This document shows positions 1-55,432 of a DNA stretch of 55,432 bases, piece after piece. The DNA lies in the NCBI GenBank assembly GCA_015486105.1, contig WFSI01000149.1, positions 1 to 55,432 on the forward strand, given 5' to 3'. The DNA comes from Aquificota bacterium (GTDB taxonomy: Bacteria; Thermosulfidibacterota; Thermosulfidibacteria; Thermosulfidibacterales; B14-G1). Numbering within the stretch: position 1 is the stretch's first letter; each line of letters starts with the position of its first letter. The translations under genes and the position numbers were made by a program. Under the pieces are notes generated by a model. That model saw only the letters and a program-made list of their open reading frames with translations. It was not told where the DNA came from and made no database searches.

Positions 1-99
1 CCTTGGGACACCATAGAAATTGACTGCAAGCCCGCCTATCACCAGGTAATCGATCCCGACTTCATTGAGGCCCTTAAATATGGCCAAGTAGTCAAGCAT
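1..99 (-). CDS. 5' fragment (33 codons, continues past the left edge) of a nucleotidyltransferase-fold protein
   Basis: ATG at 99 on the minus strand. Hand translation is MLDYLAIFKGLNEVGIDYLVIGGLAVNFYGVPR. The hydrophobic-IGG-x-A-x4-G-xx-R pattern resembles small MNT/AbiEii-type nucleotidyltransferases. Too short to appear in the ORF track. Confidence 0.3.
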   Translation of the reverse strand, partial: MLDYLAIFKGLNEVGIDYLVIGGLAVNFYGVPR

Positions 100-101
100 T
101 T

Positions 102-155
102 GGGTTTATTGCGTTATTCGCGTTTATGGCGTTTATTGGGTTTGTTGCGTTTGCA
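102..155. repeat. Tandem tract with 9-bp period, six units (consensus GNGTTTATN)
   Basis: Reads gggtttatt gcgttattc gcgtttatg gcgtttatt gggtttgtt gcgtttgca. Lies between the vapC stop (199) and the ATG at 99. A related tract in the same orientation sits at 1037-1108. Confidence 0.8.
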
Positions 156-198
156 CATAGCGAGAAAAGCGGGAAAGGCAAGACAGGCGGGACCCACT

Positions 199-612
199 TC
201 ATCCAAAAACCTCCACACCCATCCTTTCGGCGGTCGAGCGGAGGGGACCATCAAAGGTGGCAAGCCCCACGCCCAAGCGCTGAGCCAGATCAATGTAAGC
301 AGCATCATAAGCGGACAAACCGTATTCATTAACCAAAGAGCAAAAACGCCACGCGGGATTTACTCCCAAGGAAAGATCCGTTTTTATGGGCAGCATACCG
401 TAAAGCTCCATCACACGAGAAAGCTCGGCCTTGGTTATTCTCTGACGGCGGTGAGCCACCGCCAGGGCGTTAGCCACTTCATACCACCAAAGGGCCGGTA
501 CGTAAAACTGGATCCCAGAGGGAGCAGCATCCAACAATAGGTCTGCCCTCTCTGAATCTTCATCGGGCAAGGCCCAGGCCAGGGCAACAGAGGCATCCAG
601 CACCCACTCCAT
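199..612 (-). CDS. vapC: PIN-domain ribonuclease toxin (VapC family)
   Basis: 137 aa. N-terminal acidic motif VLDASV, a central YEVANAL stretch and C-terminal DAAYIDLA...LATFD are typical of the PIN fold. The start overlaps the antitoxin stop by 1 nt (TGATG at 610-614). Confidence 0.85.
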   Translation of the reverse strand: MEWVLDASVALAWALPDEDSERADLLLDAAPSGIQFYVPALWWYEVANALAVAHRRQRITKAELSRVMELYGMLPIKTDLSLGVNPAWRFCSLVNEYGLSAYDAAYIDLAQRLGVGLATFDGPLRSTAERMGVEVFG

Positions 613-854
613 CAGTAGCGGCGCCCCTCCTGAACAAGCTTCCGTACATCTACATCGCCTTTAACTTTCTCCCTGATTTCCCGGAAAGAAGAGAGCACTT
701 CTCTCAAGCTTACAGCCTTTTCCTCCCTTTTATGAGGAACCAACATGGCCACCTCTTTTCCCCTCCTGCAAATCACGAAAGAGGCACCCTTCTCCGTCTC
801 TCGAAGAAGCTCCGAGAGCTTGGTTTTTGCCTCGAAGGCACTCACCTTCTTCAC
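612..854 (-). CDS. vapB: Type II antitoxin, Phd/YefM-like (VapB partner)
   Basis: 80 aa. The N-terminus MKKVSAFEAKTKLSELL...FVICRRGKEVAMLVP is the canonical Phd/YefM antitoxin start. Translationally coupled to the PIN gene. Confidence 0.8.
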   Translation of the reverse strand: MKKVSAFEAKTKLSELLRETEKGASFVICRRGKEVAMLVPHKREEKAVSLREVLSSFREIREKVKGDVDVRKLVQEGRRY

Positions 855-870
855 TTCTCCTCCCCCACAT

Positions 871-888
871 TTTTAAACTAGTTTAAAA
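871..888. promoter_or_regulatory. 18-bp perfect palindrome TTTTAAACTAGTTTAAAA, candidate VapB operator
   Basis: Self-complementary when read directly. Lies 17 nt upstream of the antitoxin start codon, where type II TA autoregulatory operators sit. Confidence 0.45.
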
Positions 889-1036
889 GACCAGTTCGTA
901 TGTGTCAAGGGTTTGCAGGCAAGGGCGGGAAAAGGTATTGGAACATGGTTAATAGCTGATAGCCCATGGCTCATAGCTCATGGGCAATGAAGGACCTGGT
1001 GGATGAGAACGGGAAAGGCATAACCCGTCCGTGAGT

Positions 1037-1108
1037 TGGTTTATTGGGTTTATCGAGTTTATAGGGTTCGTTGCGTTGATCTGGTTCTTCTGGTTGGTTT
1101 GGTTGAGC
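1037..1108. repeat. Tandem tract with 9-bp period, eight degenerate units, related to 102-155
   Basis: Reads tggtttatt gggtttatc gagtttata gggttcgtt gcgttgatc tggttcttc tggttggtt tggttgagc. Forms the 3' end of the truncated four-helix-bundle ORF. Confidence 0.75.
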
Positions 1109-1247
1109 CTATCTCTCCCAGGCGAAAGGCATCTTGAATCTCCTGGATTTCACTGGAAAGGCTCCCAGTCAGATGGTACACCCTCTTCACCAGGTCTATT
1201 CCCATTTCCCAGATATCGAGGTCCTTATGGGTCACCACCCCATCCAC
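1059..1247 (-). pseudogene. Truncated four-helix-bundle protein (23S rRNA intervening-sequence protein family)
   Basis: 62-aa ORF. THKDLDIWEMGIDLVKRVYHLT matches the usual N-terminus of this family, whose members are normally about twice this length. The ORF tail (STKPTRRTRSTQRTL) is encoded by the 9-bp repeat tract. Confidence 0.5.
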
Positions 1248-1479
1248 CCACTTAACCCATTAATTCATTTAGCAATTTACTCATTCCCTCTCCGGACAGC
1301 CTCTGGCCATCTTGGGTCTGATCACCCAAGCTCCGCGAAAAGTCACGAAGATGACTTATACACGAAAACCTCTACAAAATAAACCAAAAACAACACCTTT
1401 TCTACAGAAGAAAATTCGATGAGCAATACATAAGGGCATCCCGTTGAATACAGAAATCAATCAAAATCGACCGCAACAC

Positions 1480-1986
1480 TTAAAGATCCAAAACCTCAAC
1501 CTGAACAGGACTTAGCAACACAGATACTGACCGGCCCAGAAGAGTGATGTTCACCACTAAGCGCATCTTCTCCCGGTTTACTTCCTTTATAACACCCACC
1601 GCCCCTGCCAGGGGTCCGTCAACAACCTTCACCCACCTACCCTCCACCAGATCAGGAAGAACCGTAAGAGGGGATCCCCCGGCTACCAGGATCCTCAAGG
1701 ACTCAATCTCTATGTCGTCCACGGGTTTGGGCGCACCGCCAAAAGAGACCAAGCCCAGTATCCCAGGCGTTCTGAGGATCTTTATATGGGACTCAGACTG
1801 GAGGGAAGTCCGAACAAAAAGGTACCGGGGAAAAAGTGGGAGATCCACCACCTTCTTTCGGGACCTGTACTTCCTGATCTTTCTCACCAGGGGCAAGTAG
1901 GTTTCCATTCCCAGGCCTTCCATCCACTGGGCCGCCTCCTTCTCGTAACGGGGCCGGGTGGAAGCCACGTACCACCTCTCCTCCAT
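1480..1986 (-). CDS. NusG/RfaH-family transcription antiterminator paralog (UpxY-like)
   Basis: Has an NGN-like N-terminus (WYVASTRPRYEKEAAQWMEGLGMETYLPLV...LFPRYLFVR) and a KOW motif (GRWVKVVDGPLAGAVGVIKEV). I place the start at MEERWYV (ATG 1986). The 40 upstream codons of the tracked ORF run through the palindrome and the transposase remnant. Confidence 0.75.
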   Translation of the reverse strand: MEERWYVASTRPRYEKEAAQWMEGLGMETYLPLVRKIRKYRSRKKVVDLPLFPRYLFVRTSLQSESHIKILRTPGILGLVSFGGAPKPVDDIEIESLRILVAGGSPLTVLPDLVEGRWVKVVDGPLAGAVGVIKEVNREKMRLVVNITLLGRSVSVLLSPVQVEVLDL

Positions 1987-2002
1987 CCTAGCTACCCCGA
2001 CT

Positions 2003-2257
2003 TCACATTTGTTTCTGGTGCAGGAGCTCCTGCACCAGAAACAGGAGGGTATTGACAGCCGTCCCTCGGGGGTAAACTCCAACCACAAGAAACCGGGAAC
2101 AGCCATCCACAGCGGTGTACTTGTACAGCCCCTCGCCTATCTTCATGGTATCCATCTGTACCCTTTCTCCAGGTATGGACTTTTCATACCTTTTGGCAGG
2201 CCTGGATATCCAGCATCTCCTACAAACAAAACCAAAATCCCCAGTTTCCTCATACAT
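2003..2257 (-). pseudogene. Degraded IS481-family transposase fragment (start of the DDE/rve core only)
   Basis: PGERVQMDTMKIGEGLYKYTAVDGCSRFLVVGVYP matches the first catalytic-Asp region of IS481/IS3-type integrase cores. Only 84 codons survive, a stop lies just upstream, and the fragment ends inside the palindrome. Confidence 0.6.
2010..2043. repeat. 34-bp perfect palindrome (tgtttctggtgcaggag|ctcctgcaccagaaaca)
   Basis: The arms are exact reverse complements with no spacer. Sits 24 nt upstream of the NusG-like start, at the truncation point of the transposase fragment. Confidence 0.9.
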
Positions 2258-2375
2258 TTTGATCCATTGAGACGCTTCAAAACTTCCTTATCCTCGTCCA
2301 TTCTTCTCATAGCCCCTTTCTACCATAGTTATGAGCAAGATGAAAAATTTGGTTAGATGTTTGATAGTTTGTAAA

Positions 2376-2464
2376 TGGCGGAGGGGGAGGGATTCGAACC
2401 CCCGGACCCGAAAAGGGTCAGATGATTTCAAGTCACCCGCCTTCGTCCACTCGGCCACCCCTCC
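2376..2464 (-). tRNA. tRNA-Ser (anticodon UGA), CCA encoded
   Basis: 89 nt, hand-folded. Acceptor GGAGGGG/CCCCTCC, 3-bp D stem, anticodon stem GGTGA/TCATC with loop CTTGAAA (anticodon TGA). Long variable arm TGACCCTTTTCGGGTC, T arm with GTTCGAATC, discriminator G then CCA. Confidence 0.9.
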
Positions 2465-2598
2465 TTGATAGGGAATAATGCTTTCCCTTCCCCAAAGGAG
2501 TCAAGGGCACCCGTATCACCGCTACACTTCGCCGCCAGGTCTGAATAAGGCTCAGGCCTTGAATCTTGGCAACATTAGAATCCCAAGCGCAAGGCTAA

Positions 2599-3786
2599 TT
2601 ACAGATACCCTTTGTCTGAGAAATACCTCTCCATTCTGTCAAAGGCCTTGTTGATATCCTCTGCATTGGTACAGAAGGACATCCTTACGTGGCCCTCTCC
2701 TGTCGGACCAAAGGCTACCCCTGGGACCACGGATACCTTGGCCTTAAACAAGAGATCCTTACACAAAGAGAGAGAGTCCTTTCCCTCCTCCACAAGGACC
2801 TTGGGAAACATATTATAAGAACCCCTCGGTCTCTGATATGAGAATACAGAATCCAACTCATCCAACCTTCGGCACATCAAGTTCCTAAAACGCAGATATT
2901 TTTCTCTAAATTCAGTCACACAATTCTGAGGACCTTTTAAGGCAGCAAGGGCTGCATACTGAGATACTACAGGAGTGCAGATTGTCATAGGAATATGGGC
3001 TTTTCTGATTTGTTCTATCATCTCCTCGGTAGCCACCACATAGCCTACCCTCCACCCTGTCATCACGTATGTCTTGGTGAAGGTGAAGCAGCTTATGGTC
3101 CTTTTTTTAAACTCCGGAATAGATGCAAGGCTGAAGTGTTCTGCCCCATCGAATGTGAAATACTCATAGGCTTCATCCGTAATGATTGCTAAGTTATGCT
3201 CCTCAGCTATCTCTGCTATACTTAGTAACTCTTCCTTATTAAATACTGTCCCTGTAGGGTTACACGGAGAGCAAAAGAGTATGGCCTTAGTCTTAGGGGT
3301 GACCGCCCTCCTAAAGGCATCCAAATCCAGCCTGAACCCTTCTTCTTCTATAGTAGGTACGAAAACAGGCACCGCTGAGGCTATTTCAACTTGAATGGTA
3401 TGGGTCGAGTAGTTGGGAGAAGGTAGGAGTACCTCATCGCCTGGGTCCACTACTGCCATCACGGCAGCAGTGAGCCCCTCAATAGCCCCATTTGTTACAA
3501 TAACTTCTGCTGGTGTAGCATCTATGTTGTTGTCTCTCTTTAATTTCTCAACTATGGCCTTCCTCAATTCCAACAGTCCAGGTACAGGAGAGTAAGCGCT
3601 CACCAGATTGTCCCTTATGGCCTTTATTGCCGCCTCGTTGATGAACTCCGGCGTGCTACCCTCTGGCCTAGCCCAAGAAAGAAAGGCTACATCAGACATG
3701 GTAGCTGATAGTCTGGTCATCTCATGAATGGCAGAAACGGGGATATTACCCACCCGCCTTGAAACTAAACCCCCCAGCTTTTCCAT
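2599..3786 (-). CDS. PLP-dependent aminotransferase, class I/II (aspartate aminotransferase-like)
   Basis: 395 aa with typical fold-type I motifs: TNGAIEGL, LPSPNYSTH, NPTGTVF, ITDEAYEYF, FTFTKTYVMTGWRVGY (PLP lysine region) and VRMSF. Confidence 0.85.
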   Translation of the reverse strand: MEKLGGLVSRRVGNIPVSAIHEMTRLSATMSDVAFLSWARPEGSTPEFINEAAIKAIRDNLVSAYSPVPGLLELRKAIVEKLKRDNNIDATPAEVIVTNGAIEGLTAAVMAVVDPGDEVLLPSPNYSTHTIQVEIASAVPVFVPTIEEEGFRLDLDAFRRAVTPKTKAILFCSPCNPTGTVFNKEELLSIAEIAEEHNLAIITDEAYEYFTFDGAEHFSLASIPEFKKRTISCFTFTKTYVMTGWRVGYVVATEEMIEQIRKAHIPMTICTPVVSQYAALAALKGPQNCVTEFREKYLRFRNLMCRRLDELDSVFSYQRPRGSYNMFPKVLVEEGKDSLSLCKDLLFKAKVSVVPGVAFGPTGEGHVRMSFCTNAEDINKAFDRMERYFSDKGYL

Positions 3787-3867
3787 GGCTCTCCCCCCTC
3801 CTTACTTGATTTGACAGCCGGGGAATTTCATACGCCTTTAGTCCATCAATAGCAAGTGCTCAAAAGC

Positions 3868-3902
3868 ACAAAGATGGGATGGAGGACAAACGCCCCCATC
3901 CC
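3868..3902 (-). terminator. Possible intrinsic terminator after the CoA-transferase genes
   Basis: Minus strand reads GGGATGG-13 nt-CCATCCC followed by ATCTTTGTGCTTTT. The loop is long, so this is weak. Confidence 0.3.
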
Positions 3903-3927
3903 AAACAAACAGCAGAGTTACAGGGCC

Positions 3928-5271
3928 TTACACTACTCCCCTATTTTTCAACTCCTGGAGTTTTCCCTTTCCTATTCCCAGGAGGGTGCTGAAGATGAAC
4001 TCAGTGTCTGCACCTACAGGACGACAAATCCACTTCACCCTCCAGGGCGACCCAGACATCTTCCATGGTAGATTGGCGATCACCAACTCTCCGTATATGG
4101 GGTCCTTGAATTTCTCAAAAAGTCCCCTTATCCACCAGTTGTTGTTCTCATCTGAAACGTTCTCCAAGGGCGAACGGATCTTACCAGGCACCACCACGCC
4201 GCCTTTGCCTGTACTTTTTGCCTCGTCATTGGCAGCCATACACCTGTCGTATATCTCCTGATACTCGTGTGCCAAGGTCCATTTCTCAATCTCTTTGTAG
4301 GCCTTCTTCATGTTGTCAAACTTTAAGCGCTCGAAGATGGTGGGATACTGTTCCCTCAGGTCGAGCCTATCTATCACCTCTGTGAGCAGACTCCAGTTCA
4401 CATCGGAGAATCCAGATAAGAAGCAGAAACCGTCCTTGCACTTAAAGTAGGTGTAACAAAAGACACCTGCATCCAGGTTGCCTGCCCTCTCAACGGTCTC
4501 TCCCCTGCCATGGTAATAGGTCAAGCTGTAATTGATCATCCTACCCAAGGCCTCAGCGGGAGAAATATCTATCATCTGACCCTTGCCCGTGCGGTGCCTG
4601 TAATGAAGAGCCGTAAGAATGGCAAATGCGGCGTAAGCACCACCATTATACCAGCCCTGCCAGTTACCCTGCTTGGTGGGCACCTCCCACTCTTGGGGGT
4701 TGTTGGGGTCCTCCACATACTCACCAGAGACATAAGTTACACCGGACATGGCCTGATCCACCACATCAGCATCGGCCTTGTTGCAGGCAGCCTTTGGCCC
4801 ATACTGACCATAGGTATAGATGGCACAATAAATGAGATCGGGCTTGATCCCCCTAAGTTGGCGATAACCAATGCCCCATTCATCCATCTGTCCCGCCTTG
4901 AAGCTCTCTATGAGCACATCTATCCGATTGTCCACCAGCCTCTTAAGTATCTCTCTCCCCTCATCCGTTTCCAAATTCAGGGTGATGTGGTACTTGTTAC
5001 GTCCCTCGTTCAGATAACCCAGGCCTTCTCCCATATGGGTAATACCAAAAGGGGTGTATGTACGGGCAGGATCTCCTCCAGGGGGCTCTACACGTATAAC
5101 ATTGGCCCCACACTCAGCCAAGATAGAGGAAGCAAAAGAGGCACCCATGTTGGCGTAGCTCAAATCCAAGACCCAGAGATCATCCAGGGCCTCAGGTTTC
5201 TCCCTGTTGAACCTGGGATCGTCTTTCTCTCTTATCCACTCACCCCAGGGTATAGATTTATCAACAGCCAT
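3928..5271 (-). CDS. Family III (CaiB/BaiF) CoA-transferase, A-type subunit, copy 1
   Basis: 447 aa. Motifs LDLSYANMGASFASSILAECGANVIRVEPPGGD and DVVDQAMSG are family-III hallmarks. Paralog of 6637-7968. Confidence 0.85.
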   Translation of the reverse strand: MAVDKSIPWGEWIREKDDPRFNREKPEALDDLWVLDLSYANMGASFASSILAECGANVIRVEPPGGDPARTYTPFGITHMGEGLGYLNEGRNKYHITLNLETDEGREILKRLVDNRIDVLIESFKAGQMDEWGIGYRQLRGIKPDLIYCAIYTYGQYGPKAACNKADADVVDQAMSGVTYVSGEYVEDPNNPQEWEVPTKQGNWQGWYNGGAYAAFAILTALHYRHRTGKGQMIDISPAEALGRMINYSLTYYHGRGETVERAGNLDAGVFCYTYFKCKDGFCFLSGFSDVNWSLLTEVIDRLDLREQYPTIFERLKFDNMKKAYKEIEKWTLAHEYQEIYDRCMAANDEAKSTGKGGVVVPGKIRSPLENVSDENNNWWIRGLFEKFKDPIYGELVIANLPWKMSGSPWRVKWICRPVGADTEFIFSTLLGIGKGKLQELKNRGVV

Positions 5272-5283
5272 CTCTAACCTCCT

Positions 5284-6624
5284 TTATGGGAAAATAATTC
5301 CAGATTTACCGTCCCAATCATCAGGTGGCGTTCTGCTTATGAAATCTGTCCACTTGCCGATAGCCCCCTTATCCTCCAACTCCTTGATCTGATCCTGAGT
5401 GAGGCCCAGGTACTTAGTGAACACATACTCGTTGTCAAAACCAACGGGCTTGCCCATCCATTTGACCCTACCAGGGGTCTCAGACAACTTAGGTGCCACA
5501 CCTTCCTCTACCCCATCCCCAAGAATAGAGTCGTCAATGTGCCACTTGAACCCCCTCACCTCAAAGTGCTCATCGTAGTAGTGGTCCCGCCCATTATGGA
5601 CCTTTTCTGCAGCAAAGCCGTATTTTTGAGCCTTCCTGTCTACCACCTGCCAGGTATTGTTTGCTACCCAGTCTTTCACTATGGAGAGGAGCTCCTCTGC
5701 ATTGCCTTCCTTTGTTCTTTCAAGGTTGGTGACAAATCGGGGATCGTTGACCAACTCCGGCTTACCCATAGCCTCGCAGAGACCCTTAAACTGCTCATCG
5801 GTGGTGGTGGCCACTGCCACCAGCTCCCCATCCATACTCCTGAAGATGTCAGAGGGGCATATGGCCACGTCCCTGTTACCGTACCGGTCCCTATCCTTGC
5901 CGGTGAGGTGGCAGTAAAGCCAGGTCCAATCCATAGCCCTCATAATGTTCTCTGCCTGAGACATCTCCATATACTGGCCCTTGCCAGTCCTGTCCCTGTA
6001 GTGAAGGGCCACAAGAATACCCACAGCAGACATGAGACCCCCGTAGTAATCGCAGAGCCAAATCCCACTCTTCATAGGGAGCCTGCCAGGAAATCCCGAT
6101 ATCCAGGCCTCCCCAGACTCCGACTGGGCAATGGCATCGTATGAGGGCCTCACTAAATATGGACCCCACTGGCCAAAACCGTTATTGGCAATGTAGATAA
6201 GACGGGGATTAATTTCAGCCAAATCCCTGTACCCAACACCCCACCTGTCCAAGGTGCCACCCCGAAGATTCTCCACCACCACGTCGGACTGGGCCACCAG
6301 CCTCTTGAAGAGCTCCTTGCCCTCTTCTTTATGGCAGTCAATGGCCACATGAAGCTTGTTTCTGGCACACTTAAGCCAGCCCAGTGCCTGATTCTTCCAG
6401 AACCATCCCCATGGAGTAAGGGAACGCATGGTGTCTCCCATGCCAGGCAACTCCACCTTGAAGACGGTAGCACCAAACTCCGTGAGATAGGCAGGGGTAG
6501 AAGGACCGAGGATCAACGTACAAAACTCTACAATCTTGATATCGCTCAGGGCCTCAGGTTTGGAAAAGACCTCCTCCATGGAGAAAAGTTCCCCAGCCCA
6601 TTCAAAATAATCACTCTTAGCCAT
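5284..6624 (-). CDS. Family III CoA-transferase, B-type subunit, copy 1
   Basis: 446 aa. Motifs [27 protein letters not shown] and [11 protein letters not shown]. Paralog of 7987-9324. Confidence 0.85.
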
Positions 6625-6636
6625 TGTTTCTCCTCC

Positions 6637-7968
6637 TTATATCACGCCTTTGGATTTAAGCTCTTCAAGCTTCGTGTTGCCATATCCCAAAAATCTTTTG
6701 TAGATAATGACGTTATCAGCACCAACGGGTCTGCAGAGCCATTTCACCCTGGCCGGGGTCTCTGTCATCCTGTTGAAAGCCGGATTGGCAATGGTGATCT
6801 CGCCGTAGTTAGGATCATTAAGCTTGACAAAGGCGCACCTGATCCACCAGTTATCCTCACCCAAGGTGTCCAAGGGTTTATTGACTTTGGCCGTAGCCAC
6901 CACACCCACAGCATCAGGGGCCAGATTGAACTTCATCACCGTATCTGTGAGCTCTTGAGAGGTGAGGTTTCTGGACCACTCCTCGACAACATGGTGGATC
7001 TTAGGCTGATTCTCAGGGTTAAGGCGATCAAAGATGGTGGGGAACATATCCTTCACTTCAGGCTTGCCCATGATGTTGCATAGATGGGTCCAGTTCACAT
7101 CGGAAAAGCCAGAGATAAAGTTGGTACCGTCTTTGGTCTTCACAAAGGTATAGGGAAAGACAGCAGAGTCGTAAGGCCCTATCCTGGATCTCAGCTCCTT
7201 GGCTTGGTGGTACCACTGGAGATGATAGTCGCAGTACTTGAGCAAGCCCTCAGGGGGAGCTACATCTATGAACTGACCCTTGCCACTCTCCATTCTCCAG
7301 ATAAGAGCCACCAAGGCACCATATGCAGCCCAAACCCCACCGGCATACCAACCCATCCAGTTACCCTCTTTTGTGGGAACCCTGCACTCCTCGGGAATCT
7401 CGGGCTCGACGGGCTCTCCTGTTATAGCCATGATGCCACCCCGGGCCTGATCAACAATGTCATAGTCGGGCTTGGCTCTGTTTTTCTCGGCCTCGGGACC
7501 GAACTGGCCATAGGTGTAAATGGCACAGTAAATGAGACCTGGATTCACCTGAGAGAGTTGGCGATAGCCTATGCCCATCTCATCAGCCATGCCCGGTTTA
7601 AAGGTCTCAATAACCACATCGGCGTAACGGGCCAGATCCCGATAGATCTTCCTACCCTCCTCTACCTCCAGGTTAAGGGTGACATGGTACTTGTTACGCC
7701 CCTCGTTGAGATAACCCAAGCCCGTATCCTTGTGGATCATGCCAAAGGGGGTGAACTTCCTGGCCGCATCTCCTCCGGGAGGCTCTATTCTGATGACAAA
7801 GGCTCCAAGCTCTGCCAGGAGAGACGCCCCAAAGCAACCACCCATATGGGCCCTACTCAAATCCAGCACTACCACACCGTCCAGGGCCTCGGGTTTCTTA
7901 TGGGCATACCTGGGATCATCCTGTTCCCTTATCCACTCGTCCCAAGGTTTGGTCTTTTCAACACTCAT
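6637..7968 (-). CDS. Family III CoA-transferase, A-type subunit, copy 2
   Basis: 443 aa. The N-terminal 76 residues are 50/76 identical to 3928-5271 by hand count. Carries the YDIVDQARGG motif. Confidence 0.85.
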   Translation of the reverse strand: MSVEKTKPWDEWIREQDDPRYAHKKPEALDGVVVLDLSRAHMGGCFGASLLAELGAFVIRIEPPGGDAARKFTPFGMIHKDTGLGYLNEGRNKYHVTLNLEVEEGRKIYRDLARYADVVIETFKPGMADEMGIGYRQLSQVNPGLIYCAIYTYGQFGPEAEKNRAKPDYDIVDQARGGIMAITGEPVEPEIPEECRVPTKEGNWMGWYAGGVWAAYGALVALIWRMESGKGQFIDVAPPEGLLKYCDYHLQWYHQAKELRSRIGPYDSAVFPYTFVKTKDGTNFISGFSDVNWTHLCNIMGKPEVKDMFPTIFDRLNPENQPKIHHVVEEWSRNLTSQELTDTVMKFNLAPDAVGVVATAKVNKPLDTLGEDNWWIRCAFVKLNDPNYGEITIANPAFNRMTETPARVKWLCRPVGADNVIIYKRFLGYGNTKLEELKSKGVI

Positions 7969-7986
7969 CTTCTCACCTCCCCAGAT

Positions 7987-9324
7987 TTACAGATAAAAGA
8001 GTCCCTTCTTGCCATCCCAATCTTCAGGTGGCTTTGCTCCAACCCTATCTCCCCACTTACCTATAACACCCTCCTCTTCCAATTCCTTGAGACTATCTCG
8101 GGACAAACCAGCTATTCTCAAGAACACATGCTCATTGTCAAAACCCACAGGCCGAGAAGTCCATTTCATCCTGCCAGGGGTCTCAGACATCTTAGGAACG
8201 GGGCCACATTCCACCACGGTATCGTAAAGGGGATCCTCAAACTCACACACCGTACCACGAGATCTCCAATGCTCGCTTTCATACTGGTCCTTGGCATTGA
8301 GAACACGAGTGGCAGCAAAACCGTACTGGGCACCCAATTCGTCTATCTCGGCCATAGTCTTACCTTTAGTCCAATCAGCTACAATGCCTAAAATAGCCTT
8401 GGCATTCTCGTCCTTGAGCCTATCCAAGGGATCTTTAAACCTGGGGTCATCAGCTAGCCCCGCCTTGCCCATAGCCTGGCAGAGGCCCGAGAACTCCTCT
8501 TCAGAAAAGGCAGCAATAGCTATGAAACCGTCCTTGCACTTGAAAAGATCCGAAGGACATATAGCCAGATCCCGATTCCCCGCTTGGGGCCTGTTCTCAC
8601 CGGTAAAGTGGGCATACAGCCAACTCCAGTCAAGCCACCGCATGAGGTTCTCACCCTGGGAAAACTCAATGAACTGACCTTTACCCGTCTTCTTGGCGTA
8701 GTAAAGGGCCGCCAGTAAGGCAATAGACGAAGTACAAGCCCCGGTAAAATCTCCAATCCACACCCCAGCCTTCAGAGGAGGCCTTCCCGGAAATCCCGAG
8801 ACAGACATTAGCCCGCTTACCGATTGAGCAATAGCATCGTAGCTGGGACGCCCCTGGGCATAAGGACCCCACTGGCCAAAACCATTGTTAGCCAAATAGA
8901 TGATATGAGGGTTCACCTCCTTCAAATCCCTGTAACCCACACCCCAGCTATCCAAGGTGCCTGCCCTCATGTTTTCCACCACCAAGTCAGATTTCTTAGC
9001 CAGATCAAGGAAAATCTCTCTCCCCTCGGGTTTTCTCAGGTCCAGTCCCACGTGATACTTGTTATGATTCTGCTCCTCAAAGGCAGGGGAAAGGTTCTTC
9101 CAGAAGAAACCATAAGGGGTAACGTATCTCATGGTGTCTCCAGCCCCAGGCAGCTCCACCTTGATCACCTCCGCTCCAAAATCCGTAAGCCAATCGGGAA
9201 CAGCCGGACCAAAAATAAGGGTACACACCTCCAGCACCCGCACCCCCTTCAGAGCTTCAGGCTTTAAAAACGCCTTTTTGGGGTCCAAAACCTCAGCCGC
9301 CCATTGGAAAAAATCACTACCCAT
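7987..9324 (-). CDS. Family III CoA-transferase, B-type subunit, copy 2
   Basis: 445 aa. Motifs IFGPAVPDWLTDFGAEVIKVELPGAGD and [11 protein letters not shown]. Confidence 0.85.
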   Translation of the reverse strand: MGSDFFQWAAEVLDPKKAFLKPEALKGVRVLEVCTLIFGPAVPDWLTDFGAEVIKVELPGAGDTMRYVTPYGFFWKNLSPAFEEQNHNKYHVGLDLRKPEGREIFLDLAKKSDLVVENMRAGTLDSWGVGYRDLKEVNPHIIYLANNGFGQWGPYAQGRPSYDAIAQSVSGLMSVSGFPGRPPLKAGVWIGDFTGACTSSIALLAALYYAKKTGKGQFIEFSQGENLMRWLDWSWLYAHFTGENRPQAGNRDLAICPSDLFKCKDGFIAIAAFSEEEFSGLCQAMGKAGLADDPRFKDPLDRLKDENAKAILGIVADWTKGKTMAEIDELGAQYGFAATRVLNAKDQYESEHWRSRGTVCEFEDPLYDTVVECGPVPKMSETPGRMKWTSRPVGFDNEHVFLRIAGLSRDSLKELEEEGVIGKWGDRVGAKPPEDWDGKKGLFYL

Positions 9325-9364
9325 TCTGCACCCCCGTGACTGTTTTGGATAAAACCTTATTTTC

Positions 9365-9393
9365 TATGTAGAGGAAAGCCCCAAGAGTGTCAA
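9365..9393 (-). promoter_or_regulatory. Sigma70-like promoter candidate ahead of the CoA-transferase genes
   Basis: Minus strand reads TTGACA (9393-9388), a 17-nt spacer, then TACATA (9370-9365). Lies in the 117-bp gap between the MFS stop and the CoA-transferase start. Confidence 0.3.
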
Positions 9394-9441
9394 GAGAATT
9401 TTTGCCCATAATTAATAGGGTTTACTAACACTAACAGGGGG

Positions 9442-11049
9442 TCAATCAAGGGTTAGAGAAATGGTCCTATTCCTTTCCCTGATGAGGGGAACCAAAAGGA
9501 GAGAAAAGAGGCATGCCATCCCAAAGATTACCATGCAGTCCTGAAAGGCAAAGATATAACTCTTCAGGGTGATCACCCCATGGAAAAAAGCCTTCACCTG
9601 AGTAGTAGCCCAATTTGGAGGTTGGCTATGGGCCATGAGATAAGCCTTGAGACGACCATAAGAAGGAACAAGGAGAGGATGAGAGGGATCAAGTCTCCTT
9701 GTCATCCCCAAAAAGTGAAGGTACTTCCTGGACTCCATATGGGAGGTGGCGAAAGCCGTACCTACTGCCCCCGCTATGAAACGGATAACATGAATCATAG
9801 AAGCCCCTGTATCCAGGTGCCTATGGGTAAGGCAAGCCAAACTCATGTAATTTAGGGGAGTGAAGACTGCCCCCACAAAACCTATATAAAAAGCTATGAG
9901 CATAACGAGGGTAGCTTTGCTTGTATACCCATCGGCATGGCTGAGAAAATAAAAACCCACAGCCATGCCTATCAAAGCCAGGGCCATGATCCTTCTTCCA
10001 CCAAACCGATCAGTAAGGCGGCCCACCATCACTCCCATGAAACCATTCATCAAGGCCCCAGGCAGTATGAGGAGACCCGTGAGGAAGGTAGGATACATCC
10101 TGAATTTCTCCAGGTATATAGGTATAAGATAGAAGGAACCGTAGATCGCTCCACCAAAAACCAAACGTATAAGCATGGTAGCTGAGAAATCCCTAACGCC
10201 AAAGATGGTGAGATCAATGAAGGGATGCTCTTGGCGGAGCTCCCACCACAGAAACAAGGGAAAGGTGACCACCGCTATAGCGAAAAGGATAAGGATATAG
10301 TCCGAGGCCAGCCATCCCTTCTCCTGTCCCTTAGAGAGAGCAATAAGGAGGGATGAGATGAAGGCCGTAGAGAGGATAAAACCCATGATATCAGGGGGTA
10401 CCCTCTTGTCTTTACCTTCCCCAGGTCTAAGGATGAGGTATGCCCCATACCAGAGGGTGATGCCTATGGGAAGATTGATGTAAAAGGCCCAACGCCAACT
10501 GAAATGCTGGGTCATGTATCCCCCCAGAGTAGGCCCCAGAGCAGGGCCCATGGTGGCGCCCAAACCAATGAGTCCCATAGCCAGACCACGTTGCTTAGGG
10601 GGAAAAGCCACAAAAATGAGCGAGGTGACTGTGGGAATAACAAGTCCTTCCCCTACTCCCTGAAGCACCCTACCTAAGATCATCTCCCCCATGCTGGTGG
10701 CCTGACCACAAAAAGCGCTCATAGTGGTGAAGAGGGCCAACCCAAGGAGACAGAGATTCTTGTAACCCAACCTCTCCGAAAGACGCTTAAACATGGGCAT
10801 AGTAACCGCCGCTGCCACCATATAGGCTATTACTACCCATTGAATATCATAAAAATCCGCATTTAAAGCCGCCATCATGTGGGGAATGATCACATCCACC
10901 ACGGTGGTATCCAGAATCACCATGAGGAGAGATGGAACTGCCACTGCCGCCACCAGCCAGTGGTAATGATCTATCCTATCTTTCTCTAAGGCTAAACCCG
11001 TATCAAGAGCGTCAATAGCCACGGATCCCCCAGAAAGATCCCTTTTCAC
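9442..11049 (-). CDS. MFS transporter, DHA2 (EmrB/QacA-like, 14-TMS) family
   Basis: 535 aa and highly hydrophobic. Has MFS motifs near the N-terminus (LDTTVVDVIIPHM, GRLTDRFGGRR-type loop). The GTG start overlaps the upstream ALDH stop (GTGA). Confidence 0.8.
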   Translation of the reverse strand: MKRDLSGGSVAIDALDTGLALEKDRIDHYHWLVAAVAVPSLLMVILDTTVVDVIIPHMMAALNADFYDIQWVVIAYMVAAAVTMPMFKRLSERLGYKNLCLLGLALFTTMSAFCGQATSMGEMILGRVLQGVGEGLVIPTVTSLIFVAFPPKQRGLAMGLIGLGATMGPALGPTLGGYMTQHFSWRWAFYINLPIGITLWYGAYLILRPGEGKDKRVPPDIMGFILSTAFISSLLIALSKGQEKGWLASDYILILFAIAVVTFPLFLWWELRQEHPFIDLTIFGVRDFSATMLIRLVFGGAIYGSFYLIPIYLEKFRMYPTFLTGLLILPGALMNGFMGVMVGRLTDRFGGRRIMALALIGMAVGFYFLSHADGYTSKATLVMLIAFYIGFVGAVFTPLNYMSLACLTHRHLDTGASMIHVIRFIAGAVGTAFATSHMESRKYLHFLGMTRRLDPSHPLLVPSYGRLKAYLMAHSQPPNWATTQVKAFFHGVITLKSYIFAFQDCMVIFGMACLFSLLLVPLIRERNRTISLTLD

Positions 11050-12236
11050 TCTCTCAAAAAACCCTGGGTAAGCTCCAAGGGATAGACCAGGGCCCCCCCT
11101 CTCCTCACAATCTTAGGGCCTCTCATCTCCAACACCCAACCACTGTCCCTCCTGCCACCAGAGGGGTCACGGGGATTTAGATAGAGAAACTGGGGGTCCC
11201 AATAGACACTTCCATAGAGACGCTCCAGGGATTTTTTACCCCCAGGGCATTCTCCAAAGGCATAGGCAATCAAGGGATAACGGGTCTTCAAAGCCTCTCT
11301 CAAAATAGCCGAGGCCGAGGTCTCAGCCTTGATAGCCAAAAAGGGACCAAAGACCTCAATGTCCGGTATGTGCTTGGTGAGAACCACTGTGGGATAAAGC
11401 CACTCACCCTGGGGAGGCCCTCCCCAAAGAAGGGAGCCTTTCATCATCTCCAATCCCCTTTGAAAGAGCTTTCGAGTCCGTTCTGCCTTGATAGGCCCGT
11501 AGTCCACTTGGGGATCCAAGGGATCTCCCACCTTTATCTCTCCCACCTCAGCCAAAACTCCATGGATAAAGGGTTCAAGGAGATCTTTATATACCAGGGC
11601 CCTCTTGATGGTGGTACAGTACTGCCCCCCATTGAGAAAGGCCCTTCTGGCAGCAAAAATAGCCGCCTGCTCCACATCAGCCCCAGGAAAAACCAAGACC
11701 GGTGGCATTCCCCCAGGCCCCGCATATATAATCTTGTCGAAAAAGTCTATGGCCCTGGCATACACCCTCCCCACAATGCCAGATCCAGAGATAAAAAAGA
11801 CCCTCACCTGTGGATCATCTATGCACTCCTGACCAAAAGCCCGGTTGTCCTTATCCAGCACTACTTCAATCCTGTCCTCCCACGGGGCACACACTTCCCC
11901 TATAAGCTCAGCCGCTCTAGGAGTAAGAGAGGAAAAACTTACCCGAATCCTATTTCTACCCAGAAGAGCTGCCCCTCCCCACCGGGCAAACATGACTGTG
12001 GGAGCATCGTAGGGAAATACAGCCCCAATAAGACCGTAGGGCTCCCGCCCCTCCACCAAGGGGGCATCCTCCTTCATAGTATCAAGATGCTTAGCGCTCA
12101 GGCTGATCTCCGCCTTAGTCACCTTTATCGCCTGACCAATGTCCAAGGCCAAGGCCTCACAAAAGGACCCTTCCCTTTTCTCTATCTCCCTGCCTAAAAA
12201 GGCCAGCATCTCTATCCTTTCCCCCAGTTCCATCAC
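11046..12236 (-). CDS. Aldehyde dehydrogenase-superfamily protein, short form, general-base Glu replaced (ALDH-B)
   Basis: 396 aa. The catalytic Cys region GGQYCTT and the EVFGPF motif are present. The position equivalent to the ELGG glutamate reads YAGPGG (Ala). Confidence 0.7.
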   Translation of the reverse strand: MMELGERIEMLAFLGREIEKREGSFCEALALDIGQAIKVTKAEISLSAKHLDTMKEDAPLVEGREPYGLIGAVFPYDAPTVMFARWGGAALLGRNRIRVSFSSLTPRAAELIGEVCAPWEDRIEVVLDKDNRAFGQECIDDPQVRVFFISGSGIVGRVYARAIDFFDKIIYAGPGGMPPVLVFPGADVEQAAIFAARRAFLNGGQYCTTIKRALVYKDLLEPFIHGVLAEVGEIKVGDPLDPQVDYGPIKAERTRKLFQRGLEMMKGSLLWGGPPQGEWLYPTVVLTKHIPDIEVFGPFLAIKAETSASAILREALKTRYPLIAYAFGECPGGKKSLERLYGSVYWDPQFLYLNPRDPSGGRRDSGWVLEMRGPKIVRRGGALVYPLELTQGFLRE

Positions 12237-12244
12237 CCCCCTCC

Positions 12245-13267
12245 CTAAGATAATCTCTGGGTTATACCCTCACAGGCTCTATCTAACTGCTTGACCTCCT
12301 CTCTCCAAATGGGTATCTCATTCACGCCTACCACTCCACCTAAGTCCACTGTTGCAGGGACAGCCATGATCCCATGGAAACCATAAAACTCGCCCCTAAG
12401 GACGACATGCAATGGACCACAAAACCATCCCCTGGCCAATAGGCCTTCCAGTATCATCATGATAGCACTGGCAGGACCGACCACGGTTTTAGAGCCACTG
12501 TAGTGGGTGAGCCATGGCCGTATGAAAAGTCTGTAAACCATGGGCATCCGATCCAGTTCTCTAAAAATCTCTACCAAAGGCCTCCCCTTCATATCGCTAA
12601 TCAGACGTGACCAGGCCTCCATAATGGGTTCATCGGTTTCAATAGCCAACTCCCTCTCTATCCTCTCCTCAAGAGCCCCCTTCCCCCAACCAGAAACCAT
12701 CACAGAACTCCACAGAGGCACCATAAGGGGCCCGTGATCCCCAAGGACCATGGCAGATACATAAGCCATGGGAACCTGCCAAGCCCGGGCGATCTCCTTC
12801 CTAAATCTCAGGGTATCCAACAAACAGCCCATGCCTACCACCTTCCTGGGACCTATCCTTTCTGCAAACACCTTCACTCCCAGCTCTACAGGATTCGAAA
12901 CATGGATCACCATGGATTCAGGAGAAACCAAGTCTGCATAATATCGAAAGACCTCTAAATTATAGGACCTGAGCTTTTCCCGGGTAAACTCCGTTGTGGG
13001 AGATCGTGGAAAGGTAACACCCGCCGTCATGATCACCAACTGGGCCCGGATCTCACAGGGATCTATGGAAACCTCTATTGGAGGTAAAACGCTGCCAAAG
13101 GCGTCCTTCATGTCCTCTACCAGGCCATGGATCAGGTTCTTAGAGGTTCCTGATGAGCGACTCACCAGGAGCACCCTGTGGTCCTTGACCAAAAGTCCCG
13201 AGCTCAACAAAAGGAGCAAAAGCCGCTGTCCAATGTCACCACTGGCACCAATTATGGCTATGGTCAT
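12245..13267 (-). CDS. Lactate/malate dehydrogenase-family 2-hydroxyacid dehydrogenase, divergent
   Basis: 340 aa. N-terminal Rossmann IAIIGASGDIGQ, substrate Arg motif LDTLRFRKE and catalytic His in LGDHGP. Clear paralog of 28526-29575. Confidence 0.75.
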   Translation of the reverse strand: MTIAIIGASGDIGQRLLLLLLSSGLLVKDHRVLLVSRSSGTSKNLIHGLVEDMKDAFGSVLPPIEVSIDPCEIRAQLVIMTAGVTFPRSPTTEFTREKLRSYNLEVFRYYADLVSPESMVIHVSNPVELGVKVFAERIGPRKVVGMGCLLDTLRFRKEIARAWQVPMAYVSAMVLGDHGPLMVPLWSSVMVSGWGKGALEERIERELAIETDEPIMEAWSRLISDMKGRPLVEIFRELDRMPMVYRLFIRPWLTHYSGSKTVVGPASAIMMILEGLLARGWFCGPLHVVLRGEFYGFHGIMAVPATVDLGGVVGVNEIPIWREEVKQLDRACEGITQRLS

Positions 13268-13280
13268 CCCTGTTGCCCTC

Positions 13281-14558
13281 TCATTCCTCCAGGATGCTTG
13301 TCTCCAAGCTCAGAAGCTTTGGCCCCTGCCTCAACCTAAAGGCCTCACCCAGGGCATCCCACTCCCATCCCGAGTATCCATAGCCACCTACGGCCTTTAC
13401 CACAAAGGCCCCCTTCCAGGACTCTGACCTGGGCTCGTTTAAGCTCACGGTGCCGAATTTGCCAAATACAAGCTTCGGCACATCGTGCATATAAGGCTCA
13501 CCTCTCAGGGCCGAGGTGACCATTTCTGCCTCATCATATCCATAAACCGCTGCCCTCAGGCCGTATCGGTTCCGCTTGGCCATAGAGATCACCTCATCAG
13601 GGGTGTCAAAGGGGATCACAAAGCTCACAGGGCCAAAGGTCTCCTCCTGGACACCCAACATATCAGGCCTGGCATCTGTTACAATAGTAGGGTATACAAG
13701 GTTTCCCTCAACCCTACCCCCAAGGAGAATGCGGGCCCCCTTCTGCCTTGCATCCTCCAGCTGCCTCTCTATGTTCTCCACCGCAAGGGAGCTGCCCAAA
13801 GGGGTGATCACCGTCTCCGGGTCTTCCGGATCCCCCACCTTTGCCTCCTTGCTCTTCTCTACAAAAGCCCCTAAAAACTCACTGTAGATGCCCCTCTGGA
13901 CATACACGTTCTCGGGAGCCGTGCAGGTCTGGCCAGAGTAGGAGTACTTAGCTTCAAAGAGGTCATCTATAGCCTCCCTAAAGGGGGCATCGTTAAAAAC
14001 GATGAATGGGTCACTACCCGGCCCCTCAAATATGAGCCGCTTTCTATGCGCCAAAACTTCTTCTTCGTATGGGAGCACAGTTCGCTCCGAGCCGAAAATA
14101 CAAATAGCCTTCACACTCCCATCCCCGATGGCCCACTCTATGAATTCCTTTCCAGGGCGGTAATCAAAGGAGACATCATCGCCAAAGATAGGGTGATAGA
14201 TGGATTCCAGGAGACAAGCTATATCCGAACCCCTGGAGGAAAACTTCACCCTCACCCTGTTCCCAGCCAAGTATATGGTAGCGATCACAATATTGAGCCA
14301 GGCACTCCCGTTATAGGAGAGGGCCAGGGCCACACACTCACCTTCCCTGCAGAGGGGTCTTCTGCCATCAAGGATCTCCTTTACCCTCCAACACATCTGC
14401 AGGCGATCTTTGGCCACAGAGATCTCCTGGTGGTTATCCCGATATGAAAAACCAATGTCCTTGATGGCCAAAGCCACCAGCTCGTCCCTATGCGCCTCCA
14501 GCTCATCAGCAAGCCGGTATATTCTGTCAAGCCTCTCGGCAAATGTGATCCCACCCAT
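13281..14558 (-). CDS. Aldehyde dehydrogenase-superfamily protein, short form (ALDH-A)
   Basis: Motif FEGPGSDPFIVF carries the catalytic Glu, SGQTCTAP carries the Cys 34 residues later, and EETFGPV is present. The tracked ORF starts at 14606 and overlaps paaI. I prefer ATG 14558 (GTG 14576 is also possible). Confidence 0.75.
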   Translation of the reverse strand: MGGITFAERLDRIYRLADELEAHRDELVALAIKDIGFSYRDNHQEISVAKDRLQMCWRVKEILDGRRPLCREGECVALALSYNGSAWLNIVIATIYLAGNRVRVKFSSRGSDIACLLESIYHPIFGDDVSFDYRPGKEFIEWAIGDGSVKAICIFGSERTVLPYEEEVLAHRKRLIFEGPGSDPFIVFNDAPFREAIDDLFEAKYSYSGQTCTAPENVYVQRGIYSEFLGAFVEKSKEAKVGDPEDPETVITPLGSSLAVENIERQLEDARQKGARILLGGRVEGNLVYPTIVTDARPDMLGVQEETFGPVSFVIPFDTPDEVISMAKRNRYGLRAAVYGYDEAEMVTSALRGEPYMHDVPKLVFGKFGTVSLNEPRSESWKGAFVVKAVGGYGYSGWEWDALGEAFRLRQGPKLLSLETSILEE

Positions 14559-14577
14559 TGTTTCTACCTTTTTCACA

Positions 14578-15015
14578 TCAACCTTCCGGCGGAAAGGGCT
14601 TGTCAAATCGGTAAACCGTACCCTTAGTAAGGGCGATCATTTCTCCCCTGGCATTGGTCACGGTCATGATGTAAGTAGCTGTCCTTTTCCCTAAATACCC
14701 CTCCTTCGCTTCGGCCAATATCCGCTCACCCAGGGAAACGGCCTTCAAAAAGCTCATGCTCACCTCCAGTGCCAAGGCCAAGCTTCCATAACTGTTGCTG
14801 GCCAGGGCAAAGGCCAAATCACTTAAGGAGAAAAGCACACCACCATGGCAAACGTCGGCTGCATTCAAGTGCATATCCTCCACGGTGAGAGCTACCTTTG
14901 CGTATCCGGGGGAGACCTCCAAAACCTCAACCCCTAACAGATCTATCAACCTGTCCCTACTGGCAATGTACTCCTTCACCCCCTCAGCCACGGCCTTTGA
15001 AGCATCATTTCCCAT
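14578..15015 (-). CDS. PaaI-family hotdog-fold acyl-CoA thioesterase, copy 1
   Basis: 145 aa. [23 protein letters not shown] is the PaaI active-site segment. Confidence 0.8.
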
Positions 15016-15030
15016 GCCTTCCCTCCTTAT

Positions 15031-15675
15031 TTATTCCCATTTATCTCCTTTTCTTCCAACCGCTTTTATTCCGGCCAGCGAGAATTCGGCTATATGGCTC
15101 GCCAGCCTCTCCAGAAACTCAGGGGTAATAGACTGACCAAGGAGATACTCGAGATCGCAGGGCCTGACCGTCGCCAGGACTCTACACTGTTGGACAATGC
15201 TCAACTCGCAGAGCATCACGTCCTCGTCTACAACCTTCCTCCCCATGACCCTGCGGATAATCTCTAAAAGAGCCCTCCTCCTCGGCTCAATCAGTTCATG
15301 CCAGAACTCCCGGACCAGGCCCGTAGGGTTCAATAGCTCCATCATATACAACCGGGCAAACTGCCCCTGGTATCCAGGATCAGTGAATTTCCTGATCAGG
15401 TAATTGATATAGGCACAGAGTTGCTTCTCGGGGGGGTCAGAGACATCGGATATATCGAGCCATGGATACTTTTCGAATGCGCGCTTCCAGGCTTCAACAT
15501 AGAGACTGGCTTTATCGTTAAAGTAATAGTTGATGGCAGCGACGTTTACACCTGCCCTCTTGCAGATCTCCGCAACTGTAGCTTTATGGTAGCCCCTCTC
15601 GGAAAACAGCTCACAAGCAGCTTCTAAGAGGCGGTTACGTGTCTCTTTGCCATCTTCCCTCACGCTCCACACCAT
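15031..15675 (-). CDS. TetR/AcrR-family transcriptional regulator
   Basis: The N-terminal HTH is TRNRLLEAACELFSERGYHKATVAEICKRAGVNVAAINYYF. The tracked ORF begins with the TTG of a TTGACA box at 15726. I prefer ATG 15675 (or GTG 15672). Confidence 0.85.
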   Translation of the reverse strand: MVWSVREDGKETRNRLLEAACELFSERGYHKATVAEICKRAGVNVAAINYYFNDKASLYVEAWKRAFEKYPWLDISDVSDPPEKQLCAYINYLIRKFTDPGYQGQFARLYMMELLNPTGLVREFWHELIEPRRRALLEIIRRVMGRKVVDEDVMLCELSIVQQCRVLATVRPCDLEYLLGQSITPEFLERLASHIAEFSLAGIKAVGRKGDKWE

Positions 15676-15679
15676 TACC

Positions 15680-15726
15680 TTGACATTTTTAAATATGTAC
15701 TTAAAATAGCTGCTCAAAAATGTCAA
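15680..15726. promoter_or_regulatory. Inverted repeat TTGACATTTTT-25 nt-AAAAATGTCAA: divergent promoter/operator
   Basis: 11-bp perfect arms at 15680-15690 and 15716-15726. The plus strand reads TTGACA-16 nt-TAAAAT (15702-15707). The minus strand also starts with TTGACA. Lies between tetR and the divergent methyltransferase gene. Confidence 0.5.
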
Positions 15727-15804
15727 GACAAAAGGAGGAGAAATGAGGCTCAGGGCAGACTTTTACTTATCACCCTTAGCAGTCATGCTTCTTACAATGA
15801 ACAA

Positions 15805-15824
15805 CCCTGTGGCAAGCCACAGGG
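15805..15824. promoter_or_regulatory. Palindrome CCCTGTGGC-AA-GCCACAGGG upstream of the methyltransferase gene
   Basis: 9-bp perfect arms ending 10 nt before ATG 15834. The 3' arm overlaps the only Shine-Dalgarno-like AGGGA for that start. Confidence 0.4.
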
Positions 15825-15833
15825 AATAACCAA

Positions 15834-16472
15834 ATGGAGATACATGGAACCCCTGGCAGAAAGGTCGGAGAAATGAAGATGAACCAGAAACCACCTGGCG
15901 CCGGAAGGAACAGCTTCGCCCTGATAGAAACACACAGGCTCTTTCAAGAGATCCGCCTCACCCGGGAAAAGGTATTCCTGGATCTCGGCTGTGGCCCCGG
16001 GAGTTACTCAATGACCGCTGCTCAGTACCTTCCTGAACAAGGCAAGGTGTTCGCCATAGATCTATGGGAGGAAGGACTCCATCGCCTGAAAAAAGCCCTC
16101 GCCATCAGGGGTATATCGAACGTCTTTCCGGTGTTGACCGACATTGGCCAAAGCATTCCCCTAAAACAAGATAAGGTGGATGTGTGTCTGATGGCCAACG
16201 TGCTTCACGGGCTGATCCTTTCGAAAAAGGATAAGGGGGCATTGCAGGAAATCGCCAGGGTACTTAAGCCCAGAGGCAAACTGGCCGTTATCGAGTTCAA
16301 AAAAGTCCCAGGCACCCCTGGGCCGCCAATGGACATCCGCATTGGAGCCAGCCAACTCTCAGACATGATTGAGCCTTATGGATTCAGAAATGCAAAGGTG
16401 GTGGAGATAGGACCGTACAATTACCTCGCCCTGTATAGACTGGAGGTGAATAATGCCTACAGTAATCATTGA
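15834..16472 (+). CDS. Class I SAM-dependent methyltransferase
   Basis: 212 aa with SAM motif I FLDLGCGPGSYS. An alternative start at ATG 15873 is preceded by GGAG. Confidence 0.8.
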   Translation: MEIHGTPGRKVGEMKMNQKPPGAGRNSFALIETHRLFQEIRLTREKVFLDLGCGPGSYSMTAAQYLPEQGKVFAIDLWEEGLHRLKKALAIRGISNVFPVLTDIGQSIPLKQDKVDVCLMANVLHGLILSKKDKGALQEIARVLKPRGKLAVIEFKKVPGTPGPPMDIRIGASQLSDMIEPYGFRNAKVVEIGPYNYLALYRLEVNNAYSNH

Positions 16473-16653
16473 AGGGCCTTCATTAACTATCGAAAAGAAG
16501 CGCACCCTGGTCTCGGCCATCACGAAGGTGATCAGCGAGACCTATAAATGGCCTGCCAAACGAATCATCGTGATCATTCACGAGAATTCAGACGAGAACG
16601 CAGCCCGAGGAGGTATGCTACTGGCAGATAAGCATATAGGGCCAGACACTTAA
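16453..16653 (+). CDS. 4-oxalocrotonate tautomerase-family protein
   Basis: 66 aa. MPTVIIEG has Pro at position 2, which is the catalytic Pro1 after Met removal. Size and the beta-alpha-beta pattern fit the family. Confidence 0.7.
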   Translation: MPTVIIEGPSLTIEKKRTLVSAITKVISETYKWPAKRIIVIIHENSDENAARGGMLLADKHIGPDT

Positions 16654-17105
16654 GACACCTCGGCATCCTCCGGCGGGAAGGGCTTGTCGAAGTGGTAGCT
16701 CACACCTTTAGCCAGGGCGATCCTTTCTCCCTTATCGCCGATCACTTCCATGAGGTAGAGGCCAATTGCCTTGCCACTCTTAATCTCCCTGGCCTCCGCT
16801 ACAAGTTCATCACCCAAATTGGCAGCCTCGAAGAGGCTCATGTTCACCTCTATGGCAAAACCCAGCCTACCATGGCTGTTACCGGCTATGGCAAAGGCAA
16901 AATCACATAAGGAAAATAACACACCATCGTGGCAAACTCCTGCAGCGTTTAAATGTTTGTTCTCCACAGTCAAGGCCACCCTGGCATACCCAGGAGCCAC
17001 ATCCAATACCCGGATCCCAAGGAGCCCCCTGAGCCTGTCACGCTGGAAGGTATACTCCCCCACCTTTTTAGCTGTAGCCCTTCTCTGGTCCTTCTCCATC
17101 TCCAT
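16650..17105 (-). CDS. PaaI-family hotdog-fold thioesterase, copy 2
   Basis: LNAAGVCHDGVLFSLCDFAFAIA. Alignable end to end with 14578-15015, including the shared C-terminus FDKPFPPE. Start chosen at MEMEKD (17105) to avoid overlap with the upstream gene. Confidence 0.75.
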   Translation of the reverse strand: MEMEKDQRRATAKKVGEYTFQRDRLRGLLGIRVLDVAPGYARVALTVENKHLNAAGVCHDGVLFSLCDFAFAIAGNSHGRLGFAIEVNMSLFEAANLGDELVAEAREIKSGKAIGLYLMEVIGDKGERIALAKGVSYHFDKPFPPEDAEVS

Positions 17106-17145
17106 CGGCCCAGGTCTTCCATAAAAATCTGAAAGAGATTCTTTG

Positions 17146-17790
17146 TTACTTCCTGACCTCCGCCCAAAAACCCGCCTTATCAGGGATGATGCAATAGTTA
17201 GAGATATTAGCTTTGCGTAAAACATCTTCCAGTCTCTCGAGGGAAGCATAGGCTACAGCCGCCTCCCCCAGGGAACGATCCCTAAGGGTTTTCATCCTCT
17301 TTAAATCCTCATCGGTGACATATCGGCCGAAGCCACCGCCCACAAAGGCGATGCCCCCTTTCTTCAACACCCTGTAAATTTCCTTGAACACCTGCACCTT
17401 ATCATCCCAACAGTGGTAAGCACCCCTGCTGATTATGAAATCGGCGAACTCGTCATCGAAGGGGAGATCATTGGCATCACCCAACACGGGGGTTATCCTA
17501 CCCATAAGGCCCTCCTCCTCTATATTCATGCAGGCCACCTCGTATATGGCCTTCTCTTTCTCCAAGGCATATATCTTTAGCTTGGTGCCCTTGCACAACT
17601 CGATGGCAAAGATTGCCGTACCGGCCCCCACATCCACACATACGCCCTCCAGATCGCCATAATCCTCAATAATCTGACTGACGGTAGAACGTATGGCCGG
17701 CATAAAGTTCTCTCTCACCTTCTTATCGAAGTCCTTAGCCTTTTTAAGATCCATCTTGCTGTATTCAGCAGGAATCCGCTCATCAGACAT
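17146..17790 (-). CDS. Class I SAM-dependent methyltransferase
   Basis: 214 aa with motif I VDVGAGTAIFAIEL and an acidic loop ending in ALEKE. Confidence 0.8.
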   Translation of the reverse strand: MSDERIPAEYSKMDLKKAKDFDKKVRENFMPAIRSTVSQIIEDYGDLEGVCVDVGAGTAIFAIELCKGTKLKIYALEKEKAIYEVACMNIEEEGLMGRITPVLGDANDLPFDDEFADFIISRGAYHCWDDKVQVFKEIYRVLKKGGIAFVGGGFGRYVTDEDLKRMKTLRDRSLGEAAVAYASLERLEDVLRKANISNYCIIPDKAGFWAEVRK

Positions 17791-17916
17791 AATTATGTCC
17801 TCCTTTCACCCCTAAGTAGCTTTTTAAACATTTTTTTCTCATCCTCCACTTTTTCAACAGGTTAAGGTACGCGGGTTCCAAATACGAGCCCAACGACGTG
17901 TTAAACCAGACATTTC

Positions 17917-17949
17917 AAAAGGGGCAGGTGTTCCTCCCCCGCCCCTTTT
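17917..17949 (-). terminator. Intrinsic (bidirectional-type) terminator after the FadL-like gene
   Basis: AAAAGGGGC-15 nt-GCCCCTTTT. On the minus strand the stem is followed by TTTTGAAAT. Begins 17 nt after the stop at 17966. Confidence 0.6.
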
Positions 17950-17965
17950 GAGTCCCCAAACCAAA

Positions 17966-19630
17966 TTAGAACTTATAGGTAAGGGTAAGAGCAAAGTTAT
18001 GGACATAGCCCCATCCCTTCGCCTTTGCCTCAGGATGCTCATCCTCTGTGCCATAGGTTTCATCAAGGTTTTCGCTTCTTCCGTAGTCGATTATTTTGTG
18101 ACCTTCAATCATGGTATACTGATAAGCCAAATCCGCTATTACTTTCCCATGAAAGAGCTTGAGACCAGTACCCAAGGAAAATATGTGCTTACTCGCCCCA
18201 GGCCAGGTGGTATCATAGGTGTTGTGGGGCACAGAACAAGGATCATAGAAGTATCCACCCCTTAAAGCCAACCAGTTGAAAAGCTGATACTGTACTCCAA
18301 TCTTGGGTTGGATCATGTTCTTCCAGTGACGAGGATAATACTTCTTATCCCCAGGGCTAAGGGCCTTGGCAATATTGCTGGGAACCCCGTTATTCACAAA
18401 ATAATCATACAAAAGCCTATTGTTCCAGTGAACCCGGTAATGATGTATTCGAGCCCAGTTCACCCACTTCAGATCAGCTTCTATAGACAATTTAGGAATA
18501 GGCCTGTAGAGAATACCAAACTCGAGCTGGTCTGGATGATCTATCCACGTATGTCCGCTGGCCTCGTCTATCTCGTTCCCTGAGCCATCGTACATCTTCG
18601 TTTTTAGGAAAAACCGGGTCTGGGCCAATCCCCTGTAAGTCAACCCCACCTGGAGCTTATCACTAAACCTATAAATCACACCTATGTTAAAGGACCAGTT
18701 GAAATCATCCGTAGCTCTGGTTCGCATCTTGCCGTCTTTGAGTCTGGCCAACAGGGGAGAGACCTTCACCTTTACAAAGTTTTCAGCAAACTCCGGATTT
18801 GAGGAGGCCAAACCCTGAACAAGGTTGAGAAAGCCCTGAACAGCAGCAGGATTCCCAGCCAAAACCTGGTTCAGGTCAATGCCATTGGCAGCAGCCAAGG
18901 CCTGGAGGTTAGGGTCCTGGCTGAACATGAGATAAGCGGCAGCCGTATCGGGCACAAGAGATGAAGTAGCAGGGGTCTGGAAGAATGGTAGGGATCCGAA
19001 ATGGTAGGTGTAACTCCCAAAGCCTCCGGCTGTTGCCATAGTCAGGGGACTCATGTAAATCCTGCGCATGACACCAGAATGGGAGTCTCCAAAAGCCAAG
19101 CCCACTCCTATAAAGAGTTTCTTAGTAAGTTGAATGGCAAAGGTGGGAGACGCCCTCACCACCCTGTAATAATAAGACTGGTAGCTGTTATAGGCACCTG
19201 AATTATCCCGAGGGTTAGAGTTCCACCTAAGCCAGAATCCATAAGGCACATAGGTGGCCACACCAAAAGCAGCTTTCTTCCCAAAGAGCTTAAAAGGATA
19301 TACCACGCCTCCATGTGGATAAATCAATATCTGGGTACTGTCCGCCACGCTGGTCTTATGGCCCGAATCATGATCATTATGATAATCCAGTTTCATGCTC
19401 ACGGCAGGGTTGACAAAGGAAGATCCCACAGAGACTTGAGGCCTCTCAAGCTGGGCGATACCCGCCGGGTTGTAATACATGGCAGAAAAATCATCGGCCC
19501 GGGCGGTGAAAGCGGTACCCAAAGCAATAGCCTTGGCCCCGACCCCATAGGTATCAACAATATCCCCATAAGCTGAGATGGTGGCCACGAAAAAAAAGAC
19601 AAAAGCCAAAAACCCCCATACCCTTCTCAC
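17966..19630 (-). CDS. Outer-membrane hydrophobic-compound channel, FadL/TodX (OMPP1) family
   Basis: 554 aa. Signal peptide MRRVWGFLAFVFFFVATISAYG, N-terminal GxGAKAIALGTAFTARADD hatch motif, alternating beta-strand pattern, C-terminal LTLTYKF. Confidence 0.8.
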   Translation of the reverse strand: MRRVWGFLAFVFFFVATISAYGDIVDTYGVGAKAIALGTAFTARADDFSAMYYNPAGIAQLERPQVSVGSSFVNPAVSMKLDYHNDHDSGHKTSVADSTQILIYPHGGVVYPFKLFGKKAAFGVATYVPYGFWLRWNSNPRDNSGAYNSYQSYYYRVVRASPTFAIQLTKKLFIGVGLAFGDSHSGVMRRIYMSPLTMATAGGFGSYTYHFGSLPFFQTPATSSLVPDTAAAYLMFSQDPNLQALAAANGIDLNQVLAGNPAAVQGFLNLVQGLASSNPEFAENFVKVKVSPLLARLKDGKMRTRATDDFNWSFNIGVIYRFSDKLQVGLTYRGLAQTRFFLKTKMYDGSGNEIDEASGHTWIDHPDQLEFGILYRPIPKLSIEADLKWVNWARIHHYRVHWNNRLLYDYFVNNGVPSNIAKALSPGDKKYYPRHWKNMIQPKIGVQYQLFNWLALRGGYFYDPCSVPHNTYDTTWPGASKHIFSLGTGLKLFHGKVIADLAYQYTMIEGHKIIDYGRSENLDETYGTEDEHPEAKAKGWGYVHNFALTLTYKF

Positions 19631-19654
19631 AACTCCACCTCCACGCTGTAGTTT

Positions 19655-21340
19655 TTAATCCCCATCCTTACCTTCCCTTTTCAAAAGCTCTTTTTCTCTC
19701 AACTCTCTCCTCAAAACCTTACCTATCATGGATTTAGGTAGGTCTTTAACAAATTCCACTTCCTTAGGCAATTTGTAAGGAGCGAGTCTCTCTTTGCAAA
19801 ACTCTATCACCTCTTCCTCCGTCAACTCACATCCTTCTTTAGAAACCACATAGGCCTTCACCACTTCTCCCTTATACCCGTGGGGAACACCTATAACCGC
19901 TGCTTCCAGGATACGAGGATGCTCGTATAGCACCTCTTCCACCTCCCTGGGATATATATTGTATCCACCAGATATTATCATATCCTTCTTTCTATCCACT
20001 ATATAGAAGTACCCATCCTCATCCATACGGGCCATATCCCCCGTATGAAGCCATCCCTTCCTTAGGACCTGGGCAGTTTCATCAGGCCTGTTCCAGTAGC
20101 CTTTCATCACTTGAGGACCCTTCACGGCCAACTCCCCCACCTCTCCTTTAAGAAGGCCCTCTCCCGTATAAGGATCCACTACCTTGGCCTCCGTATCTGG
20201 GAAAGGTATCCCTATGGAACCAAACCTGCGCCTATTCCACACAGGGTTAGCATGGGTGACAGGAGATGCCTCTGAGAGACCGTAGCCCTCCACCACTCTG
20301 CCCCCTGTAATGCGCTCAAATTCCTGAGCCACCTCCACAGGCAAAGGGGCTCCTCCACTGATGCAAACATCTACGGAAGAGAGATCCACCTTCCTTTGAG
20401 AGGCATATTCGTTTATAGCCACATAAATAGTAGGGACACCGGGAAACATTGTAACCCTGTACTTACCTATAAGCCTCACCACCTCCTTCACATCGAAGCG
20501 GGGCACCAGTATCAGGGTTGATCCCATGTAAAACCCCACATTCATGGCCGCTGTCATACCATAGACATGAAAGAAAGGCAGCACGCACAGAACCACTTCC
20601 TTGCCTTCCTGGGACTTATAGGTCCAAGCCCTGGTCTGGATTGTATTGGCCACCAGGTTGGCATGGGTAAGCATGGCTGCCTTAGCCAGCCCTGTGGTGC
20701 CCCCCGTATACTGAAAAACCGCCACATCTTCCTGAGGATCCACTTCTACCAAACGAAGGTCCCTCTCCTCCCTGATCAAAGGGATAAAATCTATCACCTT
20801 GTTCCCCCATTTACCCCTGTTCAGCTTAGGCTCTTTTCTAACCTTCAAAGGAAAAAGGAGATTCAAGGGAAAGGGCAAAAAGTCTTGGAGCTTGGCCATT
20901 ATGAGGGCATCTACCATCCCTTCAGCCAGAATAGTTTCAAATTTATAGGCCAGAAGATCCAGAGTAATCACTACCCTGGCCCCTGAATCCTTGAGGAGGA
21001 GATCCAACTCCCGAGGGGTGTACATAGGATTAAACTGAACCACCACAGCCCCAATCTTCAAAAGGGCATAGTAAGCCATGGGATAGGCTGGACAGTTGGG
21101 CAAAAAAAGGGCAACCTTGTCTCCTTTATCCACACCCAATGCCTGGAGAGAAGCCGCCAGATTGAGGGTATAGCGATAAAGCTCTCTGTATCTAATCCTT
21201 TTTCCAAAAAAGACCAGGGCTTCCCTCTCTCCGGATACCCCCATACCCCTCTCCAACATGGAAAAAGCGTTAACCAAGGGATAATCCAAATGGGGTGGTA
21301 CCTCCTGGGGATAGAACCTCAACCAGGGTTTCTCCATCAT
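19655..21340 (-). CDS. Long-chain fatty acid--CoA ligase (AMP-forming, FadD-like)
   Basis: 561 aa. AMP-binding motif YTGGTTGLAKAAMLTH, plus GYGLSEASP, WLHTGDMARMDEDGYFYIVDRKKD and GKVLRREL. Confidence 0.9.
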   Translation of the reverse strand: MMEKPWLRFYPQEVPPHLDYPLVNAFSMLERGMGVSGEREALVFFGKRIRYRELYRYTLNLAASLQALGVDKGDKVALFLPNCPAYPMAYYALLKIGAVVVQFNPMYTPRELDLLLKDSGARVVITLDLLAYKFETILAEGMVDALIMAKLQDFLPFPLNLLFPLKVRKEPKLNRGKWGNKVIDFIPLIREERDLRLVEVDPQEDVAVFQYTGGTTGLAKAAMLTHANLVANTIQTRAWTYKSQEGKEVVLCVLPFFHVYGMTAAMNVGFYMGSTLILVPRFDVKEVVRLIGKYRVTMFPGVPTIYVAINEYASQRKVDLSSVDVCISGGAPLPVEVAQEFERITGGRVVEGYGLSEASPVTHANPVWNRRRFGSIGIPFPDTEAKVVDPYTGEGLLKGEVGELAVKGPQVMKGYWNRPDETAQVLRKGWLHTGDMARMDEDGYFYIVDRKKDMIISGGYNIYPREVEEVLYEHPRILEAAVIGVPHGYKGEVVKAYVVSKEGCELTEEEVIEFCKERLAPYKLPKEVEFVKDLPKSMIGKVLRRELREKELLKREGKDGD

Positions 21341-22035
21341 TTATCCCCTTTAAAGGCTAAGCCCTTGGATATCTTTTGGTAGGTAAGCCCCTTATTGATT
21401 TGAACATCTTTGCATTCCAATCGGTAAAGCAAGGTGCCATCCTTTCCATACCTCTCCCACACCACAGGGAAAAGCTGGCTATCGAAAACTATTTTCTCTG
21501 AAAAGATGTCACCATGGTAGGGAGTAGAACTCTTGCAAGACAGAGTGACGGGAGTACCCAGCCCCACCCCACATTGACCATGGTCCACATAGGGCTTGAG
21601 TTGGGAAAGAATGTGCCCGAAAGTGGTCTCATCCATCCTCACCCCCCGGATGGAGGTCACCCGCTTATCCGTGGGACTCAAAGTGAGAACCACAAAGGAA
21701 AAAAAACCTCCCTTGTGTCCTCGAACCTTGTTCCTATGGGGATCGTAAAAAGCCACTCCTCCCTTCCCCTTGCCCTTTATAACCTTCATGCGAACGTACC
21801 CTGGCTTCAGATACCAATACTCATAGGTCTTATACTCTTCCTTATCCCCCAACCTGTTGTAAGAGTCCATTGTGCAAGTGTAGTCCCTCACCCCCTGCCA
21901 GACCTGGAAGACCTGCCCATAGAAAACCTGGGCACCCTCCTGGGCCTTAAGAACCCCCGCCCCAATAAGGAGAAGAACCATAACCAATCCACAGAACCTA
22001 TGATTCTTCATCACTTCCATCCCTCCTCTTCCCAA
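21337..22035 (-). CDS. Secreted LolA-fold / DUF1571-like protein (function unknown)
   Basis: 232 aa with a signal peptide (FCGLVMVLLLIGAGVLKAQEG). YEYWYLKPGYVRMKVIKGKGKG resembles lipoprotein-carrier-like DUF1571 proteins. The stop overlaps the ligase start (ATGA). Confidence 0.5.
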   Translation of the reverse strand: MGRGGMEVMKNHRFCGLVMVLLLIGAGVLKAQEGAQVFYGQVFQVWQGVRDYTCTMDSYNRLGDKEEYKTYEYWYLKPGYVRMKVIKGKGKGGVAFYDPHRNKVRGHKGGFFSFVVLTLSPTDKRVTSIRGVRMDETTFGHILSQLKPYVDHGQCGVGLGTPVTLSCKSSTPYHGDIFSEKIVFDSQLFPVVWERYGKDGTLLYRLECKDVQINKGLTYQKISKGLAFKGDK

Positions 22036-22565
22036 GGTCCATAAATGAATGAGCCTTCACTCATTTTAACCAAGATGCTCAACTCCATCTACCATCCCAC
22101 ATCGCGCCTTATCCACTCAACAGAGAGAGGAACCCGTCTCTAATGGGAACCTCATTCCCCTCATTAAAATATTTTCTTATCACAGTAGAACCCCTCTTCA
22201 AAGGGGATCTTTTCCATGGCCCTTTCCTCGTCACCTACCCAGCAACACCCTCAAGAGCCTCAAGGCCCCTTTCAGCACAAAGTACTTCAAGTCCGCCCTA
22301 TTCCTCACCCGTTTGCTTAGGGAAAGAGGGAAAAGCTCTTTTCATCTGACGGCCAGATAGGAAGATTACTAAACAGTAACTCGAGGAAGGATAGATCTCT
22401 GCCAACACCTCTTTCGTAGCTGGATTAAGTGAAAACTACGGGGATTCCACAAGGCCACCCCCTCTGTCCTCTTTAAAAAAGCAATGTAACCGATGGAGCA
22501 CATCATTGACAATAAAAGAATCAGGCCTATCTTTGGGAAACGAGCATTATACATAACAAGGATTA

Positions 22566-22781
22566 ATGGGAGAGAAGATGCACAGAGAGGAAAGAGAGAG
22601 ATTCATACCCTGCAAAACATGCCCCTTTCTGGCAGGCATAAAGGGCGACAGGATACTATGCCTAAATCCCCAGGTGACAGGGATGGAGGGGGTACCCGTG
22701 CCCATCTCCTTAGACCATAAGCCCCCCTGTCCTTACCAAGAAGAGATGGAAAAAACGCGTCAGGAGAAATCAATATTCTAA
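22566..22781 (+). CDS. Possible small Cys-containing protein (hypothetical)
   Basis: 71-codon ORF in a 775-bp gap. The local plus strand is purine-rich like real coding strands here. Four Cys (CKTC...C...C). I recognise no homology. Confidence 0.2.
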   Translation: MGEKMHREERERFIPCKTCPFLAGIKGDRILCLNPQVTGMEGVPVPISLDHKPPCPYQEEMEKTRQEKSIF

Positions 22782-22810
22782 TGGTATAACCAGTGCCAAG
22801 GGATAACCCC

Positions 22811-23674
22811 CTATCCCTTCACTCTCTCTTTAAGCCATTTTTCGTGAAGCTCCACATTAGAAGACCACTGGACCTCCCCTTTTCTCAGATGCTTCAAGGC
22901 CCTAATCAGTCTCTTAAGATGAAAAAGCCAGAGGAAAAACTCCCCCTCGTCCCGGGTAAATCCCCAGGCCTCAAAGACCCCCTCTCCCACTTCCGGAAAA
23001 TGAAACAAAAGGGGGGCCACATCCATCAAGGGATGCCCAAAACGGGCCCTGTCCAAATCTATGAAAGCAGGCCCATCCCCCCTCCTTCGAATATTGGAAA
23101 GGGCAATATCCCCGTGGAGAAGGCTGAACACGGAGAGGCCCCTCACCTTGCCCGCCATTTCCTGAACCCAGACGAGATAGGAACCTACATCCCTCTCCCT
23201 CCACCTGGACCATCTCTCCAAACGGGACTGGACCTTAGACAGCTCCACCTTAAGCCAATCACCTCCCCTTCCCCATAGGGGGTCTCCCCATCGGCTTCTC
23301 TTGATAGAGTGAAAAACTTTAAGAACATCCACTACAGCCCTTCCATCTCCCTCCCATGGAGGAAGCCACTCTTCAAAAGTAAAAGCTATAACACCCTTCA
23401 CAACCAGAAAAGGATCCACCGCAAACCGGTAAAGGGCGGGCACCTCCACTCCAGCTCCTTTGCAGAGCCTGTGAACTTTCAAGGTCCTGGCCAAGACCAA
23501 AGGATCCCTGTAAAGGCGAAGAATCCCCCTGCCGCCTTGGCCTTCTATCATAAAAACCAACCCCTTTTTGCCCTTGGCCATGGGTAGGATATCCTCAACA
23601 GGCCCCAGGGGTAAAAGGGACCTGCCCAAAAACCTCTTTCGCAAAAGGGGAATCCAGCCCTGGCGATCCCTCAT
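22811..23674 (-). CDS. Lipopolysaccharide kinase (Kdo/WaaP) / APH-like protein kinase-fold enzyme
   Basis: 287 aa. Catalytic loop LLHGDIALSNI and metal-binding FIDLDRARFG. Translationally coupled to the glycosyltransferase genes. Confidence 0.65.
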   Translation of the reverse strand: MRDRQGWIPLLRKRFLGRSLLPLGPVEDILPMAKGKKGLVFMIEGQGGRGILRLYRDPLVLARTLKVHRLCKGAGVEVPALYRFAVDPFLVVKGVIAFTFEEWLPPWEGDGRAVVDVLKVFHSIKRSRWGDPLWGRGGDWLKVELSKVQSRLERWSRWRERDVGSYLVWVQEMAGKVRGLSVFSLLHGDIALSNIRRRGDGPAFIDLDRARFGHPLMDVAPLLFHFPEVGEGVFEAWGFTRDEGEFFLWLFHLKRLIRALKHLRKGEVQWSSNVELHEKWLKERVKG

Positions 23675-24783
23675 ACCTTCTCCAAAAGCTCCCTGTAATA
23701 GGCCTCCATGATAAAGGCCCTATGCCCATGGGAGAAACGCCTCTCCATCAACGCCCTGCCCCTTTCCCCCATGCCATCTCTCAGATCCCCATCCTCCAAA
23801 AGAAGAGCCATGGCCTTGGCCAAAAGGGCAGAATCCCCAGGGGGCACCAAAAGGCCCGTCTCTCTGTGAAGGATCACCTCCCCGGCCCCCGCTACGTCAG
23901 AAGCCACCACGGGACGGCCCGAAGCCAAGGCCTCTCTCAAAACCCCGGGCAGCCCCTCTCCCTCTAAGGAAGGAGCAACCAAAAAGCGGGATGCGGCTAT
24001 CACCAGCTCCACATCCCCCCTATATCCTAGGAAAAGAATGCGGCTTCCCAAGCCCATCTCATCAACCCTCTCTTTGAAAGCCTTGTAGGTTCTTCCCCGG
24101 GTTTTACCTGCCAGAAGAACCCTAAGGCCCGGATAATCCTTTGACAACCAGGACACGGCCTCAGCCAGGATGAAATGCCCCTTCCAAGGCCTGAACTGGG
24201 CCACCATGGCTACGTAGTCAAAGGAAGGATCCAGATCCAACCTTTTGCAAGCCTCCAACCTGCCCCTGGGATAAAAACGCTCCAGATCCACACCCCCATG
24301 AATCACCCTGATCTTTCTCCCAGGAATCCCTGAAGCCTTCAGCACATCACAGACGCTTTCGGATACAGCCACCACCCCTCTGGTGCGAGGAACCAGGTAC
24401 TTCCATTTGTTCCAGAAGGAAAGGGGGAAACTCACTCCCCTATTGGCCACAATCACAGGAGGAGACTTCACACCCACAGTGGAGAAAAGGGCCAGGCTAT
24501 GAGCCAGTCCTTTATGGGCATGAATCACCTGAATCCCCTCCCTTTTCACAAACCCTCTGAGTCTTCCAACGGAAGCCAAATCCAGATTCCCCTTCATAGG
24601 CAAAGGGAGAAAGGGAATACCCATATCCCTACACCTTCTCTGGGCACTTCCTCCAGGTTTGGCAGCAAACCAGATCACGTGGCCCCTCTTCTGAAGGCCC
24701 AGGGCCAGTGCTAAAGCCTGGAGCCCTCCCCCCGAATCACAGTTACTCCGAGATATGATCTGGAGTATGTTAAGCCTCTCCAT
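23671..24783 (-). CDS. Glycosyltransferase family 4 (GT-B, RfaG/WaaG-like)
   Basis: 370 aa with C-terminal EGLPGVLREALASGRPVVASDVAG...GLLVPPGD, the E-x7-E region. Confidence 0.85.
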   Translation of the reverse strand: MERLNILQIISRSNCDSGGGLQALALALGLQKRGHVIWFAAKPGGSAQRRCRDMGIPFLPLPMKGNLDLASVGRLRGFVKREGIQVIHAHKGLAHSLALFSTVGVKSPPVIVANRGVSFPLSFWNKWKYLVPRTRGVVAVSESVCDVLKASGIPGRKIRVIHGGVDLERFYPRGRLEACKRLDLDPSFDYVAMVAQFRPWKGHFILAEAVSWLSKDYPGLRVLLAGKTRGRTYKAFKERVDEMGLGSRILFLGYRGDVELVIAASRFLVAPSLEGEGLPGVLREALASGRPVVASDVAGAGEVILHRETGLLVPPGDSALLAKAMALLLEDGDLRDGMGERGRALMERRFSHGHRAFIMEAYYRELLEKV

Positions 24784-25753
24784 TCTCCACCGCCTTTACA
24801 AAATGTGCCATACGAGCTTTAAGGGAGAATCTCCGGGCCCACCTGGCATTGAGAATGCCCTCTTTTCTGGTTTCCAAAGGATTCAAAGCAAAAAAGGTCA
24901 AGGCATCTTCCAGATTTTTCTCACTCACGGAAAGGCTCCAGGGAGAAATGATGAAAGGAACACCCCCCCGGGGCACAGCCAGAATCACTAATCCAGAAGC
25001 CATAGCCTCCAAAACCGTCCTGGCCGTGGCCTCCGACCCCACAGAGAGATAAACCAAAAGGTGGTATCCCCTCAAAAAAGCAGGATAGCCTTCCACCCTA
25101 CGAGGTACCCACTGACACTGACCCTTAACCTCCAGGGCCATAGCTAACGCCTTCACCCTTCCTAAGGTCTCACCTCCCCCTTTGAAGGCGACAGGGATGG
25201 AAACAGGCATCCTGGACACGGCCTCCAACAACCGCTCCTGTCCCCGCCCAGGCTTCATTCTTGATACCATGACTACGGAAAAAGGGCCTTTCCCCCTTCT
25301 TTTAGGAAAAAAGAGAGCAGGATCCACCCCCCCTGGCAACCAGTACACCTTACCTTTCCAAGACAAAAGAGGCACAAAAGGAGAAAAGATCCCAGAGGTC
25401 AAGCACGCTAAAATACGGTTCCAGGGAAGATCCTTTGGGGGATGGGGTCTATACCATAGGCGGTAGACGGGTTTCATCAACCCCCACATAAGCGCAGACC
25501 ACCAGTGATCATGGGAACGGGAGGCAAACACTGCCTGGGCCTGTTTACCATACCGTAATAGTGAAGCAAGGGAAAAGGGGTAAACACTTACACCCCCCTT
25601 CCGGGCCTCCTGGGCAAGACTGCCTCCTTTACACAAGAAAACCACGTCCTTACCTGCAGCCCTTAGGGAACAAGCCAAGGAAAGGGTAGGCTGAGAAACC
25701 CCTGTCACTTTAGAAGAAGGAACCGTGAAAAGGTATGGGCCTTTATCCACCAA
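24770..25753 (-). CDS. Glycosyltransferase, GT-B fold, divergent
   Basis: 327 aa. ARTVLEAMASGLVILAVPRGG resembles the GT4 nucleotide-sugar site. Operon context with the neighbouring GT4 and kinase genes. Confidence 0.6.
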   Translation of the reverse strand: MVDKGPYLFTVPSSKVTGVSQPTLSLACSLRAAGKDVVFLCKGGSLAQEARKGGVSVYPFSLASLLRYGKQAQAVFASRSHDHWWSALMWGLMKPVYRLWYRPHPPKDLPWNRILACLTSGIFSPFVPLLSWKGKVYWLPGGVDPALFFPKRRGKGPFSVVMVSRMKPGRGQERLLEAVSRMPVSIPVAFKGGGETLGRVKALAMALEVKGQCQWVPRRVEGYPAFLRGYHLLVYLSVGSEATARTVLEAMASGLVILAVPRGGVPFIISPWSLSVSEKNLEDALTFFALNPLETRKEGILNARWARRFSLKARMAHFVKAVENGEA

Positions 25754-28481
25754 TGAGAACCTCCTTGAGAAGTTCCCTGTTCCCTCTTGTCACCTCCCCA
25801 TATGCCTCCATAAACTCTTTCCCTGTGGAGAAACCCAGGGATCGAGCAAGCCTCTCCCTCTCCTCCTCCTTGGGAATCCGGGAGAAGGGCACATCGTACA
25901 TAACCCTAAGGCGGTTCTCCACCCTCCGAAGAAAGAGATACCCCCCCCTCACCCTTCTATGAAGGTCCTCATCCACCATTCCCGACCTCAAAAGGCCTGC
26001 CAGAGCCCCCAAAGTAGATGTTCTCCTCACTTGTGGATACCCCTTACCCCCCAAAAGTTGCCAATACTGCACCATAAACTCCAGATCCACAAGCCCCCCC
26101 GCACTATATTTTGTGTGATGGGGACCCTGTGCCAGCTCCTCTTCCATCTTGAGGCGCATATCCCATATCTTCTTGTTGGAATCAGGGGAAAGGGGGCTTT
26201 CATAAACCCAGGACTGAATCATTTCTAAGACCTCCCTCTGAAGAACCGGATCTCCTGCCACAGAGCGGGCCTTGACCATAGCCTGTCTCTCCCAGAGACG
26301 GGCGCTCCTAACAAGGTACCTACCAAAATCCTCCAAAGGATAGACCATCTCTCCATGGGCCCCGTGGGGTCTGAGACGAAGATCCACCTTAAAAAGGGCT
26401 CCCTCGCTGCTCACGGAAGAAAGGGCCCTTACCAACTCCACCGCCAGCCTGCTTTCTCTTGCTCCACCCCCTTTAACGATGAAAACCATGTCCAAATCCG
26501 AGTGATAGGTGAGTTCTCTTCCTCCCCATTTGCCTAAAGCCAACACACAGAAAGGCACATCATCCCCCTTTGTCAGCCATGCCCAAAGTCTGCGCACCAC
26601 TACATCAGCCACCTTGGTCCAGAGATGAGTGATCTTTTGCAATGGGAAATTTGAGAAGAGATCCCCCATGCCAATGCGGAAGATCTCTCGGTGCTTCCAC
26701 CTCCGCAACTCATCCAAACGGTCAGAGAAAGAGACAACCCCATTGGCCCTGAGATCCTCTTCCAGTTCCTTCTCCAGCTCCTCCAAGGCCTTAAGCCCAT
26801 ACAAGAACTGGAGATCTTCCAGATAATCCACAAGCTCTGGGTGAGAAACGAGATGATGGGACAGGTAGGCACTACTGCCAAAAACCTTCACGAGAAGACC
26901 CATAACCCCTTCATTCTCCAAAAGAAAGGAGTAGAATGTCCTCCGCCCCTCCCTTTGAACAGAGGCCAGGGCTTCCAAATGGTCCAGGGCCCAGTCGGGC
27001 CTCACCGTTTTGGAAGCCTCCTCCAAAAGTCGGGGCAAGATCCTGACGAAGAGGGCCTTGGCCTCTGGTGAAGGATGCTCAAATGCCTTCCCATCCATCA
27101 AAGTCCTGATGTTCCTCAAGGCCCGAGGCAGATCTCGGAAACCATGGGAAACCAAAACCTCCTCCAGCTCCTCCTCTTCCATGTAAACCAGTTCCTCCTC
27201 CTCCCGGGCGGGAGAAAAGAAACGCTGGAAAATGGTGTGCACCCCCTCTCTATAAGCTCTCAAGTCTCCTTCCAGACTCAGTGCAGGGTCCCTTCTGTAC
27301 CCCATCATCTTAGCGATCCGCCCCTTCCCTTTGGAGTCCATGGGGAGTCTATGGGTCTGGAGACAATCTACCATCTGCAAGCGATTCTCCAGCTTTCTTA
27401 AAAATATGTAGGCCGTGCTCAGGGTCTGATAATCCTCTTTGGATAGAAGCCCTTTCCCCATGATCCTGTGAAGGGCCCTAAGGGTACTGCGCTCCCTAAG
27501 CCAGGGCTCTTTTCCACCGTATATAAGCTGGATGGCCTGGGTAACAAACTCAATCTCCCGAATACCACCCCTGCCAAGCTTAACATCGTATCCCCCTTTG
27601 GCTTTGGCCTGGGCATCTATTTTCACCTTAAGCTCCCGAACTTCGTCCAAGGCCTTAAAATCCAGATACCTCCGGTAGACAAAAGGCCTGACCGTCTCCA
27701 AAAAGGCCTTGCCTAAGGAGGGATCCCCCGCCACAGGACGTGCCTTAACAAGGGCTGCCCTCTCCCAGGTCTGGCCCCAAGACTCATAGTAAATCTCGTA
27801 ACTCCTTAAAGGTAAGACAATATCTCCCCTGTTCCCCTCTGGTCTCAAGCGTAGATCTACCTTATACATCTGGCCCTGGGGGGTTATAGCCGATAGAGCC
27901 TTGGTAAGGGCCTCGCAGAGACGAACAAAGTACTCGTGGTTCCCCACAACCTTGGGGCCAGAGGTCTCTCCTTTCTCCGTTTCGTAAACGTAAATAAGAT
28001 CCACGTCAGAATCAAAGTTGAGTTCCATGCCCCCCAGCTTTCCCAAACCCATAACAGTAAAAGCAGCCCTTTCACCTTGGGGGGTCAAGGGCATTCCATA
28101 GCGCCCTTCCATCTCCCCCTCCACCACCTGTAAGGTTCCCTGAATCACGGCATCGGCCAGATGGCTCAGCTCCTCCAGCAAAACAGGTACATGGTCCAAG
28201 GCTAAAAGATCTCGGATACCAATCCTGAGATGTTCCCTCTGCTTGTAAGAACGAATATCTTCTATGCCTCCACCCTTCTCTAAAAGGGCACCAATATGGG
28301 CCTTATGATCATCAAGGTCCCTGGCTGCAAGCCCAGAAGGCGAAAATACCTCTTCTATCCAGGAAGGGTTGGTGGCAAACCGCCGGGCGAAGCATGGGCT
28401 CACAGAACTGACAAATAGGTACTCACGGAGAAGCCCTTGATCTAAAAGGTACTGGCGAATTCGGGGGTCCAAGGATGCCAA
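25743..28481 (-). CDS. glnE: Bifunctional glutamine synthetase adenylyltransferase / adenylyl-removing enzyme
   Basis: 912 aa with two nucleotidyltransferase halves. Each half has GKLGGxELNFxSDxDL-type motifs (GLGKLGGMELNFDSDVDLIYVY and ALGKWGGRELTYHSDLDMVFIV) and LYKVDLRLRP / LFKVDLRLRP. Confidence 0.9.
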   Translation of the reverse strand: MASLDPRIRQYLLDQGLLREYLFVSSVSPCFARRFATNPSWIEEVFSPSGLAARDLDDHKAHIGALLEKGGGIEDIRSYKQREHLRIGIRDLLALDHVPVLLEELSHLADAVIQGTLQVVEGEMEGRYGMPLTPQGERAAFTVMGLGKLGGMELNFDSDVDLIYVYETEKGETSGPKVVGNHEYFVRLCEALTKALSAITPQGQMYKVDLRLRPEGNRGDIVLPLRSYEIYYESWGQTWERAALVKARPVAGDPSLGKAFLETVRPFVYRRYLDFKALDEVRELKVKIDAQAKAKGGYDVKLGRGGIREIEFVTQAIQLIYGGKEPWLRERSTLRALHRIMGKGLLSKEDYQTLSTAYIFLRKLENRLQMVDCLQTHRLPMDSKGKGRIAKMMGYRRDPALSLEGDLRAYREGVHTIFQRFFSPAREEEELVYMEEEELEEVLVSHGFRDLPRALRNIRTLMDGKAFEHPSPEAKALFVRILPRLLEEASKTVRPDWALDHLEALASVQREGRRTFYSFLLENEGVMGLLVKVFGSSAYLSHHLVSHPELVDYLEDLQFLYGLKALEELEKELEEDLRANGVVSFSDRLDELRRWKHREIFRIGMGDLFSNFPLQKITHLWTKVADVVVRRLWAWLTKGDDVPFCVLALGKWGGRELTYHSDLDMVFIVKGGGARESRLAVELVRALSSVSSEGALFKVDLRLRPHGAHGEMVYPLEDFGRYLVRSARLWERQAMVKARSVAGDPVLQREVLEMIQSWVYESPLSPDSNKKIWDMRLKMEEELAQGPHHTKYSAGGLVDLEFMVQYWQLLGGKGYPQVRRTSTLGALAGLLRSGMVDEDLHRRVRGGYLFLRRVENRLRVMYDVPFSRIPKEEERERLARSLGFSTGKEFMEAYGEVTRGNRELLKEVLIGG

Positions 28482-28525
28482 TCTACCCTTCTCCCTGCCC
28501 TCTCCTTAGGAAGAGGATTCCTTCA

Positions 28526-29575
28526 TCACTCTGGCAGGATCTTCCCAATCCTCTCCTTGATGCCCCTGTTGGCAGCGGGAATCATGGCCTTCTCTCCTTC
28601 CCACAAGGGCACCTCCACTACATTGAGCACCCCCTCCATTCCAAAGACCACGGGCACGCCAAATACCGTATCCACATCGTAAAATTCTCCTTCCAAGCGC
28701 ATCTGAAGGGGCCCAAAGAAGTATTCACCCCGCAGAAGAACATTGAGAATACGAAGGGCCGCTCCAGCAGGCCCAAAAACAGCCTCCATCCCCATCTGGC
28801 ATGCCAACCAGGGACGGATAAAAACCTTCACGCACAAGGGGAGCTCGGTAAACATTTTGAAGACCCCCATGGGAGACTCCTTTTTGATGATCTCCATAGT
28901 ATCCTCCCACGGTTCAAAGATACAAGTGGGACTGTAGCTTCTGCCTTTGCGGAGGCGATTTATAGTAGATCTAAGTTCTTCCTTGGCCATACCCAAGATC
29001 CTCACAGAACTCCACAGGGGGATCATGCATGCCCCATGCTCTCCAATAACCAGGGCCTCCACATAGGAACGGGGTATACCCAAGGCCGTGGCGATCTCTT
29101 TGCGAAAACGGAGGGTGTCCAAAAAGGCCCCAACACCCACTACCTTTTTCCGAGGGAAGTACCGGGAGAGGAGTTCCACAACAGCCTCCACAGGCTCGGT
29201 CATTACCAGGAAAATGGGGTTCCTACCCTTAGATGATATAGCCCTGGCATACTCCCGGGCCATATCCAGATTGCACAAGGCCAAAGCATCACACGAACCC
29301 TTTTCGAGGGGGGGATAATAAGAGAGGGCGCCAGCCATCACTACCACGTCGCCGTCTACGTCTTCGGGTTGGAAGCAAAGCTCCAGTTGCTCAGCCCCCA
29401 TCCCCACAGCATCTAATAAATCGGAGCGAAGGCCTTCTAAGGCATAAAAGCTCCTCTCTTCCCTCTCTTCCACAAGCTGGACCGCATCCTCGGCCCCCAG
29501 GAACCTGCCCGCCATGAGCATGGACATAAGGCTCCTGGCCGCCCCTTCCCCAGCTCCCACTATGGATATCTTCAT
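28526..29575 (-). CDS. Lactate/malate dehydrogenase-family dehydrogenase, divergent (paralog of 12245-13267)
   Basis: Start placed at MKISIVGAGEGAA (ATG 29575, preceded by GGGGGTGA). Has LDTLRFRKEIA and IGEHGACMIPLWSS. The upstream 41 codons of the tracked ORF run through a terminator. Confidence 0.75.
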   Translation of the reverse strand: MKISIVGAGEGAARSLMSMLMAGRFLGAEDAVQLVEEREERSFYALEGLRSDLLDAVGMGAEQLELCFQPEDVDGDVVVMAGALSYYPPLEKGSCDALALCNLDMAREYARAISSKGRNPIFLVMTEPVEAVVELLSRYFPRKKVVGVGAFLDTLRFRKEIATALGIPRSYVEALVIGEHGACMIPLWSSVRILGMAKEELRSTINRLRKGRSYSPTCIFEPWEDTMEIIKKESPMGVFKMFTELPLCVKVFIRPWLACQMGMEAVFGPAGAALRILNVLLRGEYFFGPLQMRLEGEFYDVDTVFGVPVVFGMEGVLNVVEVPLWEGEKAMIPAANRGIKERIGKILPE

Positions 29576-29619
29576 AGAATCACCCCCATATAAAGATATC
29601 CAAATAAGATGGGACCTGT

Positions 29620-29655
29620 CAAAAAAGACCTGGGGGCCTTCAACAGGCCCCCAGG
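29620..29655 (-). terminator. Strong intrinsic terminator after the porin gene
   Basis: Minus strand reads CCTGGGGGCC-TGTTGAA-GGCCCCCAGG followed by TCTTTTTTG. 10-bp GC-rich perfect stem, 30 nt after the stop at 29686. Confidence 0.8.
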
Positions 29656-29685
29656 GTATCGCAATGGAGCAGAGGGATGAGGGTT

Positions 29686-30153
29686 TCAGAATTTCCACAT
29701 AAGGCCCACATTCATGATGTAGGCCTCGCCATCTGTATCTTCATACAGATATTCCTCCTTATCGTCGTACCACCGATAGGTGAATCGGGAAGTAGCGGTA
29801 AAGTTCTTCCAGAAGTTCCAATCGACTCCAACAGAAGCGTCAACACGCTCCATCTTCAGATCGTACCAATCGGACATATCATTCATGTCACTCGTGTAGG
29901 TAATAACGAACCACGGATCGTACCCAGGCTTATAGCTGGGATCAACGTGACCATCTAAATCTATGGTACCAAAGGGATTGCCGAAATCGGGGTTATCAGC
30001 ATCGGCTTTGGACCAAGTATAGGTAAGGTCACCATAAAGCCTGAGGGCCTTGATGGGAGTGAAGTCAGCGCTTAAGTAACCCACGAAATTGCGGATGTCG
30101 TAATCTACCCTGTCACAGAGTGAGCCAACCTGGCTCACGAAACTATGGCCGCC
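29686..30153 (-). CDS. C-terminal segment of the MtrB/PioB-like outer-membrane barrel (same frame as 30154-32010, beyond an in-frame TGA)
   Basis: Tracked as 29686-30138 with a GTG start, but codons 30153-30139 (GGHSF) are open and in frame with the upstream ORF. Ends in the aromatic OMP beta-signal NVGLMWKF. Confidence 0.65.
   Translation of the reverse strand, partial: GGHSFVSQVGSLCDRVDYDIRNFVGYLSADFTPIKALRLYGDLTYTWSKADADNPDFGNPFGTIDLDGHVDPSYKPGYDPWFVITYTSDMNDMSDWYDLKMERVDASVGVDWNFWKNFTATSRFTYRWYDDKEEYLYEDTDGEAYIMNVGLMWKF
30114..30147 (-). other. SECIS-like RNA hairpin 6 nt downstream of the in-frame UGA
   Basis: Minus strand reads CAUAG-UUUC-GUGAGCC-[AGGUU]-GGCUCAC-U-CUGUG. It has a 7-bp perfect upper stem and a 5-bp lower stem (one G-U pair). 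The apical loop contains GGU 24-26 nt after the UGA. Confidence 0.45.
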
Positions 30154-32010
30154 TCACCCACCAAACAGGTTCAAGTCAAACCTGGTCTTGTATTTGTCAT
30201 ACTCGTAATTAGCCCCCAAATTGAATACCAGGTCGTTCAGGGGTGAAAGCCAGAAATTGATACCAGCCATATAGGTCTCTCCCATCCAATCGGAGTCATC
30301 GTTGTCCTGATACTTGTATTGGAGATTCAGGGTAGTGGAATAGCGCCCAGATGGTGTCCAGGTGGTGAGCAGCTCCACCTTTTGGCTGTCCCGGGGCACG
30401 TTAGAAGCATCCTTCCTACGATACTGGTTCCGGAAGATCTCGTAGTAAGGTACACCCCCCGGTTTACCCAAGTCTCTGTGCTCCAAGCAGATACCATTGT
30501 GATTCTGAAATTCGTCATCCTGGTGTTCATACTTGTAAGTAAGCCTGAAATTGACCGTCTTCAAGGGGCGACCCAAAAGGGAGATCTTTACCTTATGTAT
30601 ACTTGTATCCTTATCGTCCAGAAACTCCTCATCCCTAAGGAAAGAATCGTAGTCCTTCCACTTATCGTTACCCCTGTTGATCCTCTGATACTCGTAGCCT
30701 CCCCTTAATGTATAGTGCCTGAAGAGCCTGTACCTGAAGTCAAAGCCCAACTCCGTTACATCCCTATCCATATTGGACTCTCTTGTGTAGTCGAATGTCG
30801 AAATAGGGATCTGATACCCAGGAACAACCCCAGTGAACGCCGGGTCATTGGACATCTTGGCCACATCCACATTGACGCTGTCGTTGTTCAATACATAATA
30901 CCTACCTTTCACAGTGACTGTAAGGGCATTGTTCAGCAGAGTGCTGGTGACCCTACCGGCGTATGCATTCATATTGTATCTTTTCTGGGTATAGTTGTTC
31001 TCAACGCCAGCATACACATAAGACCCATACGCCGTAGTTTGATAAGGCAAGTCCATCCTCACCTTCACCTTGTCCGTGGTCTTCTTCACGTCAGGCACCT
31101 CAGCATATCCGCTCCTCTCACCGTCATAGAGGAGCCTCTCTGGGAAGAAGGCCTGTTCCCCAGGGGGCGCGTATACTTTGTCAAAGACCCACTGCGGGGT
31201 TTCTGCCTCATTGTCGTAGTGTCTCCAACTGTGAAAATAGCTGGCGGTCATAATGCCGTACTTGGCAGTGAAACCAGCCACTACGTCCCTGGTATGCTCA
31301 TTTACCCTCCGGCCATTGCCAACGATGTGGCAAGGCGTACACTTACCCGACATGAAGGTGGCCTGCCGCCACCCCCTCTTGTTAATTTCCGAGACCTTCA
31401 CCTCAGGCACTATGTAGGGAAAGAAGGGCAACCGCATTTTTACATGGGCCTGCTGGTGGCTCCTGAAGATCTGATAGTCCCTTCCCACATCCATATCATC
31501 GGCGGTCACCATCTGGGCGCCTCCCAAGTGAAGGGAGGGATCATCCGTCCTCCAGAATGGATTGAAGGCCACAAGACCGTTGTTTACCCCATTGCCAGGT
31601 ATGTTCTTGGGAAACCTGGGCTCGCCCTTGTACAAGTAGTCATGCTGGAACCGATGGATGAAGCTATCGTATGAATAGTCTATCTGGAATACCCGGCCAA
31701 GGTCCATAAACGCCGACCAATTTTTATCATCCTCGTTATAGTAGAAGGCGTGGGCATCAGCTCTGAAAAGGCCAATATCGGCCTTCAAATTCACCTCGCC
31801 CTGGGCACCAGACTCAAGGGGTTCATACTCCCCCACCTTGGTCTTATCGTCGTTGTGCCCCACAAACCGATAGCTCGGGAGCACATTGACCTTGAACTTC
31901 ACAGGGCCACTCTCCCCAGCCCTGGCCACCCCCATCCCCAGGAGGGAGAGGGAAAAGGCAAGCAGTACCACTAAAAACCATCCTCTCTTCATCATCTCCT
32001 CCCCCCTCAT
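30154..32010 (-). CDS. N-terminal segment (618 codons) of the MtrB/PioB-like decahaem-associated outer-membrane beta-barrel, ending at in-frame TGA 30154-30156
   Basis: Signal peptide MKRGWFLVVLLAFSLSLLGMGVARA. Long amphipathic beta-strand pattern rich in Y/D/N/R. The start overlaps the cytochrome stop (ATGA). Contains CTPCH at residues 224-228. Confidence 0.65.
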   Translation of the reverse strand: MRGEEMMKRGWFLVVLLAFSLSLLGMGVARAGESGPVKFKVNVLPSYRFVGHNDDKTKVGEYEPLESGAQGEVNLKADIGLFRADAHAFYYNEDDKNWSAFMDLGRVFQIDYSYDSFIHRFQHDYLYKGEPRFPKNIPGNGVNNGLVAFNPFWRTDDPSLHLGGAQMVTADDMDVGRDYQIFRSHQQAHVKMRLPFFPYIVPEVKVSEINKRGWRQATFMSGKCTPCHIVGNGRRVNEHTRDVVAGFTAKYGIMTASYFHSWRHYDNEAETPQWVFDKVYAPPGEQAFFPERLLYDGERSGYAEVPDVKKTTDKVKVRMDLPYQTTAYGSYVYAGVENNYTQKRYNMNAYAGRVTSTLLNNALTVTVKGRYYVLNNDSVNVDVAKMSNDPAFTGVVPGYQIPISTFDYTRESNMDRDVTELGFDFRYRLFRHYTLRGGYEYQRINRGNDKWKDYDSFLRDEEFLDDKDTSIHKVKISLLGRPLKTVNFRLTYKYEHQDDEFQNHNGICLEHRDLGKPGGVPYYEIFRNQYRRKDASNVPRDSQKVELLTTWTPSGRYSTTLNLQYKYQDNDDSDWMGETYMAGINFWLSPLNDLVFNLGANYEYDKYKTRFDLNLFGG

Positions 32011-33065
32011 CTCGTTAGTCTGCTACCACCGCCCGGTGTAGCCAGGGACGGCAGGTCGGAACCATGAATGGCCGGATGGCACTCTGTGCACCTGGTGGTC
32101 ATCACCATCTGCATGGCATGGCTCTCCGGGGCAAGAGATGTAGGCCCCCCGCTGGCCCCATGGGACTGGAGGTAAGCAGTATCAGGATGAATCGCAGAGT
32201 GGAAATGCAAACCATGACACTGGAGACATAGATATGGCTCGTTTTGCTTCAAGAGGTTATCCGCCACTGTACCATGAGGCTCATGACAGATGGTGCAATC
32301 CTCCACCACAGGGGCATGCTCGAAGGCAAAGGGACCCTCTTTATCAGCATGGCACTTGTAACACAGCTCGTTCTTGCGCTCATCTGTCCTCAAGAGGGGC
32401 TCCACCGCAGAACCATGAGGATTGTGGCACTCAGAGCAGGTCATCTTTCCTTCCTTGATGGGATGGTGGTTGGGATAGTTGGTCTTTGCCATAATGTCCT
32501 TGTGGCAGGTGAAGCAAAGCTCAGGCTCGGGCTTCTTCAAAAGGGCATCCTTCACATACTTGTGCCTGTAGCCCAGCTTGTCCCTGTAGGCCACCTTGTC
32601 CTTGTTCCCATGGATAGTGTGGCACTTGACGCAGGAAACATTATTGAGAGCGTGCTCCGAACCCCGCCAGTCCATGGTCTCTCCACCGGTGTGGCACCGA
32701 GCACAAATAGCAGAAGCCTGAACAGGCTTTAGCTTGGCAGGATTGATGATGTATTTGGGATCCTCCTCATCAATGTGCTTACTGCCAGGGCCATGACAGG
32801 CCTCACAACCTGCCACTTCCATGCTGGGCTTGGTCTCAAAGGCCGCTATCCTGCCGTGAATAGTGTCTTTGAAGCTATCTACCAGATCCTCGTGGCAGTC
32901 GGCGCAGGCCTCAGAACCCACATACTTGGCCCCCTCAATAACAGGAACCTTGGCATTCACCGACTTCTCCTTGACCTCTTTCATAGAGGTACAGGCACCA
33001 AGACCCACCAGGAAAAGAGCCATTACCAAGACGGTCAGTAACCTATTCCACCGCATTCTCCTCAT
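32007..33065 (-). CDS. Decahaem c-type cytochrome, MtrA/DmsE/PioA-like, with a lipoprotein signal
   Basis: Ten CXXCH motifs: CADCH, CEACH, CARCH, CVKCH, CFTCH, CSECH, CYKCH, CTICH, CLQCH, CTECH. Start placed at MRRMRWNRLL (ATG 33065, preceded by GGAGAGGTGGAG). Lipobox LVGLGAC. Confidence 0.85.
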   Translation of the reverse strand: MRRMRWNRLLTVLVMALFLVGLGACTSMKEVKEKSVNAKVPVIEGAKYVGSEACADCHEDLVDSFKDTIHGRIAAFETKPSMEVAGCEACHGPGSKHIDEEDPKYIINPAKLKPVQASAICARCHTGGETMDWRGSEHALNNVSCVKCHTIHGNKDKVAYRDKLGYRHKYVKDALLKKPEPELCFTCHKDIMAKTNYPNHHPIKEGKMTCSECHNPHGSAVEPLLRTDERKNELCYKCHADKEGPFAFEHAPVVEDCTICHEPHGTVADNLLKQNEPYLCLQCHGLHFHSAIHPDTAYLQSHGASGGPTSLAPESHAMQMVMTTRCTECHPAIHGSDLPSLATPGGGSRLTR

Positions 33066-33195
33066 CTCCACCTCTCCTTGAGTAACCTTATGAAAAGAAG
33101 CAACACCTAAATCCTTATTCACCTATTTAAAAAACCTACCCCTGTAACCTGCTTTCCTCTCTACCACCCCCCCTCCTAACATTGTACTTTAACAC

Positions 33196-33252
33196 ATTAG
33201 AGCATTAGAATATTAGAATATCAAAATGTTCCTTCCTTCACAATCTTCTAAT
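33196..33252. promoter_or_regulatory. Three direct ATTAGA repeats at 8-bp spacing plus one inverted copy, in an AT-rich leader
   Basis: ATTAGA at 33196, 33204 and 33212, and TCTAAT at 33247-33252. All lie in the 262-bp AT-rich gap upstream of the cytochrome gene (start 33065). Confidence 0.35.
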
Positions 33253-33327
33253 ATAAGGTTCACTAAGGCCTGTCAACAATATAAGTAATTGTTTTTATTA
33301 ATAAGTGTTATTTAAAATCTTAAAGTA

Positions 33328-34134
33328 CTATTCTTCTATGCCCTCAGGGGTTACTCTAAAGTTTTTGGGTTGTCCCTCTTTAGCTTGAAAAGGAAGGGGC
33401 CTACCATCAACAGAGAGGGTTAAAGCCCCCGAATTGCCCACCCGCATCTCTACACTGCCAAAAAAAGAAACACGGAACCTCTCTTGGGGCTTGAGGATGA
33501 AATCCTTAATGGAGCCATCGCCCAGCCTCATCCAAACCCAGCAACGCTCCCGGGCCCTAATTTCCAACTGATGAAACTCTACCTGGGCCGCCATGGCCTG
33601 ATCCGGCTCCTCCTTCTCTATCAAGGAAGGAGAGGGAACAGCTTCCTTCTGGGAAATGGGGGGAGGGGCCTTTTTCCTGACCACCACGGGGGATGGCATC
33701 CTGTGGACAGGCGAAAGCGCCTTGGCCACTGTCACAGGGGCCTTCCCCCTTGATCCTTGTCTATAAACCTCCCATCCCCTCCATATAATGGCTCCCACTA
33801 CAAACAAGGCTAAAAAGCAGAACAAGAGAGAAAGCCTCCAGCCCTTAAACTCTGGGGAAGCCACCTTAGCCACCACCACAGAAGAAAGATCTACCCGGGT
33901 CTGAAAAAGATCCTCACTCTTCCATGTTTTGGGAGAGAGCTGAAGGACGTCTGCCATCCTCTCCATAAAACAGCGCATGTATACAGGTTCGGGCAGCTCT
34001 TCCCAAAGACCTCCCTCCAGGTTCCTCACCACCTGGTAGGGAACCCCAGCCTTTTTGGCCAGCTCACGCTGGGAAAGGCCTAAGGCCTCCCTGGCCTCCC
34101 TGAAAGCACCAGACAGGGCCTCATCACCCTTCAT
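33328..34134 (-). CDS. rodZ: Cytoskeleton protein RodZ-like (HTH-XRE, TM helix, C-terminal DUF4115-like domain)
   Basis: 268 aa. LGLSQRELAKKAGVPYQVVRNLEGG is the HTH. A single TM helix (LSLLFCFLALFVVGAIIW) is followed by a Pro-rich linker and a beta-rich C-terminus. Confidence 0.7.
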   Translation of the reverse strand: MKGDEALSGAFREAREALGLSQRELAKKAGVPYQVVRNLEGGLWEELPEPVYMRCFMERMADVLQLSPKTWKSEDLFQTRVDLSSVVVAKVASPEFKGWRLSLLFCFLALFVVGAIIWRGWEVYRQGSRGKAPVTVAKALSPVHRMPSPVVVRKKAPPPISQKEAVPSPSLIEKEEPDQAMAAQVEFHQLEIRARERCWVWMRLGDGSIKDFILKPQERFRVSFFGSVEMRVGNSGALTLSVDGRPLPFQAKEGQPKNFRVTPEGIEE

Positions 34135-35023
34135 AAAAACCCCTCCTCAACCCCAACCCTTTGGCGTATCTGCACACCTCTTCAAACTCCTCCCGAGTGG
34201 GTCTCCTGGCAATCTCGGAAAACCGGGAAGCCCGATAAAGGGGCCTGTACTGGAACATGACATTCACATAGGTATCAATGGAAATCTCTTTGGCCAAAAA
34301 GTCCATAACAGCCTTGGCATCCTCCACCCAACTGGGCATGACCAGATGGCGCGCCAACAACCCCCTTACAGCCAGCCCCTCTTTCATGACCAAATCACCC
34401 ACCTGGCTGTGCATCTCCTTCACCGCCTCCCTCACTACCTGGGGATAATCGGAAGCCTGGAGGTACATAAAAGAAGCCGAGGGATCAAGAAACTTTATAT
34501 CAGGCATATAAATGTCTATCAACCCCCTCAATTTCTTAAGAATTACCAAAGACTCATATCCCCCACAGTTGTAAACTACGGGTAGCCTAAGCCCCTTTAG
34601 GGCAGCCCTATACAGGGCCATCAAAATCTGAGGTACATAATGGGTAGGGGTAACCAGATTGATATTGTGACACCCTTTGTTCTGAAGCCAGAGCATAAAG
34701 CCCGCCATACCTTCTATATCCACTCTATCTCCCTGGCCCAAGTGGCTGATCTGGTAGTTCTGGCAAAAGGCGCATCTGAGATTGCAATGGGTAAAAAATA
34801 TGGTCCCTGACCCACCCCATCCCACTAAAGGAGGTTCTTCACCGAAATGGGGCCCCACAGAGGAGACCACCAGTTGTCCCGGCGCTTTACAAAACCCCAC
34901 TTTACCCTCCAAGCGATTCACACGGCAGTTTCTGGGACAAAGGGCACAATCCTCTAAAAAGGCCTCCAACTCCTGGGCCTTCTCCCTTATGAGAGAGGTA
35001 TCACCTAAGTATAGGGGCTCCAT
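34124..35023 (-). CDS. Radical SAM protein, PflX-like (putative activase)
   Basis: 299 aa. Radical SAM cluster motif CNLRCAFCQN, plus an N-terminal CALCPRNC...C cluster. Confidence 0.75.
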   Translation of the reverse strand: MEPLYLGDTSLIREKAQELEAFLEDCALCPRNCRVNRLEGKVGFCKAPGQLVVSSVGPHFGEEPPLVGWGGSGTIFFTHCNLRCAFCQNYQISHLGQGDRVDIEGMAGFMLWLQNKGCHNINLVTPTHYVPQILMALYRAALKGLRLPVVYNCGGYESLVILKKLRGLIDIYMPDIKFLDPSASFMYLQASDYPQVVREAVKEMHSQVGDLVMKEGLAVRGLLARHLVMPSWVEDAKAVMDFLAKEISIDTYVNVMFQYRPLYRASRFSEIARRPTREEFEEVCRYAKGLGLRRGFYEG

Positions 35024-35795
35024 CCTGGCATGCAGAACCCAAAAGATCCAGATACGCCCTGGCCTTTTTTGCCCAAACGGTAATGGGATAGTCCCTCACT
35101 ACCTGCTTAAAAAGGTCACAGGCGGCTTCCTTGTCCCCAGCCATGTTCCTAAAAAAACCCTGATAGTAAATGAGGCCGGGACTCCTAAGGCCTAATGCCA
35201 CAGCGTCATCCAGAATGCCTTGAGCCTTTATCATCCTCTCCTTGGAAACATAATAAGATATGAGATTCTCATAAGCCTTGGTGAACCTGGGGTTATACCT
35301 TATGGCCCTGTAGTAATCTTCTACAGCCTCCCCTCCCTTTCCCATCATCTGATAGGCATAACCCCTGTTGTTATAAGCTGATTCAGGGGTAAGATAGAGG
35401 GAATTTTTTAAGGCCAGATTACATTCCCGAATAGCGTTCTTCCACTGTCCCTTCTGGATATAAAGAGTAGCCAAGTTGGTGTGAGCCTGGGAGTAATTGG
35501 GGTTCAAAGCCACAGCCTTTTTGAAAGAACCCAAGGCCTTATCCATTTCCCCTAAACCCAGATAAGCCACCCCCATGCTATCGTACAGTTCGGCTGAGGA
35601 GGGGTTAATCTTCTCCGCTCCCAGAAACTCAAGGAGGGCCTCTTTATACCTTCCTGACTGAATATACGAAAGCCCCAGCTTGTATTTCAATCTAAACTGA
35701 CTCTGCTGGGCCTCCTTTACCTCTTGTTTGGAAGATCCTACACAACCCCCAGCAAAAAGGGCTAACAGTAACACCAATACAGCTGCCCTTCTCAT
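35001..35795 (-). CDS. TPR-repeat lipoprotein, PilW/PilF-like
   Basis: 264 aa. Lipoprotein signal LLLALFAGGC, followed by about six TPR units. Confidence 0.55.
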   Translation of the reverse strand: MRRAAVLVLLLALFAGGCVGSSKQEVKEAQQSQFRLKYKLGLSYIQSGRYKEALLEFLGAEKINPSSAELYDSMGVAYLGLGEMDKALGSFKKAVALNPNYSQAHTNLATLYIQKGQWKNAIRECNLALKNSLYLTPESAYNNRGYAYQMMGKGGEAVEDYYRAIRYNPRFTKAYENLISYYVSKERMIKAQGILDDAVALGLRSPGLIYYQGFFRNMAGDKEAACDLFKQVVRDYPITVWAKKARAYLDLLGSACQDGAPILR

Positions 35796-36628
35796 TGCAC
35801 CCCCCTCAATCTGGGATCCACTGCGTCCCTGATGCCCTCACCCAGAAGGTTGTATCCCAGCACAGTGATGAGGATGGCAAGACCTGGGAAGAGAGAGAGC
35901 CACCAGGCTACCTCTATATAATCTTTGCCCACAGCCAGAATAGATCCCCAACTGGGAGTAGGGGGTTGAACCCCTATACCCAAAAAGCTCAAGGCCGACT
36001 CCGTAAGAATAGCCCCACCCACCCCCAAGGTAGCCGCTACCAAAACAGGGGCCAAGGCATTGGGAAGGATATGGCGCATCAGGATCCTTCCCTTGGATAA
36101 GCCCAAGGCCCGGGCTGCCAGTACAAACTCTCGCTCCCTGAGAGAAAGGACCTCTGCCCTAACAAGACGGGCTATACCCATCCAAGAAGTAATACCTATA
36201 ACCACCATAATGTTCCAAATACTGGGCTCTAACACGGCAATAACCGCCAAAATGAGAAAGAAGGTAGGGAAACAAAGCATCACATCCACTAAGCGCATAA
36301 GAATAGTATCCACCCAACCCCCATAAAAACCTGCCACTCCACCTACCAAGGTACCCACTCCACAGGCAATACCCACAGAGACTACTCCCACCTCTAAAGA
36401 TATCCTCGTGCCCCAGATCATGCGAGACAAAAGGTCTCTCCCCAGGTTATCTGTGCCCAAGGGATGAGCCCAAGAGGGAGGTAGAAGAACAGCCCGAGGA
36501 TCAATCTTGGTAGGATTGTAAGGAGAGATCCAAGGAGCCAAAAGGGCCACTATACAAAGAAAAACCAAGACCAAAGCCCCCATAAGTGCCAGTTTGTTTT
36601 CTTGTAAGCCCTCCAAAAACCATCTCAA
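35792..36628 (-). CDS. ABC transporter permease, DppC/OppC family (peptide/nickel type)
   Basis: Has the EAA-loop region REFVLAARALGLSKGRILMRHILPN and the N-terminal LAPWISPYNP motif. The tracked ATG at 36715 would overlap the NifU-like gene by 91 nt. I prefer TTG 36628, preceded by GAAGGAGGT and overlapping the NifU-like stop (TTGA). Confidence 0.75.
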   Translation of the reverse strand: MRWFLEGLQENKLALMGALVLVFLCIVALLAPWISPYNPTKIDPRAVLLPPSWAHPLGTDNLGRDLLSRMIWGTRISLEVGVVSVGIACGVGTLVGGVAGFYGGWVDTILMRLVDVMLCFPTFFLILAVIAVLEPSIWNIMVVIGITSWMGIARLVRAEVLSLREREFVLAARALGLSKGRILMRHILPNALAPVLVAATLGVGGAILTESALSFLGIGVQPPTPSWGSILAVGKDYIEVAWWLSLFPGLAILITVLGYNLLGEGIRDAVDPRLRGVQ

Positions 36629-36846
36629 AGGGCCACTACCTCCTTCACCTGGGGCACCCTTCTCTTTAAGACCTGTTCCACCCCCATCTTTAGTGTCATC
36701 TGAGAAAAGGGGCAAGAGCCACAGGCTCCCTGAAGCCGTACCTTCACCACCCCATCTCCCGTCACCTCTATCAGCTCCAGATCCCCTCCATCAGCCTGAA
36801 GCAAAGGCCTGATCTCATCCAAGACCTCCTCTACCCTGTCTTTCAC
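36625..36846 (-). CDS. NifU-like (Nfu C-terminal) Fe-S cluster scaffold domain protein
   Basis: 73 aa with LQADGGDLELIEV...GACGSCPFSQMTLK, the CxxC motif. Confidence 0.85.
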   Translation of the reverse strand: MKDRVEEVLDEIRPLLQADGGDLELIEVTGDGVVKVRLQGACGSCPFSQMTLKMGVEQVLKRRVPQVKEVVAL

Positions 36847-36862
36847 AATTTATCACCTCCCC

Positions 36863-37657
36863 TCACCCCATAAAGAGCTTTATCGCCATAAAAAGCAATA
36901 ACACACTGAAGGCCCTCCTCAAAGAGGCCCCTCCTGCCTTGTGTCCCACCCAGACCCCTAATTGAGAAGCCAAAAGGCCTCCAGCCACCAGAAGGCCCCA
37001 TAAAAGGAGATCCACATACCCTAAGGAGTAAGGAGGAAGACCAGCCTTACCCCACCCATGGAAGATATAAGCCAAGGCCCCAGCCCCAGCAATGGCAGGT
37101 ATAATAGCTGAAGAGGTAGCTACGGCCTCCAGGGTAGGGAAAGCATAGACCAATACCATAAAAGGAACGGCTACTATACCCCCTCCTACACCAAAAAAAG
37201 AACCCACCAGCCCCGTGGCAAGGCCTATAATAAAAAAGGGCAAACCCCTTCTCTCCCTTACTGAGGCCCCCTCTTTTCTACTGAAGGGGGAAAAAGCCAT
37301 GCGGTAAGAGGCAAAAAGAAGAAGAAAGGCAAATGACTTCTTCACCACCACCCCCCCCAACCAAGTGGCCAAGGTGGAACCCGCCATGGCACCAAGGACA
37401 CCCCCTGTGATAAGCCAAGGCACCCTCCTCCAATCAATAATCCCTCTCCTCCAATGGCCCAAAGCCCCAGAAAAGGTAAAACAAGCCGCCGATGCCAAGC
37501 TGGTACCCAAGGCAACAGGTACTGCAACATCTTGGGACAAACCCCAGCGGGGCAAAAGCCAGAAGAGGAGGGGAACCATAATAACACCTCCCCCTATGCC
37601 TAAAAGGCCAGACAGGAAACCGGAAAGCCCCCCTACAAGTACCACTAAAAAGAGCAT
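36863..37657 (-). CDS. TauE/SafE-family anion exporter (DUF81) membrane protein
   Basis: 264 aa with about 8 TM helices and a Gly-rich repeated motif GLLGIGGGVIMVP / GSFFGVGGGIVAVP. Confidence 0.75.
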   Translation of the reverse strand: MLFLVVLVGGLSGFLSGLLGIGGGVIMVPLLFWLLPRWGLSQDVAVPVALGTSLASAACFTFSGALGHWRRGIIDWRRVPWLITGGVLGAMAGSTLATWLGGVVVKKSFAFLLLFASYRMAFSPFSRKEGASVRERRGLPFFIIGLATGLVGSFFGVGGGIVAVPFMVLVYAFPTLEAVATSSAIIPAIAGAGALAYIFHGWGKAGLPPYSLGYVDLLLWGLLVAGGLLASQLGVWVGHKAGGASLRRAFSVLLLFMAIKLFMG

Positions 37658-37671
37658 CCTAAGATATAAGG

Positions 37672-38874
37672 CTATTTGATGGTAGCGGCCATCTTGAATA
37701 TGGGCAGATAAAGGGCAATGACTATGAGGCCTATGAAACCACCCAGAAAGATGAGCATGAAAGGCTCTAATACAGAAGTAAGAGCAGCCACGGCAGCATC
37801 CACTTCCTCGTCGAAAAAGTCTGCCACCTTATCCATCATCTCATCCAAGGCCCCCGTCTGTTCCCCAGCCGTCATCATCTGGATAACCATATTGGGAAAG
37901 ACCTTGGCCTTGTTTAAAGACTTGGAGAGACTCTCCCCCCTGGCCACTTCTATCCTGGACCTCAAGATAGCCTCTTCGATCACCTTATTCCCCGACGTCT
38001 TGGCAATAATATCCATAGCCTCCAAAATGGGAATGCCGCTCTTAACCATAGTAGCCAAGGTCCGAGAAAAGCGAGCCACGGCCACCTTCCTGAGAAGAGG
38101 CCCTATGATGAACATCCTAAGCTTCAATCTATCGTAAACACGACGCACCGCATTGTTCCTAAGGGCAATACGAAAGAGGATAAAAAATGCCACCAACCCC
38201 ACCACAACATATAAGAAATTATTCTTACTAAAGTTACTCAGCTCTATAATGAACACGGTGAGGGCGGGCAACTCCACCCCCGAATCCTTAAAAAGGGTTG
38301 TAAAGGTGGGCACAATCTTGATCAACAGGAAGGCCAAGATGGATATGGCCAGCACCAGGACCACGGTGGGATAAACCATGGCCGTTATCACCTTCCTCCT
38401 CAAGGCCAGAACCTTCTCCGCATACATGGAGTAACGGTTAAGCATGACATCCAGGTTTCCCGTAGCCTCACCTGCCTCCACCATGCTCACCAAAAGACGG
38501 TCAAAGACATCAGGGTATCTGGCCAATGTCTCAGAAAACTTGCTCCCCTCCTCCACCTCGCTCCTTACATTGGCAATCACCTGGCGCAGCCTCTTGCTCT
38601 TCACCTGCTCCGCCACAATGCCCAAGGCACTGGGTAGGGCAATCCCGGCTCCCACCATGGAACCCACCTGACGGGTGAAAATGGCCACCTGTTTCAACCC
38701 CACTCTGTTCACAAAGGGAAGATTAACGGTAAAACCCCGACTTCTGGGGGCGATGCTCAAGGGATAGAGCCCCTCCTCCCTCAACCCCTGGGCTACAGCT
38801 CGGGGATTGGCAGCATCCATGATGCCCGTTATCTTTCTTCCCCCCACATCCCTGGCCACATACTTATACTCCAT
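37672..38874 (-). CDS. pilC: Type IV pilus / type II secretion platform protein (PilC/GspF family)
   Basis: Two GspF repeats (RQVGSMVGAGIALPSAL and SRTLATMVKSGIPILEAM). Start placed at MEYKYV (ATG 38874), 8 nt after AGGAGG. Confidence 0.8.
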   Translation of the reverse strand: MEYKYVARDVGGRKITGIMDAANPRAVAQGLREEGLYPLSIAPRSRGFTVNLPFVNRVGLKQVAIFTRQVGSMVGAGIALPSALGIVAEQVKSKRLRQVIANVRSEVEEGSKFSETLARYPDVFDRLLVSMVEAGEATGNLDVMLNRYSMYAEKVLALRRKVITAMVYPTVVLVLAISILAFLLIKIVPTFTTLFKDSGVELPALTVFIIELSNFSKNNFLYVVVGLVAFFILFRIALRNNAVRRVYDRLKLRMFIIGPLLRKVAVARFSRTLATMVKSGIPILEAMDIIAKTSGNKVIEEAILRSRIEVARGESLSKSLNKAKVFPNMVIQMMTAGEQTGALDEMMDKVADFFDEEVDAAVAALTSVLEPFMLIFLGGFIGLIVIALYLPIFKMAATIK

Positions 38875-40135
38875 GCCCCCCACCTCCTAACTCCACCACC
38901 AGGGTGGCCCCTTCCCCACATACTGGACACTCCTCTCTCCACTCCCTGGTGGTACAACCACACTTGCTACAAACGTATAGCAGCCCTATATCCCTTCCTA
39001 AAGCGTTGTTAAGTTGTTCTAAGGCTCCTTCCTTTTCTCCCAGTTTCTCCAGAATGAGTCCTTTAAGGAACCTTACAGGAGGCTCTTCCACATCCACACC
39101 AGAAATAACCTTCCTTGCATCTTGGTACATGCCCAAAGAGAAATGGAGACGGGCAAGGAGAAAAGGAATAAGGGGCTCCCGGGCATAGCGAGATTGAAGC
39201 CTCCGGTAGAAGCCGATGAGATCCCCAGGCTTCTCCTGGCCCAAAAGAAGTTCCTCCAACCTATCGAAGAGGACCAGGGCCGTAGGATTTTCCTCACATC
39301 CTTTCTTTAAAAGCTCTACAAGTTTGGACTGTTTTTCCTCCGCCTCCGAAAGGGCCACATAGGCAGGGACAAAAGAGGGATCCCTCTTCACAATCTTATA
39401 AAGAGCGTCTTTATCTCCCTGGGCCTTAAAAGCCTTATAAAGTCTCCAAGAGAGGGCATGAGCTTTTTCATCCTTCTCTCCCTTAGGCACCATCTTCAGG
39501 ATCTTTCCCTGCAGGGACATAGCCTTGTCAACTTGGCCCAACTGAAGGGCGATATTCATCATCCCTTCCAAAACCCTGAGGGAAGGTTTTCCTTTGGAAA
39601 CCAGAGACTCCAAAGTCTCCCAGGCCTCTTCCCAATCCCCCGTAGCTACATAATCCCTATAAAGCTGGGAAAGAAGCCACTGATCGCCCTTCTCAGCCAC
39701 TCTCCTGGCCTTCCTATGCCAACTAAGTGCCTCCTCACTTTTCCCTTCTTCCCGGGCCACCATACCCATAAGCACCAACCCATCCAAAGAGCGAGCGTCC
39801 AAAGAGAGAAGCCTATCCAATGCCTTCCGAGCCTTACTCCAGTCCCTAAAATCCCACCAAGCCATGGCAGTATGGAAGAGGCTGTCTTTCTTCTCCTCTC
39901 TCTTCCACCGTTTCTTCTCCTTGGTTCTTCGGATCAATCCCCTAAATCCCCCCCCAATCATAAAGACCAAGCCCGCTGCGAAACCGGCCATGACCAAAAC
40001 CACCACGATGGCCGCCATGGGTAAGCTGTAAGAATGGGTTTTGGTCAGTTTGAAGGTCACGTTCTGTGGGTTAAGTATAGCTACATAAAGAAATACCGCC
40101 GTAGGAATAAGAGCAGCTAAAAGGGCTCTAAACAT
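38864..40135 (-). CDS. lapB: LapB/YciM-like LPS assembly regulator with a LapA-like two-TM N-terminus
   Basis: 423 aa. Two N-terminal TM helices, then TPR repeats, then a C-terminal rubredoxin-type motif CSKCG...CPVCG. Confidence 0.6.
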   Translation of the reverse strand: MFRALLAALIPTAVFLYVAILNPQNVTFKLTKTHSYSLPMAAIVVVLVMAGFAAGLVFMIGGGFRGLIRRTKEKKRWKREEKKDSLFHTAMAWWDFRDWSKARKALDRLLSLDARSLDGLVLMGMVAREEGKSEEALSWHRKARRVAEKGDQWLLSQLYRDYVATGDWEEAWETLESLVSKGKPSLRVLEGMMNIALQLGQVDKAMSLQGKILKMVPKGEKDEKAHALSWRLYKAFKAQGDKDALYKIVKRDPSFVPAYVALSEAEEKQSKLVELLKKGCEENPTALVLFDRLEELLLGQEKPGDLIGFYRRLQSRYAREPLIPFLLARLHFSLGMYQDARKVISGVDVEEPPVRFLKGLILEKLGEKEGALEQLNNALGRDIGLLYVCSKCGCTTREWREECPVCGEGATLVVELGGGGHGV

Positions 40136-40501
40136 TTATGCCTCCTGTTTTACAGGAACAAAGGTGGGAGCATCTCCCCAGAGTCTATCCAAATCATACA
40201 TCTCTCGGGCCTCCTGCAAGAATATATGCACTACTACATCTCCAAAATCCAAAAGTATCCAACGCCCCTCCCTGTAACCTTCCACATGCCACAGAGATAT
40301 ACCCCTATCCTTCGCTTCTTTCTCTAAATCATCGGCCATAGCCTGAGCATGGACGAAAGCATGAGCTGATACCAAAACAAAGGCATCCACCACCGTAGAA
40401 AAGCCACGCAAATCTAAAGCTACTATCCTCTCTCCCTTCTTCTCCTCCAATACCTCCCTAATAATCTTAACCTTGTCCTCTAATACCATCCCCCCACTCA
40501 T
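40136..40501 (-). CDS. rsfS: Ribosome silencing factor RsfS (Iojap)
   Basis: 121 aa with [21 protein letters not shown]...[14 protein letters not shown]. Confidence 0.9.
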
Positions 40502-41178
40502 CTATAGAGCCCCATTCCATAAATGAATTCCTCTACTTTGGATGGGACTCTGTATTTGATGCTCCTACCCTCCCTTACCCTCCGCCTTATCCCAGTGGAT
40601 GAGATACCTATATTCACCACAGGGGTCAAATATAAGCTGGATTCAAAACCCTCTCCTTGAGCAATAAAAATGTGGAGGTCCCCCACTTTTCCCTGGTAAT
40701 AAAACTCCACCTGGGGGAAACGTATATGGAACTCCCTCAAATAATCCTCCAATTCCTCAAAGGTCACCTTTCCACCCACCCTCTCCATGATGACAAAATG
40801 GGCATAGTGAAAAAGCTCAGGGGGAGCCCTCCAGGTGTGAAGCTGAAGAAAGGCCTCACTACCCACAAGGAAATAAATAGCGGCCCGTACTGATCCCTTT
40901 AACTCCTTCAGGGTATCCACCGTATAGGATTTTGTCCCTCTACGTATCTCTATGTCGGAAAGACCAAAGCTGTGATTATTTTCTATAGCTATCCTCACCA
41001 TGGTCAGGCGGTCTCTGGCTGGGGCTACGTCCACCGACTTATGGGGAGGTATATAGTCAGGGATAAAAAGCATCCGGTCCAAAGAAAACCTCTCCCTCAC
41101 CTCCTCGGCCACCACCAAATGACCCAGATGGATGGGGTTAAAGGTACCTCCTAAAATGCCCAACCGCTCTACTTCCAT
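40498..41178 (-). CDS. nadD: Nicotinate-nucleotide adenylyltransferase
   Basis: 226 aa with [15 protein letters not shown] and ISSTGIRRR motifs. Confidence 0.9.
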
Positions 41179-41479
41179 AGCTTTTGGAGTACACTACCCC
41201 ATAAGATTAGTCAAAGGGAATGTGGCCAATGGAAACTGGACTTTCTCATAAAGGAGGCCACAGGGTTTAGCCTAACGCCTATACTGGCCAGGATTTGACC
41301 CTGGGTATTTGGTGTTTCAAAACTCCACACATACCAGGGGACAAATGATGTCTGTGTCCAAAAAAAAACATAATTGGGAAAGTGTAAAACCACCCTTTAC
41401 ATCCCATCTTCCAGAACCCCTTCTCGCAATGGCAGGGAGAGTGATGAAAAATTTTGCGCCTTACTTTAACTTCCCATCC

Positions 41480-42736
41480 CTATTCCCGGATCTGGCCCTG
41501 ACCCAGTATAACAAACTTGCAGCAGGTAAGATCCTCTAATCCCATGGGTCCCCTCACGTGAAGCTTCTGGGTAGAAATGCCCATCTCCGCTCCCAGTCCA
41601 AACTCATACCCGTCGGTGAACCGGGTGGAAGCATTCACATAAACAGCGGCAGAATCCACCTCCTGGAGAAACCTCATGGCCATGGAGTAGTCCTTTGTAA
41701 CTATGGCATCGGAGTGTCCCGATCCGTAGGTATGAATATGATCCACGGCCTCCTCGAAGGAATCCACCACCCGAACTGCCAGGATCAGATCCAAAAACTC
41801 GGCATACCAATCCTCTTCAACAGCCTCCTTCATATCAGGGACCAACTTCCTGGACTCTGGGCATCCCCTGAGTTCCACCCCCGCCTCCTGAAAACGTCGG
41901 GCCATCTCTGGCAGAAAGGCCCGGGCAATATCCCGGTGAACCAAAAGGGTCTCCATGGCGTTACAAACTCCAGGCCTCTGGACCTTGGCGTTGAAACAGA
42001 TCTCCCACGCCATATCCAGGTCCGCATTCCTGTCCACATAAGTATGACAAACGCCTTTATAGTGATAGACAACAGGAATCCGGGAGTTCTCCGCCACGAA
42101 CCGAATGAGTCCCTCTCCACCCCGGGGTACCACCAGATCCACGTATCCCTCGGCCTTGAGCAGGTGATGAACGGCTTTCCTGTCAGTGGTTTCTATAAGC
42201 TGAATGGCCTCCTTGGGTACCCCTGCCTCCTGAGCCGCCTCCCTTAGAATATTCGCAATAATGGTGTTGGAATGAATGGCCTCAGAGCCGCCCCTCAAAA
42301 CAATAGCGTTACCTGATTTGATGCAGAGACCCGCCGTATCAGCCGTCACATTGGGCCGGGATTCATATATGATGACCACCACCCCCAAGGGCACCCGGAG
42401 CTTCCCTATCTCTAAGCCATTGGGTCTCCTCCACATCTTCACCACCTCACCCACAGGATCAGGCAAGGCCGCCACTTCCCTCAATCCCTCCGCCATGGCT
42501 TCTATCCTCTTGTCGTCCAAGAGAAGACGATCCAGCATGGCTGGGGAAAGTCCTCTATCCTTTCCCCCCTCCAGGTCTTTGGCGTTCTCTACCTTTATCT
42601 CCTCCCTCATCTCCATCAGAAGCCTGGCCATGGCCAGAAGAGCCTGGTTCTTAACCCCTGTGGAAAGGCGAGCCAAAACTCTACTGGCCTCCTTGGCCCT
42701 CTTCACCTTTTCCAAGACCTCCCTCTCTACATCCAC
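41480..42736 (-). CDS. proA: Glutamate-5-semialdehyde dehydrogenase (gamma-glutamyl phosphate reductase)
   Basis: 418 aa with IYESRPNVT, the catalytic [12 protein letters not shown] and [14 protein letters not shown]. Confidence 0.95.
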
Positions 42737-42747
42737 CTTTCACCTCC

Positions 42748-43878
42748 TCAAAGATTCTCGTAAAGGACCACCAGGTTATCCCGGTGGATCACCTCAGGAG
42801 AGTGATGATAACCTAAAACCTCCTCAATTTTGGAAGAATGCAAGCCCTTTATACGCTCTATCTCATGGGAAGAATAGTTAACCAAACCCCGGGCCACCTC
42901 CCTACCCTCCCGGCTAACACAACTTACAGGGTCCCCCATGCCAAAGGTCCCACTTACCTCCAAAACCCCTCGAGGAAGCAGGCTTCTGCCATCCTTAACC
43001 AGAGCCCCCACAGCCCCATCATCTATCACCAAAGAGCCAACAGGCTGAAGGGTGTAGCCGATCCATCTCTTCCTTCCCACCAAACGCTCTCTACGGGGAA
43101 GGAAAAAAGTGCCCACTTCTTCTCCACCCAGGATCCTCCACAACACCTTAGGTTCATCACCCCGGGCAATGACAGCGGGGATACCGGAGGCCACCACCTT
43201 CTTTACAGCCTCCACCTTGGAAACCATGCCCCCTGTTCCCATGGGAGAGACCCCTGCCATCTGACAACGCTCCAGCTCTCCATTAATAGAGTGCACCTCC
43301 AAAAGGAGATGGGCCCCGTCCTCAGCCGGATAGCAGGTGTAAAGCCCATCTACCGTGGACAGGATCACCAAAAGATCGGCCTCTCCCAACATGGCCACCA
43401 AGGCAGACAGGTTGTCGTTATCCCCAAACTTGATCTCTTCCACCATAACGGTGTCGTTTTCATTGATGATGGGTATCACCCCCATTTTTAAGATGCTGAA
43501 AAGGGCATTTCTGGCATTGAGATAACGCCTCCTGTGCTCTAAGTCATCCCGGGTGAGAAGAACCTGGGCTACCCTCTGACCCCACTTTTCAAAATAGCGC
43601 TCATAGGCCCATATGAGATGGGCCTGTCCCACCGCTGCACAGGCCTGCTTAACAGGTATACTAATTGGCTTTTCCCTGAAACCCAAAACCCCCATACCAG
43701 CGGCCACAGCCCCTGAAGAAACCAGAATCACCTCCTTTCCCTGACTCTGCAAATCAGCCAGGTCCATGGCCAGCTGGGAGACCACCTCTTCCCTCAATCC
43801 CCCATTGGGATAGGCTACAACCCCGCTTCCCACCTTTACCACCATACGACGGCACCGGGCCAGGCAGTCCCGCCTCAT
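42748..43878 (-). CDS. proB: Glutamate 5-kinase with C-terminal PUA domain
   Basis: 376 aa with VVKVGSGVV, INENDTV and GTGGMVSKV, followed by a PUA-like tail. Confidence 0.95.
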   Translation of the reverse strand: MRRDCLARCRRMVVKVGSGVVAYPNGGLREEVVSQLAMDLADLQSQGKEVILVSSGAVAAGMGVLGFREKPISIPVKQACAAVGQAHLIWAYERYFEKWGQRVAQVLLTRDDLEHRRRYLNARNALFSILKMGVIPIINENDTVMVEEIKFGDNDNLSALVAMLGEADLLVILSTVDGLYTCYPAEDGAHLLLEVHSINGELERCQMAGVSPMGTGGMVSKVEAVKKVVASGIPAVIARGDEPKVLWRILGGEEVGTFFLPRRERLVGRKRWIGYTLQPVGSLVIDDGAVGALVKDGRSLLPRGVLEVSGTFGMGDPVSCVSREGREVARGLVNYSSHEIERIKGLHSSKIEEVLGYHHSPEVIHRDNLVVLYENL

Positions 43879-44906
43879 GCCTCATCTCCCAAAGACATGG
43901 GCACACCTTTCCCCTCTTCCCCCACCAGGTGCCAGACCTTCTCCAAAAGCCCCCCTAACCCCTCCCCCGTGGCGGCCGAAATGGCGTAGAAGGGTAAACC
44001 CATGGCCTCCAGCTTTTCGTCCCAGGCCTCTACCTCTCCCCTGTCCTTCACCAGATCCAACTTGGTGCCCACCACTAAACGGGGCTTCTCATCCAGGCCT
44101 GAACCGTAAGCGGCCAGCTCTCGAGAAACCACCTGAAAAGCATCCCAGGGATCCCCTTCATGACCAGAAAGATCCACCAAATGAAGGAGAACCCGGGTCC
44201 TCTCCACGTGGCGGAGGAACTCCAAACCCAACCCCGCCCCCTGATGGGCCCTCTCTATGATACCTGGGATATCGGCCATAACAAAGCTCCTGTAATTAGA
44301 GAGCTTCACCACCCCCAGATAAGGCGTCAAAGTGGTAAAAGGATAGTCAGCCACTTTGGGGTTGGCCGCCGAAACCCGGGACAAGAGGGTAGACTTGCCT
44401 GCATTGGGTAGCCCCACTAAGCCCACATCAGCTATGAGCTTCAACTCCAAAACAATCCATCTCTCCTCTCCAGGCTGGCCATCCTCGGCGTAACGGGGAG
44501 CCTGGTGCCAAGGCTTGACGAAATGGACGTTACCTTTACCCCCCTTACCCCCCCGGGCCACCACAAAAAGCTGTCCTGGAAGGGTAAGATCCGCCAAGAC
44601 CTCCTCCCTTGCCTCGTCCTTTACCACAGTACCAGGGGGAACCCGGAGTATGAGAGGAAAAGCGTCTTTACCCCTCTGATTTTTCCCCCTTCCATGGCTT
44701 CCCCTTTTGGCCTTATTGATGGGTCTGTAGCGAAAATCTAAAAGGGTCCTCACATGGGGATCCACCTTCAGAATCACATCTCCTCCTCGGCCTCCATCAC
44801 CTCCATCGGGACCCCCCCTGGGAACAAACTTTTCTCTCCGGAAGCTTACACACCCGTTACCACCGTCACCGGCCTTCACATACACCCTGACCCTATCTAT
44901 AAACAT
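43875..44906 (-). CDS. obg: GTPase Obg/CgtA
   Basis: 343 aa. The Obg fold begins MFIDRVRVYVKAGDGGNGCVSFRREKF. G1 is GLPNAGKST, with DIPG and TKLD also present. Confidence 0.95.
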   Translation of the reverse strand: MFIDRVRVYVKAGDGGNGCVSFRREKFVPRGGPDGGDGGRGGDVILKVDPHVRTLLDFRYRPINKAKRGSHGRGKNQRGKDAFPLILRVPPGTVVKDEAREEVLADLTLPGQLFVVARGGKGGKGNVHFVKPWHQAPRYAEDGQPGEERWIVLELKLIADVGLVGLPNAGKSTLLSRVSAANPKVADYPFTTLTPYLGVVKLSNYRSFVMADIPGIIERAHQGAGLGLEFLRHVERTRVLLHLVDLSGHEGDPWDAFQVVSRELAAYGSGLDEKPRLVVGTKLDLVKDRGEVEAWDEKLEAMGLPFYAISAATGEGLGGLLEKVWHLVGEEGKGVPMSLGDEA

Positions 44907-44914
44907 AGCACCCC

Positions 44915-44943
44915 AAATAAAAAGGGCGGGGTTCCCCCCGCCC
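44915..44943 (-). terminator. Intrinsic terminator after rpmA
   Basis: Minus strand reads GGGCGGGG-GGAA-CCCCGCCC followed by TTTTTATTT. Confidence 0.7.
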
Positions 44944-44965
44944 TCCCGTTATATCAAATGGCCCC

Positions 44966-45220
44966 CTAAACCTCTGGAAAGACAGCGATATATCTACGTC
45001 CCCTTCTCCTTATAAAACTCACATACCCATCTATCTTGGCAAAGAGGGTGTGATCCCTCCCCAAACCCACATTATCACCGGGCCAGAAGCGGGTACCCCT
45101 CTGGCGCACCAAGATGTTCCCCGCTTTTACCCACTGACCGGCAAACCTCTTCACACCAAGGCGTTTGGACTCACTGTCCCGTCCGTTCCTTGAACTCCCA
45201 ACCCCTTTTTTATGGGCCAT
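44966..45220 (-). CDS. rpmA: 50S ribosomal protein L27
   Basis: 84 aa starting [24 protein letters not shown]. Confidence 0.97.
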
Positions 45221-45231
45221 AGCCTATCCTC

Positions 45232-45543
45232 CTAAGCAACTATATCTCTGATCTTCAAGGCGGTAAAAAGCTGACGATGCCCCCTTTTCCGCCTGTAGTT
45301 CTTCCTCTTCTTAAACTTCATAACCAGGATCTTCCTTCCCCTCCCATGGGCTAGAACCTGGGCCTTTACCCGAACCCCTTCTATGTAAGGGCTACCCACC
45401 TTAACCTCGTCCTCTCGGGCCAAAAGAAGCACTTTATCCAACTCTACCTCCCCACCCTCCTCCACAGGAAGCTTCTCCACTTCGATAACCTCACCAGGGA
45501 CAACCCGATACTGCTTTCCACCCGTCTCCACTATGGCAAACAT
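45232..45543 (-). CDS. rplU: 50S ribosomal protein L21
   Basis: Canonical start [14 protein letters not shown] at ATG 45543. The 36 upstream codons of the tracked ORF are not L21-like. Confidence 0.95.
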
Positions 45544-45576
45544 ATATCCCTTCCCTCCTGGAAAATTGGCCCCGAG

Positions 45577-45606
45577 GCTATAGCACAGCCTTTTTTCCAT
45601 TGTCAA
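45577..45606 (-). promoter_or_regulatory. Sigma70-like promoter candidate for rplU-rpmA
   Basis: Minus strand reads TTGACA (45606-45601), an 18-nt spacer, then TATAGC (45582-45577). About 35 nt upstream of the rplU start. Confidence 0.3.
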
Positions 45607-45768
45607 CGCCAAGATAGTAAGTAAATTATTCATTCTTGCAGCGGTTTTCAAGACAAAGAGCCCGAGACCTCCGGAATGACCTTTCTAACCCCTCAGAGGC
45701 TTGACCCATCCACCCCTCCCCTATACAGTTTAAATAAGAGGCATAAGCCCTTGAAGGAGGTAAAAACC

Positions 45769-46338
45769 ATGAAAAAACAAGGGGTAGATCCATCCGTAAC
45801 CCTCTTCTATCCTGCACCAGTTGTACTGGTCACCTGTAGCAGAAAGGGAGAAGATCCCAATATCATCACCATAGCCTGGACGGGCGTGGTCTCCTCCGAG
45901 CCCCCCACTGTGGGAATAGCCATCAGACCTGGCCGGCACTCCCATGAGCTGGTGGACTCCTCCAAAGAGTTCGCCATTAACTTCCCTAAAATGGGAGACC
46001 TGAAAAAGGTGGATTTTTGCGGCGTGGCCTCAGGCAAAAAGGTAAACAAGTTCGAAAAGTGCGGATACACCTCCTTCAAGGGTAAAGAAATCCATACCCC
46101 CTTGATAAAGGAATGCCCCGTTAATCTGGAATGTGTGGTGACCGATGCCTTGGATTTAGGCTCCCACACCCTGTTTTTGGGAAAGGTGGTAGCAGCCCAT
46201 GTAGACGAGGAGCTATGGAAAGATGAAACCCTCAACGTTATGGAGGCCCAACCCTTAGTCTACCTTCCCCCTACAGCCCAGTATGTATCCTTAGGCTCTG
46301 TCTTGGGCAGATATAGCCTCTCCCGAGGTAGGCTTTAA
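45769..46338 (+). CDS. Flavin reductase-like FMN-binding split-barrel protein
   Basis: Start at MKKQG (ATG 45769), preceded by GAAGGAGG. PVVLVTC...NIITIAWTGVVSSEPPTVGIAIRP is typical of the family. Confidence 0.8.
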   Translation: MKKQGVDPSVTLFYPAPVVLVTCSRKGEDPNIITIAWTGVVSSEPPTVGIAIRPGRHSHELVDSSKEFAINFPKMGDLKKVDFCGVASGKKVNKFEKCGYTSFKGKEIHTPLIKECPVNLECVVTDALDLGSHTLFLGKVVAAHVDEELWKDETLNVMEAQPLVYLPPTAQYVSLGSVLGRYSLSRGRL

Positions 46339-46949
46339 TGAATGAAAAGGGTAGCCTCATAGAAACCTCCGTGGTTTTGGCCGCCTTGGAAAGAGACCCT
46401 TCAGGAGAAAACGCCTGTTCCTACCTCCAAGGGGCGATGGAGAAGGGTGGCCACATCTCCGAACTCCTTCTGGCCGAGATCCACAACCTCAACGAACCCC
46501 GAAGGGAGTGGACGGCACAGCTCCTCAAGGAACTGCCCCTCCCCATCCTCCGGATCAATCTCAAAGCCGTAAATCTGGCCCAGAGGTATGTTTACAACAA
46601 GATCTTCGAGGGTCCCCTGAGGGACCTGGGACTCCACGCTGCCCTGGCTTCAGTAAAGGCATGCGAAGAGCTGGTCACCTTAGACGAAAGGCTTATAACG
46701 GCAAGAGAAGGGGTGGAACGGATAAACCAGGTAGCCCATTACTCCACCCCCGCTTTTTCCCATTCCCAACCCCTTTCCATGGAATGGAAGGGAGACGAGG
46801 AGCTATACAAGATGAGGTCTCTTTCCTGGAGAGTAACAGGGAAAAAGAAGGGAGAAGAAGTGGTAAGGATCATTCAAGAGATGGCCGCCAACTTCTTGAA
46901 AGAAAAGGGCCTCACCCTGGAAAAGGTAGGCAAAGTTGAGCTATTCTGA
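46338..46949 (+). CDS. PIN-like domain protein with a ~70-aa C-terminal extension (hypothetical)
   Basis: 203 aa. IETSVVLAAL (Glu where PIN proteins have the first Asp), LLAEIHN, RDLGLHAALA and ELVTLDERL follow PIN spacing. The start overlaps the upstream stop (TAATG). Confidence 0.45.
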   Translation: MNEKGSLIETSVVLAALERDPSGENACSYLQGAMEKGGHISELLLAEIHNLNEPRREWTAQLLKELPLPILRINLKAVNLAQRYVYNKIFEGPLRDLGLHAALASVKACEELVTLDERLITAREGVERINQVAHYSTPAFSHSQPLSMEWKGDEELYKMRSLSWRVTGKKKGEEVVRIIQEMAANFLKEKGLTLEKVGKVELF

Positions 46950-47202
46950 TTTGAAAAGGGCCCTCTCCGTTTTGGGTATACCTCCGGGAACCAGCTTAGA
47001 AGGAGTAAAAACCATATACAGGAAAAAGGCTAAGGGTACCTCTCCCCAGGATTTAGTAGACTTGAATTGGGCATACCGCCAAGTGGTAGATTTCTGTACC
47101 AAATACCCTTTCCGCTTCACCCAAAAGGAATTCTACAGGGCTTTTCCCGAAGAGGCCCTCAAAGAAGGATTATACAGGCATCCCCTCTGGGAGGACCGGT
47201 AA
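46936..47202 (+). CDS. Small J-domain-like protein lacking the HPD motif (hypothetical)
   Basis: 88 aa with a TTG start after AAGGTAGG. DLKRALSVLGIPPGTSLEGVKTIYRKKAK...LNWAYRQV mimics J-domain helices I-III, but the HPD loop reads GTSPQD. Confidence 0.4.
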   Translation: MSYSDLKRALSVLGIPPGTSLEGVKTIYRKKAKGTSPQDLVDLNWAYRQVVDFCTKYPFRFTQKEFYRAFPEEALKEGLYRHPLWEDR

Positions 47203-47207
47203 GACCC

Positions 47208-48146
47208 ATGAAGATAGGTCTGGCCTTAGGAGGAGGGGCAGCCAGAGGACTGGCCCACATCGGCGTGATACGGGTCCTGGAAGAGGAGGGCATTCCCATC
47301 CATGCTATAGGGGGCACCAGCATGGGAGCTATTATAGGTTCCAAATACGCCTTAACCCCCAATGCAAAGGTCTTGGAGGAGGATCTTCAAAGGTTCCTGG
47401 AAAGCGATGCCTTCGGGGAAGCCCAGCTGGACTTTGTTAGGGAAGGAGAAGAGGAAAAGAGGGGCTTCTTCTTTCAGCTAAGCCGCTATATATCCAAAAG
47501 GGTGTACTACACCCTGGCTGCCAATCAGGAATCCCTCATAAAGATGGAGAGCTTCAAAAGAATCATAGACTTCCTTATCCCCGATGTACCCATGGCCTTC
47601 ACCCGGATCCCCTTTGCCGCCACGGCGGTGGACCTCAACAGGGGGAAGGAAGTTGTGCTCCACGGTGGACCTTTAAGGGAAGCCATCGCCGCCAGTTGTG
47701 CATTACCAGGGATAGTTCCCCCCATGAAGATAGGAGACTATGAACTGGTGGATGGAGGATGGTTAAACTTAGTGCCTGCCTCTGTAGCCCGCTTCTTAGG
47801 GGCCCATATGATCATCGGAGTATGGGTGGGAAGCGAGCTGGAGGAGACATGCTGTTTAGGGAACTCCATCGATATCATAGCCAGAGCCGACGAGATCAGC
47901 CGCCACTACTTAGGGATTTTCCGCCTCAGAGAGTGTGACGTGGTGATTGCCCCATCGGTGGGCCACATGCATTGGGCCGATTTTGAAAGGGCCCAGGAAA
48001 CCATAAAAGCCGGGGAAGAAGCTGCCGAAAAGGCCATCTCCACCATAAAAGGGGCCATAACGAAAACCCGCTTAAAAAGATGGTTCTTCCTCCCCAGAGG
48101 CACTCGTAGCCCTGAGATACCCTTCGAAGTCTACCCCCAAGGATGA
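47208..48146 (+). CDS. Patatin-like phospholipase (RssA/YchK-type)
   Basis: Start at MKIGLALGGGAARG (oxyanion GGGxxG). Nucleophile GTSMG and catalytic Asp in VDGGW. Confidence 0.85.
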   Translation: MKIGLALGGGAARGLAHIGVIRVLEEEGIPIHAIGGTSMGAIIGSKYALTPNAKVLEEDLQRFLESDAFGEAQLDFVREGEEEKRGFFFQLSRYISKRVYYTLAANQESLIKMESFKRIIDFLIPDVPMAFTRIPFAATAVDLNRGKEVVLHGGPLREAIAASCALPGIVPPMKIGDYELVDGGWLNLVPASVARFLGAHMIIGVWVGSELEETCCLGNSIDIIARADEISRHYLGIFRLRECDVVIAPSVGHMHWADFERAQETIKAGEEAAEKAISTIKGAITKTRLKRWFFLPRGTRSPEIPFEVYPQG

Positions 48147-48198
48147 AAGCCAAAGCACAACTCTATAAACCCCACCTTCATAGATCTATAGGGGGCTG

Positions 48199-48909
48199 TT
48201 ACAGGGTTTCCAGGAGGGTATGAATGCTCTTCCAAAGGCCTTCTCTGATGCGATCCTTTTCCTCATCTGAGAGGCCGGCTTTGGGAAAAAGGGGATCCCC
48301 TATCTTCACCCTGATCTCAGCGGGCCTCACGCTATATCTGCCCTTAGGCATGGCATCCCTTGTGCCCTTTATGGCCATAGGAAACAAGGGGAGCTCCGTC
48401 TCTATAAGGATATTGAGCCCCTTCTTCCTGAAAGGCTGAAAATGCCCATCAGGGGACCTGGTACCCTCAGGAAATATGGCTATGGGCCTGCCCATCCCCT
48501 TGGCCAAGTTGGCCTTGATAGTTGCTATAGCGGCATCCGGGTTCTGCCTATCTATCCTCAAGACCTGTGCCAAACTGAGGAGCTGGCCGAAAACAGGGAT
48601 CCTAAAGAGCTCCTTCTTGGCCAAGAAATGGGGAGCGGTTTTCAGTATACAAATAAGGGTAAAGATGTCGAAGTAACTCTGGTGATTAGAAACAACCACA
48701 AAATGCCTATGATCCTTAAGCTTCTCCCCACCCTCCACATTCAAGGTGCATCCCGCCACCTTTATGAGCACCCAGGACCAAAAGTAAGCTCCCCAGCCTA
48801 TGGGTCTCCTCTTGGGATCAGGAATAGATAGAATAGCCAAAGGAACACCCACCACCAACACTATCCACCCAGCTACTACCCACCACACCACTGTCCTTAT
48901 GAGATCCAC
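48199..48909 (-). CDS. plsC: 1-acyl-sn-glycerol-3-phosphate acyltransferase
   Basis: NHQSYFDI (the HX4D motif) and FPEGTRS. The tracked ATG at 49050 overlaps lgt by 154 nt. I prefer GTG 48909, just inside the lgt stop. Confidence 0.8.
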   Translation of the reverse strand: MDLIRTVVWWVVAGWIVLVVGVPLAILSIPDPKRRPIGWGAYFWSWVLIKVAGCTLNVEGGEKLKDHRHFVVVSNHQSYFDIFTLICILKTAPHFLAKKELFRIPVFGQLLSLAQVLRIDRQNPDAAIATIKANLAKGMGRPIAIFPEGTRSPDGHFQPFRKKGLNILIETELPLFPMAIKGTRDAMPKGRYSVRPAEIRVKIGDPLFPKAGLSDEEKDRIREGLWKSIHTLLETL

Positions 48910-49667
48910 GGTCCCTTCACCTTTCTCCCCATAACAAGATAGGCCACTCCGGCCACCAGCATAGCCAAGATAGAAAACCACTGGGGCAGGGAAAGGGGCC
49001 CTATAAAGGTCCGGGGATCCCCCCGAAAGAACTCCACGGTAAACCGGCATAGGCCATAGAGAAAGAGATAGGCCACAAAAACCTCACCACAGAAACGCCT
49101 TTTAGGATAAAATCTATAGAGGAAAAGGAAGATCAAAAGATTGGCCAAGGCATGATAGAGTTGGGTAGGGTGAAGGGGCACACCCAACCTGGCCAATGAT
49201 CGGGGATCGGTAAAGGTAACAGCCCAGGGAAGGTGGCAGGGCTTTCCATAGCAACAGCCCGCGGAGAAGCAGCCCAATCTACCCACGGCTTGGCCAGCTG
49301 CTATGCTGGGGGCAACAAGATCAGCCAGATCCCACAAAGGAAGCCTGTTTCTCCTCACATAGAAAAAGCCAAAGAAAAAAGCTCCAATAAATCCCCCGTA
49401 AAAAGCCAATCCCCCCCGCCAGAGATAAAGGGCCTCCCAGGGTTTTCCTCTGTAGAAACTCCAGTGTTCCGCCACAAAATAAAACCTAGCCCCCACCAAA
49501 GCTCCCAAGAGGATATAGAAGGCCAGATCTGTTATAATTTCAGGGTCTATCCCCTCCTGACGAGCCCTCCTCACAGCCAAACCCACACCCAAAAGAAACC
49601 CCGCAGCCACAAAAAACCCATAAGAAGGGATGGAAATGGTGCCAATCTTAACAAGAATGGGGTGCAT
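48897..49667 (-). CDS. lgt: Prolipoprotein diacylglyceryl transferase
   Basis: 256 aa with GGLAFYGG, GRLGCF..GCCYG and HPTQLY. Confidence 0.93.
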   Translation of the reverse strand: MHPILVKIGTISIPSYGFFVAAGFLLGVGLAVRRARQEGIDPEIITDLAFYILLGALVGARFYFVAEHWSFYRGKPWEALYLWRGGLAFYGGFIGAFFFGFFYVRRNRLPLWDLADLVAPSIAAGQAVGRLGCFSAGCCYGKPCHLPWAVTFTDPRSLARLGVPLHPTQLYHALANLLIFLFLYRFYPKRRFCGEVFVAYLFLYGLCRFTVEFFRGDPRTFIGPLSLPQWFSILAMLVAGVAYLVMGRKVKGPWIS

Positions 49668-49669
49668 TC

Positions 49670-50575
49670 CTACCCCTCCCCTTCACCCTCCAAATAGCCT
49701 CCAAGACTTCTCACCTCATCCATATAGCGGAGGGCCAAGGTGTTACGGGGCTCCACCTCTAATATAGCCCTGAGATTCTCCATGGCCTCGGCTATTCTTT
49801 GAGACTGCATATATATAAGAGATACATCAAAACGGGCCTGGATATACTTTGGATTAAGACGAATACTGGCCTCCAAAAAATCTATGGCCAGATCCTTCTC
49901 TCCCTTCATATGATGAGCCCAGCCCATCTCCCTTAAGGTTTCGGGACGGTAAGGATCCAGGGCAACAGCCTCCTCCCACAGAATCAAGGCCTCATCCCAC
50001 TCTTCCCGACGGGCCTGGACCATCCCCAACAGGTGATAAGCATCGGCATTAGAAGGATCCAGCTCCAAAACCTGCCAGAGGGCCTCTTCTGCCTCCTCCA
50101 ACTCTCCCTCCTCCAAATGGCAGCTACCCAAGGCCAACAAAGCCTCCACCATATCAGGAGCCATCTCCAAAGCCATAGTGAAATGGCTAACGGCCTTCAC
50201 CCTGTCTCCCAGTTGTCGAAAACAGAGTCCCATATTGTATTCCAACTCTGGTGAAGCTTTCTGGGACCTCTTAGACAAGGCATAGTGACGCAAGGCCTTT
50301 CTGTAATCCCCTTCCATATAGTGGATATTCCCTAAGAGAAGGTTGCAGTCTGGGTCCTTGGGATGGTGTTTCAGTGCCTCCTCCAATATCTCCCGGGCAA
50401 AGGAATAGTGGCCCCCATCCCAAGATATAAAGGCCAACTCCCTGTAACCAGGCAGAAAGTCGGGATGGGCCTTCACCAAATCCAATAAGATCTGGAAAGC
50501 CTCTATCCAATTATCTCGATGGAGGGCCGCTAAGGCCTTCTGGTATAGATATTCACCTTTCAAATCTTCTCCCAA
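49670..50575 (-). CDS. TPR-repeat protein
   Basis: 301 aa with about seven TPR units (for example YHLLGMVQARREEWDEALILWEEAVALDP). Embedded in the ileS-lspA-lgt operon. Confidence 0.7.
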   Translation of the reverse strand: MGEDLKGEYLYQKALAALHRDNWIEAFQILLDLVKAHPDFLPGYRELAFISWDGGHYSFAREILEEALKHHPKDPDCNLLLGNIHYMEGDYRKALRHYALSKRSQKASPELEYNMGLCFRQLGDRVKAVSHFTMALEMAPDMVEALLALGSCHLEEGELEEAEEALWQVLELDPSNADAYHLLGMVQARREEWDEALILWEEAVALDPYRPETLREMGWAHHMKGEKDLAIDFLEASIRLNPKYIQARFDVSLIYMQSQRIAEAMENLRAILEVEPRNTLALRYMDEVRSLGGYLEGEGEG

Positions 50576-51029
50576 AATAGCCCCACAGGGCCAGGGCTAA
50601 TCCCAGAGTGATGGCCGTATCAGCCACATTGAAAGCAGGCCAGTGATACCCCTTCCAGTGGAAGTCGATGAAATCGATTACCCTCCCGTAAAAGAGGCGG
50701 TCTATCAGGTTGCCTATACCTCCCCCCAGAACGGCACCCAAGCTCCATCTCACCAGTCTTTCCTTTGGAGGTACCTTCCTCAACAGAGATATAACCACCA
50801 CAATAGCCACCAAAGAGGCTATTATGAAGAAAAAAGAGGACCGGTATCCCCCCTGGGAACCCATACCAAAGACCCCCCCAGCATTTCTCACATGTACAAG
50901 ATTGAGAAAAGATGTGAGCATTACCAAGGCTCCCTGGGGAAGGGAATGGACAACCATGATCTTGGTCCATCGATCCAGGATTAGAATCCCCAAAGCCACC
51001 GCTAAAGGTCCCCTCCAAGGGTTCCTCAT
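50553..51029 (-). CDS. lspA: Lipoprotein signal peptidase II
   Basis: Start at MRNPW, overlapping the ileS stop (ATGA). Motifs VRNAGGVFG and FNVADTAITLG. Classic ileS-lspA linkage. Confidence 0.9.
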   Translation of the reverse strand: MRNPWRGPLAVALGILILDRWTKIMVVHSLPQGALVMLTSFLNLVHVRNAGGVFGMGSQGGYRSSFFFIIASLVAIVVVISLLRKVPPKERLVRWSLGAVLGGGIGNLIDRLFYGRVIDFIDFHWKGYHWPAFNVADTAITLGLALALWGYFGRRFER

Positions 51030-53812
51030 CCCTTCAGTACCTCCACGCACCTTTCGCAAATGAAGGGATGCTGGGGATCCTTCCCCACGGTAGGAGAGTA
51101 GACCCAGCAACGCTGGCATTTTTCACCCGGGGCCAGGTCCACCGAGATGGAGAGGAAGGGCAAATCCTCTCCTGCCATCCTCCCCTGTCCCTCATGAGTG
51201 AGCTCCACCTGGGATACGATGAAGAACTCCCTGAGCACCCAAGGATCAAAGGTCTTCAAGAACCCCAGCTTACCAGAGGGAAAGTGGAGGATCACCTTGG
51301 CGTCAAAGGGGTGACCTATATCTCCCGCCTTCCTGGCTGATTCCAGGGCCCTGGTCACCTCTCTCCTCACCTCCAAGAGGCCTTCCCAAGCCTCAAACCT
51401 CCCCTCTTCCATAATGCCCTCCTGGGGTAGAGGAAAGGAAGTCAGGTGAATGGAAGGGGCCTCATCCTCCACCTTGGGCAGATGACTCCACGCCTCCTCT
51501 GCGGTAAAGGCCAGAATAGGGGCCAAAAGGCGGAGAAGGGCATGGGCCAATTGATATATAGCCGTCTGGGCAGAACGTCTCTCCCGGGAGTTCTGTCCAT
51601 AAATATAAAGCCTCTCCTTCACCACATCCAGATAAACGGAAGATAGATCCACAGTACAAAAGGCATGGAGGGCATGATGGACCTTGTGGAACTGGAAAGA
51701 GTCATAGGCCTTTCTGACGCGCTGAATAACCCCTTGAAAGCGCTGGAGGATCCAAAGATCCATCTCTATCATATCCTCGTATCCCAAAGCATCCCTGGGA
51801 GGATGGAAATCATAGAGATTTCCCAAAAGGAAACGGATGGTGTTCCTTATCTTCCTGTAGGCATCCACCAACCCTTTGAGGATGGTGTTGGATATGCGGA
51901 TATCCTCGGTGTAGTCCTCGGCAGCCACCCACAGGCGAAGGATATCAGCCCCATACTTATCGATCACATCCTGGGGAGCAATGACATTCCCTAAGGACTT
52001 GGACATCTTCTTCCCCTCCCCATCCACCACAAAGCCGTGGGTGAGGACCGTCTGGAAAGGGGCCCTGTCCCTGGTGGCCACCGCCTCGATGAGAGAACTC
52101 TGAAACCAGCCCCTATGCTGATCCGAACCCTCCAAATACATGTGGGAAGGCCAATCCAGTTCCTCCCTTTCCTCCAAAACGGCGGCATGACTGCTCCCCG
52201 AGTCAAACCACACATCCAGAATATCCTCTACCTTCTGGAACTCTTGAGAACCACACTCAGGACAGACAAATCCGGGAGGAACAAACCTGCTTACAGGATA
52301 CCGGAACCACACATCAGCCCCCTCAGCCTCCACCTCTCTCACTACCCTATCAAAGAGTTCCCTGGTAACCACTACGCGACCACACCCCCTGCAGACAAGG
52401 GCTGTAATAGGCACCCCCCAGGCCCTCTGACGGGAGATGCACCAATCAGGACGCTGTTCCACCATGTCCCTGATCCGGTTTTTCCCCCAGGTAGGCACCC
52501 AGGTAACCCTCTCTATCTCCTTCAAGCATCTGCTTCTTAACCCATTGTTATCCATAGAGATGAACCACTGGGGTGTAGCCCGAAAGATAACAGGCTCCTT
52601 GCACCGCCAGCAATGAGGATAAGAATGGGTAATGGGTTCTTCCAAAAGAAGGAGACCCTTCTTTTTAAGTAGATCGATAACCAGGGGATTAGCCTCCCAC
52701 ACCTGGACCCCCTGAAAGTAAGCCACCGTATTGTCGAAGGTACCATCGTCCCTCACGGGGTTATACACATCCAAACCATAAGCCAAGCCCGACTCATAGT
52801 CCTCTTGCCCATGGCCAGGAGCCGTATGGACACACCCTGTGCCCTGAACCAGGGTAACGTAATCGGCTAAGATGATCACCGAATCCCGATCCTCAAAGGG
52901 ATGAGAACATCTTAGACCTGCCAAGTCCCTCCCCTTTACCTCTCCCAGGACCCGGTATGCCTGTATGCCCAGCTTAGCCATCACCTCTTCCAAAAGGCCC
53001 CGGGCCAGTATCCATACCTCTTCTCCCACTTCCACAGCCACATAATCATAGTCCGGATGAAGAGCAATGGCCAGATTGGCGGGTAGGGTCCAGGGAGTGG
53101 TGGTCCAGATAAGGACATAGACCTTCCCCTTCTGAATCTGGGGGAACGCCCCTCTGAAATCGCTAACAGCGGGGAACTTCACATAGATGGAAGGGGAAGA
53201 ATGATCATGATACTCCACCTCAGCCTCGGCCAAGGCCGTTAGACAACTGATGCACCAGTAAACGGGTTTTTTGCCCTGGTAGATCTGTCCCTTTTGGAAA
53301 AACCTGCCCAGCTCCTTAACAATAACGGCCTCATAGTGGTAGTCCATAGTGATATAAGGATTTTCCCAATCCCCAAAGACCCCCAAACGTTTAAACTCTT
53401 CCCTCTGGATATCCAGGTATTTCTCTGCGTACAGCCGGCAGACCTTCCTGATCTGATCCTTGGACATCTCCCTCTTCTTCTCCCCCAGCTCCTTCTCCAC
53501 CTGGTGTTCTATAGGCAACCCATGACAGTCCCATCCAGGTACATAGGGCACATCATACCCTTCCATAAACTTGGCTTTATTTATGAAATCCTTAAGGATC
53601 TTGTTCAGGGCATGGCCAATATGAATATGGCCATTGGCATAGGGAGGGCCATCGTGAAGGATGTACTTGGGTGCTCCCCTCCGGGCTTCCCGGATACGCC
53701 TGTAAATACCCATATACTCCCATTTTTCTATCAATTCGGGCTCCCTCTCACTCAGCCGGGCCTTCATGGGGAAGTCCGTCTTGGGGAGATTAAGGGTCTC
53801 TCTGTAGTCCAT
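51026..53812 (-). CDS. ileS: Isoleucine--tRNA ligase (type 1, C-terminal zinc finger)
   Basis: Start at MDYRETLNLPKTDFPMKA (ATG 53812). HIGH motif (GHIHIGHALNK), KMSKS, CP1 editing domain, and C-terminal CQRCW...CERC. Confidence 0.97.
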   Translation of the reverse strand: MDYRETLNLPKTDFPMKARLSEREPELIEKWEYMGIYRRIREARRGAPKYILHDGPPYANGHIHIGHALNKILKDFINKAKFMEGYDVPYVPGWDCHGLPIEHQVEKELGEKKREMSKDQIRKVCRLYAEKYLDIQREEFKRLGVFGDWENPYITMDYHYEAVIVKELGRFFQKGQIYQGKKPVYWCISCLTALAEAEVEYHDHSSPSIYVKFPAVSDFRGAFPQIQKGKVYVLIWTTTPWTLPANLAIALHPDYDYVAVEVGEEVWILARGLLEEVMAKLGIQAYRVLGEVKGRDLAGLRCSHPFEDRDSVIILADYVTLVQGTGCVHTAPGHGQEDYESGLAYGLDVYNPVRDDGTFDNTVAYFQGVQVWEANPLVIDLLKKKGLLLLEEPITHSYPHCWRCKEPVIFRATPQWFISMDNNGLRSRCLKEIERVTWVPTWGKNRIRDMVEQRPDWCISRQRAWGVPITALVCRGCGRVVVTRELFDRVVREVEAEGADVWFRYPVSRFVPPGFVCPECGSQEFQKVEDILDVWFDSGSSHAAVLEEREELDWPSHMYLEGSDQHRGWFQSSLIEAVATRDRAPFQTVLTHGFVVDGEGKKMSKSLGNVIAPQDVIDKYGADILRLWVAAEDYTEDIRISNTILKGLVDAYRKIRNTIRFLLGNLYDFHPPRDALGYEDMIEMDLWILQRFQGVIQRVRKAYDSFQFHKVHHALHAFCTVDLSSVYLDVVKERLYIYGQNSRERRSAQTAIYQLAHALLRLLAPILAFTAEEAWSHLPKVEDEAPSIHLTSFPLPQEGIMEEGRFEAWEGLLEVRREVTRALESARKAGDIGHPFDAKVILHFPSGKLGFLKTFDPWVLREFFIVSQVELTHEGQGRMAGEDLPFLSISVDLAPGEKCQRCWVYSPTVGKDPQHPFICERCVEVLKG

Positions 53813-54276
53813 CTTCTTTCCCTCCTTCATCAGGGGCTGCCCCTGAAACCCCAAATTCAAAGATTCAACCAAAAGCCCTATCCCAAGAAAGGGACCCGCC
53901 CTTTTCCCAGAACAAAAGACAGGGAGAAGGTAGCACCCGCCTCAAAAACCTGTCAATAAGAGGCCGTGGAGAAGGAGGCATCTGGACAACTTCCCTAAGG
54001 CCTCTTCCCCCTATCACAGACCAAAGGTCAGCTACAGCATGGGCCCAGATCGCCAAGGGAAAAACCCTTCAGAAACTGCGGAATTGGAAGGGTCAAAAAT
54101 GGGAAAACCAAAGTCTCCCTTTCCTTTGGGATAAAAATAAAACAGCTTTGGGGATTGAAGGAGAAAAATACATGATATAAATTAAGTATACAAAGCCTTT
54201 CATTTTCAACCGGGTTCACAGCTCACCAGAAGGGCAAAGAGAAGTCTAAAACACACCCAATCTCAGGAAGGCTATT

Positions 54277-55347
54277 ATGGATAAGGGAAAAACCTGGACA
54301 AAGGAAATAGAGGAACCTCATTCCCTCTTCAGGGGACTGGTAGAACAGTCTTTGGTGGGGGTTTACCTCTTCTCTGAAGAGAGGTTCCTCTATACCAACG
54401 AGGCCTTAGCAAAGATGACAGAGCATACAGTAGAAGAAATCACCACCCTCAAGCCCCTGGATCTTATTCACCCCCAAGACCATGCCTTGGTGACAGAGAT
54501 GATCCGCAAACGCATGGCTCAAGAGATTGAAGGAGCGAGATGCACCCTCAAGGGCCTCCGCAAAGATGGGGACATGATCCATTGCGAGGTCTTCGGCAAG
54601 AGGATCACCTATAAAGGTCAACCTGCTATCCTGGGAACGGTGATAGAGATAACTGAAAGGGTAACAAGGGAAGAGCAGCTTAAAAAAAGGATAAGAGAAG
54701 TAGAACAATTGAAAAGGGTTACCAAACAACTCATCGGTCTCAGGACCCAAAAGATGTGGATGGACAAGGCCCTTTCCCTCATAAAGGAAGTGGCCAATGC
54801 TCAGGTGGTAGTTCTCTATAAGATGGATAGTGGGAGCCTCTCCCTGGCTGGAGTTTACCCAAAAGGCTCTGTAGGTTGCCTCAAGAACCTCCTGCCTGGA
54901 GAGTGCATATGTGGATACGCAGCCAAAAAGGAGAGACCCCGTTTTTCTCAAAATATTTTCAAAGACCTTCAATGCATCCTGGACCCCTGTAGGAAAGGAG
55001 GCATCATCTCCTTCGCCGCCCTTCCCCTGAAGGCCCACGACAAACCCTTGGGTCTCTTGGGAATAGGATGGAGACAAAAACGCTCCTTTGACAAAGAAGA
55101 CCAAAGGTTCTTTGAAACCCTGGCGGGAGAGGTAGCCCTGGGCTGGGGAAATGCCTTACTCTACCAAGAGATCAACCACTATGCCCAGGAGTTGGAGGAG
55201 AAAGTCTCCCAGCGCACCCGGGATCTTCAAGAAAAGGTGAAAGCAGAAAAACGTCTGAACGCCGCCCTTATCAACCTCTTGATGGGTAGAGGACGAGGGG
55301 TTGGGTATAGCTCCCCAATTCCAGAGCAGGATCTTTGGTCTCTTTGA
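54277..55347 (+). CDS. PAS-GAF sensor protein, apparently the N-terminal part of a disrupted histidine kinase
   Basis: The PAS domain runs from [15 protein letters not shown] to [13 protein letters not shown]. The GAF domain includes GECICGYAA and [10 protein letters not shown] coiled coil follows, and the ORF stops at 55347 without an H-box. Confidence 0.75.
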
Positions 55348-55432
55348 GCGCCTCCACGGGGTAGAGTCCTATCCGGGAACAGGTTTGGGGCTGGCTATTG
55401 TTAAAAAAGCCGTGGAACGTATGGGTGGTAAG
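55283..55432 (+). pseudogene. HATPase_c remnant (G1 to G2 boxes) in the +1 frame, runs off the right edge
   Basis: Hand translation is [50 protein letters not shown]. That gives G1-like DEGLGI, F-box IFGLFERLH and G2 [12 protein letters not shown] lies immediately upstream at 55280-55282. Confidence 0.6.

Follow-up and report, generated by a model that had tools for sequence, protein, structure and literature searches.

An array possibly joined from separately inherited units for organic-acid handling and export in an Aquificota bacterium

Eleven genes at positions 2599-15726 of the window (the whole 55,432-nucleotide stretch analyzed) may represent a lineage-specific mosaic of units that were inherited separately and share one theme, the handling and export of an organic acid, rather than one conserved pathway operon; we give this reading a probability of about 0.45. 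ORF listing with Pfam and NCBIfam scans placed all eleven on the minus strand, with junctions of 1-23 nt or overlapping except for two gaps of 117 bp and 141 bp. The gene order, single strand and tight junctions described in the initial annotation were borne out, and its family assignments all hold. Block 1 was defined as the TetR, PaaI, ALDH-A and LDH/MDH-like genes, and block 2 as ALDH-B, the MFS permease and the two alpha-beta transferase pairs. The aminotransferase is probably a separate unit outside both.

15031-15675, minus: TetR-family repressor with CecR_C ligand domain, block 1 (Pfam TetR_N and CecR_C)
14578-15015, minus: PaaI-type hot-dog acyl-CoA thioesterase, block 1 (Pfam 4HBT; TIGR02286)
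13281-14576, minus: ALDH-A, short aldehyde dehydrogenase, block 1 (Pfam Aldedh, 201.6 bits)
12245-13267, minus: LDH/MDH-like L-2-hydroxyacid dehydrogenase, NADP-type, block 1 (Pfam Ldh_1_N and Ldh_1_C)
11046-12233, minus: ALDH-B, short ALDH-fold protein, block 2 (Pfam Aldedh)
9442-11049, minus: DHA2 (EmrB-type) MFS efflux permease, block 2 (TIGR00711 efflux_EmrB)
9365-9415, minus: conserved internal promoter region ahead of the transferase genes (sequence and alignment)
7987-9324, minus: family III CoA-transferase, alpha-type, pair 1 (Pfam CoA_transf_3, 378.6 bits)
6637-7968, minus: family III CoA-transferase, beta-type, pair 1 (Pfam, 285 bits)
5284-6624, minus: family III CoA-transferase, alpha-type, pair 2 (Pfam, 345.2 bits)
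3928-5271, minus: family III CoA-transferase, beta-type, pair 2 (Pfam, 288.9 bits)
3875-3903, minus: terminator-like hairpin closing the transferase unit
2599-3786, minus: class I (class I/II) aminotransferase (Pfam Aminotran_1_2)

The same array is carried by two scaffolds of the source metagenome, with 7.2 kb there 99.9% identical to the window, which excludes an assembly artefact. Across all array genes, dN/dS against relatives was 0.04-0.17, indicating purifying selection; judged by these values and by their catalytic residues, the enzymes look functional. PDB relatives of the array proteins are all distant, and NCBIfam equivalogs other than TIGR02286 for PaaI scored far under their cut-offs. 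No known equivalog accounts for the cluster, in agreement with the earlier view that it is not a recognised operon.

Co-conservation in relatives was one point on which the initial annotation had let its single pathway be refuted. The whole cluster was found not to be co-conserved, and its blocks are inherited separately. Block 1 occurs in eight distinct arrangements of relatives (L001-L009 and L013-L016; 73-84% amino-acid identity), never with block 2. Block 2 occurs in four metagenome contigs, never with block 1 upstream; loci that carry it without block 1 are L010, L099 and L096-L098, and the upstream DNA was read for 8-10 kb in L096 and L099. In the closest relative, L095, a deletion extends from the MFS start into the 3' part of CoAT-b2, and what is retained is ALDH-B, the aminotransferase and, of the transferases, the beta-2 3' end only. 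The MFS gene is broken in L097 and L098 (about 580 bp missing, split into two ORFs). The aminotransferase is syntenic only in L095, and RNase J follows block 2 in its place in L010 and L099.

The TetR gene was listed as an ORF at 15726-15031; its start is most likely ATG 15675 (214 aa), which matches relatives, and gene callers give 213-214 aa. The protein shares 58-59% identity with its counterparts in L003-6 and L117. Upstream, TetR shares a candidate operator with two divergent genes beyond the array, followed by a second PaaI-like gene.

15679-15727, no strand assigned: candidate TetR operator at the TetR promoter (inverted-repeat search)
15834-16472, plus: SAM methyltransferase (Pfam)
16453-16653, plus: 66-aa 4-oxalocrotonate-tautomerase (4-OT)-family protein (Pfam)
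16650-17105, minus: second PaaI-like hot-dog thioesterase (4HBT; TIGR02286 93.8 bits, below the 118.9 cut-off)

The candidate operator has a 12-nt inverted repeat free of mismatches, CTTGACATTTTT / AAAAATGTCAAG, on either side of a core palindrome, TTTTTAAATATGTACTTAAAAT (15686-15707). Its outer ends and core, ATTTTAAAT-N4-ATTTAAAAT, are kept in L003 and L014, and the core motif has one copy in the 55-kb window versus 0.01 expected by chance. The site overlaps divergent promoter-like hexamers, the plus-strand pair being TTGACA-16-TAAAAT (11/12 positions). A search of the 55-kb window with the core motif found no operator copy at the transferase promoter. The methyltransferase-tautomerase pair (15834-16653) is syntenic in L003-6, where it forms the end of a divergent MFP-RND-OEP efflux operon. 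The second PaaI-like gene is syntenic with block 1 relatives and 73-74% identical in L003-6.

Within block 1, PaaI is 79% identical in L003-6 and scored 119.3 bits against TIGR02286, barely at the threshold of 118.9. For ALDH-A, listed as 14606-13281, the most likely start is 14576 or 14558; the protein is 79-84% identical in L001-L009. Its canonical catalytic set is complete: YNGS (Asn169), VKFSS (Lys192), FEGPGS (Glu268), GQTC (Cys302) and EETFGP (Glu399). The LDH/MDH-like enzyme retains the equivalents of Arg109, Asp168, Arg171 and His195, while conservation of R88, its Arg102 counterpart, is limited to its small clade. Among PDB entries it matches an NADP-dependent malate dehydrogenase best, and beta-2 is followed by VSRSSG (VGRSSG in four relatives). 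Every arrangement in relatives except L001/L016, where a ketoacyl synthase lies upstream, places a 4HBT/PaaI-type acyl-CoA thioesterase, an ADP-forming acyl-CoA synthetase or both beside the ALDH-A/LDH-like pair. Because of these neighbors, it is reasonable to tie CoA chemistry to the pair.

A substrate-specific version of the acid-handling reading, overflow metabolism of arylpyruvates from aromatic amino acids, is unlikely in our estimation. The adjacent class I aminotransferase would supply the arylpyruvate, the tautomerase would interconvert its enol and keto forms and the LDH-like enzyme would yield aryllactate. ALDH-A would oxidise arylacetaldehyde, PaaI or the transferases would handle arylacetyl-CoA and aryllactyl-CoA, and the pump would export aromatic acids. 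FldA-type transferases and the phenylpyruvate tautomerase activity of the 4-OT/MIF superfamily are precedents for individual steps. The cut-off that PaaI reaches is that of the hydroxyphenylacetyl-CoA thioesterase equivalog, a second PaaI-like gene is near and the divergent operon includes a tautomerase-family gene, although the PaaI score is marginal. Moreover, block 1 of relatives is joined to the ADP-forming synthetase with an HTH-cupin regulator, L001 has a PaaK-like ligase and an ACT-domain protein within 5 kb, and the ALDH-B homolog of L102 adjoins an IclR/family III transferase/UbiD decarboxylase/MFS cluster of aryl-dicarboxylate type. Nevertheless, the Arg102 equivalent and the nearest relatives of the transferases point to small dicarboxylates, conservation of the aminotransferase with either block is confined to the closest lineage, and neither an indolepyruvate-/phenylpyruvate-oxidoreductase nor a dehydratase was found in the window.

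The blocks meet at an 11-nt junction (12245/12233) that holds the ribosome-binding site of ALDH-B, GGAGGGGGG; the ALDH-B ORF was listed as 12236-11046, and its corrected start is ATG 12233. Aligned to canonical ALDHs, ALDH-B has Cys302 and Glu399 but lacks Asn169, Lys192, Glu195 and Glu268, and all 36 family members compared carry the same substitutions. Its AlphaFold model (pLDDT 93) has the full ALDH fold (TM-score 0.86). Homologs of ALDH-B that share no more than 50% identity with it are mostly stand-alone genes; its association with the other genes may therefore be recent or incidental. The ALDH-B and MFS genes overlap by four nucleotides, GTGA, which hold the stop of the former and the start of the latter. 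The permease, 84% identical in L010, scored 392.9 bits against TIGR00711 (cut-off 230.2). The initial annotation had assigned it to uptake; its match to the DHA2/EmrB efflux subfamily, and the RND efflux pump divergent from the TetR gene in relatives, suggest that it exports rather than imports.

Might the genes be chance neighbors, brought together by rearrangement and sharing no physiological function? The independence of the blocks in all relatives, the mostly solitary ALDH-B homologs and an operator at the TetR promoter only would fit such a history. Nevertheless, the ribosome-binding site in the 11-nt junction is strong, ALDH-B and the MFS gene overlap by 4 nt at the junction that follows, the combination of roles reappears in L117, L003-6 and L100, and two scaffolds keep the arrangement, all of which makes chance very improbable.

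The promoter-like site noted earlier in the 117-bp gap reads TTGACA (9393-9388), a 17-nt spacer and TACATA (9370-9365), with AATTAATTATGGGCAAAAAT upstream. It is nearly unchanged in three relatives (L010, L099 and L098) even though identity across the coding DNA has dropped to about 74%. Behind it, four CoA_transf_3 proteins (9324-3928) follow in the order alpha, beta, alpha, beta. The catalytic Asp motif is present in alpha-1 (SYDAIAQ), beta-1 (DYDIVDQ) and beta-2 (ADADVVDQ), and alpha-2 is 54% identical to alpha-1 in a ten-sequence alignment. The two types are about 35% identical; alpha proteins share a specific C-terminal tail and beta proteins specific insertions, and at every locus inspected, whether bacterial or in the archaeon Geoglobus, an alpha gene has a beta gene immediately downstream. 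In keeping with the heteromeric subunits proposed earlier, the four look like two alpha-beta pairs. The hairpin at 3903-3875, in the 141-bp gap, had been called a weak terminator; with an 11-bp stem, seven G-C pairs and a T-rich tail, it is not weak and scores best among such sites in the region. The aminotransferase beyond it has its own ribosome-binding site, and no NCBIfam equivalog passes for it.

The initial annotation had combined these parts into one catabolic pathway. A dicarboxylic or hydroxy acid would enter via the MFS and be activated by the two heteromeric transferases, ALDH-B would interconvert acyl-CoA and aldehyde, ALDH-A and the LDH-like enzyme would process aldehyde and 2-oxo functions, and PaaI would proofread. 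The array is indeed co-directional and tightly packed. Among named proteins, those closest to each of the four transferases use small dicarboxylates (mesaconate, glutarate, oxalate, formyl-CoA/oxalate), those closest to ALDH-A use acidic short aldehydes (succinate semialdehyde, sulfoacetaldehyde, lactaldehyde), and the LDH-like enzyme has Arg171 and the clade-specific Arg102 equivalent, as in malate dehydrogenases. Glu268 is the water-activating residue of ALDHs, and its absence from ALDH-B fits CoA-dependent rather than hydrolytic release. Nevertheless, the AlphaFold model of ALDH-B is structurally closest to hydrolytic ALDHs, not CoA-acylating ones. The efflux-type MFS is a pseudogene in L097/L098 although the L098 transferases are intact, and the closest relative has lost the transferases while keeping ALDH-B and the aminotransferase. 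The cluster contains no hydratase, lyase or thiolase to feed the CoA ester into central metabolism. Because relatives split the array, the one-pathway reading is only partly supported, and we consider it rather doubtful.

In the preferred reading of joined acid-handling units, the CecR-type TetR is predicted to bind the palindrome over its own and the divergent promoter, controlling the thioesterase, ALDH-A and the NADP-type dehydrogenase and, on the other strand, probably also the methyltransferase and tautomerase. The second unit would comprise the Cys-only ALDH-B, translationally coupled to the EmrB-type pump, with the transferases behind their own promoter as an accessory cassette; read-through into it from the TetR promoter is assumed from the 11-nt junction. 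The third would be the stand-alone aminotransferase behind the terminator. One organic-acid class would occur as aldehyde, 2-oxo/2-hydroxy acid and CoA thioester. The ALDHs would oxidise the aldehyde, the LDH-like enzyme would interconvert 2-oxo and 2-hydroxy forms with NADP(H), the thioesterase and transferases would release or re-route CoA, and the pump would export the free acid. Build-up of the acid or its CoA ester would derepress the system through TetR.

Family III CoA-transferases are best known for catabolic acid activation, and in Geoglobus a homologous transferase pair adjoins beta-oxidation genes, which suggests degradation rather than detoxification and counts against the export reading. 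Elsewhere, similar roles are filled by non-orthologous parts. At the distant locus L117, the orthologous TetR (59% identical) is divergent from an RND pump, and behind it come a PanE 2-oxoacid reductase, DUF3187 and an ALDH-B homolog; a PaaI-like gene is adjacent. The argument for non-orthologous replacement would draw its main support from this single locus. In L007-9 the ADP-forming acyl-CoA synthetase shares an operon with ALDH-A and the LDH-like gene, and in L100 a DHA2-like MFS adjoins ALDH-B in reversed order. In L003-6, TetR is divergent from a tripartite RND efflux pump together with the methyltransferase-tautomerase pair, whereas in the window the RND pump is absent and the TetR-led operon instead ends with the MFS.

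Six-frame ORF listing together with Pfam and NCBIfam scans confirmed the gene content and order proposed in the initial annotation, with eleven consecutive genes on the minus strand at 2599-15726. These comprise block 1 (TetR, PaaI thioesterase, the aldehyde dehydrogenase ALDH-A and an LDH/MDH-like dehydrogenase, here LDH-like), block 2 (a second aldehyde dehydrogenase, ALDH-B, an MFS permease and the family III CoA-transferases alpha-1, beta-1, alpha-2 and beta-2) and an aminotransferase. From high to low coordinates, the array and its borders read as follows:

16453-16653, plus strand, 4-OT-family tautomerase ORF (66 aa, MPTVIIEG..., Pro1 kept)
minus strand, TetR regulator with TetR_N and CecR_C domains
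minus strand, PaaI-type hot-dog thioesterase, marginally reaching the TIGR02286 (hydroxyphenylacetyl-CoA thioesterase) equivalog cut-off (119.3 vs 118.9 bits)
minus strand, ALDH-A
minus strand, LDH-like dehydrogenase
11046-12233, minus strand, ALDH-B
minus strand, DHA2 MFS permease, passing the DHA2/EmrB efflux subfamily model TIGR00711 (efflux_EmrB; 392.9 bits vs a cut-off of 230.2)
minus strand, four CoA_transf_3 proteins, between the DHA2 MFS and the aminotransferase
minus strand, class I aminotransferase, last of the eleven genes, after the transferases
2376-2464, tRNA-Ser gene, after the aminotransferase

The features that bear on transcription are short junctions, a conserved internal promoter and a terminator. 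GGAGGGGGG lies between the TAG of the LDH-like gene and the ALDH-B ATG, which are 11 nt apart, and the ALDH-B stop and MFS start overlap as GTGA. Both larger gaps named in the initial annotation hold a signal: the 117-bp gap contains TTGACA-17-TACATA, and the 141-bp gap contains the top-ranked terminator-like hairpin of the region. Another terminator-like hairpin with a T-run lies in the final ALDH-B codons, just before the MFS start (11062-11080, minus strand), and could attenuate read-through into the MFS gene. All array genes are under purifying selection relative to their homologs, with dN/dS values of 0.04-0.17 as computed with our own NG86 code. Two source-metagenome scaffolds (ENA ERZ23495180, scaffolds 110 and 131; loci L148 and L149) carry the same array, each being 99.9% identical to the window across 7.2 kb. 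The window has a G+C content of about 51% and a steadily negative GC skew. A genomic island at the adjacent tRNA-Ser gene was considered and rejected, as the window lacks an integrase and is uniform in both GC content and skew. The host possesses an outer membrane and multihaem cytochromes, and the MAGs nearest to it are of hydrothermal origin and bear the label Thermodesulfobacteriota or Aquificota.

Relatives of block 2 were sought with the beta-1 transferase and ALDH-B as probes. Two loci, L010 and L099, carry ALDH-B, MFS, alpha-1, beta-1, alpha-2 and beta-2 complete, at 67-84% amino acid identity to the window and 74% nucleotide identity across 8.2 kb. No block 1 gene occurs within 10 kb upstream of block 2 in L099, and downstream of the block both loci have RNase J instead of the aminotransferase. 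Three further loci (L096-L098) show the start of the same block with an enoyl-CoA hydratase gene divergent upstream. Because it recurs in these five loci without block 1, block 2 is a real, separately inherited cassette. Parts of it have decayed. In L097 and L098 the MFS gene is missing about 580 bp (relative to window positions 10477-9894) and is split into two ORFs, so that it looks like a pseudogene; the transferase genes of L098 are intact. In the closest relative, L095 (83-84% nucleotide identity), the alignment covers window positions 12164-10988 and resumes at 4146-2605. About 6.8 kb has been deleted (L095 1185-1375 vs window 10988-4146), with loss of the MFS and nearly all of the four transferase genes, leaving the first 60 nt of the MFS gene and the 3' end of beta-2 as its flanks. 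ALDH-B and the aminotransferase are kept, plus a 139-aa beta-2 remnant. The MFS and transferases are dispensable in some lineages, and the position of the aminotransferase is independent of the transferases.

Block 1 has a different distribution, as seen with the LDH-like protein as probe and a genome scan. Only four clusters of close LDH-like sequences were found (73-78% identity), all others being at most 40% identical. In the genomic places of these four clusters, ALDH-A followed by the LDH-like gene is constant (79-84% and 73-78% amino acid identity, respectively), and no ALDH-B, MFS or transferase gene lies beside the pair. Its other neighbors vary. TetR and PaaI are upstream in L003-6 and L014, where an MFP-RND-OEP efflux operon, ending in a methyltransferase and a tautomerase, is divergent from TetR. 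In L002/L013 and L007-9/L015 the operon of the pair also includes an HTH-cupin regulator and an ADP-forming acyl-CoA synthetase, for which L007-8 have both subunits called, and L001 and L016 have a ketoacyl synthase upstream. Most block 1 relatives have a 160-aa 4HBT-like gene after the LDH-like gene, at the position held by ALDH-B in the window. The window methyltransferase, tautomerase and second PaaI-like gene (16650-17105) are syntenic with L003-6. Since the RND pump lies between TetR and these genes in L003-6, the window lineage lacks the RND genes; its operon ends in the MFS.

The initial annotation had read the array as one TetR-headed, CoA-dependent acid/aldehyde pathway and had proposed co-conservation in relatives as its test. 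No locus among L001-L016 and L093-L143 carries both blocks, the only exceptions being the two scaffolds from the window's own source. A single conserved pathway operon is therefore not borne out by the relatives read.

None of the 76 distant LDH-like loci (L017-L092, from the genome scan) has an ALDH partner, so the ALDH-A/LDH-like pairing is confined to a small clade. In 62 of the 76, the gene immediately after the LDH-like one encodes a protein of about 150 aa, called ACT-like by appearance rather than by family scan; in one homolog, P0059, an ACT domain is fused to the LDH-like domains. Such loci span cyanobacteria, Armatimonadota, Verrucomicrobiota, Actinomycetota and Planctomycetota. The LDH-like/ACT-like combination is a conserved pair, unrelated to the array in the window, and its sources annotate it as malate/lactate dehydrogenase and no more.

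Regulation was analyzed at the head of the array. The TetR protein has an N-terminal helix-turn-helix domain (PF00440, 61.9 bits), and at 15679-15727 a 12-nt perfect inverted repeat encloses a core palindrome (15686-15707), forming a candidate operator. L003 and L014 conserve its ends as well as the core, ATTTTAAAT-N4-ATTTAAAAT, and the core occurs once in the window compared with 0.01 copies expected by chance. The site overlaps a strong plus-strand promoter-like site facing the methyltransferase and a minus-strand TTGACA facing TetR. The tautomerase ORF at 16453-16653, too short for the 80-aa limit used in the first ORF listing, overlaps the methyltransferase end and is part of this divergent operon. 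No second operator copy with up to three mismatches was found ahead of ALDH-B, the MFS or the transferases. The transferase promoter region, nearly invariant in L010, L099 and L098, likewise has no copy. Just upstream of the transferase -35 hexamer, AATTAATTATGGGCAAAAAT (9395-9415, minus strand) is nearly invariant in the same three loci, compared with about 74% for coding DNA, and may be the binding site of another regulator.

Upstream of the array, on the same strand, lies another group of genes (17146-22035, minus strand). It encodes a FadL/TodX-family outer-membrane channel of 554 aa and a FadD-like long-chain acyl-CoA ligase of 561 aa, along with a second methyltransferase and a 232-aa protein without a family match. 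These could constitute a hydrophobic-acid uptake and activation unit adjoining the array.

The same roles recur elsewhere with other parts. Locus L117 has a homolog of ALDH-B at 43% identity, and its TetR shares 59% identity with that of the window, the same distance as the L003 TetR. The L117 TetR is divergent from an RND efflux operon and is itself followed by a PanE/ApbA 2-oxoacid reductase, a DUF3187 protein and the ALDH-B homolog, with a PaaI-like gene convergent downstream. L117 and the window have an equal set of roles (TetR, pump, hot-dog thioesterase, short ALDH and NADPH-dependent 2-oxoacid reductase) filled by non-orthologous parts. In addition, a DHA2-like MFS adjoins ALDH-B in reversed order in L100, and ALDH-B is paired with a FlK-type thioesterase in L093. 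More distant ALDH-B homologs are mostly solitary, and only endonuclease V and hypothetical proteins recur as their neighbors. In L102 (5824-11613) an ALDH-B homolog stands beside IclR, a single family III CoA-transferase, a UbiD-like decarboxylase and an MFS, a layout that resembles anaerobic phthalate-type clusters.

All four transferases cover the whole PF02515 profile (285-379 bits vs a cut-off of 23.3). None of the ten aligned alpha and beta sequences departs from Asp163 and Gln167 of the (Y/A)D-x3-Q motif; the catalytic Asp of the family is Asp169 in formyl-CoA transferase numbering. The ten-sequence alignment separates two types, alpha-1 and alpha-2 being 54% identical compared with about 35-38% between alpha and beta. 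The alpha type ends in a KW...PP(D/E)DWDGK tail and the beta type has two insertions. An alpha gene directly precedes a beta gene twice in the window and also in L010, L011/L012, L099, L144/L145 and L146/L147, and Desulforhabdus, a MAG and the archaeon Geoglobus share both the type marks and this order. These distinct, adjacent and co-inherited subunit genes with subunit-specific indels uphold the earlier suggestion that the pairs may be heteromeric. The context of the pair is uninformative in Desulforhabdus and consists of an aminotransferase and a Liv-type ABC transporter in L144. In Geoglobus ahangari (L146, CP011267, 8641-16731) the pair is convergent with a beta-oxidation set of Bbs-like makeup, consisting of ECH, ACAD, two DUF35 proteins and two thiolases.

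The PDB relatives of the transferases are all distant. Alpha-1 scored 130 bits to BbsF and 89 to BbsE, compared with 170-176 to homodimeric Frc, YfdE and SUGCT-type enzymes, and beta-1 scored 78 bits to BbsE and 65 to BbsF. NCBIfam equivalogs (mesaconate, glutarate, oxalate, formyl-CoA, carnitine) gave 81-224 bits against cut-offs of 413-750, none of them near. Compared with these equivalogs, BbsE and BbsF, the transferases fall in no clade of known substrate. Literature searches gave no specific characterized equivalent of the alpha-beta pair or of the whole cluster; a type III transferase pair of unknown role in a benzene-degrading Desulfobacterota cluster is loosely related (PMC13101534). 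The earlier view that the array is no textbook operon stands. The alpha-beta pair represents an ancient uncharacterized group, extending from Thermodesulfobacteriota to Archaeoglobales, and deserves biochemistry.

The two aldehyde dehydrogenases differ at the active site. ALDH-A has all five canonical motifs (Cys302, Glu268, Asn169, Lys192 and Glu399). ALDH-B retains Cys302 and Glu399 and falls short of the five-residue set, with Asn169 replaced by Asp, Lys192 and Glu195 by Ser, and Glu268 by Ala or Gly, changes that are invariant in 36 aligned homologs. Its AlphaFold model has the full ALDH fold (pLDDT 93). By sequence and predicted fold its nearest relatives are classical hydrolytic ALDHs at 20-25% identity, and a fold search with the model matched classical ALDHs only, with no CoA-acylating ALDH. 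The 120 ALDH-B relatives listed are about 395 aa long, at least 41% identical and mostly metagenome proteins; those with a taxon label are from Thermodesulfobacteriota, Syntrophobacterales, Desulfobaccales and Thermosulfidibacter, mainly Thermodesulfobacteriota-type lineages. This widespread group of short ALDHs, in which three canonical catalytic or cofactor residues are lost and which is nevertheless under strong purifying selection, is uncharacterized and too deserves biochemistry.

In the LDH-like protein, H178, D151, R154, R96 and the Rossmann motif (GxGxxG) residues G7-A8-x-G10 are invariant or nearly so across 39 sequences. Aligned to NADP-dependent MDH, it keeps the equivalents of the catalytic His195 and Asp168 and of the substrate-binding Arg171 and Arg109, and an Arg at the Arg102 position is clade-specific. 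After beta-2 it has the NADP-type VSRSSG (VGRSSG in the four relatives), and four extra residues lengthen its substrate loop. No equivalog for a bona fide malate or lactate dehydrogenase was passed, the best score being 123 bits against a cut-off of 283. A second LDH-like paralog is encoded at 28526-29698 (minus strand), between glnE and outer-membrane and multihaem-cytochrome genes, and is 33-39% identical to the LDH-like proteins of the block 1 relatives. It has Cys at the Arg109 equivalent and acidic residues (NAD-type) after beta-2, and may not be a conventional dehydrogenase.

Taken together, the best-supported reading is a TetR-run export system for one acid class, with an attached transferase cassette and an unrelated aminotransferase next door. 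The TetR-controlled system would handle the aldehyde, 2-oxoacid and CoA-thioester forms of the acid and couple this to export; the accessory transferase cassette would have joined on in the window lineage. Uptake, as assumed in the initial annotation, is not the simplest reading of an EmrB-type permease, for which the TIGR00711 subfamily predicts efflux. For the substrate, the nearest relatives of the transferases and of ALDH-A, together with the Arg102 equivalent, would point to a small dicarboxylate. An aromatic acid would fit the match to PaaI and the presence of the tautomerase, as well as the partnership with an acyl-CoA synthetase or PaaK-like ligase in relatives and with UbiD in L102, and the computed evidence favors neither. 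A more ambitious proposal, which we consider unlikely, is that block 2 constitutes an undescribed CoA-dependent route in hydrothermal-vent bacteria. Two distinct alpha-beta transferases would charge a dicarboxylic or aromatic acid with CoA and perhaps shift the CoA, ALDH-B would interconvert thioester and aldehyde as a new ALDH-fold class, and block 1 would finish the chemistry under one TetR switch.

The families are all known. Uncharacterized are three clades, namely those of the Cys-only short ALDH, of the ALDH-A/LDH-like pair and of the alpha-beta transferases. An architecture that mixes and matches parts under one TetR is a novel variation rather than a new sort of system, and the array opens no long-standing question. 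If the model is true, thermophilic vent bacteria assemble acid, aldehyde and CoA-thioester handling from interchangeable parts, swapping RND for MFS, PanE for LDH-like, ALDH-A for ALDH-B and synthetase for transferase under one conserved TetR.

Several known systems offer partial parallels. The window PaaI shares the hot-dog fold with PaaI of the phenylacetate pathway and scores at the TIGR02286 cut-off. However, the score is marginal, and no paa genes lie within the 55-kb window. Like non-hydrolytic ALDH-superfamily enzymes, which use a thioester or phosphate acyl acceptor, ALDH-B combines the nucleophilic Cys and nicotinamide-ribose Glu399 with the loss of Glu268. Unlike them, it also lacks Asn169 and Lys192 and is nearest to classical hydrolytic ALDHs. 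We infer a possible CoA dependence of ALDH-B. The archaeal MJ0490-type malate/L-2-hydroxycarboxylate dehydrogenases (1hye, 9sc9, 9sd3) are among the best PDB matches of the LDH-like protein, which keeps the equivalents of His195, Asp168, Arg171 and Arg109 and the NADP-type signature. However, the match is limited to the N-terminal 190-230 residues (64-79 bits), the loop is longer by four residues, all MDH/LDH equivalogs are far below cut-off, and outside the small clade the family pairs with an ACT-like protein, not an ALDH.

The regulator recalls the E. coli CecR/YbiH and AcrR regulons in its TetR_N and CecR_C domains, in the palindromic candidate operator over divergent promoters, and in the efflux pump divergent from it in relatives, with an efflux-type MFS in the same operon in the window. 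It differs in that the window operon comprises mainly enzymes (thioesterase, ALDH and 2-hydroxyacid dehydrogenase) rather than a pump alone, and in that it scores far under the cut-offs of the NCBIfam equivalogs for CecR, AcrR and the like.

For the transferases, the closest parallels are BbsEF, SptAB and SmtAB, the succinyl-CoA:benzylsuccinate, succinyl-CoA:phthalate and succinyl-CoA:malate transferases. Unlike these, the window has two pairs in tandem, in a cluster without a glycyl-radical, beta-oxidation or UbiD partner. Alpha-1 and beta-1 have no specific kinship to BbsEF, and SmtAB and SptAB are likened by description, not by sequence. An Asp is the active-site residue of family III CoA-transferases, as set out in a paper that also describes SptAB (PMC11659651). 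As in all three systems, adjacent genes encode two CoA_transf_3 subunits that differ from each other, both members of the pair keep the catalytic Asp of the family, and the pairing of the window-type subunits is conserved across phyla.

Follow-up and report, generated by a model that had tools for sequence, protein, structure and literature searches.

A conserved in-frame UGA with a downstream SECIS-like hairpin predicts selenocysteine in an outer-membrane electron-conduit barrel of the GSU2204/OmcL family

In the 55,432-nucleotide stretch of DNA analysed here (the window), we identified a complete selenoprotein gene candidate of the GSU2204/OmcL type, an outer-membrane barrel whose reading frame contains one internal UGA. 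Judged by comparison with related loci, this UGA and the hairpin behind it form a genuine and conserved selenocysteine (Sec) signal in a predicted outer-membrane electron-conduit barrel. We consider it highly probable that the gene specifies an MtrB-like barrel of about 770 residues, paired with an OmcK-type cytochrome, in which the UGA is most likely read as Sec by way of the hairpin and SelB. A first-pass annotation of this DNA had proposed SECIS-directed Sec at the UGA of an MtrB/PioB-like conduit barrel. That central reading is upheld by the conserved UGA/Cys column, the linked hairpin, the match to NF041027 and the MtrB-like fold of a homologue. Because the family is already catalogued (GSU2204/OmcL, NF041027), the proposal was a correct call, not a discovery.

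The gene runs from 32010 to 29686 on the minus strand and comprises 774 codons including the UGA (30156-30154), with a terminal TGA stop at 29688-29686. It had been recorded as two ORFs, 30154..32010 and 29686..30138 (both minus strand). As described in the first-pass annotation, the two share one common frame and are separated by the TGA and five sense codons (GGC GGC CAT AGT TTC); the TGA is the sole interruption, and neither half is otherwise damaged. The read-through product of 774 amino acids is ...FDLNLFGG-U-GGHSFVSQVGSLCDRVDY...NVGLMWKF, with the predicted Sec at residue 619. The 155 codons past the UGA (29689..30153, minus strand) specify the final strands of the barrel together with the C-terminal beta-signal NVGLMWKF, and this part gives a weak match to OMP_b-brl. 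The intrinsic terminator of the two-gene operon (29619..29655, minus strand) also lies past the UGA, about 30 nt beyond the full-length stop. It is strong, with an 11-bp stem of 9 GC pairs (29655-29629) followed by the T tract TCTTTTTT, and nothing comparable was found after the internal TGA. The earlier placement of both the beta-signal and the only terminator beyond the UGA was thus accurate, as were all the factual statements of that annotation that we checked. In its longest form the ORF opens at 32010, where its start codon and the stop of the upstream gene overlap as ATGA. Translation probably begins further in, at the ATG at 31995 or the one at 31992, which are preceded by a GGAGGAG Shine-Dalgarno sequence. 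Public gene calls give a 612-amino-acid protein starting at M7 for the N-terminal part and a separate hypothetical protein of 150 amino acids for the C-terminal part.

A fresh nonsense mutation would look alike, with a single in-frame stop and both halves otherwise intact, and the first-pass annotation had named such a mutation or a base-call error as the trivial alternative. We compared related loci. TGA occurs at the identical column in all 27 distinct related UGA-type loci, which share 33-76% identity, and two independent source-sample contigs also carry it. The terminal stops of the UGA-type loci differ (TAA, TAG or TGA), whereas TAA and TAG never occur as the internal stop, which is TGA throughout. 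Past the UGA, the frame extends for 146-161 codons in the 27 related loci, to an OMP C-terminal signal ending in F, and both frame and protein sequence are kept in all orthologues (36-86% identity). A profile search for the family returned 506 clusters, and 115 top representatives reach the UGA column. Of these, 103 stop within three amino acids of the column and 12 read on, so that by sequence prediction about 90% of them use UGA instead of Cys. The TGA conserved down to 33% identity, the downstream frame maintained as protein and the 103 of 115 family representatives ending at the same place refute the idea that an ordinary barrel gene was recently broken by mutation, has decayed into a pseudogene or was split by faulty sequencing or assembly; its probability is negligible.

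Substitutions at this column are informative about the residue itself. In nine more distantly related loci the codon is TGC or TGT (Cys), and one homologue with 58% identity has Gly and lacks the hairpin, so the residue is dispensable in at least one lineage. An alignment of orthologues had been suggested earlier as a check on the Sec reading. In it the column is UGA or Cys, and the hairpin covaries with compensatory changes across the 27 UGA forms. A further suggestion, that Sec might form a selenylsulfide with the Cys located 13 residues past the UGA, did not hold for the family. The Cys is present in the window protein, but it is missing in about half of the UGA-containing orthologues, and we reject this pairing as a family feature for that reason.

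The core SECIS-like hairpin (30120..30138, minus strand) has a 7-bp stem formed by the 5′ arm GUGAGCC (30138-30132) and the 3′ arm GGCUCAC (30126-30120) around the loop AGGUU (30131-30127). It begins 15 nt past the UGA, with 22 nt from the UGA to the apical loop, and the GGU of the loop lies 24-26 nt past the A of the UGA. All 27 distinct sequences form the inner 5 bp, and the loop GG is invariant. Compensatory double changes occur at two core pairs (GC to CG in five sequences, CG to GC in two), some of them via non-synonymous codon pairs (Ser to Arg together with Gly to Ala). For covariation the hairpin scores 0.212, versus 0.101 in shuffles, none of which reached 0.212 in 500 trials, and slid controls gave at most 0.06. 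Moreover, the hairpin was found in all 27 UGA forms but in none of seven Cys forms, nor in the one Gly form. Synonymous variation is also at its lowest at the hairpin: codon entropy across the whole 355-codon region is at its minimum from +0 to +8 codons past the UGA, and the GTG, CAG and GTT codons in this stretch are invariant.

The first-pass annotation had drawn a larger, two-stem fold (30114..30147, minus strand), in which a lower stem pairs CAUAG (30147-30143) with CUGUG (30118-30114) around the core. The core stem of that fold is kept and covaries, as described above; the lower stem is weakly conserved, with 66.7% of cells paired across orthologues and some double changes at three pairs, and its conservation is doubtful. 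The complete fold (CAUAG/UUUC/GUGAGCC/AGGUU/GGCUCAC/U/CUGUG) has a calculated energy of -15.6 kcal/mol, and the 7-bp stem alone -12.7 kcal/mol. RNA folding of 30100-30160 (minus strand), another check proposed at the time, gave a non-significant result: the minimum free energy has z = -1.2, 25 of 200 shuffles are equally stable, and the minimum free energy structure is different from the conserved hairpin. We therefore discarded thermodynamics as evidence; the significance of the hairpin derives from the orthologue comparison, its stability being no better than chance. An Rfam scan of the window at gathering thresholds detected tRNA-Ser only and no SECIS family, and an E-value scan of 30000-30250 yielded one chance match, to CRISPR-DR, and no SECIS model.

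A second reading is that the UGA is a genuine, conserved stop and that two polypeptides, one with about 21 strands and one with the last five, are made by re-initiation at a GTG five codons on and assemble in trans, with the hairpin serving re-initiation or mRNA stability. The products would be of about 68 and 17 kDa, against about 85 kDa for the full-length window protein and about 90 kDa for that of Geobacter. Gene callers everywhere give two ORFs, and a GTG or ATG follows soon past the stop in the lineage of the window. However, homologues with Cys at the UGA column make a single chain, and a separate C-terminal fragment would have no signal peptide for export. The five codons between UGA and GTG are conserved as protein (GGHSF or GGQGM) and contain no Shine-Dalgarno sequence. 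The hairpin has the spacing and the GG(U/C) loop of SelB-binding elements and vanishes exactly where the UGA is replaced, and NCBI curates the GSU2204 family as selenoprotein. We regard the two-polypeptide arrangement as very unlikely.

The UGA might instead be translated as one of the standard amino acids, Trp, Cys, Gly or Arg, through a near-cognate or suppressor tRNA, context-dependent read-through or a reassigned code. The Gly homologue (GGT/GGA region at the UGA column) would fit such decoding, and so would the lack of visible Sec machinery in the DNA covered. ARAGORN found no tRNA-Sec in the 55-kb window or in 47 fetched loci. Pfam annotation of the approximately 45 window genes detected no SelA, SelB or SelD, and none of selA, selB and selD was present in any of the 47 fetched loci; for a 55-kb piece such negatives are uninformative. 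Against a changed code, TGA is the terminal stop of 22 of 47 window genes, the barrel gene itself among them; it is an ordinary stop here, and thus the code is not reassigned. The alternation of Cys with UGA and the UGA-linked hairpin are hallmarks of Sec, not of leaky read-through. In addition, the GSU2204 family occurs in established Sec users, for example Geobacter sulfurreducens, and the deep-Sep study names Thermosulfidibacterota as one of the clades that its Sec-utilising organisms come from. Decoding as a standard amino acid is in our judgement extremely unlikely. Separately, we scanned the window for in-frame TGA codons between open segments and obtained 89 candidates. All but the barrel UGA were rejected as out of frame inside known genes or as sequence that is not coding-like. 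The translation of a candidate at 22605 (minus strand) led us to drop it, its CxxU-like context being fortuitous.

Family searches are in agreement with decoding of the UGA as Sec. The N-terminal part of the window protein matches NF041027, "GSU2204 family CXXCH-containing (seleno)protein," at 480.2 bits (E = 1e-143). NF041027 is an equivalog_domain model with a cutoff of 350 bits that covers the part up to the Sec. Positions 9-580 of its 580 correspond to residues 26-618, and the match stops one residue before the UGA. The published G. sulfurreducens selenoprotein aligns with the window protein from end to end (E = 3e-77, 26% identity); U619 falls on U676, and CXXCH on CXXCH. The first-pass annotation knew of no Sec in a porin of this kind, which the literature contradicts: two selenoproteome reviews, of 2022 and 2026, count the GSU2204 family among the selenoproteins, and it is included in the deep-Sep data set, in addition to its NF041027 entry. 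For the family the 2022 review refers to Zhang and Gladyshev (2008), whose main text does not mention the GSU2204 family. In the extracellular electron transfer literature the gene pair is named OmcK/OmcL, and surveys of electron-transfer conduits discuss OmcK/OmcL without mention of Sec (PMC10553843). In G. sulfurreducens, growth on hematite or Fe(III) oxide induces GSU2203/2204 (PMC4070692). Our literature search retrieved no report that demonstrates Sec or selenium experimentally in a family member, the listings found being computational.

The barrel protein contains a single CXXCH haem-c attachment motif, C224-T-P-C-H228 in GKCTPCHIVG (31327..31341, minus strand). The motif is invariant in 28 homologues, and exactly one CXXCH per barrel was counted in 31 loci with an intact barrel ORF. 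The partner gene upstream (32007..33122, minus strand) encodes a decahaem c-type cytochrome of the GSU2203/OmcK type and MtrA/DmsE class, with 10 CXXCH motifs, Pfam matches and a score of 474.8 bits to NF041028 (cutoff 325). A 10-CXXCH gene is located directly upstream of the barrel in 31 of 32 loci. An AF2 model of P0007, a homologue with 58% identity, has 26 strands (pLDDT 75.6, pTM 0.73), and among PDB structures it matches MtrB best (6r2q_B; E = 1.9e-20, TM 0.63/0.74). The window protein itself has a partial match to PF11854 (MtrB_PioB) over residues 356-577, at 21.8 bits, and several orthologues have a precomputed PF11854 match. Strand counting and parity on this medium-confidence homologue model, in which both loops have pLDDT < 50, put the haem motif and the Sec alike in loops of the long-loop face of the barrel, which is presumably extracellular.

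We propose that the gene would give rise to one outer-membrane protein, an MtrB-like 26-strand beta-barrel with one covalently bound haem at its CXXCH. The mRNA hairpin 15 nt downstream of the UGA, a G+C-rich stem of 5-7 bp with an A-G-G-U/C-U loop, would recruit SelB and Sec-tRNA(Sec), by which the UGA is most likely decoded as selenocysteine. The barrel is probably co-transcribed with the MtrA/DmsE-like decahaem cytochrome, which by analogy with MtrAB would sit within the barrel and pass electrons across the outer membrane; the two-protein assembly and the direction of flow are inferred. More speculatively, the Sec could lie at the tip of a long surface beta-hairpin and constitute, together with the barrel haem, the terminal surface redox site of a two-component conduit that operates without an MtrC-type cytochrome. 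It might then act as an axial or second-sphere haem ligand, or as a nucleophile on elemental sulfur, polysulfide or metal(loid)s. Thermosulfidibacter, Desulfuromonas and Geobacter are sulfur or metal reducers. We consider this surface role improbable.

The existence of Sec in the GSU2204 family is not new. The analysis connects the selenoprotein and extracellular electron-transfer conduit literatures and defines the SECIS of the window subfamily, and its practical value is in annotation. If the surface role is true, an extracellular selenolate in an outer-membrane protein would be unusual selenoprotein chemistry. Why a haem-bearing outer-membrane barrel would need a selenolate is a question testable in tractable hosts, as G. 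sulfurreducens carries GSU2204.

Among bacterial SECIS elements, for which E. coli fdhF is the paradigm and a bSECISearch consensus was reportedly given by Zhang and Gladyshev in 2005, the hairpin at 30120..30138 is typical in its position inside the ORF shortly 3′ of the UGA, in the 22 nt to the loop, and in a small apical loop where U or C comes after the invariant GG. It differs in that the loop GGU is about 4 nt farther from the UGA than G23/U24 of fdhF, the bulged U occurs in some orthologues only, and no Rfam SECIS model matches it.

The barrel resembles MtrB of the Shewanella MtrCAB complex (PDB 6R2Q, chain B) in its 26 strands, as predicted from the P0007 model, and in its neighbour gene for an MtrA/DmsE-type decahaem cytochrome (TIGR03508, 255.7 bits). 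In contrast, the PF11854 score of the window protein is below the gathering threshold of 23, the operon in the window has no gene for an MtrC-like surface cytochrome, and MtrB has, to our knowledge, neither haem nor Sec. Another parallel is ExtKL of G. sulfurreducens (GSU2937-2936, NF040886), a multihaem cytochrome with Sec from a gene cluster for an outer-membrane conduit. Like the window protein, it is a predicted selenoprotein of an extracellular-electron-transfer cluster, and its gene too was initially recorded as two ORFs on either side of a TGA. However, its Sec is in a periplasmic cytochrome and not in a barrel, and the protein families are unrelated.

The closest known system is GSU2204/OmcL of Geobacter. 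Both proteins have a single Sec, aligned U on U, and both genes follow directly on a decahaem gene of the GSU2203/OmcK type. Apart from the low identity of 26%, the window lineage differs in being a thermophilic hydrothermal-vent group near Thermosulfidibacterota/Thermodesulfobacteriota and in lacking the Cys at -7 found in most other members. In its public records the gene still appears as a pair of hypothetical proteins, and this holds for the cultured Thermosulfidibacter takaii (TST_0611) too, whose genome is complete.

The ORFs at 30154..32010 and 29686..30138, both on the minus strand, lie in one common frame, and the gap between them consists of a TGA (30156-30154) and five sense codons. 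Read through the UGA, the barrel gene encodes 774 residues that include a signal peptide, the stretch ...FDLNLFGG-U-GGHSFVSQVGSLCDRVDY... and the OMP C-terminal signal NVGLMWKF. The full-length stop is followed by a strong intrinsic terminator (29655-29629, minus strand). The first-pass annotation had described a single frame interrupted by the TGA alone, with the terminator beyond it, and both the ORF coordinates and the sequence agree.

A protein search identified 28 homologues. Of these, 25 (41-100% identity) terminate at the same alignment column, directly after (D/N)(L/F)F(G/A)G, and the remaining three read through it, two with Cys and one with Gly. The UGA was then compared in DNA from 27 genome loci and 17 metagenome loci. 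TGA occupies the predicted selenocysteine (Sec) column in every truncated-type locus, a set of 27 distinct sequences (33-76% identity at the protein level) whose source MAGs, from hydrothermal vents, bear the labels Thermodesulfobacteriota, Aquificota/Aquificales or Deltaproteobacteria. In each one, the frame past the UGA stays open for 146-161 codons to ...F-stop, and the terminal stops differ (TAA, TAG or TGA). At nine more distant loci, which belong to Desulfuromonas MAGs, one other Aquificales-labelled MAG and metagenome contigs, the codon here is TGC or TGT. The column, whose state in orthologues had been proposed as a check, is thus UGA or Cys in these loci. A profile search of 1.84 billion representatives recovered 506 family clusters; among the 115 top representatives that reach the Sec column, 103 end within 3 residues of it and 12 run on for at least 100 residues, so about 90% of them use UGA rather than Cys.

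The identical TGA is present on two contigs of the source sample. A recent nonsense mutation or a base-call error, the trivial alternatives named in the first-pass annotation, are refuted by a TGA column kept in 27 distinct sequences. TGA is also the terminal stop of 22 of the 47 genes in the window, including the barrel gene's own end. Because the column is conserved across loci and representatives, the frame beyond it is open and TGA is an ordinary stop here, a reassigned code is excluded along with mutation and error.

The predicted hairpin 3' of the UGA is present as GUGAGCC-AGGUU-GGCUCAC at 30138-30120 (minus strand). An outer stem, CAUAG/CUGUG, can form around it, and for the two stems together the folding energy is -15.6 kcal/mol. 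Taken alone the hairpin is statistically unremarkable, as the single-sequence MFE of a 61-nt stretch has z = -1.2 and a different structure, and no Rfam family matches the region. Across homologues, the inner five base pairs (5'-arm +21..+25, counting the U of UGA as +1) form in 27/27 distinct sequences, with compensatory double changes from G-C to C-G in five sequences and from C-G to G-C in two, and G-U wobble changes in ten. The apical loop has an invariant GG followed by U or C. The covariation score is 0.212, compared with 0.101 for shuffles (0/500 reach 0.212) and ≤0.06 for slid registers. The outer two pairs and the lower stem are much less conserved (lower stem paired in 66.7% of cells); of the two-stem fold first proposed, the core hairpin is conserved, and conservation of the lower stem is doubtful. 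Some compensatory changes involve paired non-synonymous codons (AGC to AGG, Ser to Arg, with GGC to GCC, Gly to Ala). Synonymous variation over 355 aligned codons reaches its minimum in 8-codon windows starting 0-8 codons past the UGA, where Val+6 (GTG), Gln+8 (CAG) and Val+9 (GTT) are fixed.

The 5-bp hairpin with its GG(U/C) loop is found in 27/27 UGA forms and 0/7 Cys forms, and is absent from the Gly form. It is internal to the ORF, with a spacing of 22 nt between the UGA and the apical loop and a conserved loop G. This geometry fits the bacterial SECIS consensus and that of E. coli fdhF, and a role in SelB binding is predicted. The comparison defines the SECIS of this subfamily, with covariation support.

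No selA, selB, selD or tRNA-Sec was found within the window, which holds housekeeping and catabolic genes, and no tRNA-Sec was found in 47 loci. The DNA comes from an uncultured lineage of hydrothermal vents. For its IleRS, identity is 78% to an enzyme encoded on an NCBI contig, 64% to the enzyme of a Thermosulfidibacteraceae MAG and about 60% to those of Syntrophobacteria. Thermosulfidibacterota are among the clades that the selenoprotein study deep-Sep drew from its collection of Sec-utilising organisms and set aside, which gives support for Sec use at the lineage level only.

A selenylsulfide with Cys+13 had been suggested. Cys-7 and Cys+13 each occur in part of the Sec forms, and the Cys forms have neither; as no nearby Cys is conserved across Sec forms, a conserved selenylsulfide is not supported. 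In P0007, a full-length, 58%-identical homologue from a hydrothermal-vent metagenome (L047 3776-6079), the Sec column is Gly (LFVG-G-GS) and the hairpin is lost. Thus, the Sec residue is dispensable in at least one lineage.

The family is present in cultured Thermosulfidibacter takaii. In the complete genome of strain ABI70S6, the C-terminal 154 residues of the barrel orthologue are annotated separately as "hypothetical protein TST_0611" (GenBank BAT71417.1), and on a Logan contig encoding an identical protein a 612-aa MtrB_PioB ORF terminates 15 nt upstream in the same frame. This split into two genes should be corrected in the annotation. Two separate contigs of one assembly (L045 and L046; ENA ERZ23495180, scaffold_131 and scaffold_110) both carry the locus and retain the TGA and hairpin. 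Their BLAST figures against the window over 21.8 kb are the same (99.9% identity, 22 mismatches), which suggests closely related co-assembled strains. In the Cys-form homologue carried by metagenome contig Ga0129302_1000895, an in-frame TGA occurs at a different position (L037 7714-7716, …ILRSGY*TKSGSNVP…); it aligns with an Arg of the window protein (…RNQYRRKDASNVP…) and is absent from the other loci. A nonsense mutation, an error and a second recoding site are all possible explanations.

Elsewhere in the window, the minus-strand stretches 3928-9324 and 9442-14606 together hold four tandem paralogous family III CoA-transferase genes of about 445 aa each, adjoined by genes for an MFS transporter and two aldehyde dehydrogenases and by an LDH/MDH-like gene, and then by a thioesterase and a TetR regulator. 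The region looks like a dedicated organic-acid catabolic cluster. The minus-strand genes at 17966-19630 and 19655-21340, for a FadL/TodX-type outer-membrane transporter and an adjoining acyl-CoA (AMP-binding) ligase, suggest uptake and activation of hydrophobic substrates, unrelated to the Sec finding. In the roughly 775 nt at 22036-22810, neither strand has a convincing ORF and Rfam gives no match; an in-frame TGA there (22605, minus strand) with CxxU-like context looks fortuitous.

The barrel protein has a single, invariant CXXCH haem-attachment motif, C224-H228 (GKCTPCHIVG; 31341-31327, minus strand). Exactly one CXXCH per barrel protein occurs in 31 of 32 loci, that is, in every locus with an intact barrel ORF, and in the same 31 a 10-CXXCH gene is directly upstream. 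The porin is therefore itself a monohaem cytochrome. Further invariant His residues (H119, H123, H260) include a possible second axial haem ligand.

An AF2 model of P0007, standing in for the window protein, has 26 transmembrane-type strands (pLDDT 75.6, pTM 0.73). The best-matching PDB structure is 6r2q_B, MtrB from the Shewanella Mtr complex (E 1.9e-20, TM 0.63/0.74). Each of the twelve connections that follow an even-numbered strand spans 2-6 residues, as periplasmic turns do. By strand parity, strands 7 and 8 flank the loop with the CXXCH, and strands 21 and 22 the loop with the Sec column. In this medium-confidence model, where both loops have pLDDT below 50, CXXCH and Sec lie on the side of the long loops, presumably the extracellular one, each at the tip of an unusually long hairpin, a topological hint that Sec and haem may face the cell surface.

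The N-terminal 618 residues match NCBIfam NF041027, "GSU2204 family CXXCH-containing (seleno)protein" (GSU2204_Se_pt_1), at 480.2 bits (cutoff 350), and the match reaches the last model position at residue 618, directly before the UGA. For the gene upstream (32007-33122), the score is 474.8 bits with NF041028, "GSU2203 family decaheme c-type cytochrome" (cutoff 325), and TIGR03508, the DmsE/MtrA-type decahaem model, gives 255.7 bits. With the conserved UGA/Cys column and the covarying, UGA-linked hairpin, the family match bears out the original reading of the UGA as Sec, and the case is as strong as sequence comparison can make.

In the best-supported reading, the hairpin would recruit SelB with Sec-tRNA(Sec) and Sec would be inserted at residue 619. 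The single-chain barrel with one haem would pair with the decahaem OmcK-type cytochrome, and, on the MtrAB analogy, the two may conduct electrons through the outer membrane.

A 2022 review (PMC9312934) and Table S1 of deep-Sep, whose supplement prints the Geobacter sulfurreducens member with its U, both count the GSU2204 family among the known selenoprotein families of prokaryotes; in the literature we found no experimental proof of Sec for any GSU2204-family member. Work on electron transfer refers to the pair as OmcK/OmcL and describes a putative porin:cytochrome conduit that is induced in Geobacter on hematite and magnetite (PMC4070692). In the thermophilic syntroph HotSeep-1, homologues show high expression, according to a paper that leaves selenocysteine unmentioned (PMC10553843). 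Our results bridge the selenoprotein catalogue and this OmcKL literature. The barrel gene adds a new but mis-annotated member to a selenoprotein family already in the catalogues and is not a new kind of thing. Its product aligns end to end with the G. sulfurreducens member (26% identity, E 3e-77), U on U and CXXCH on CXXCH.
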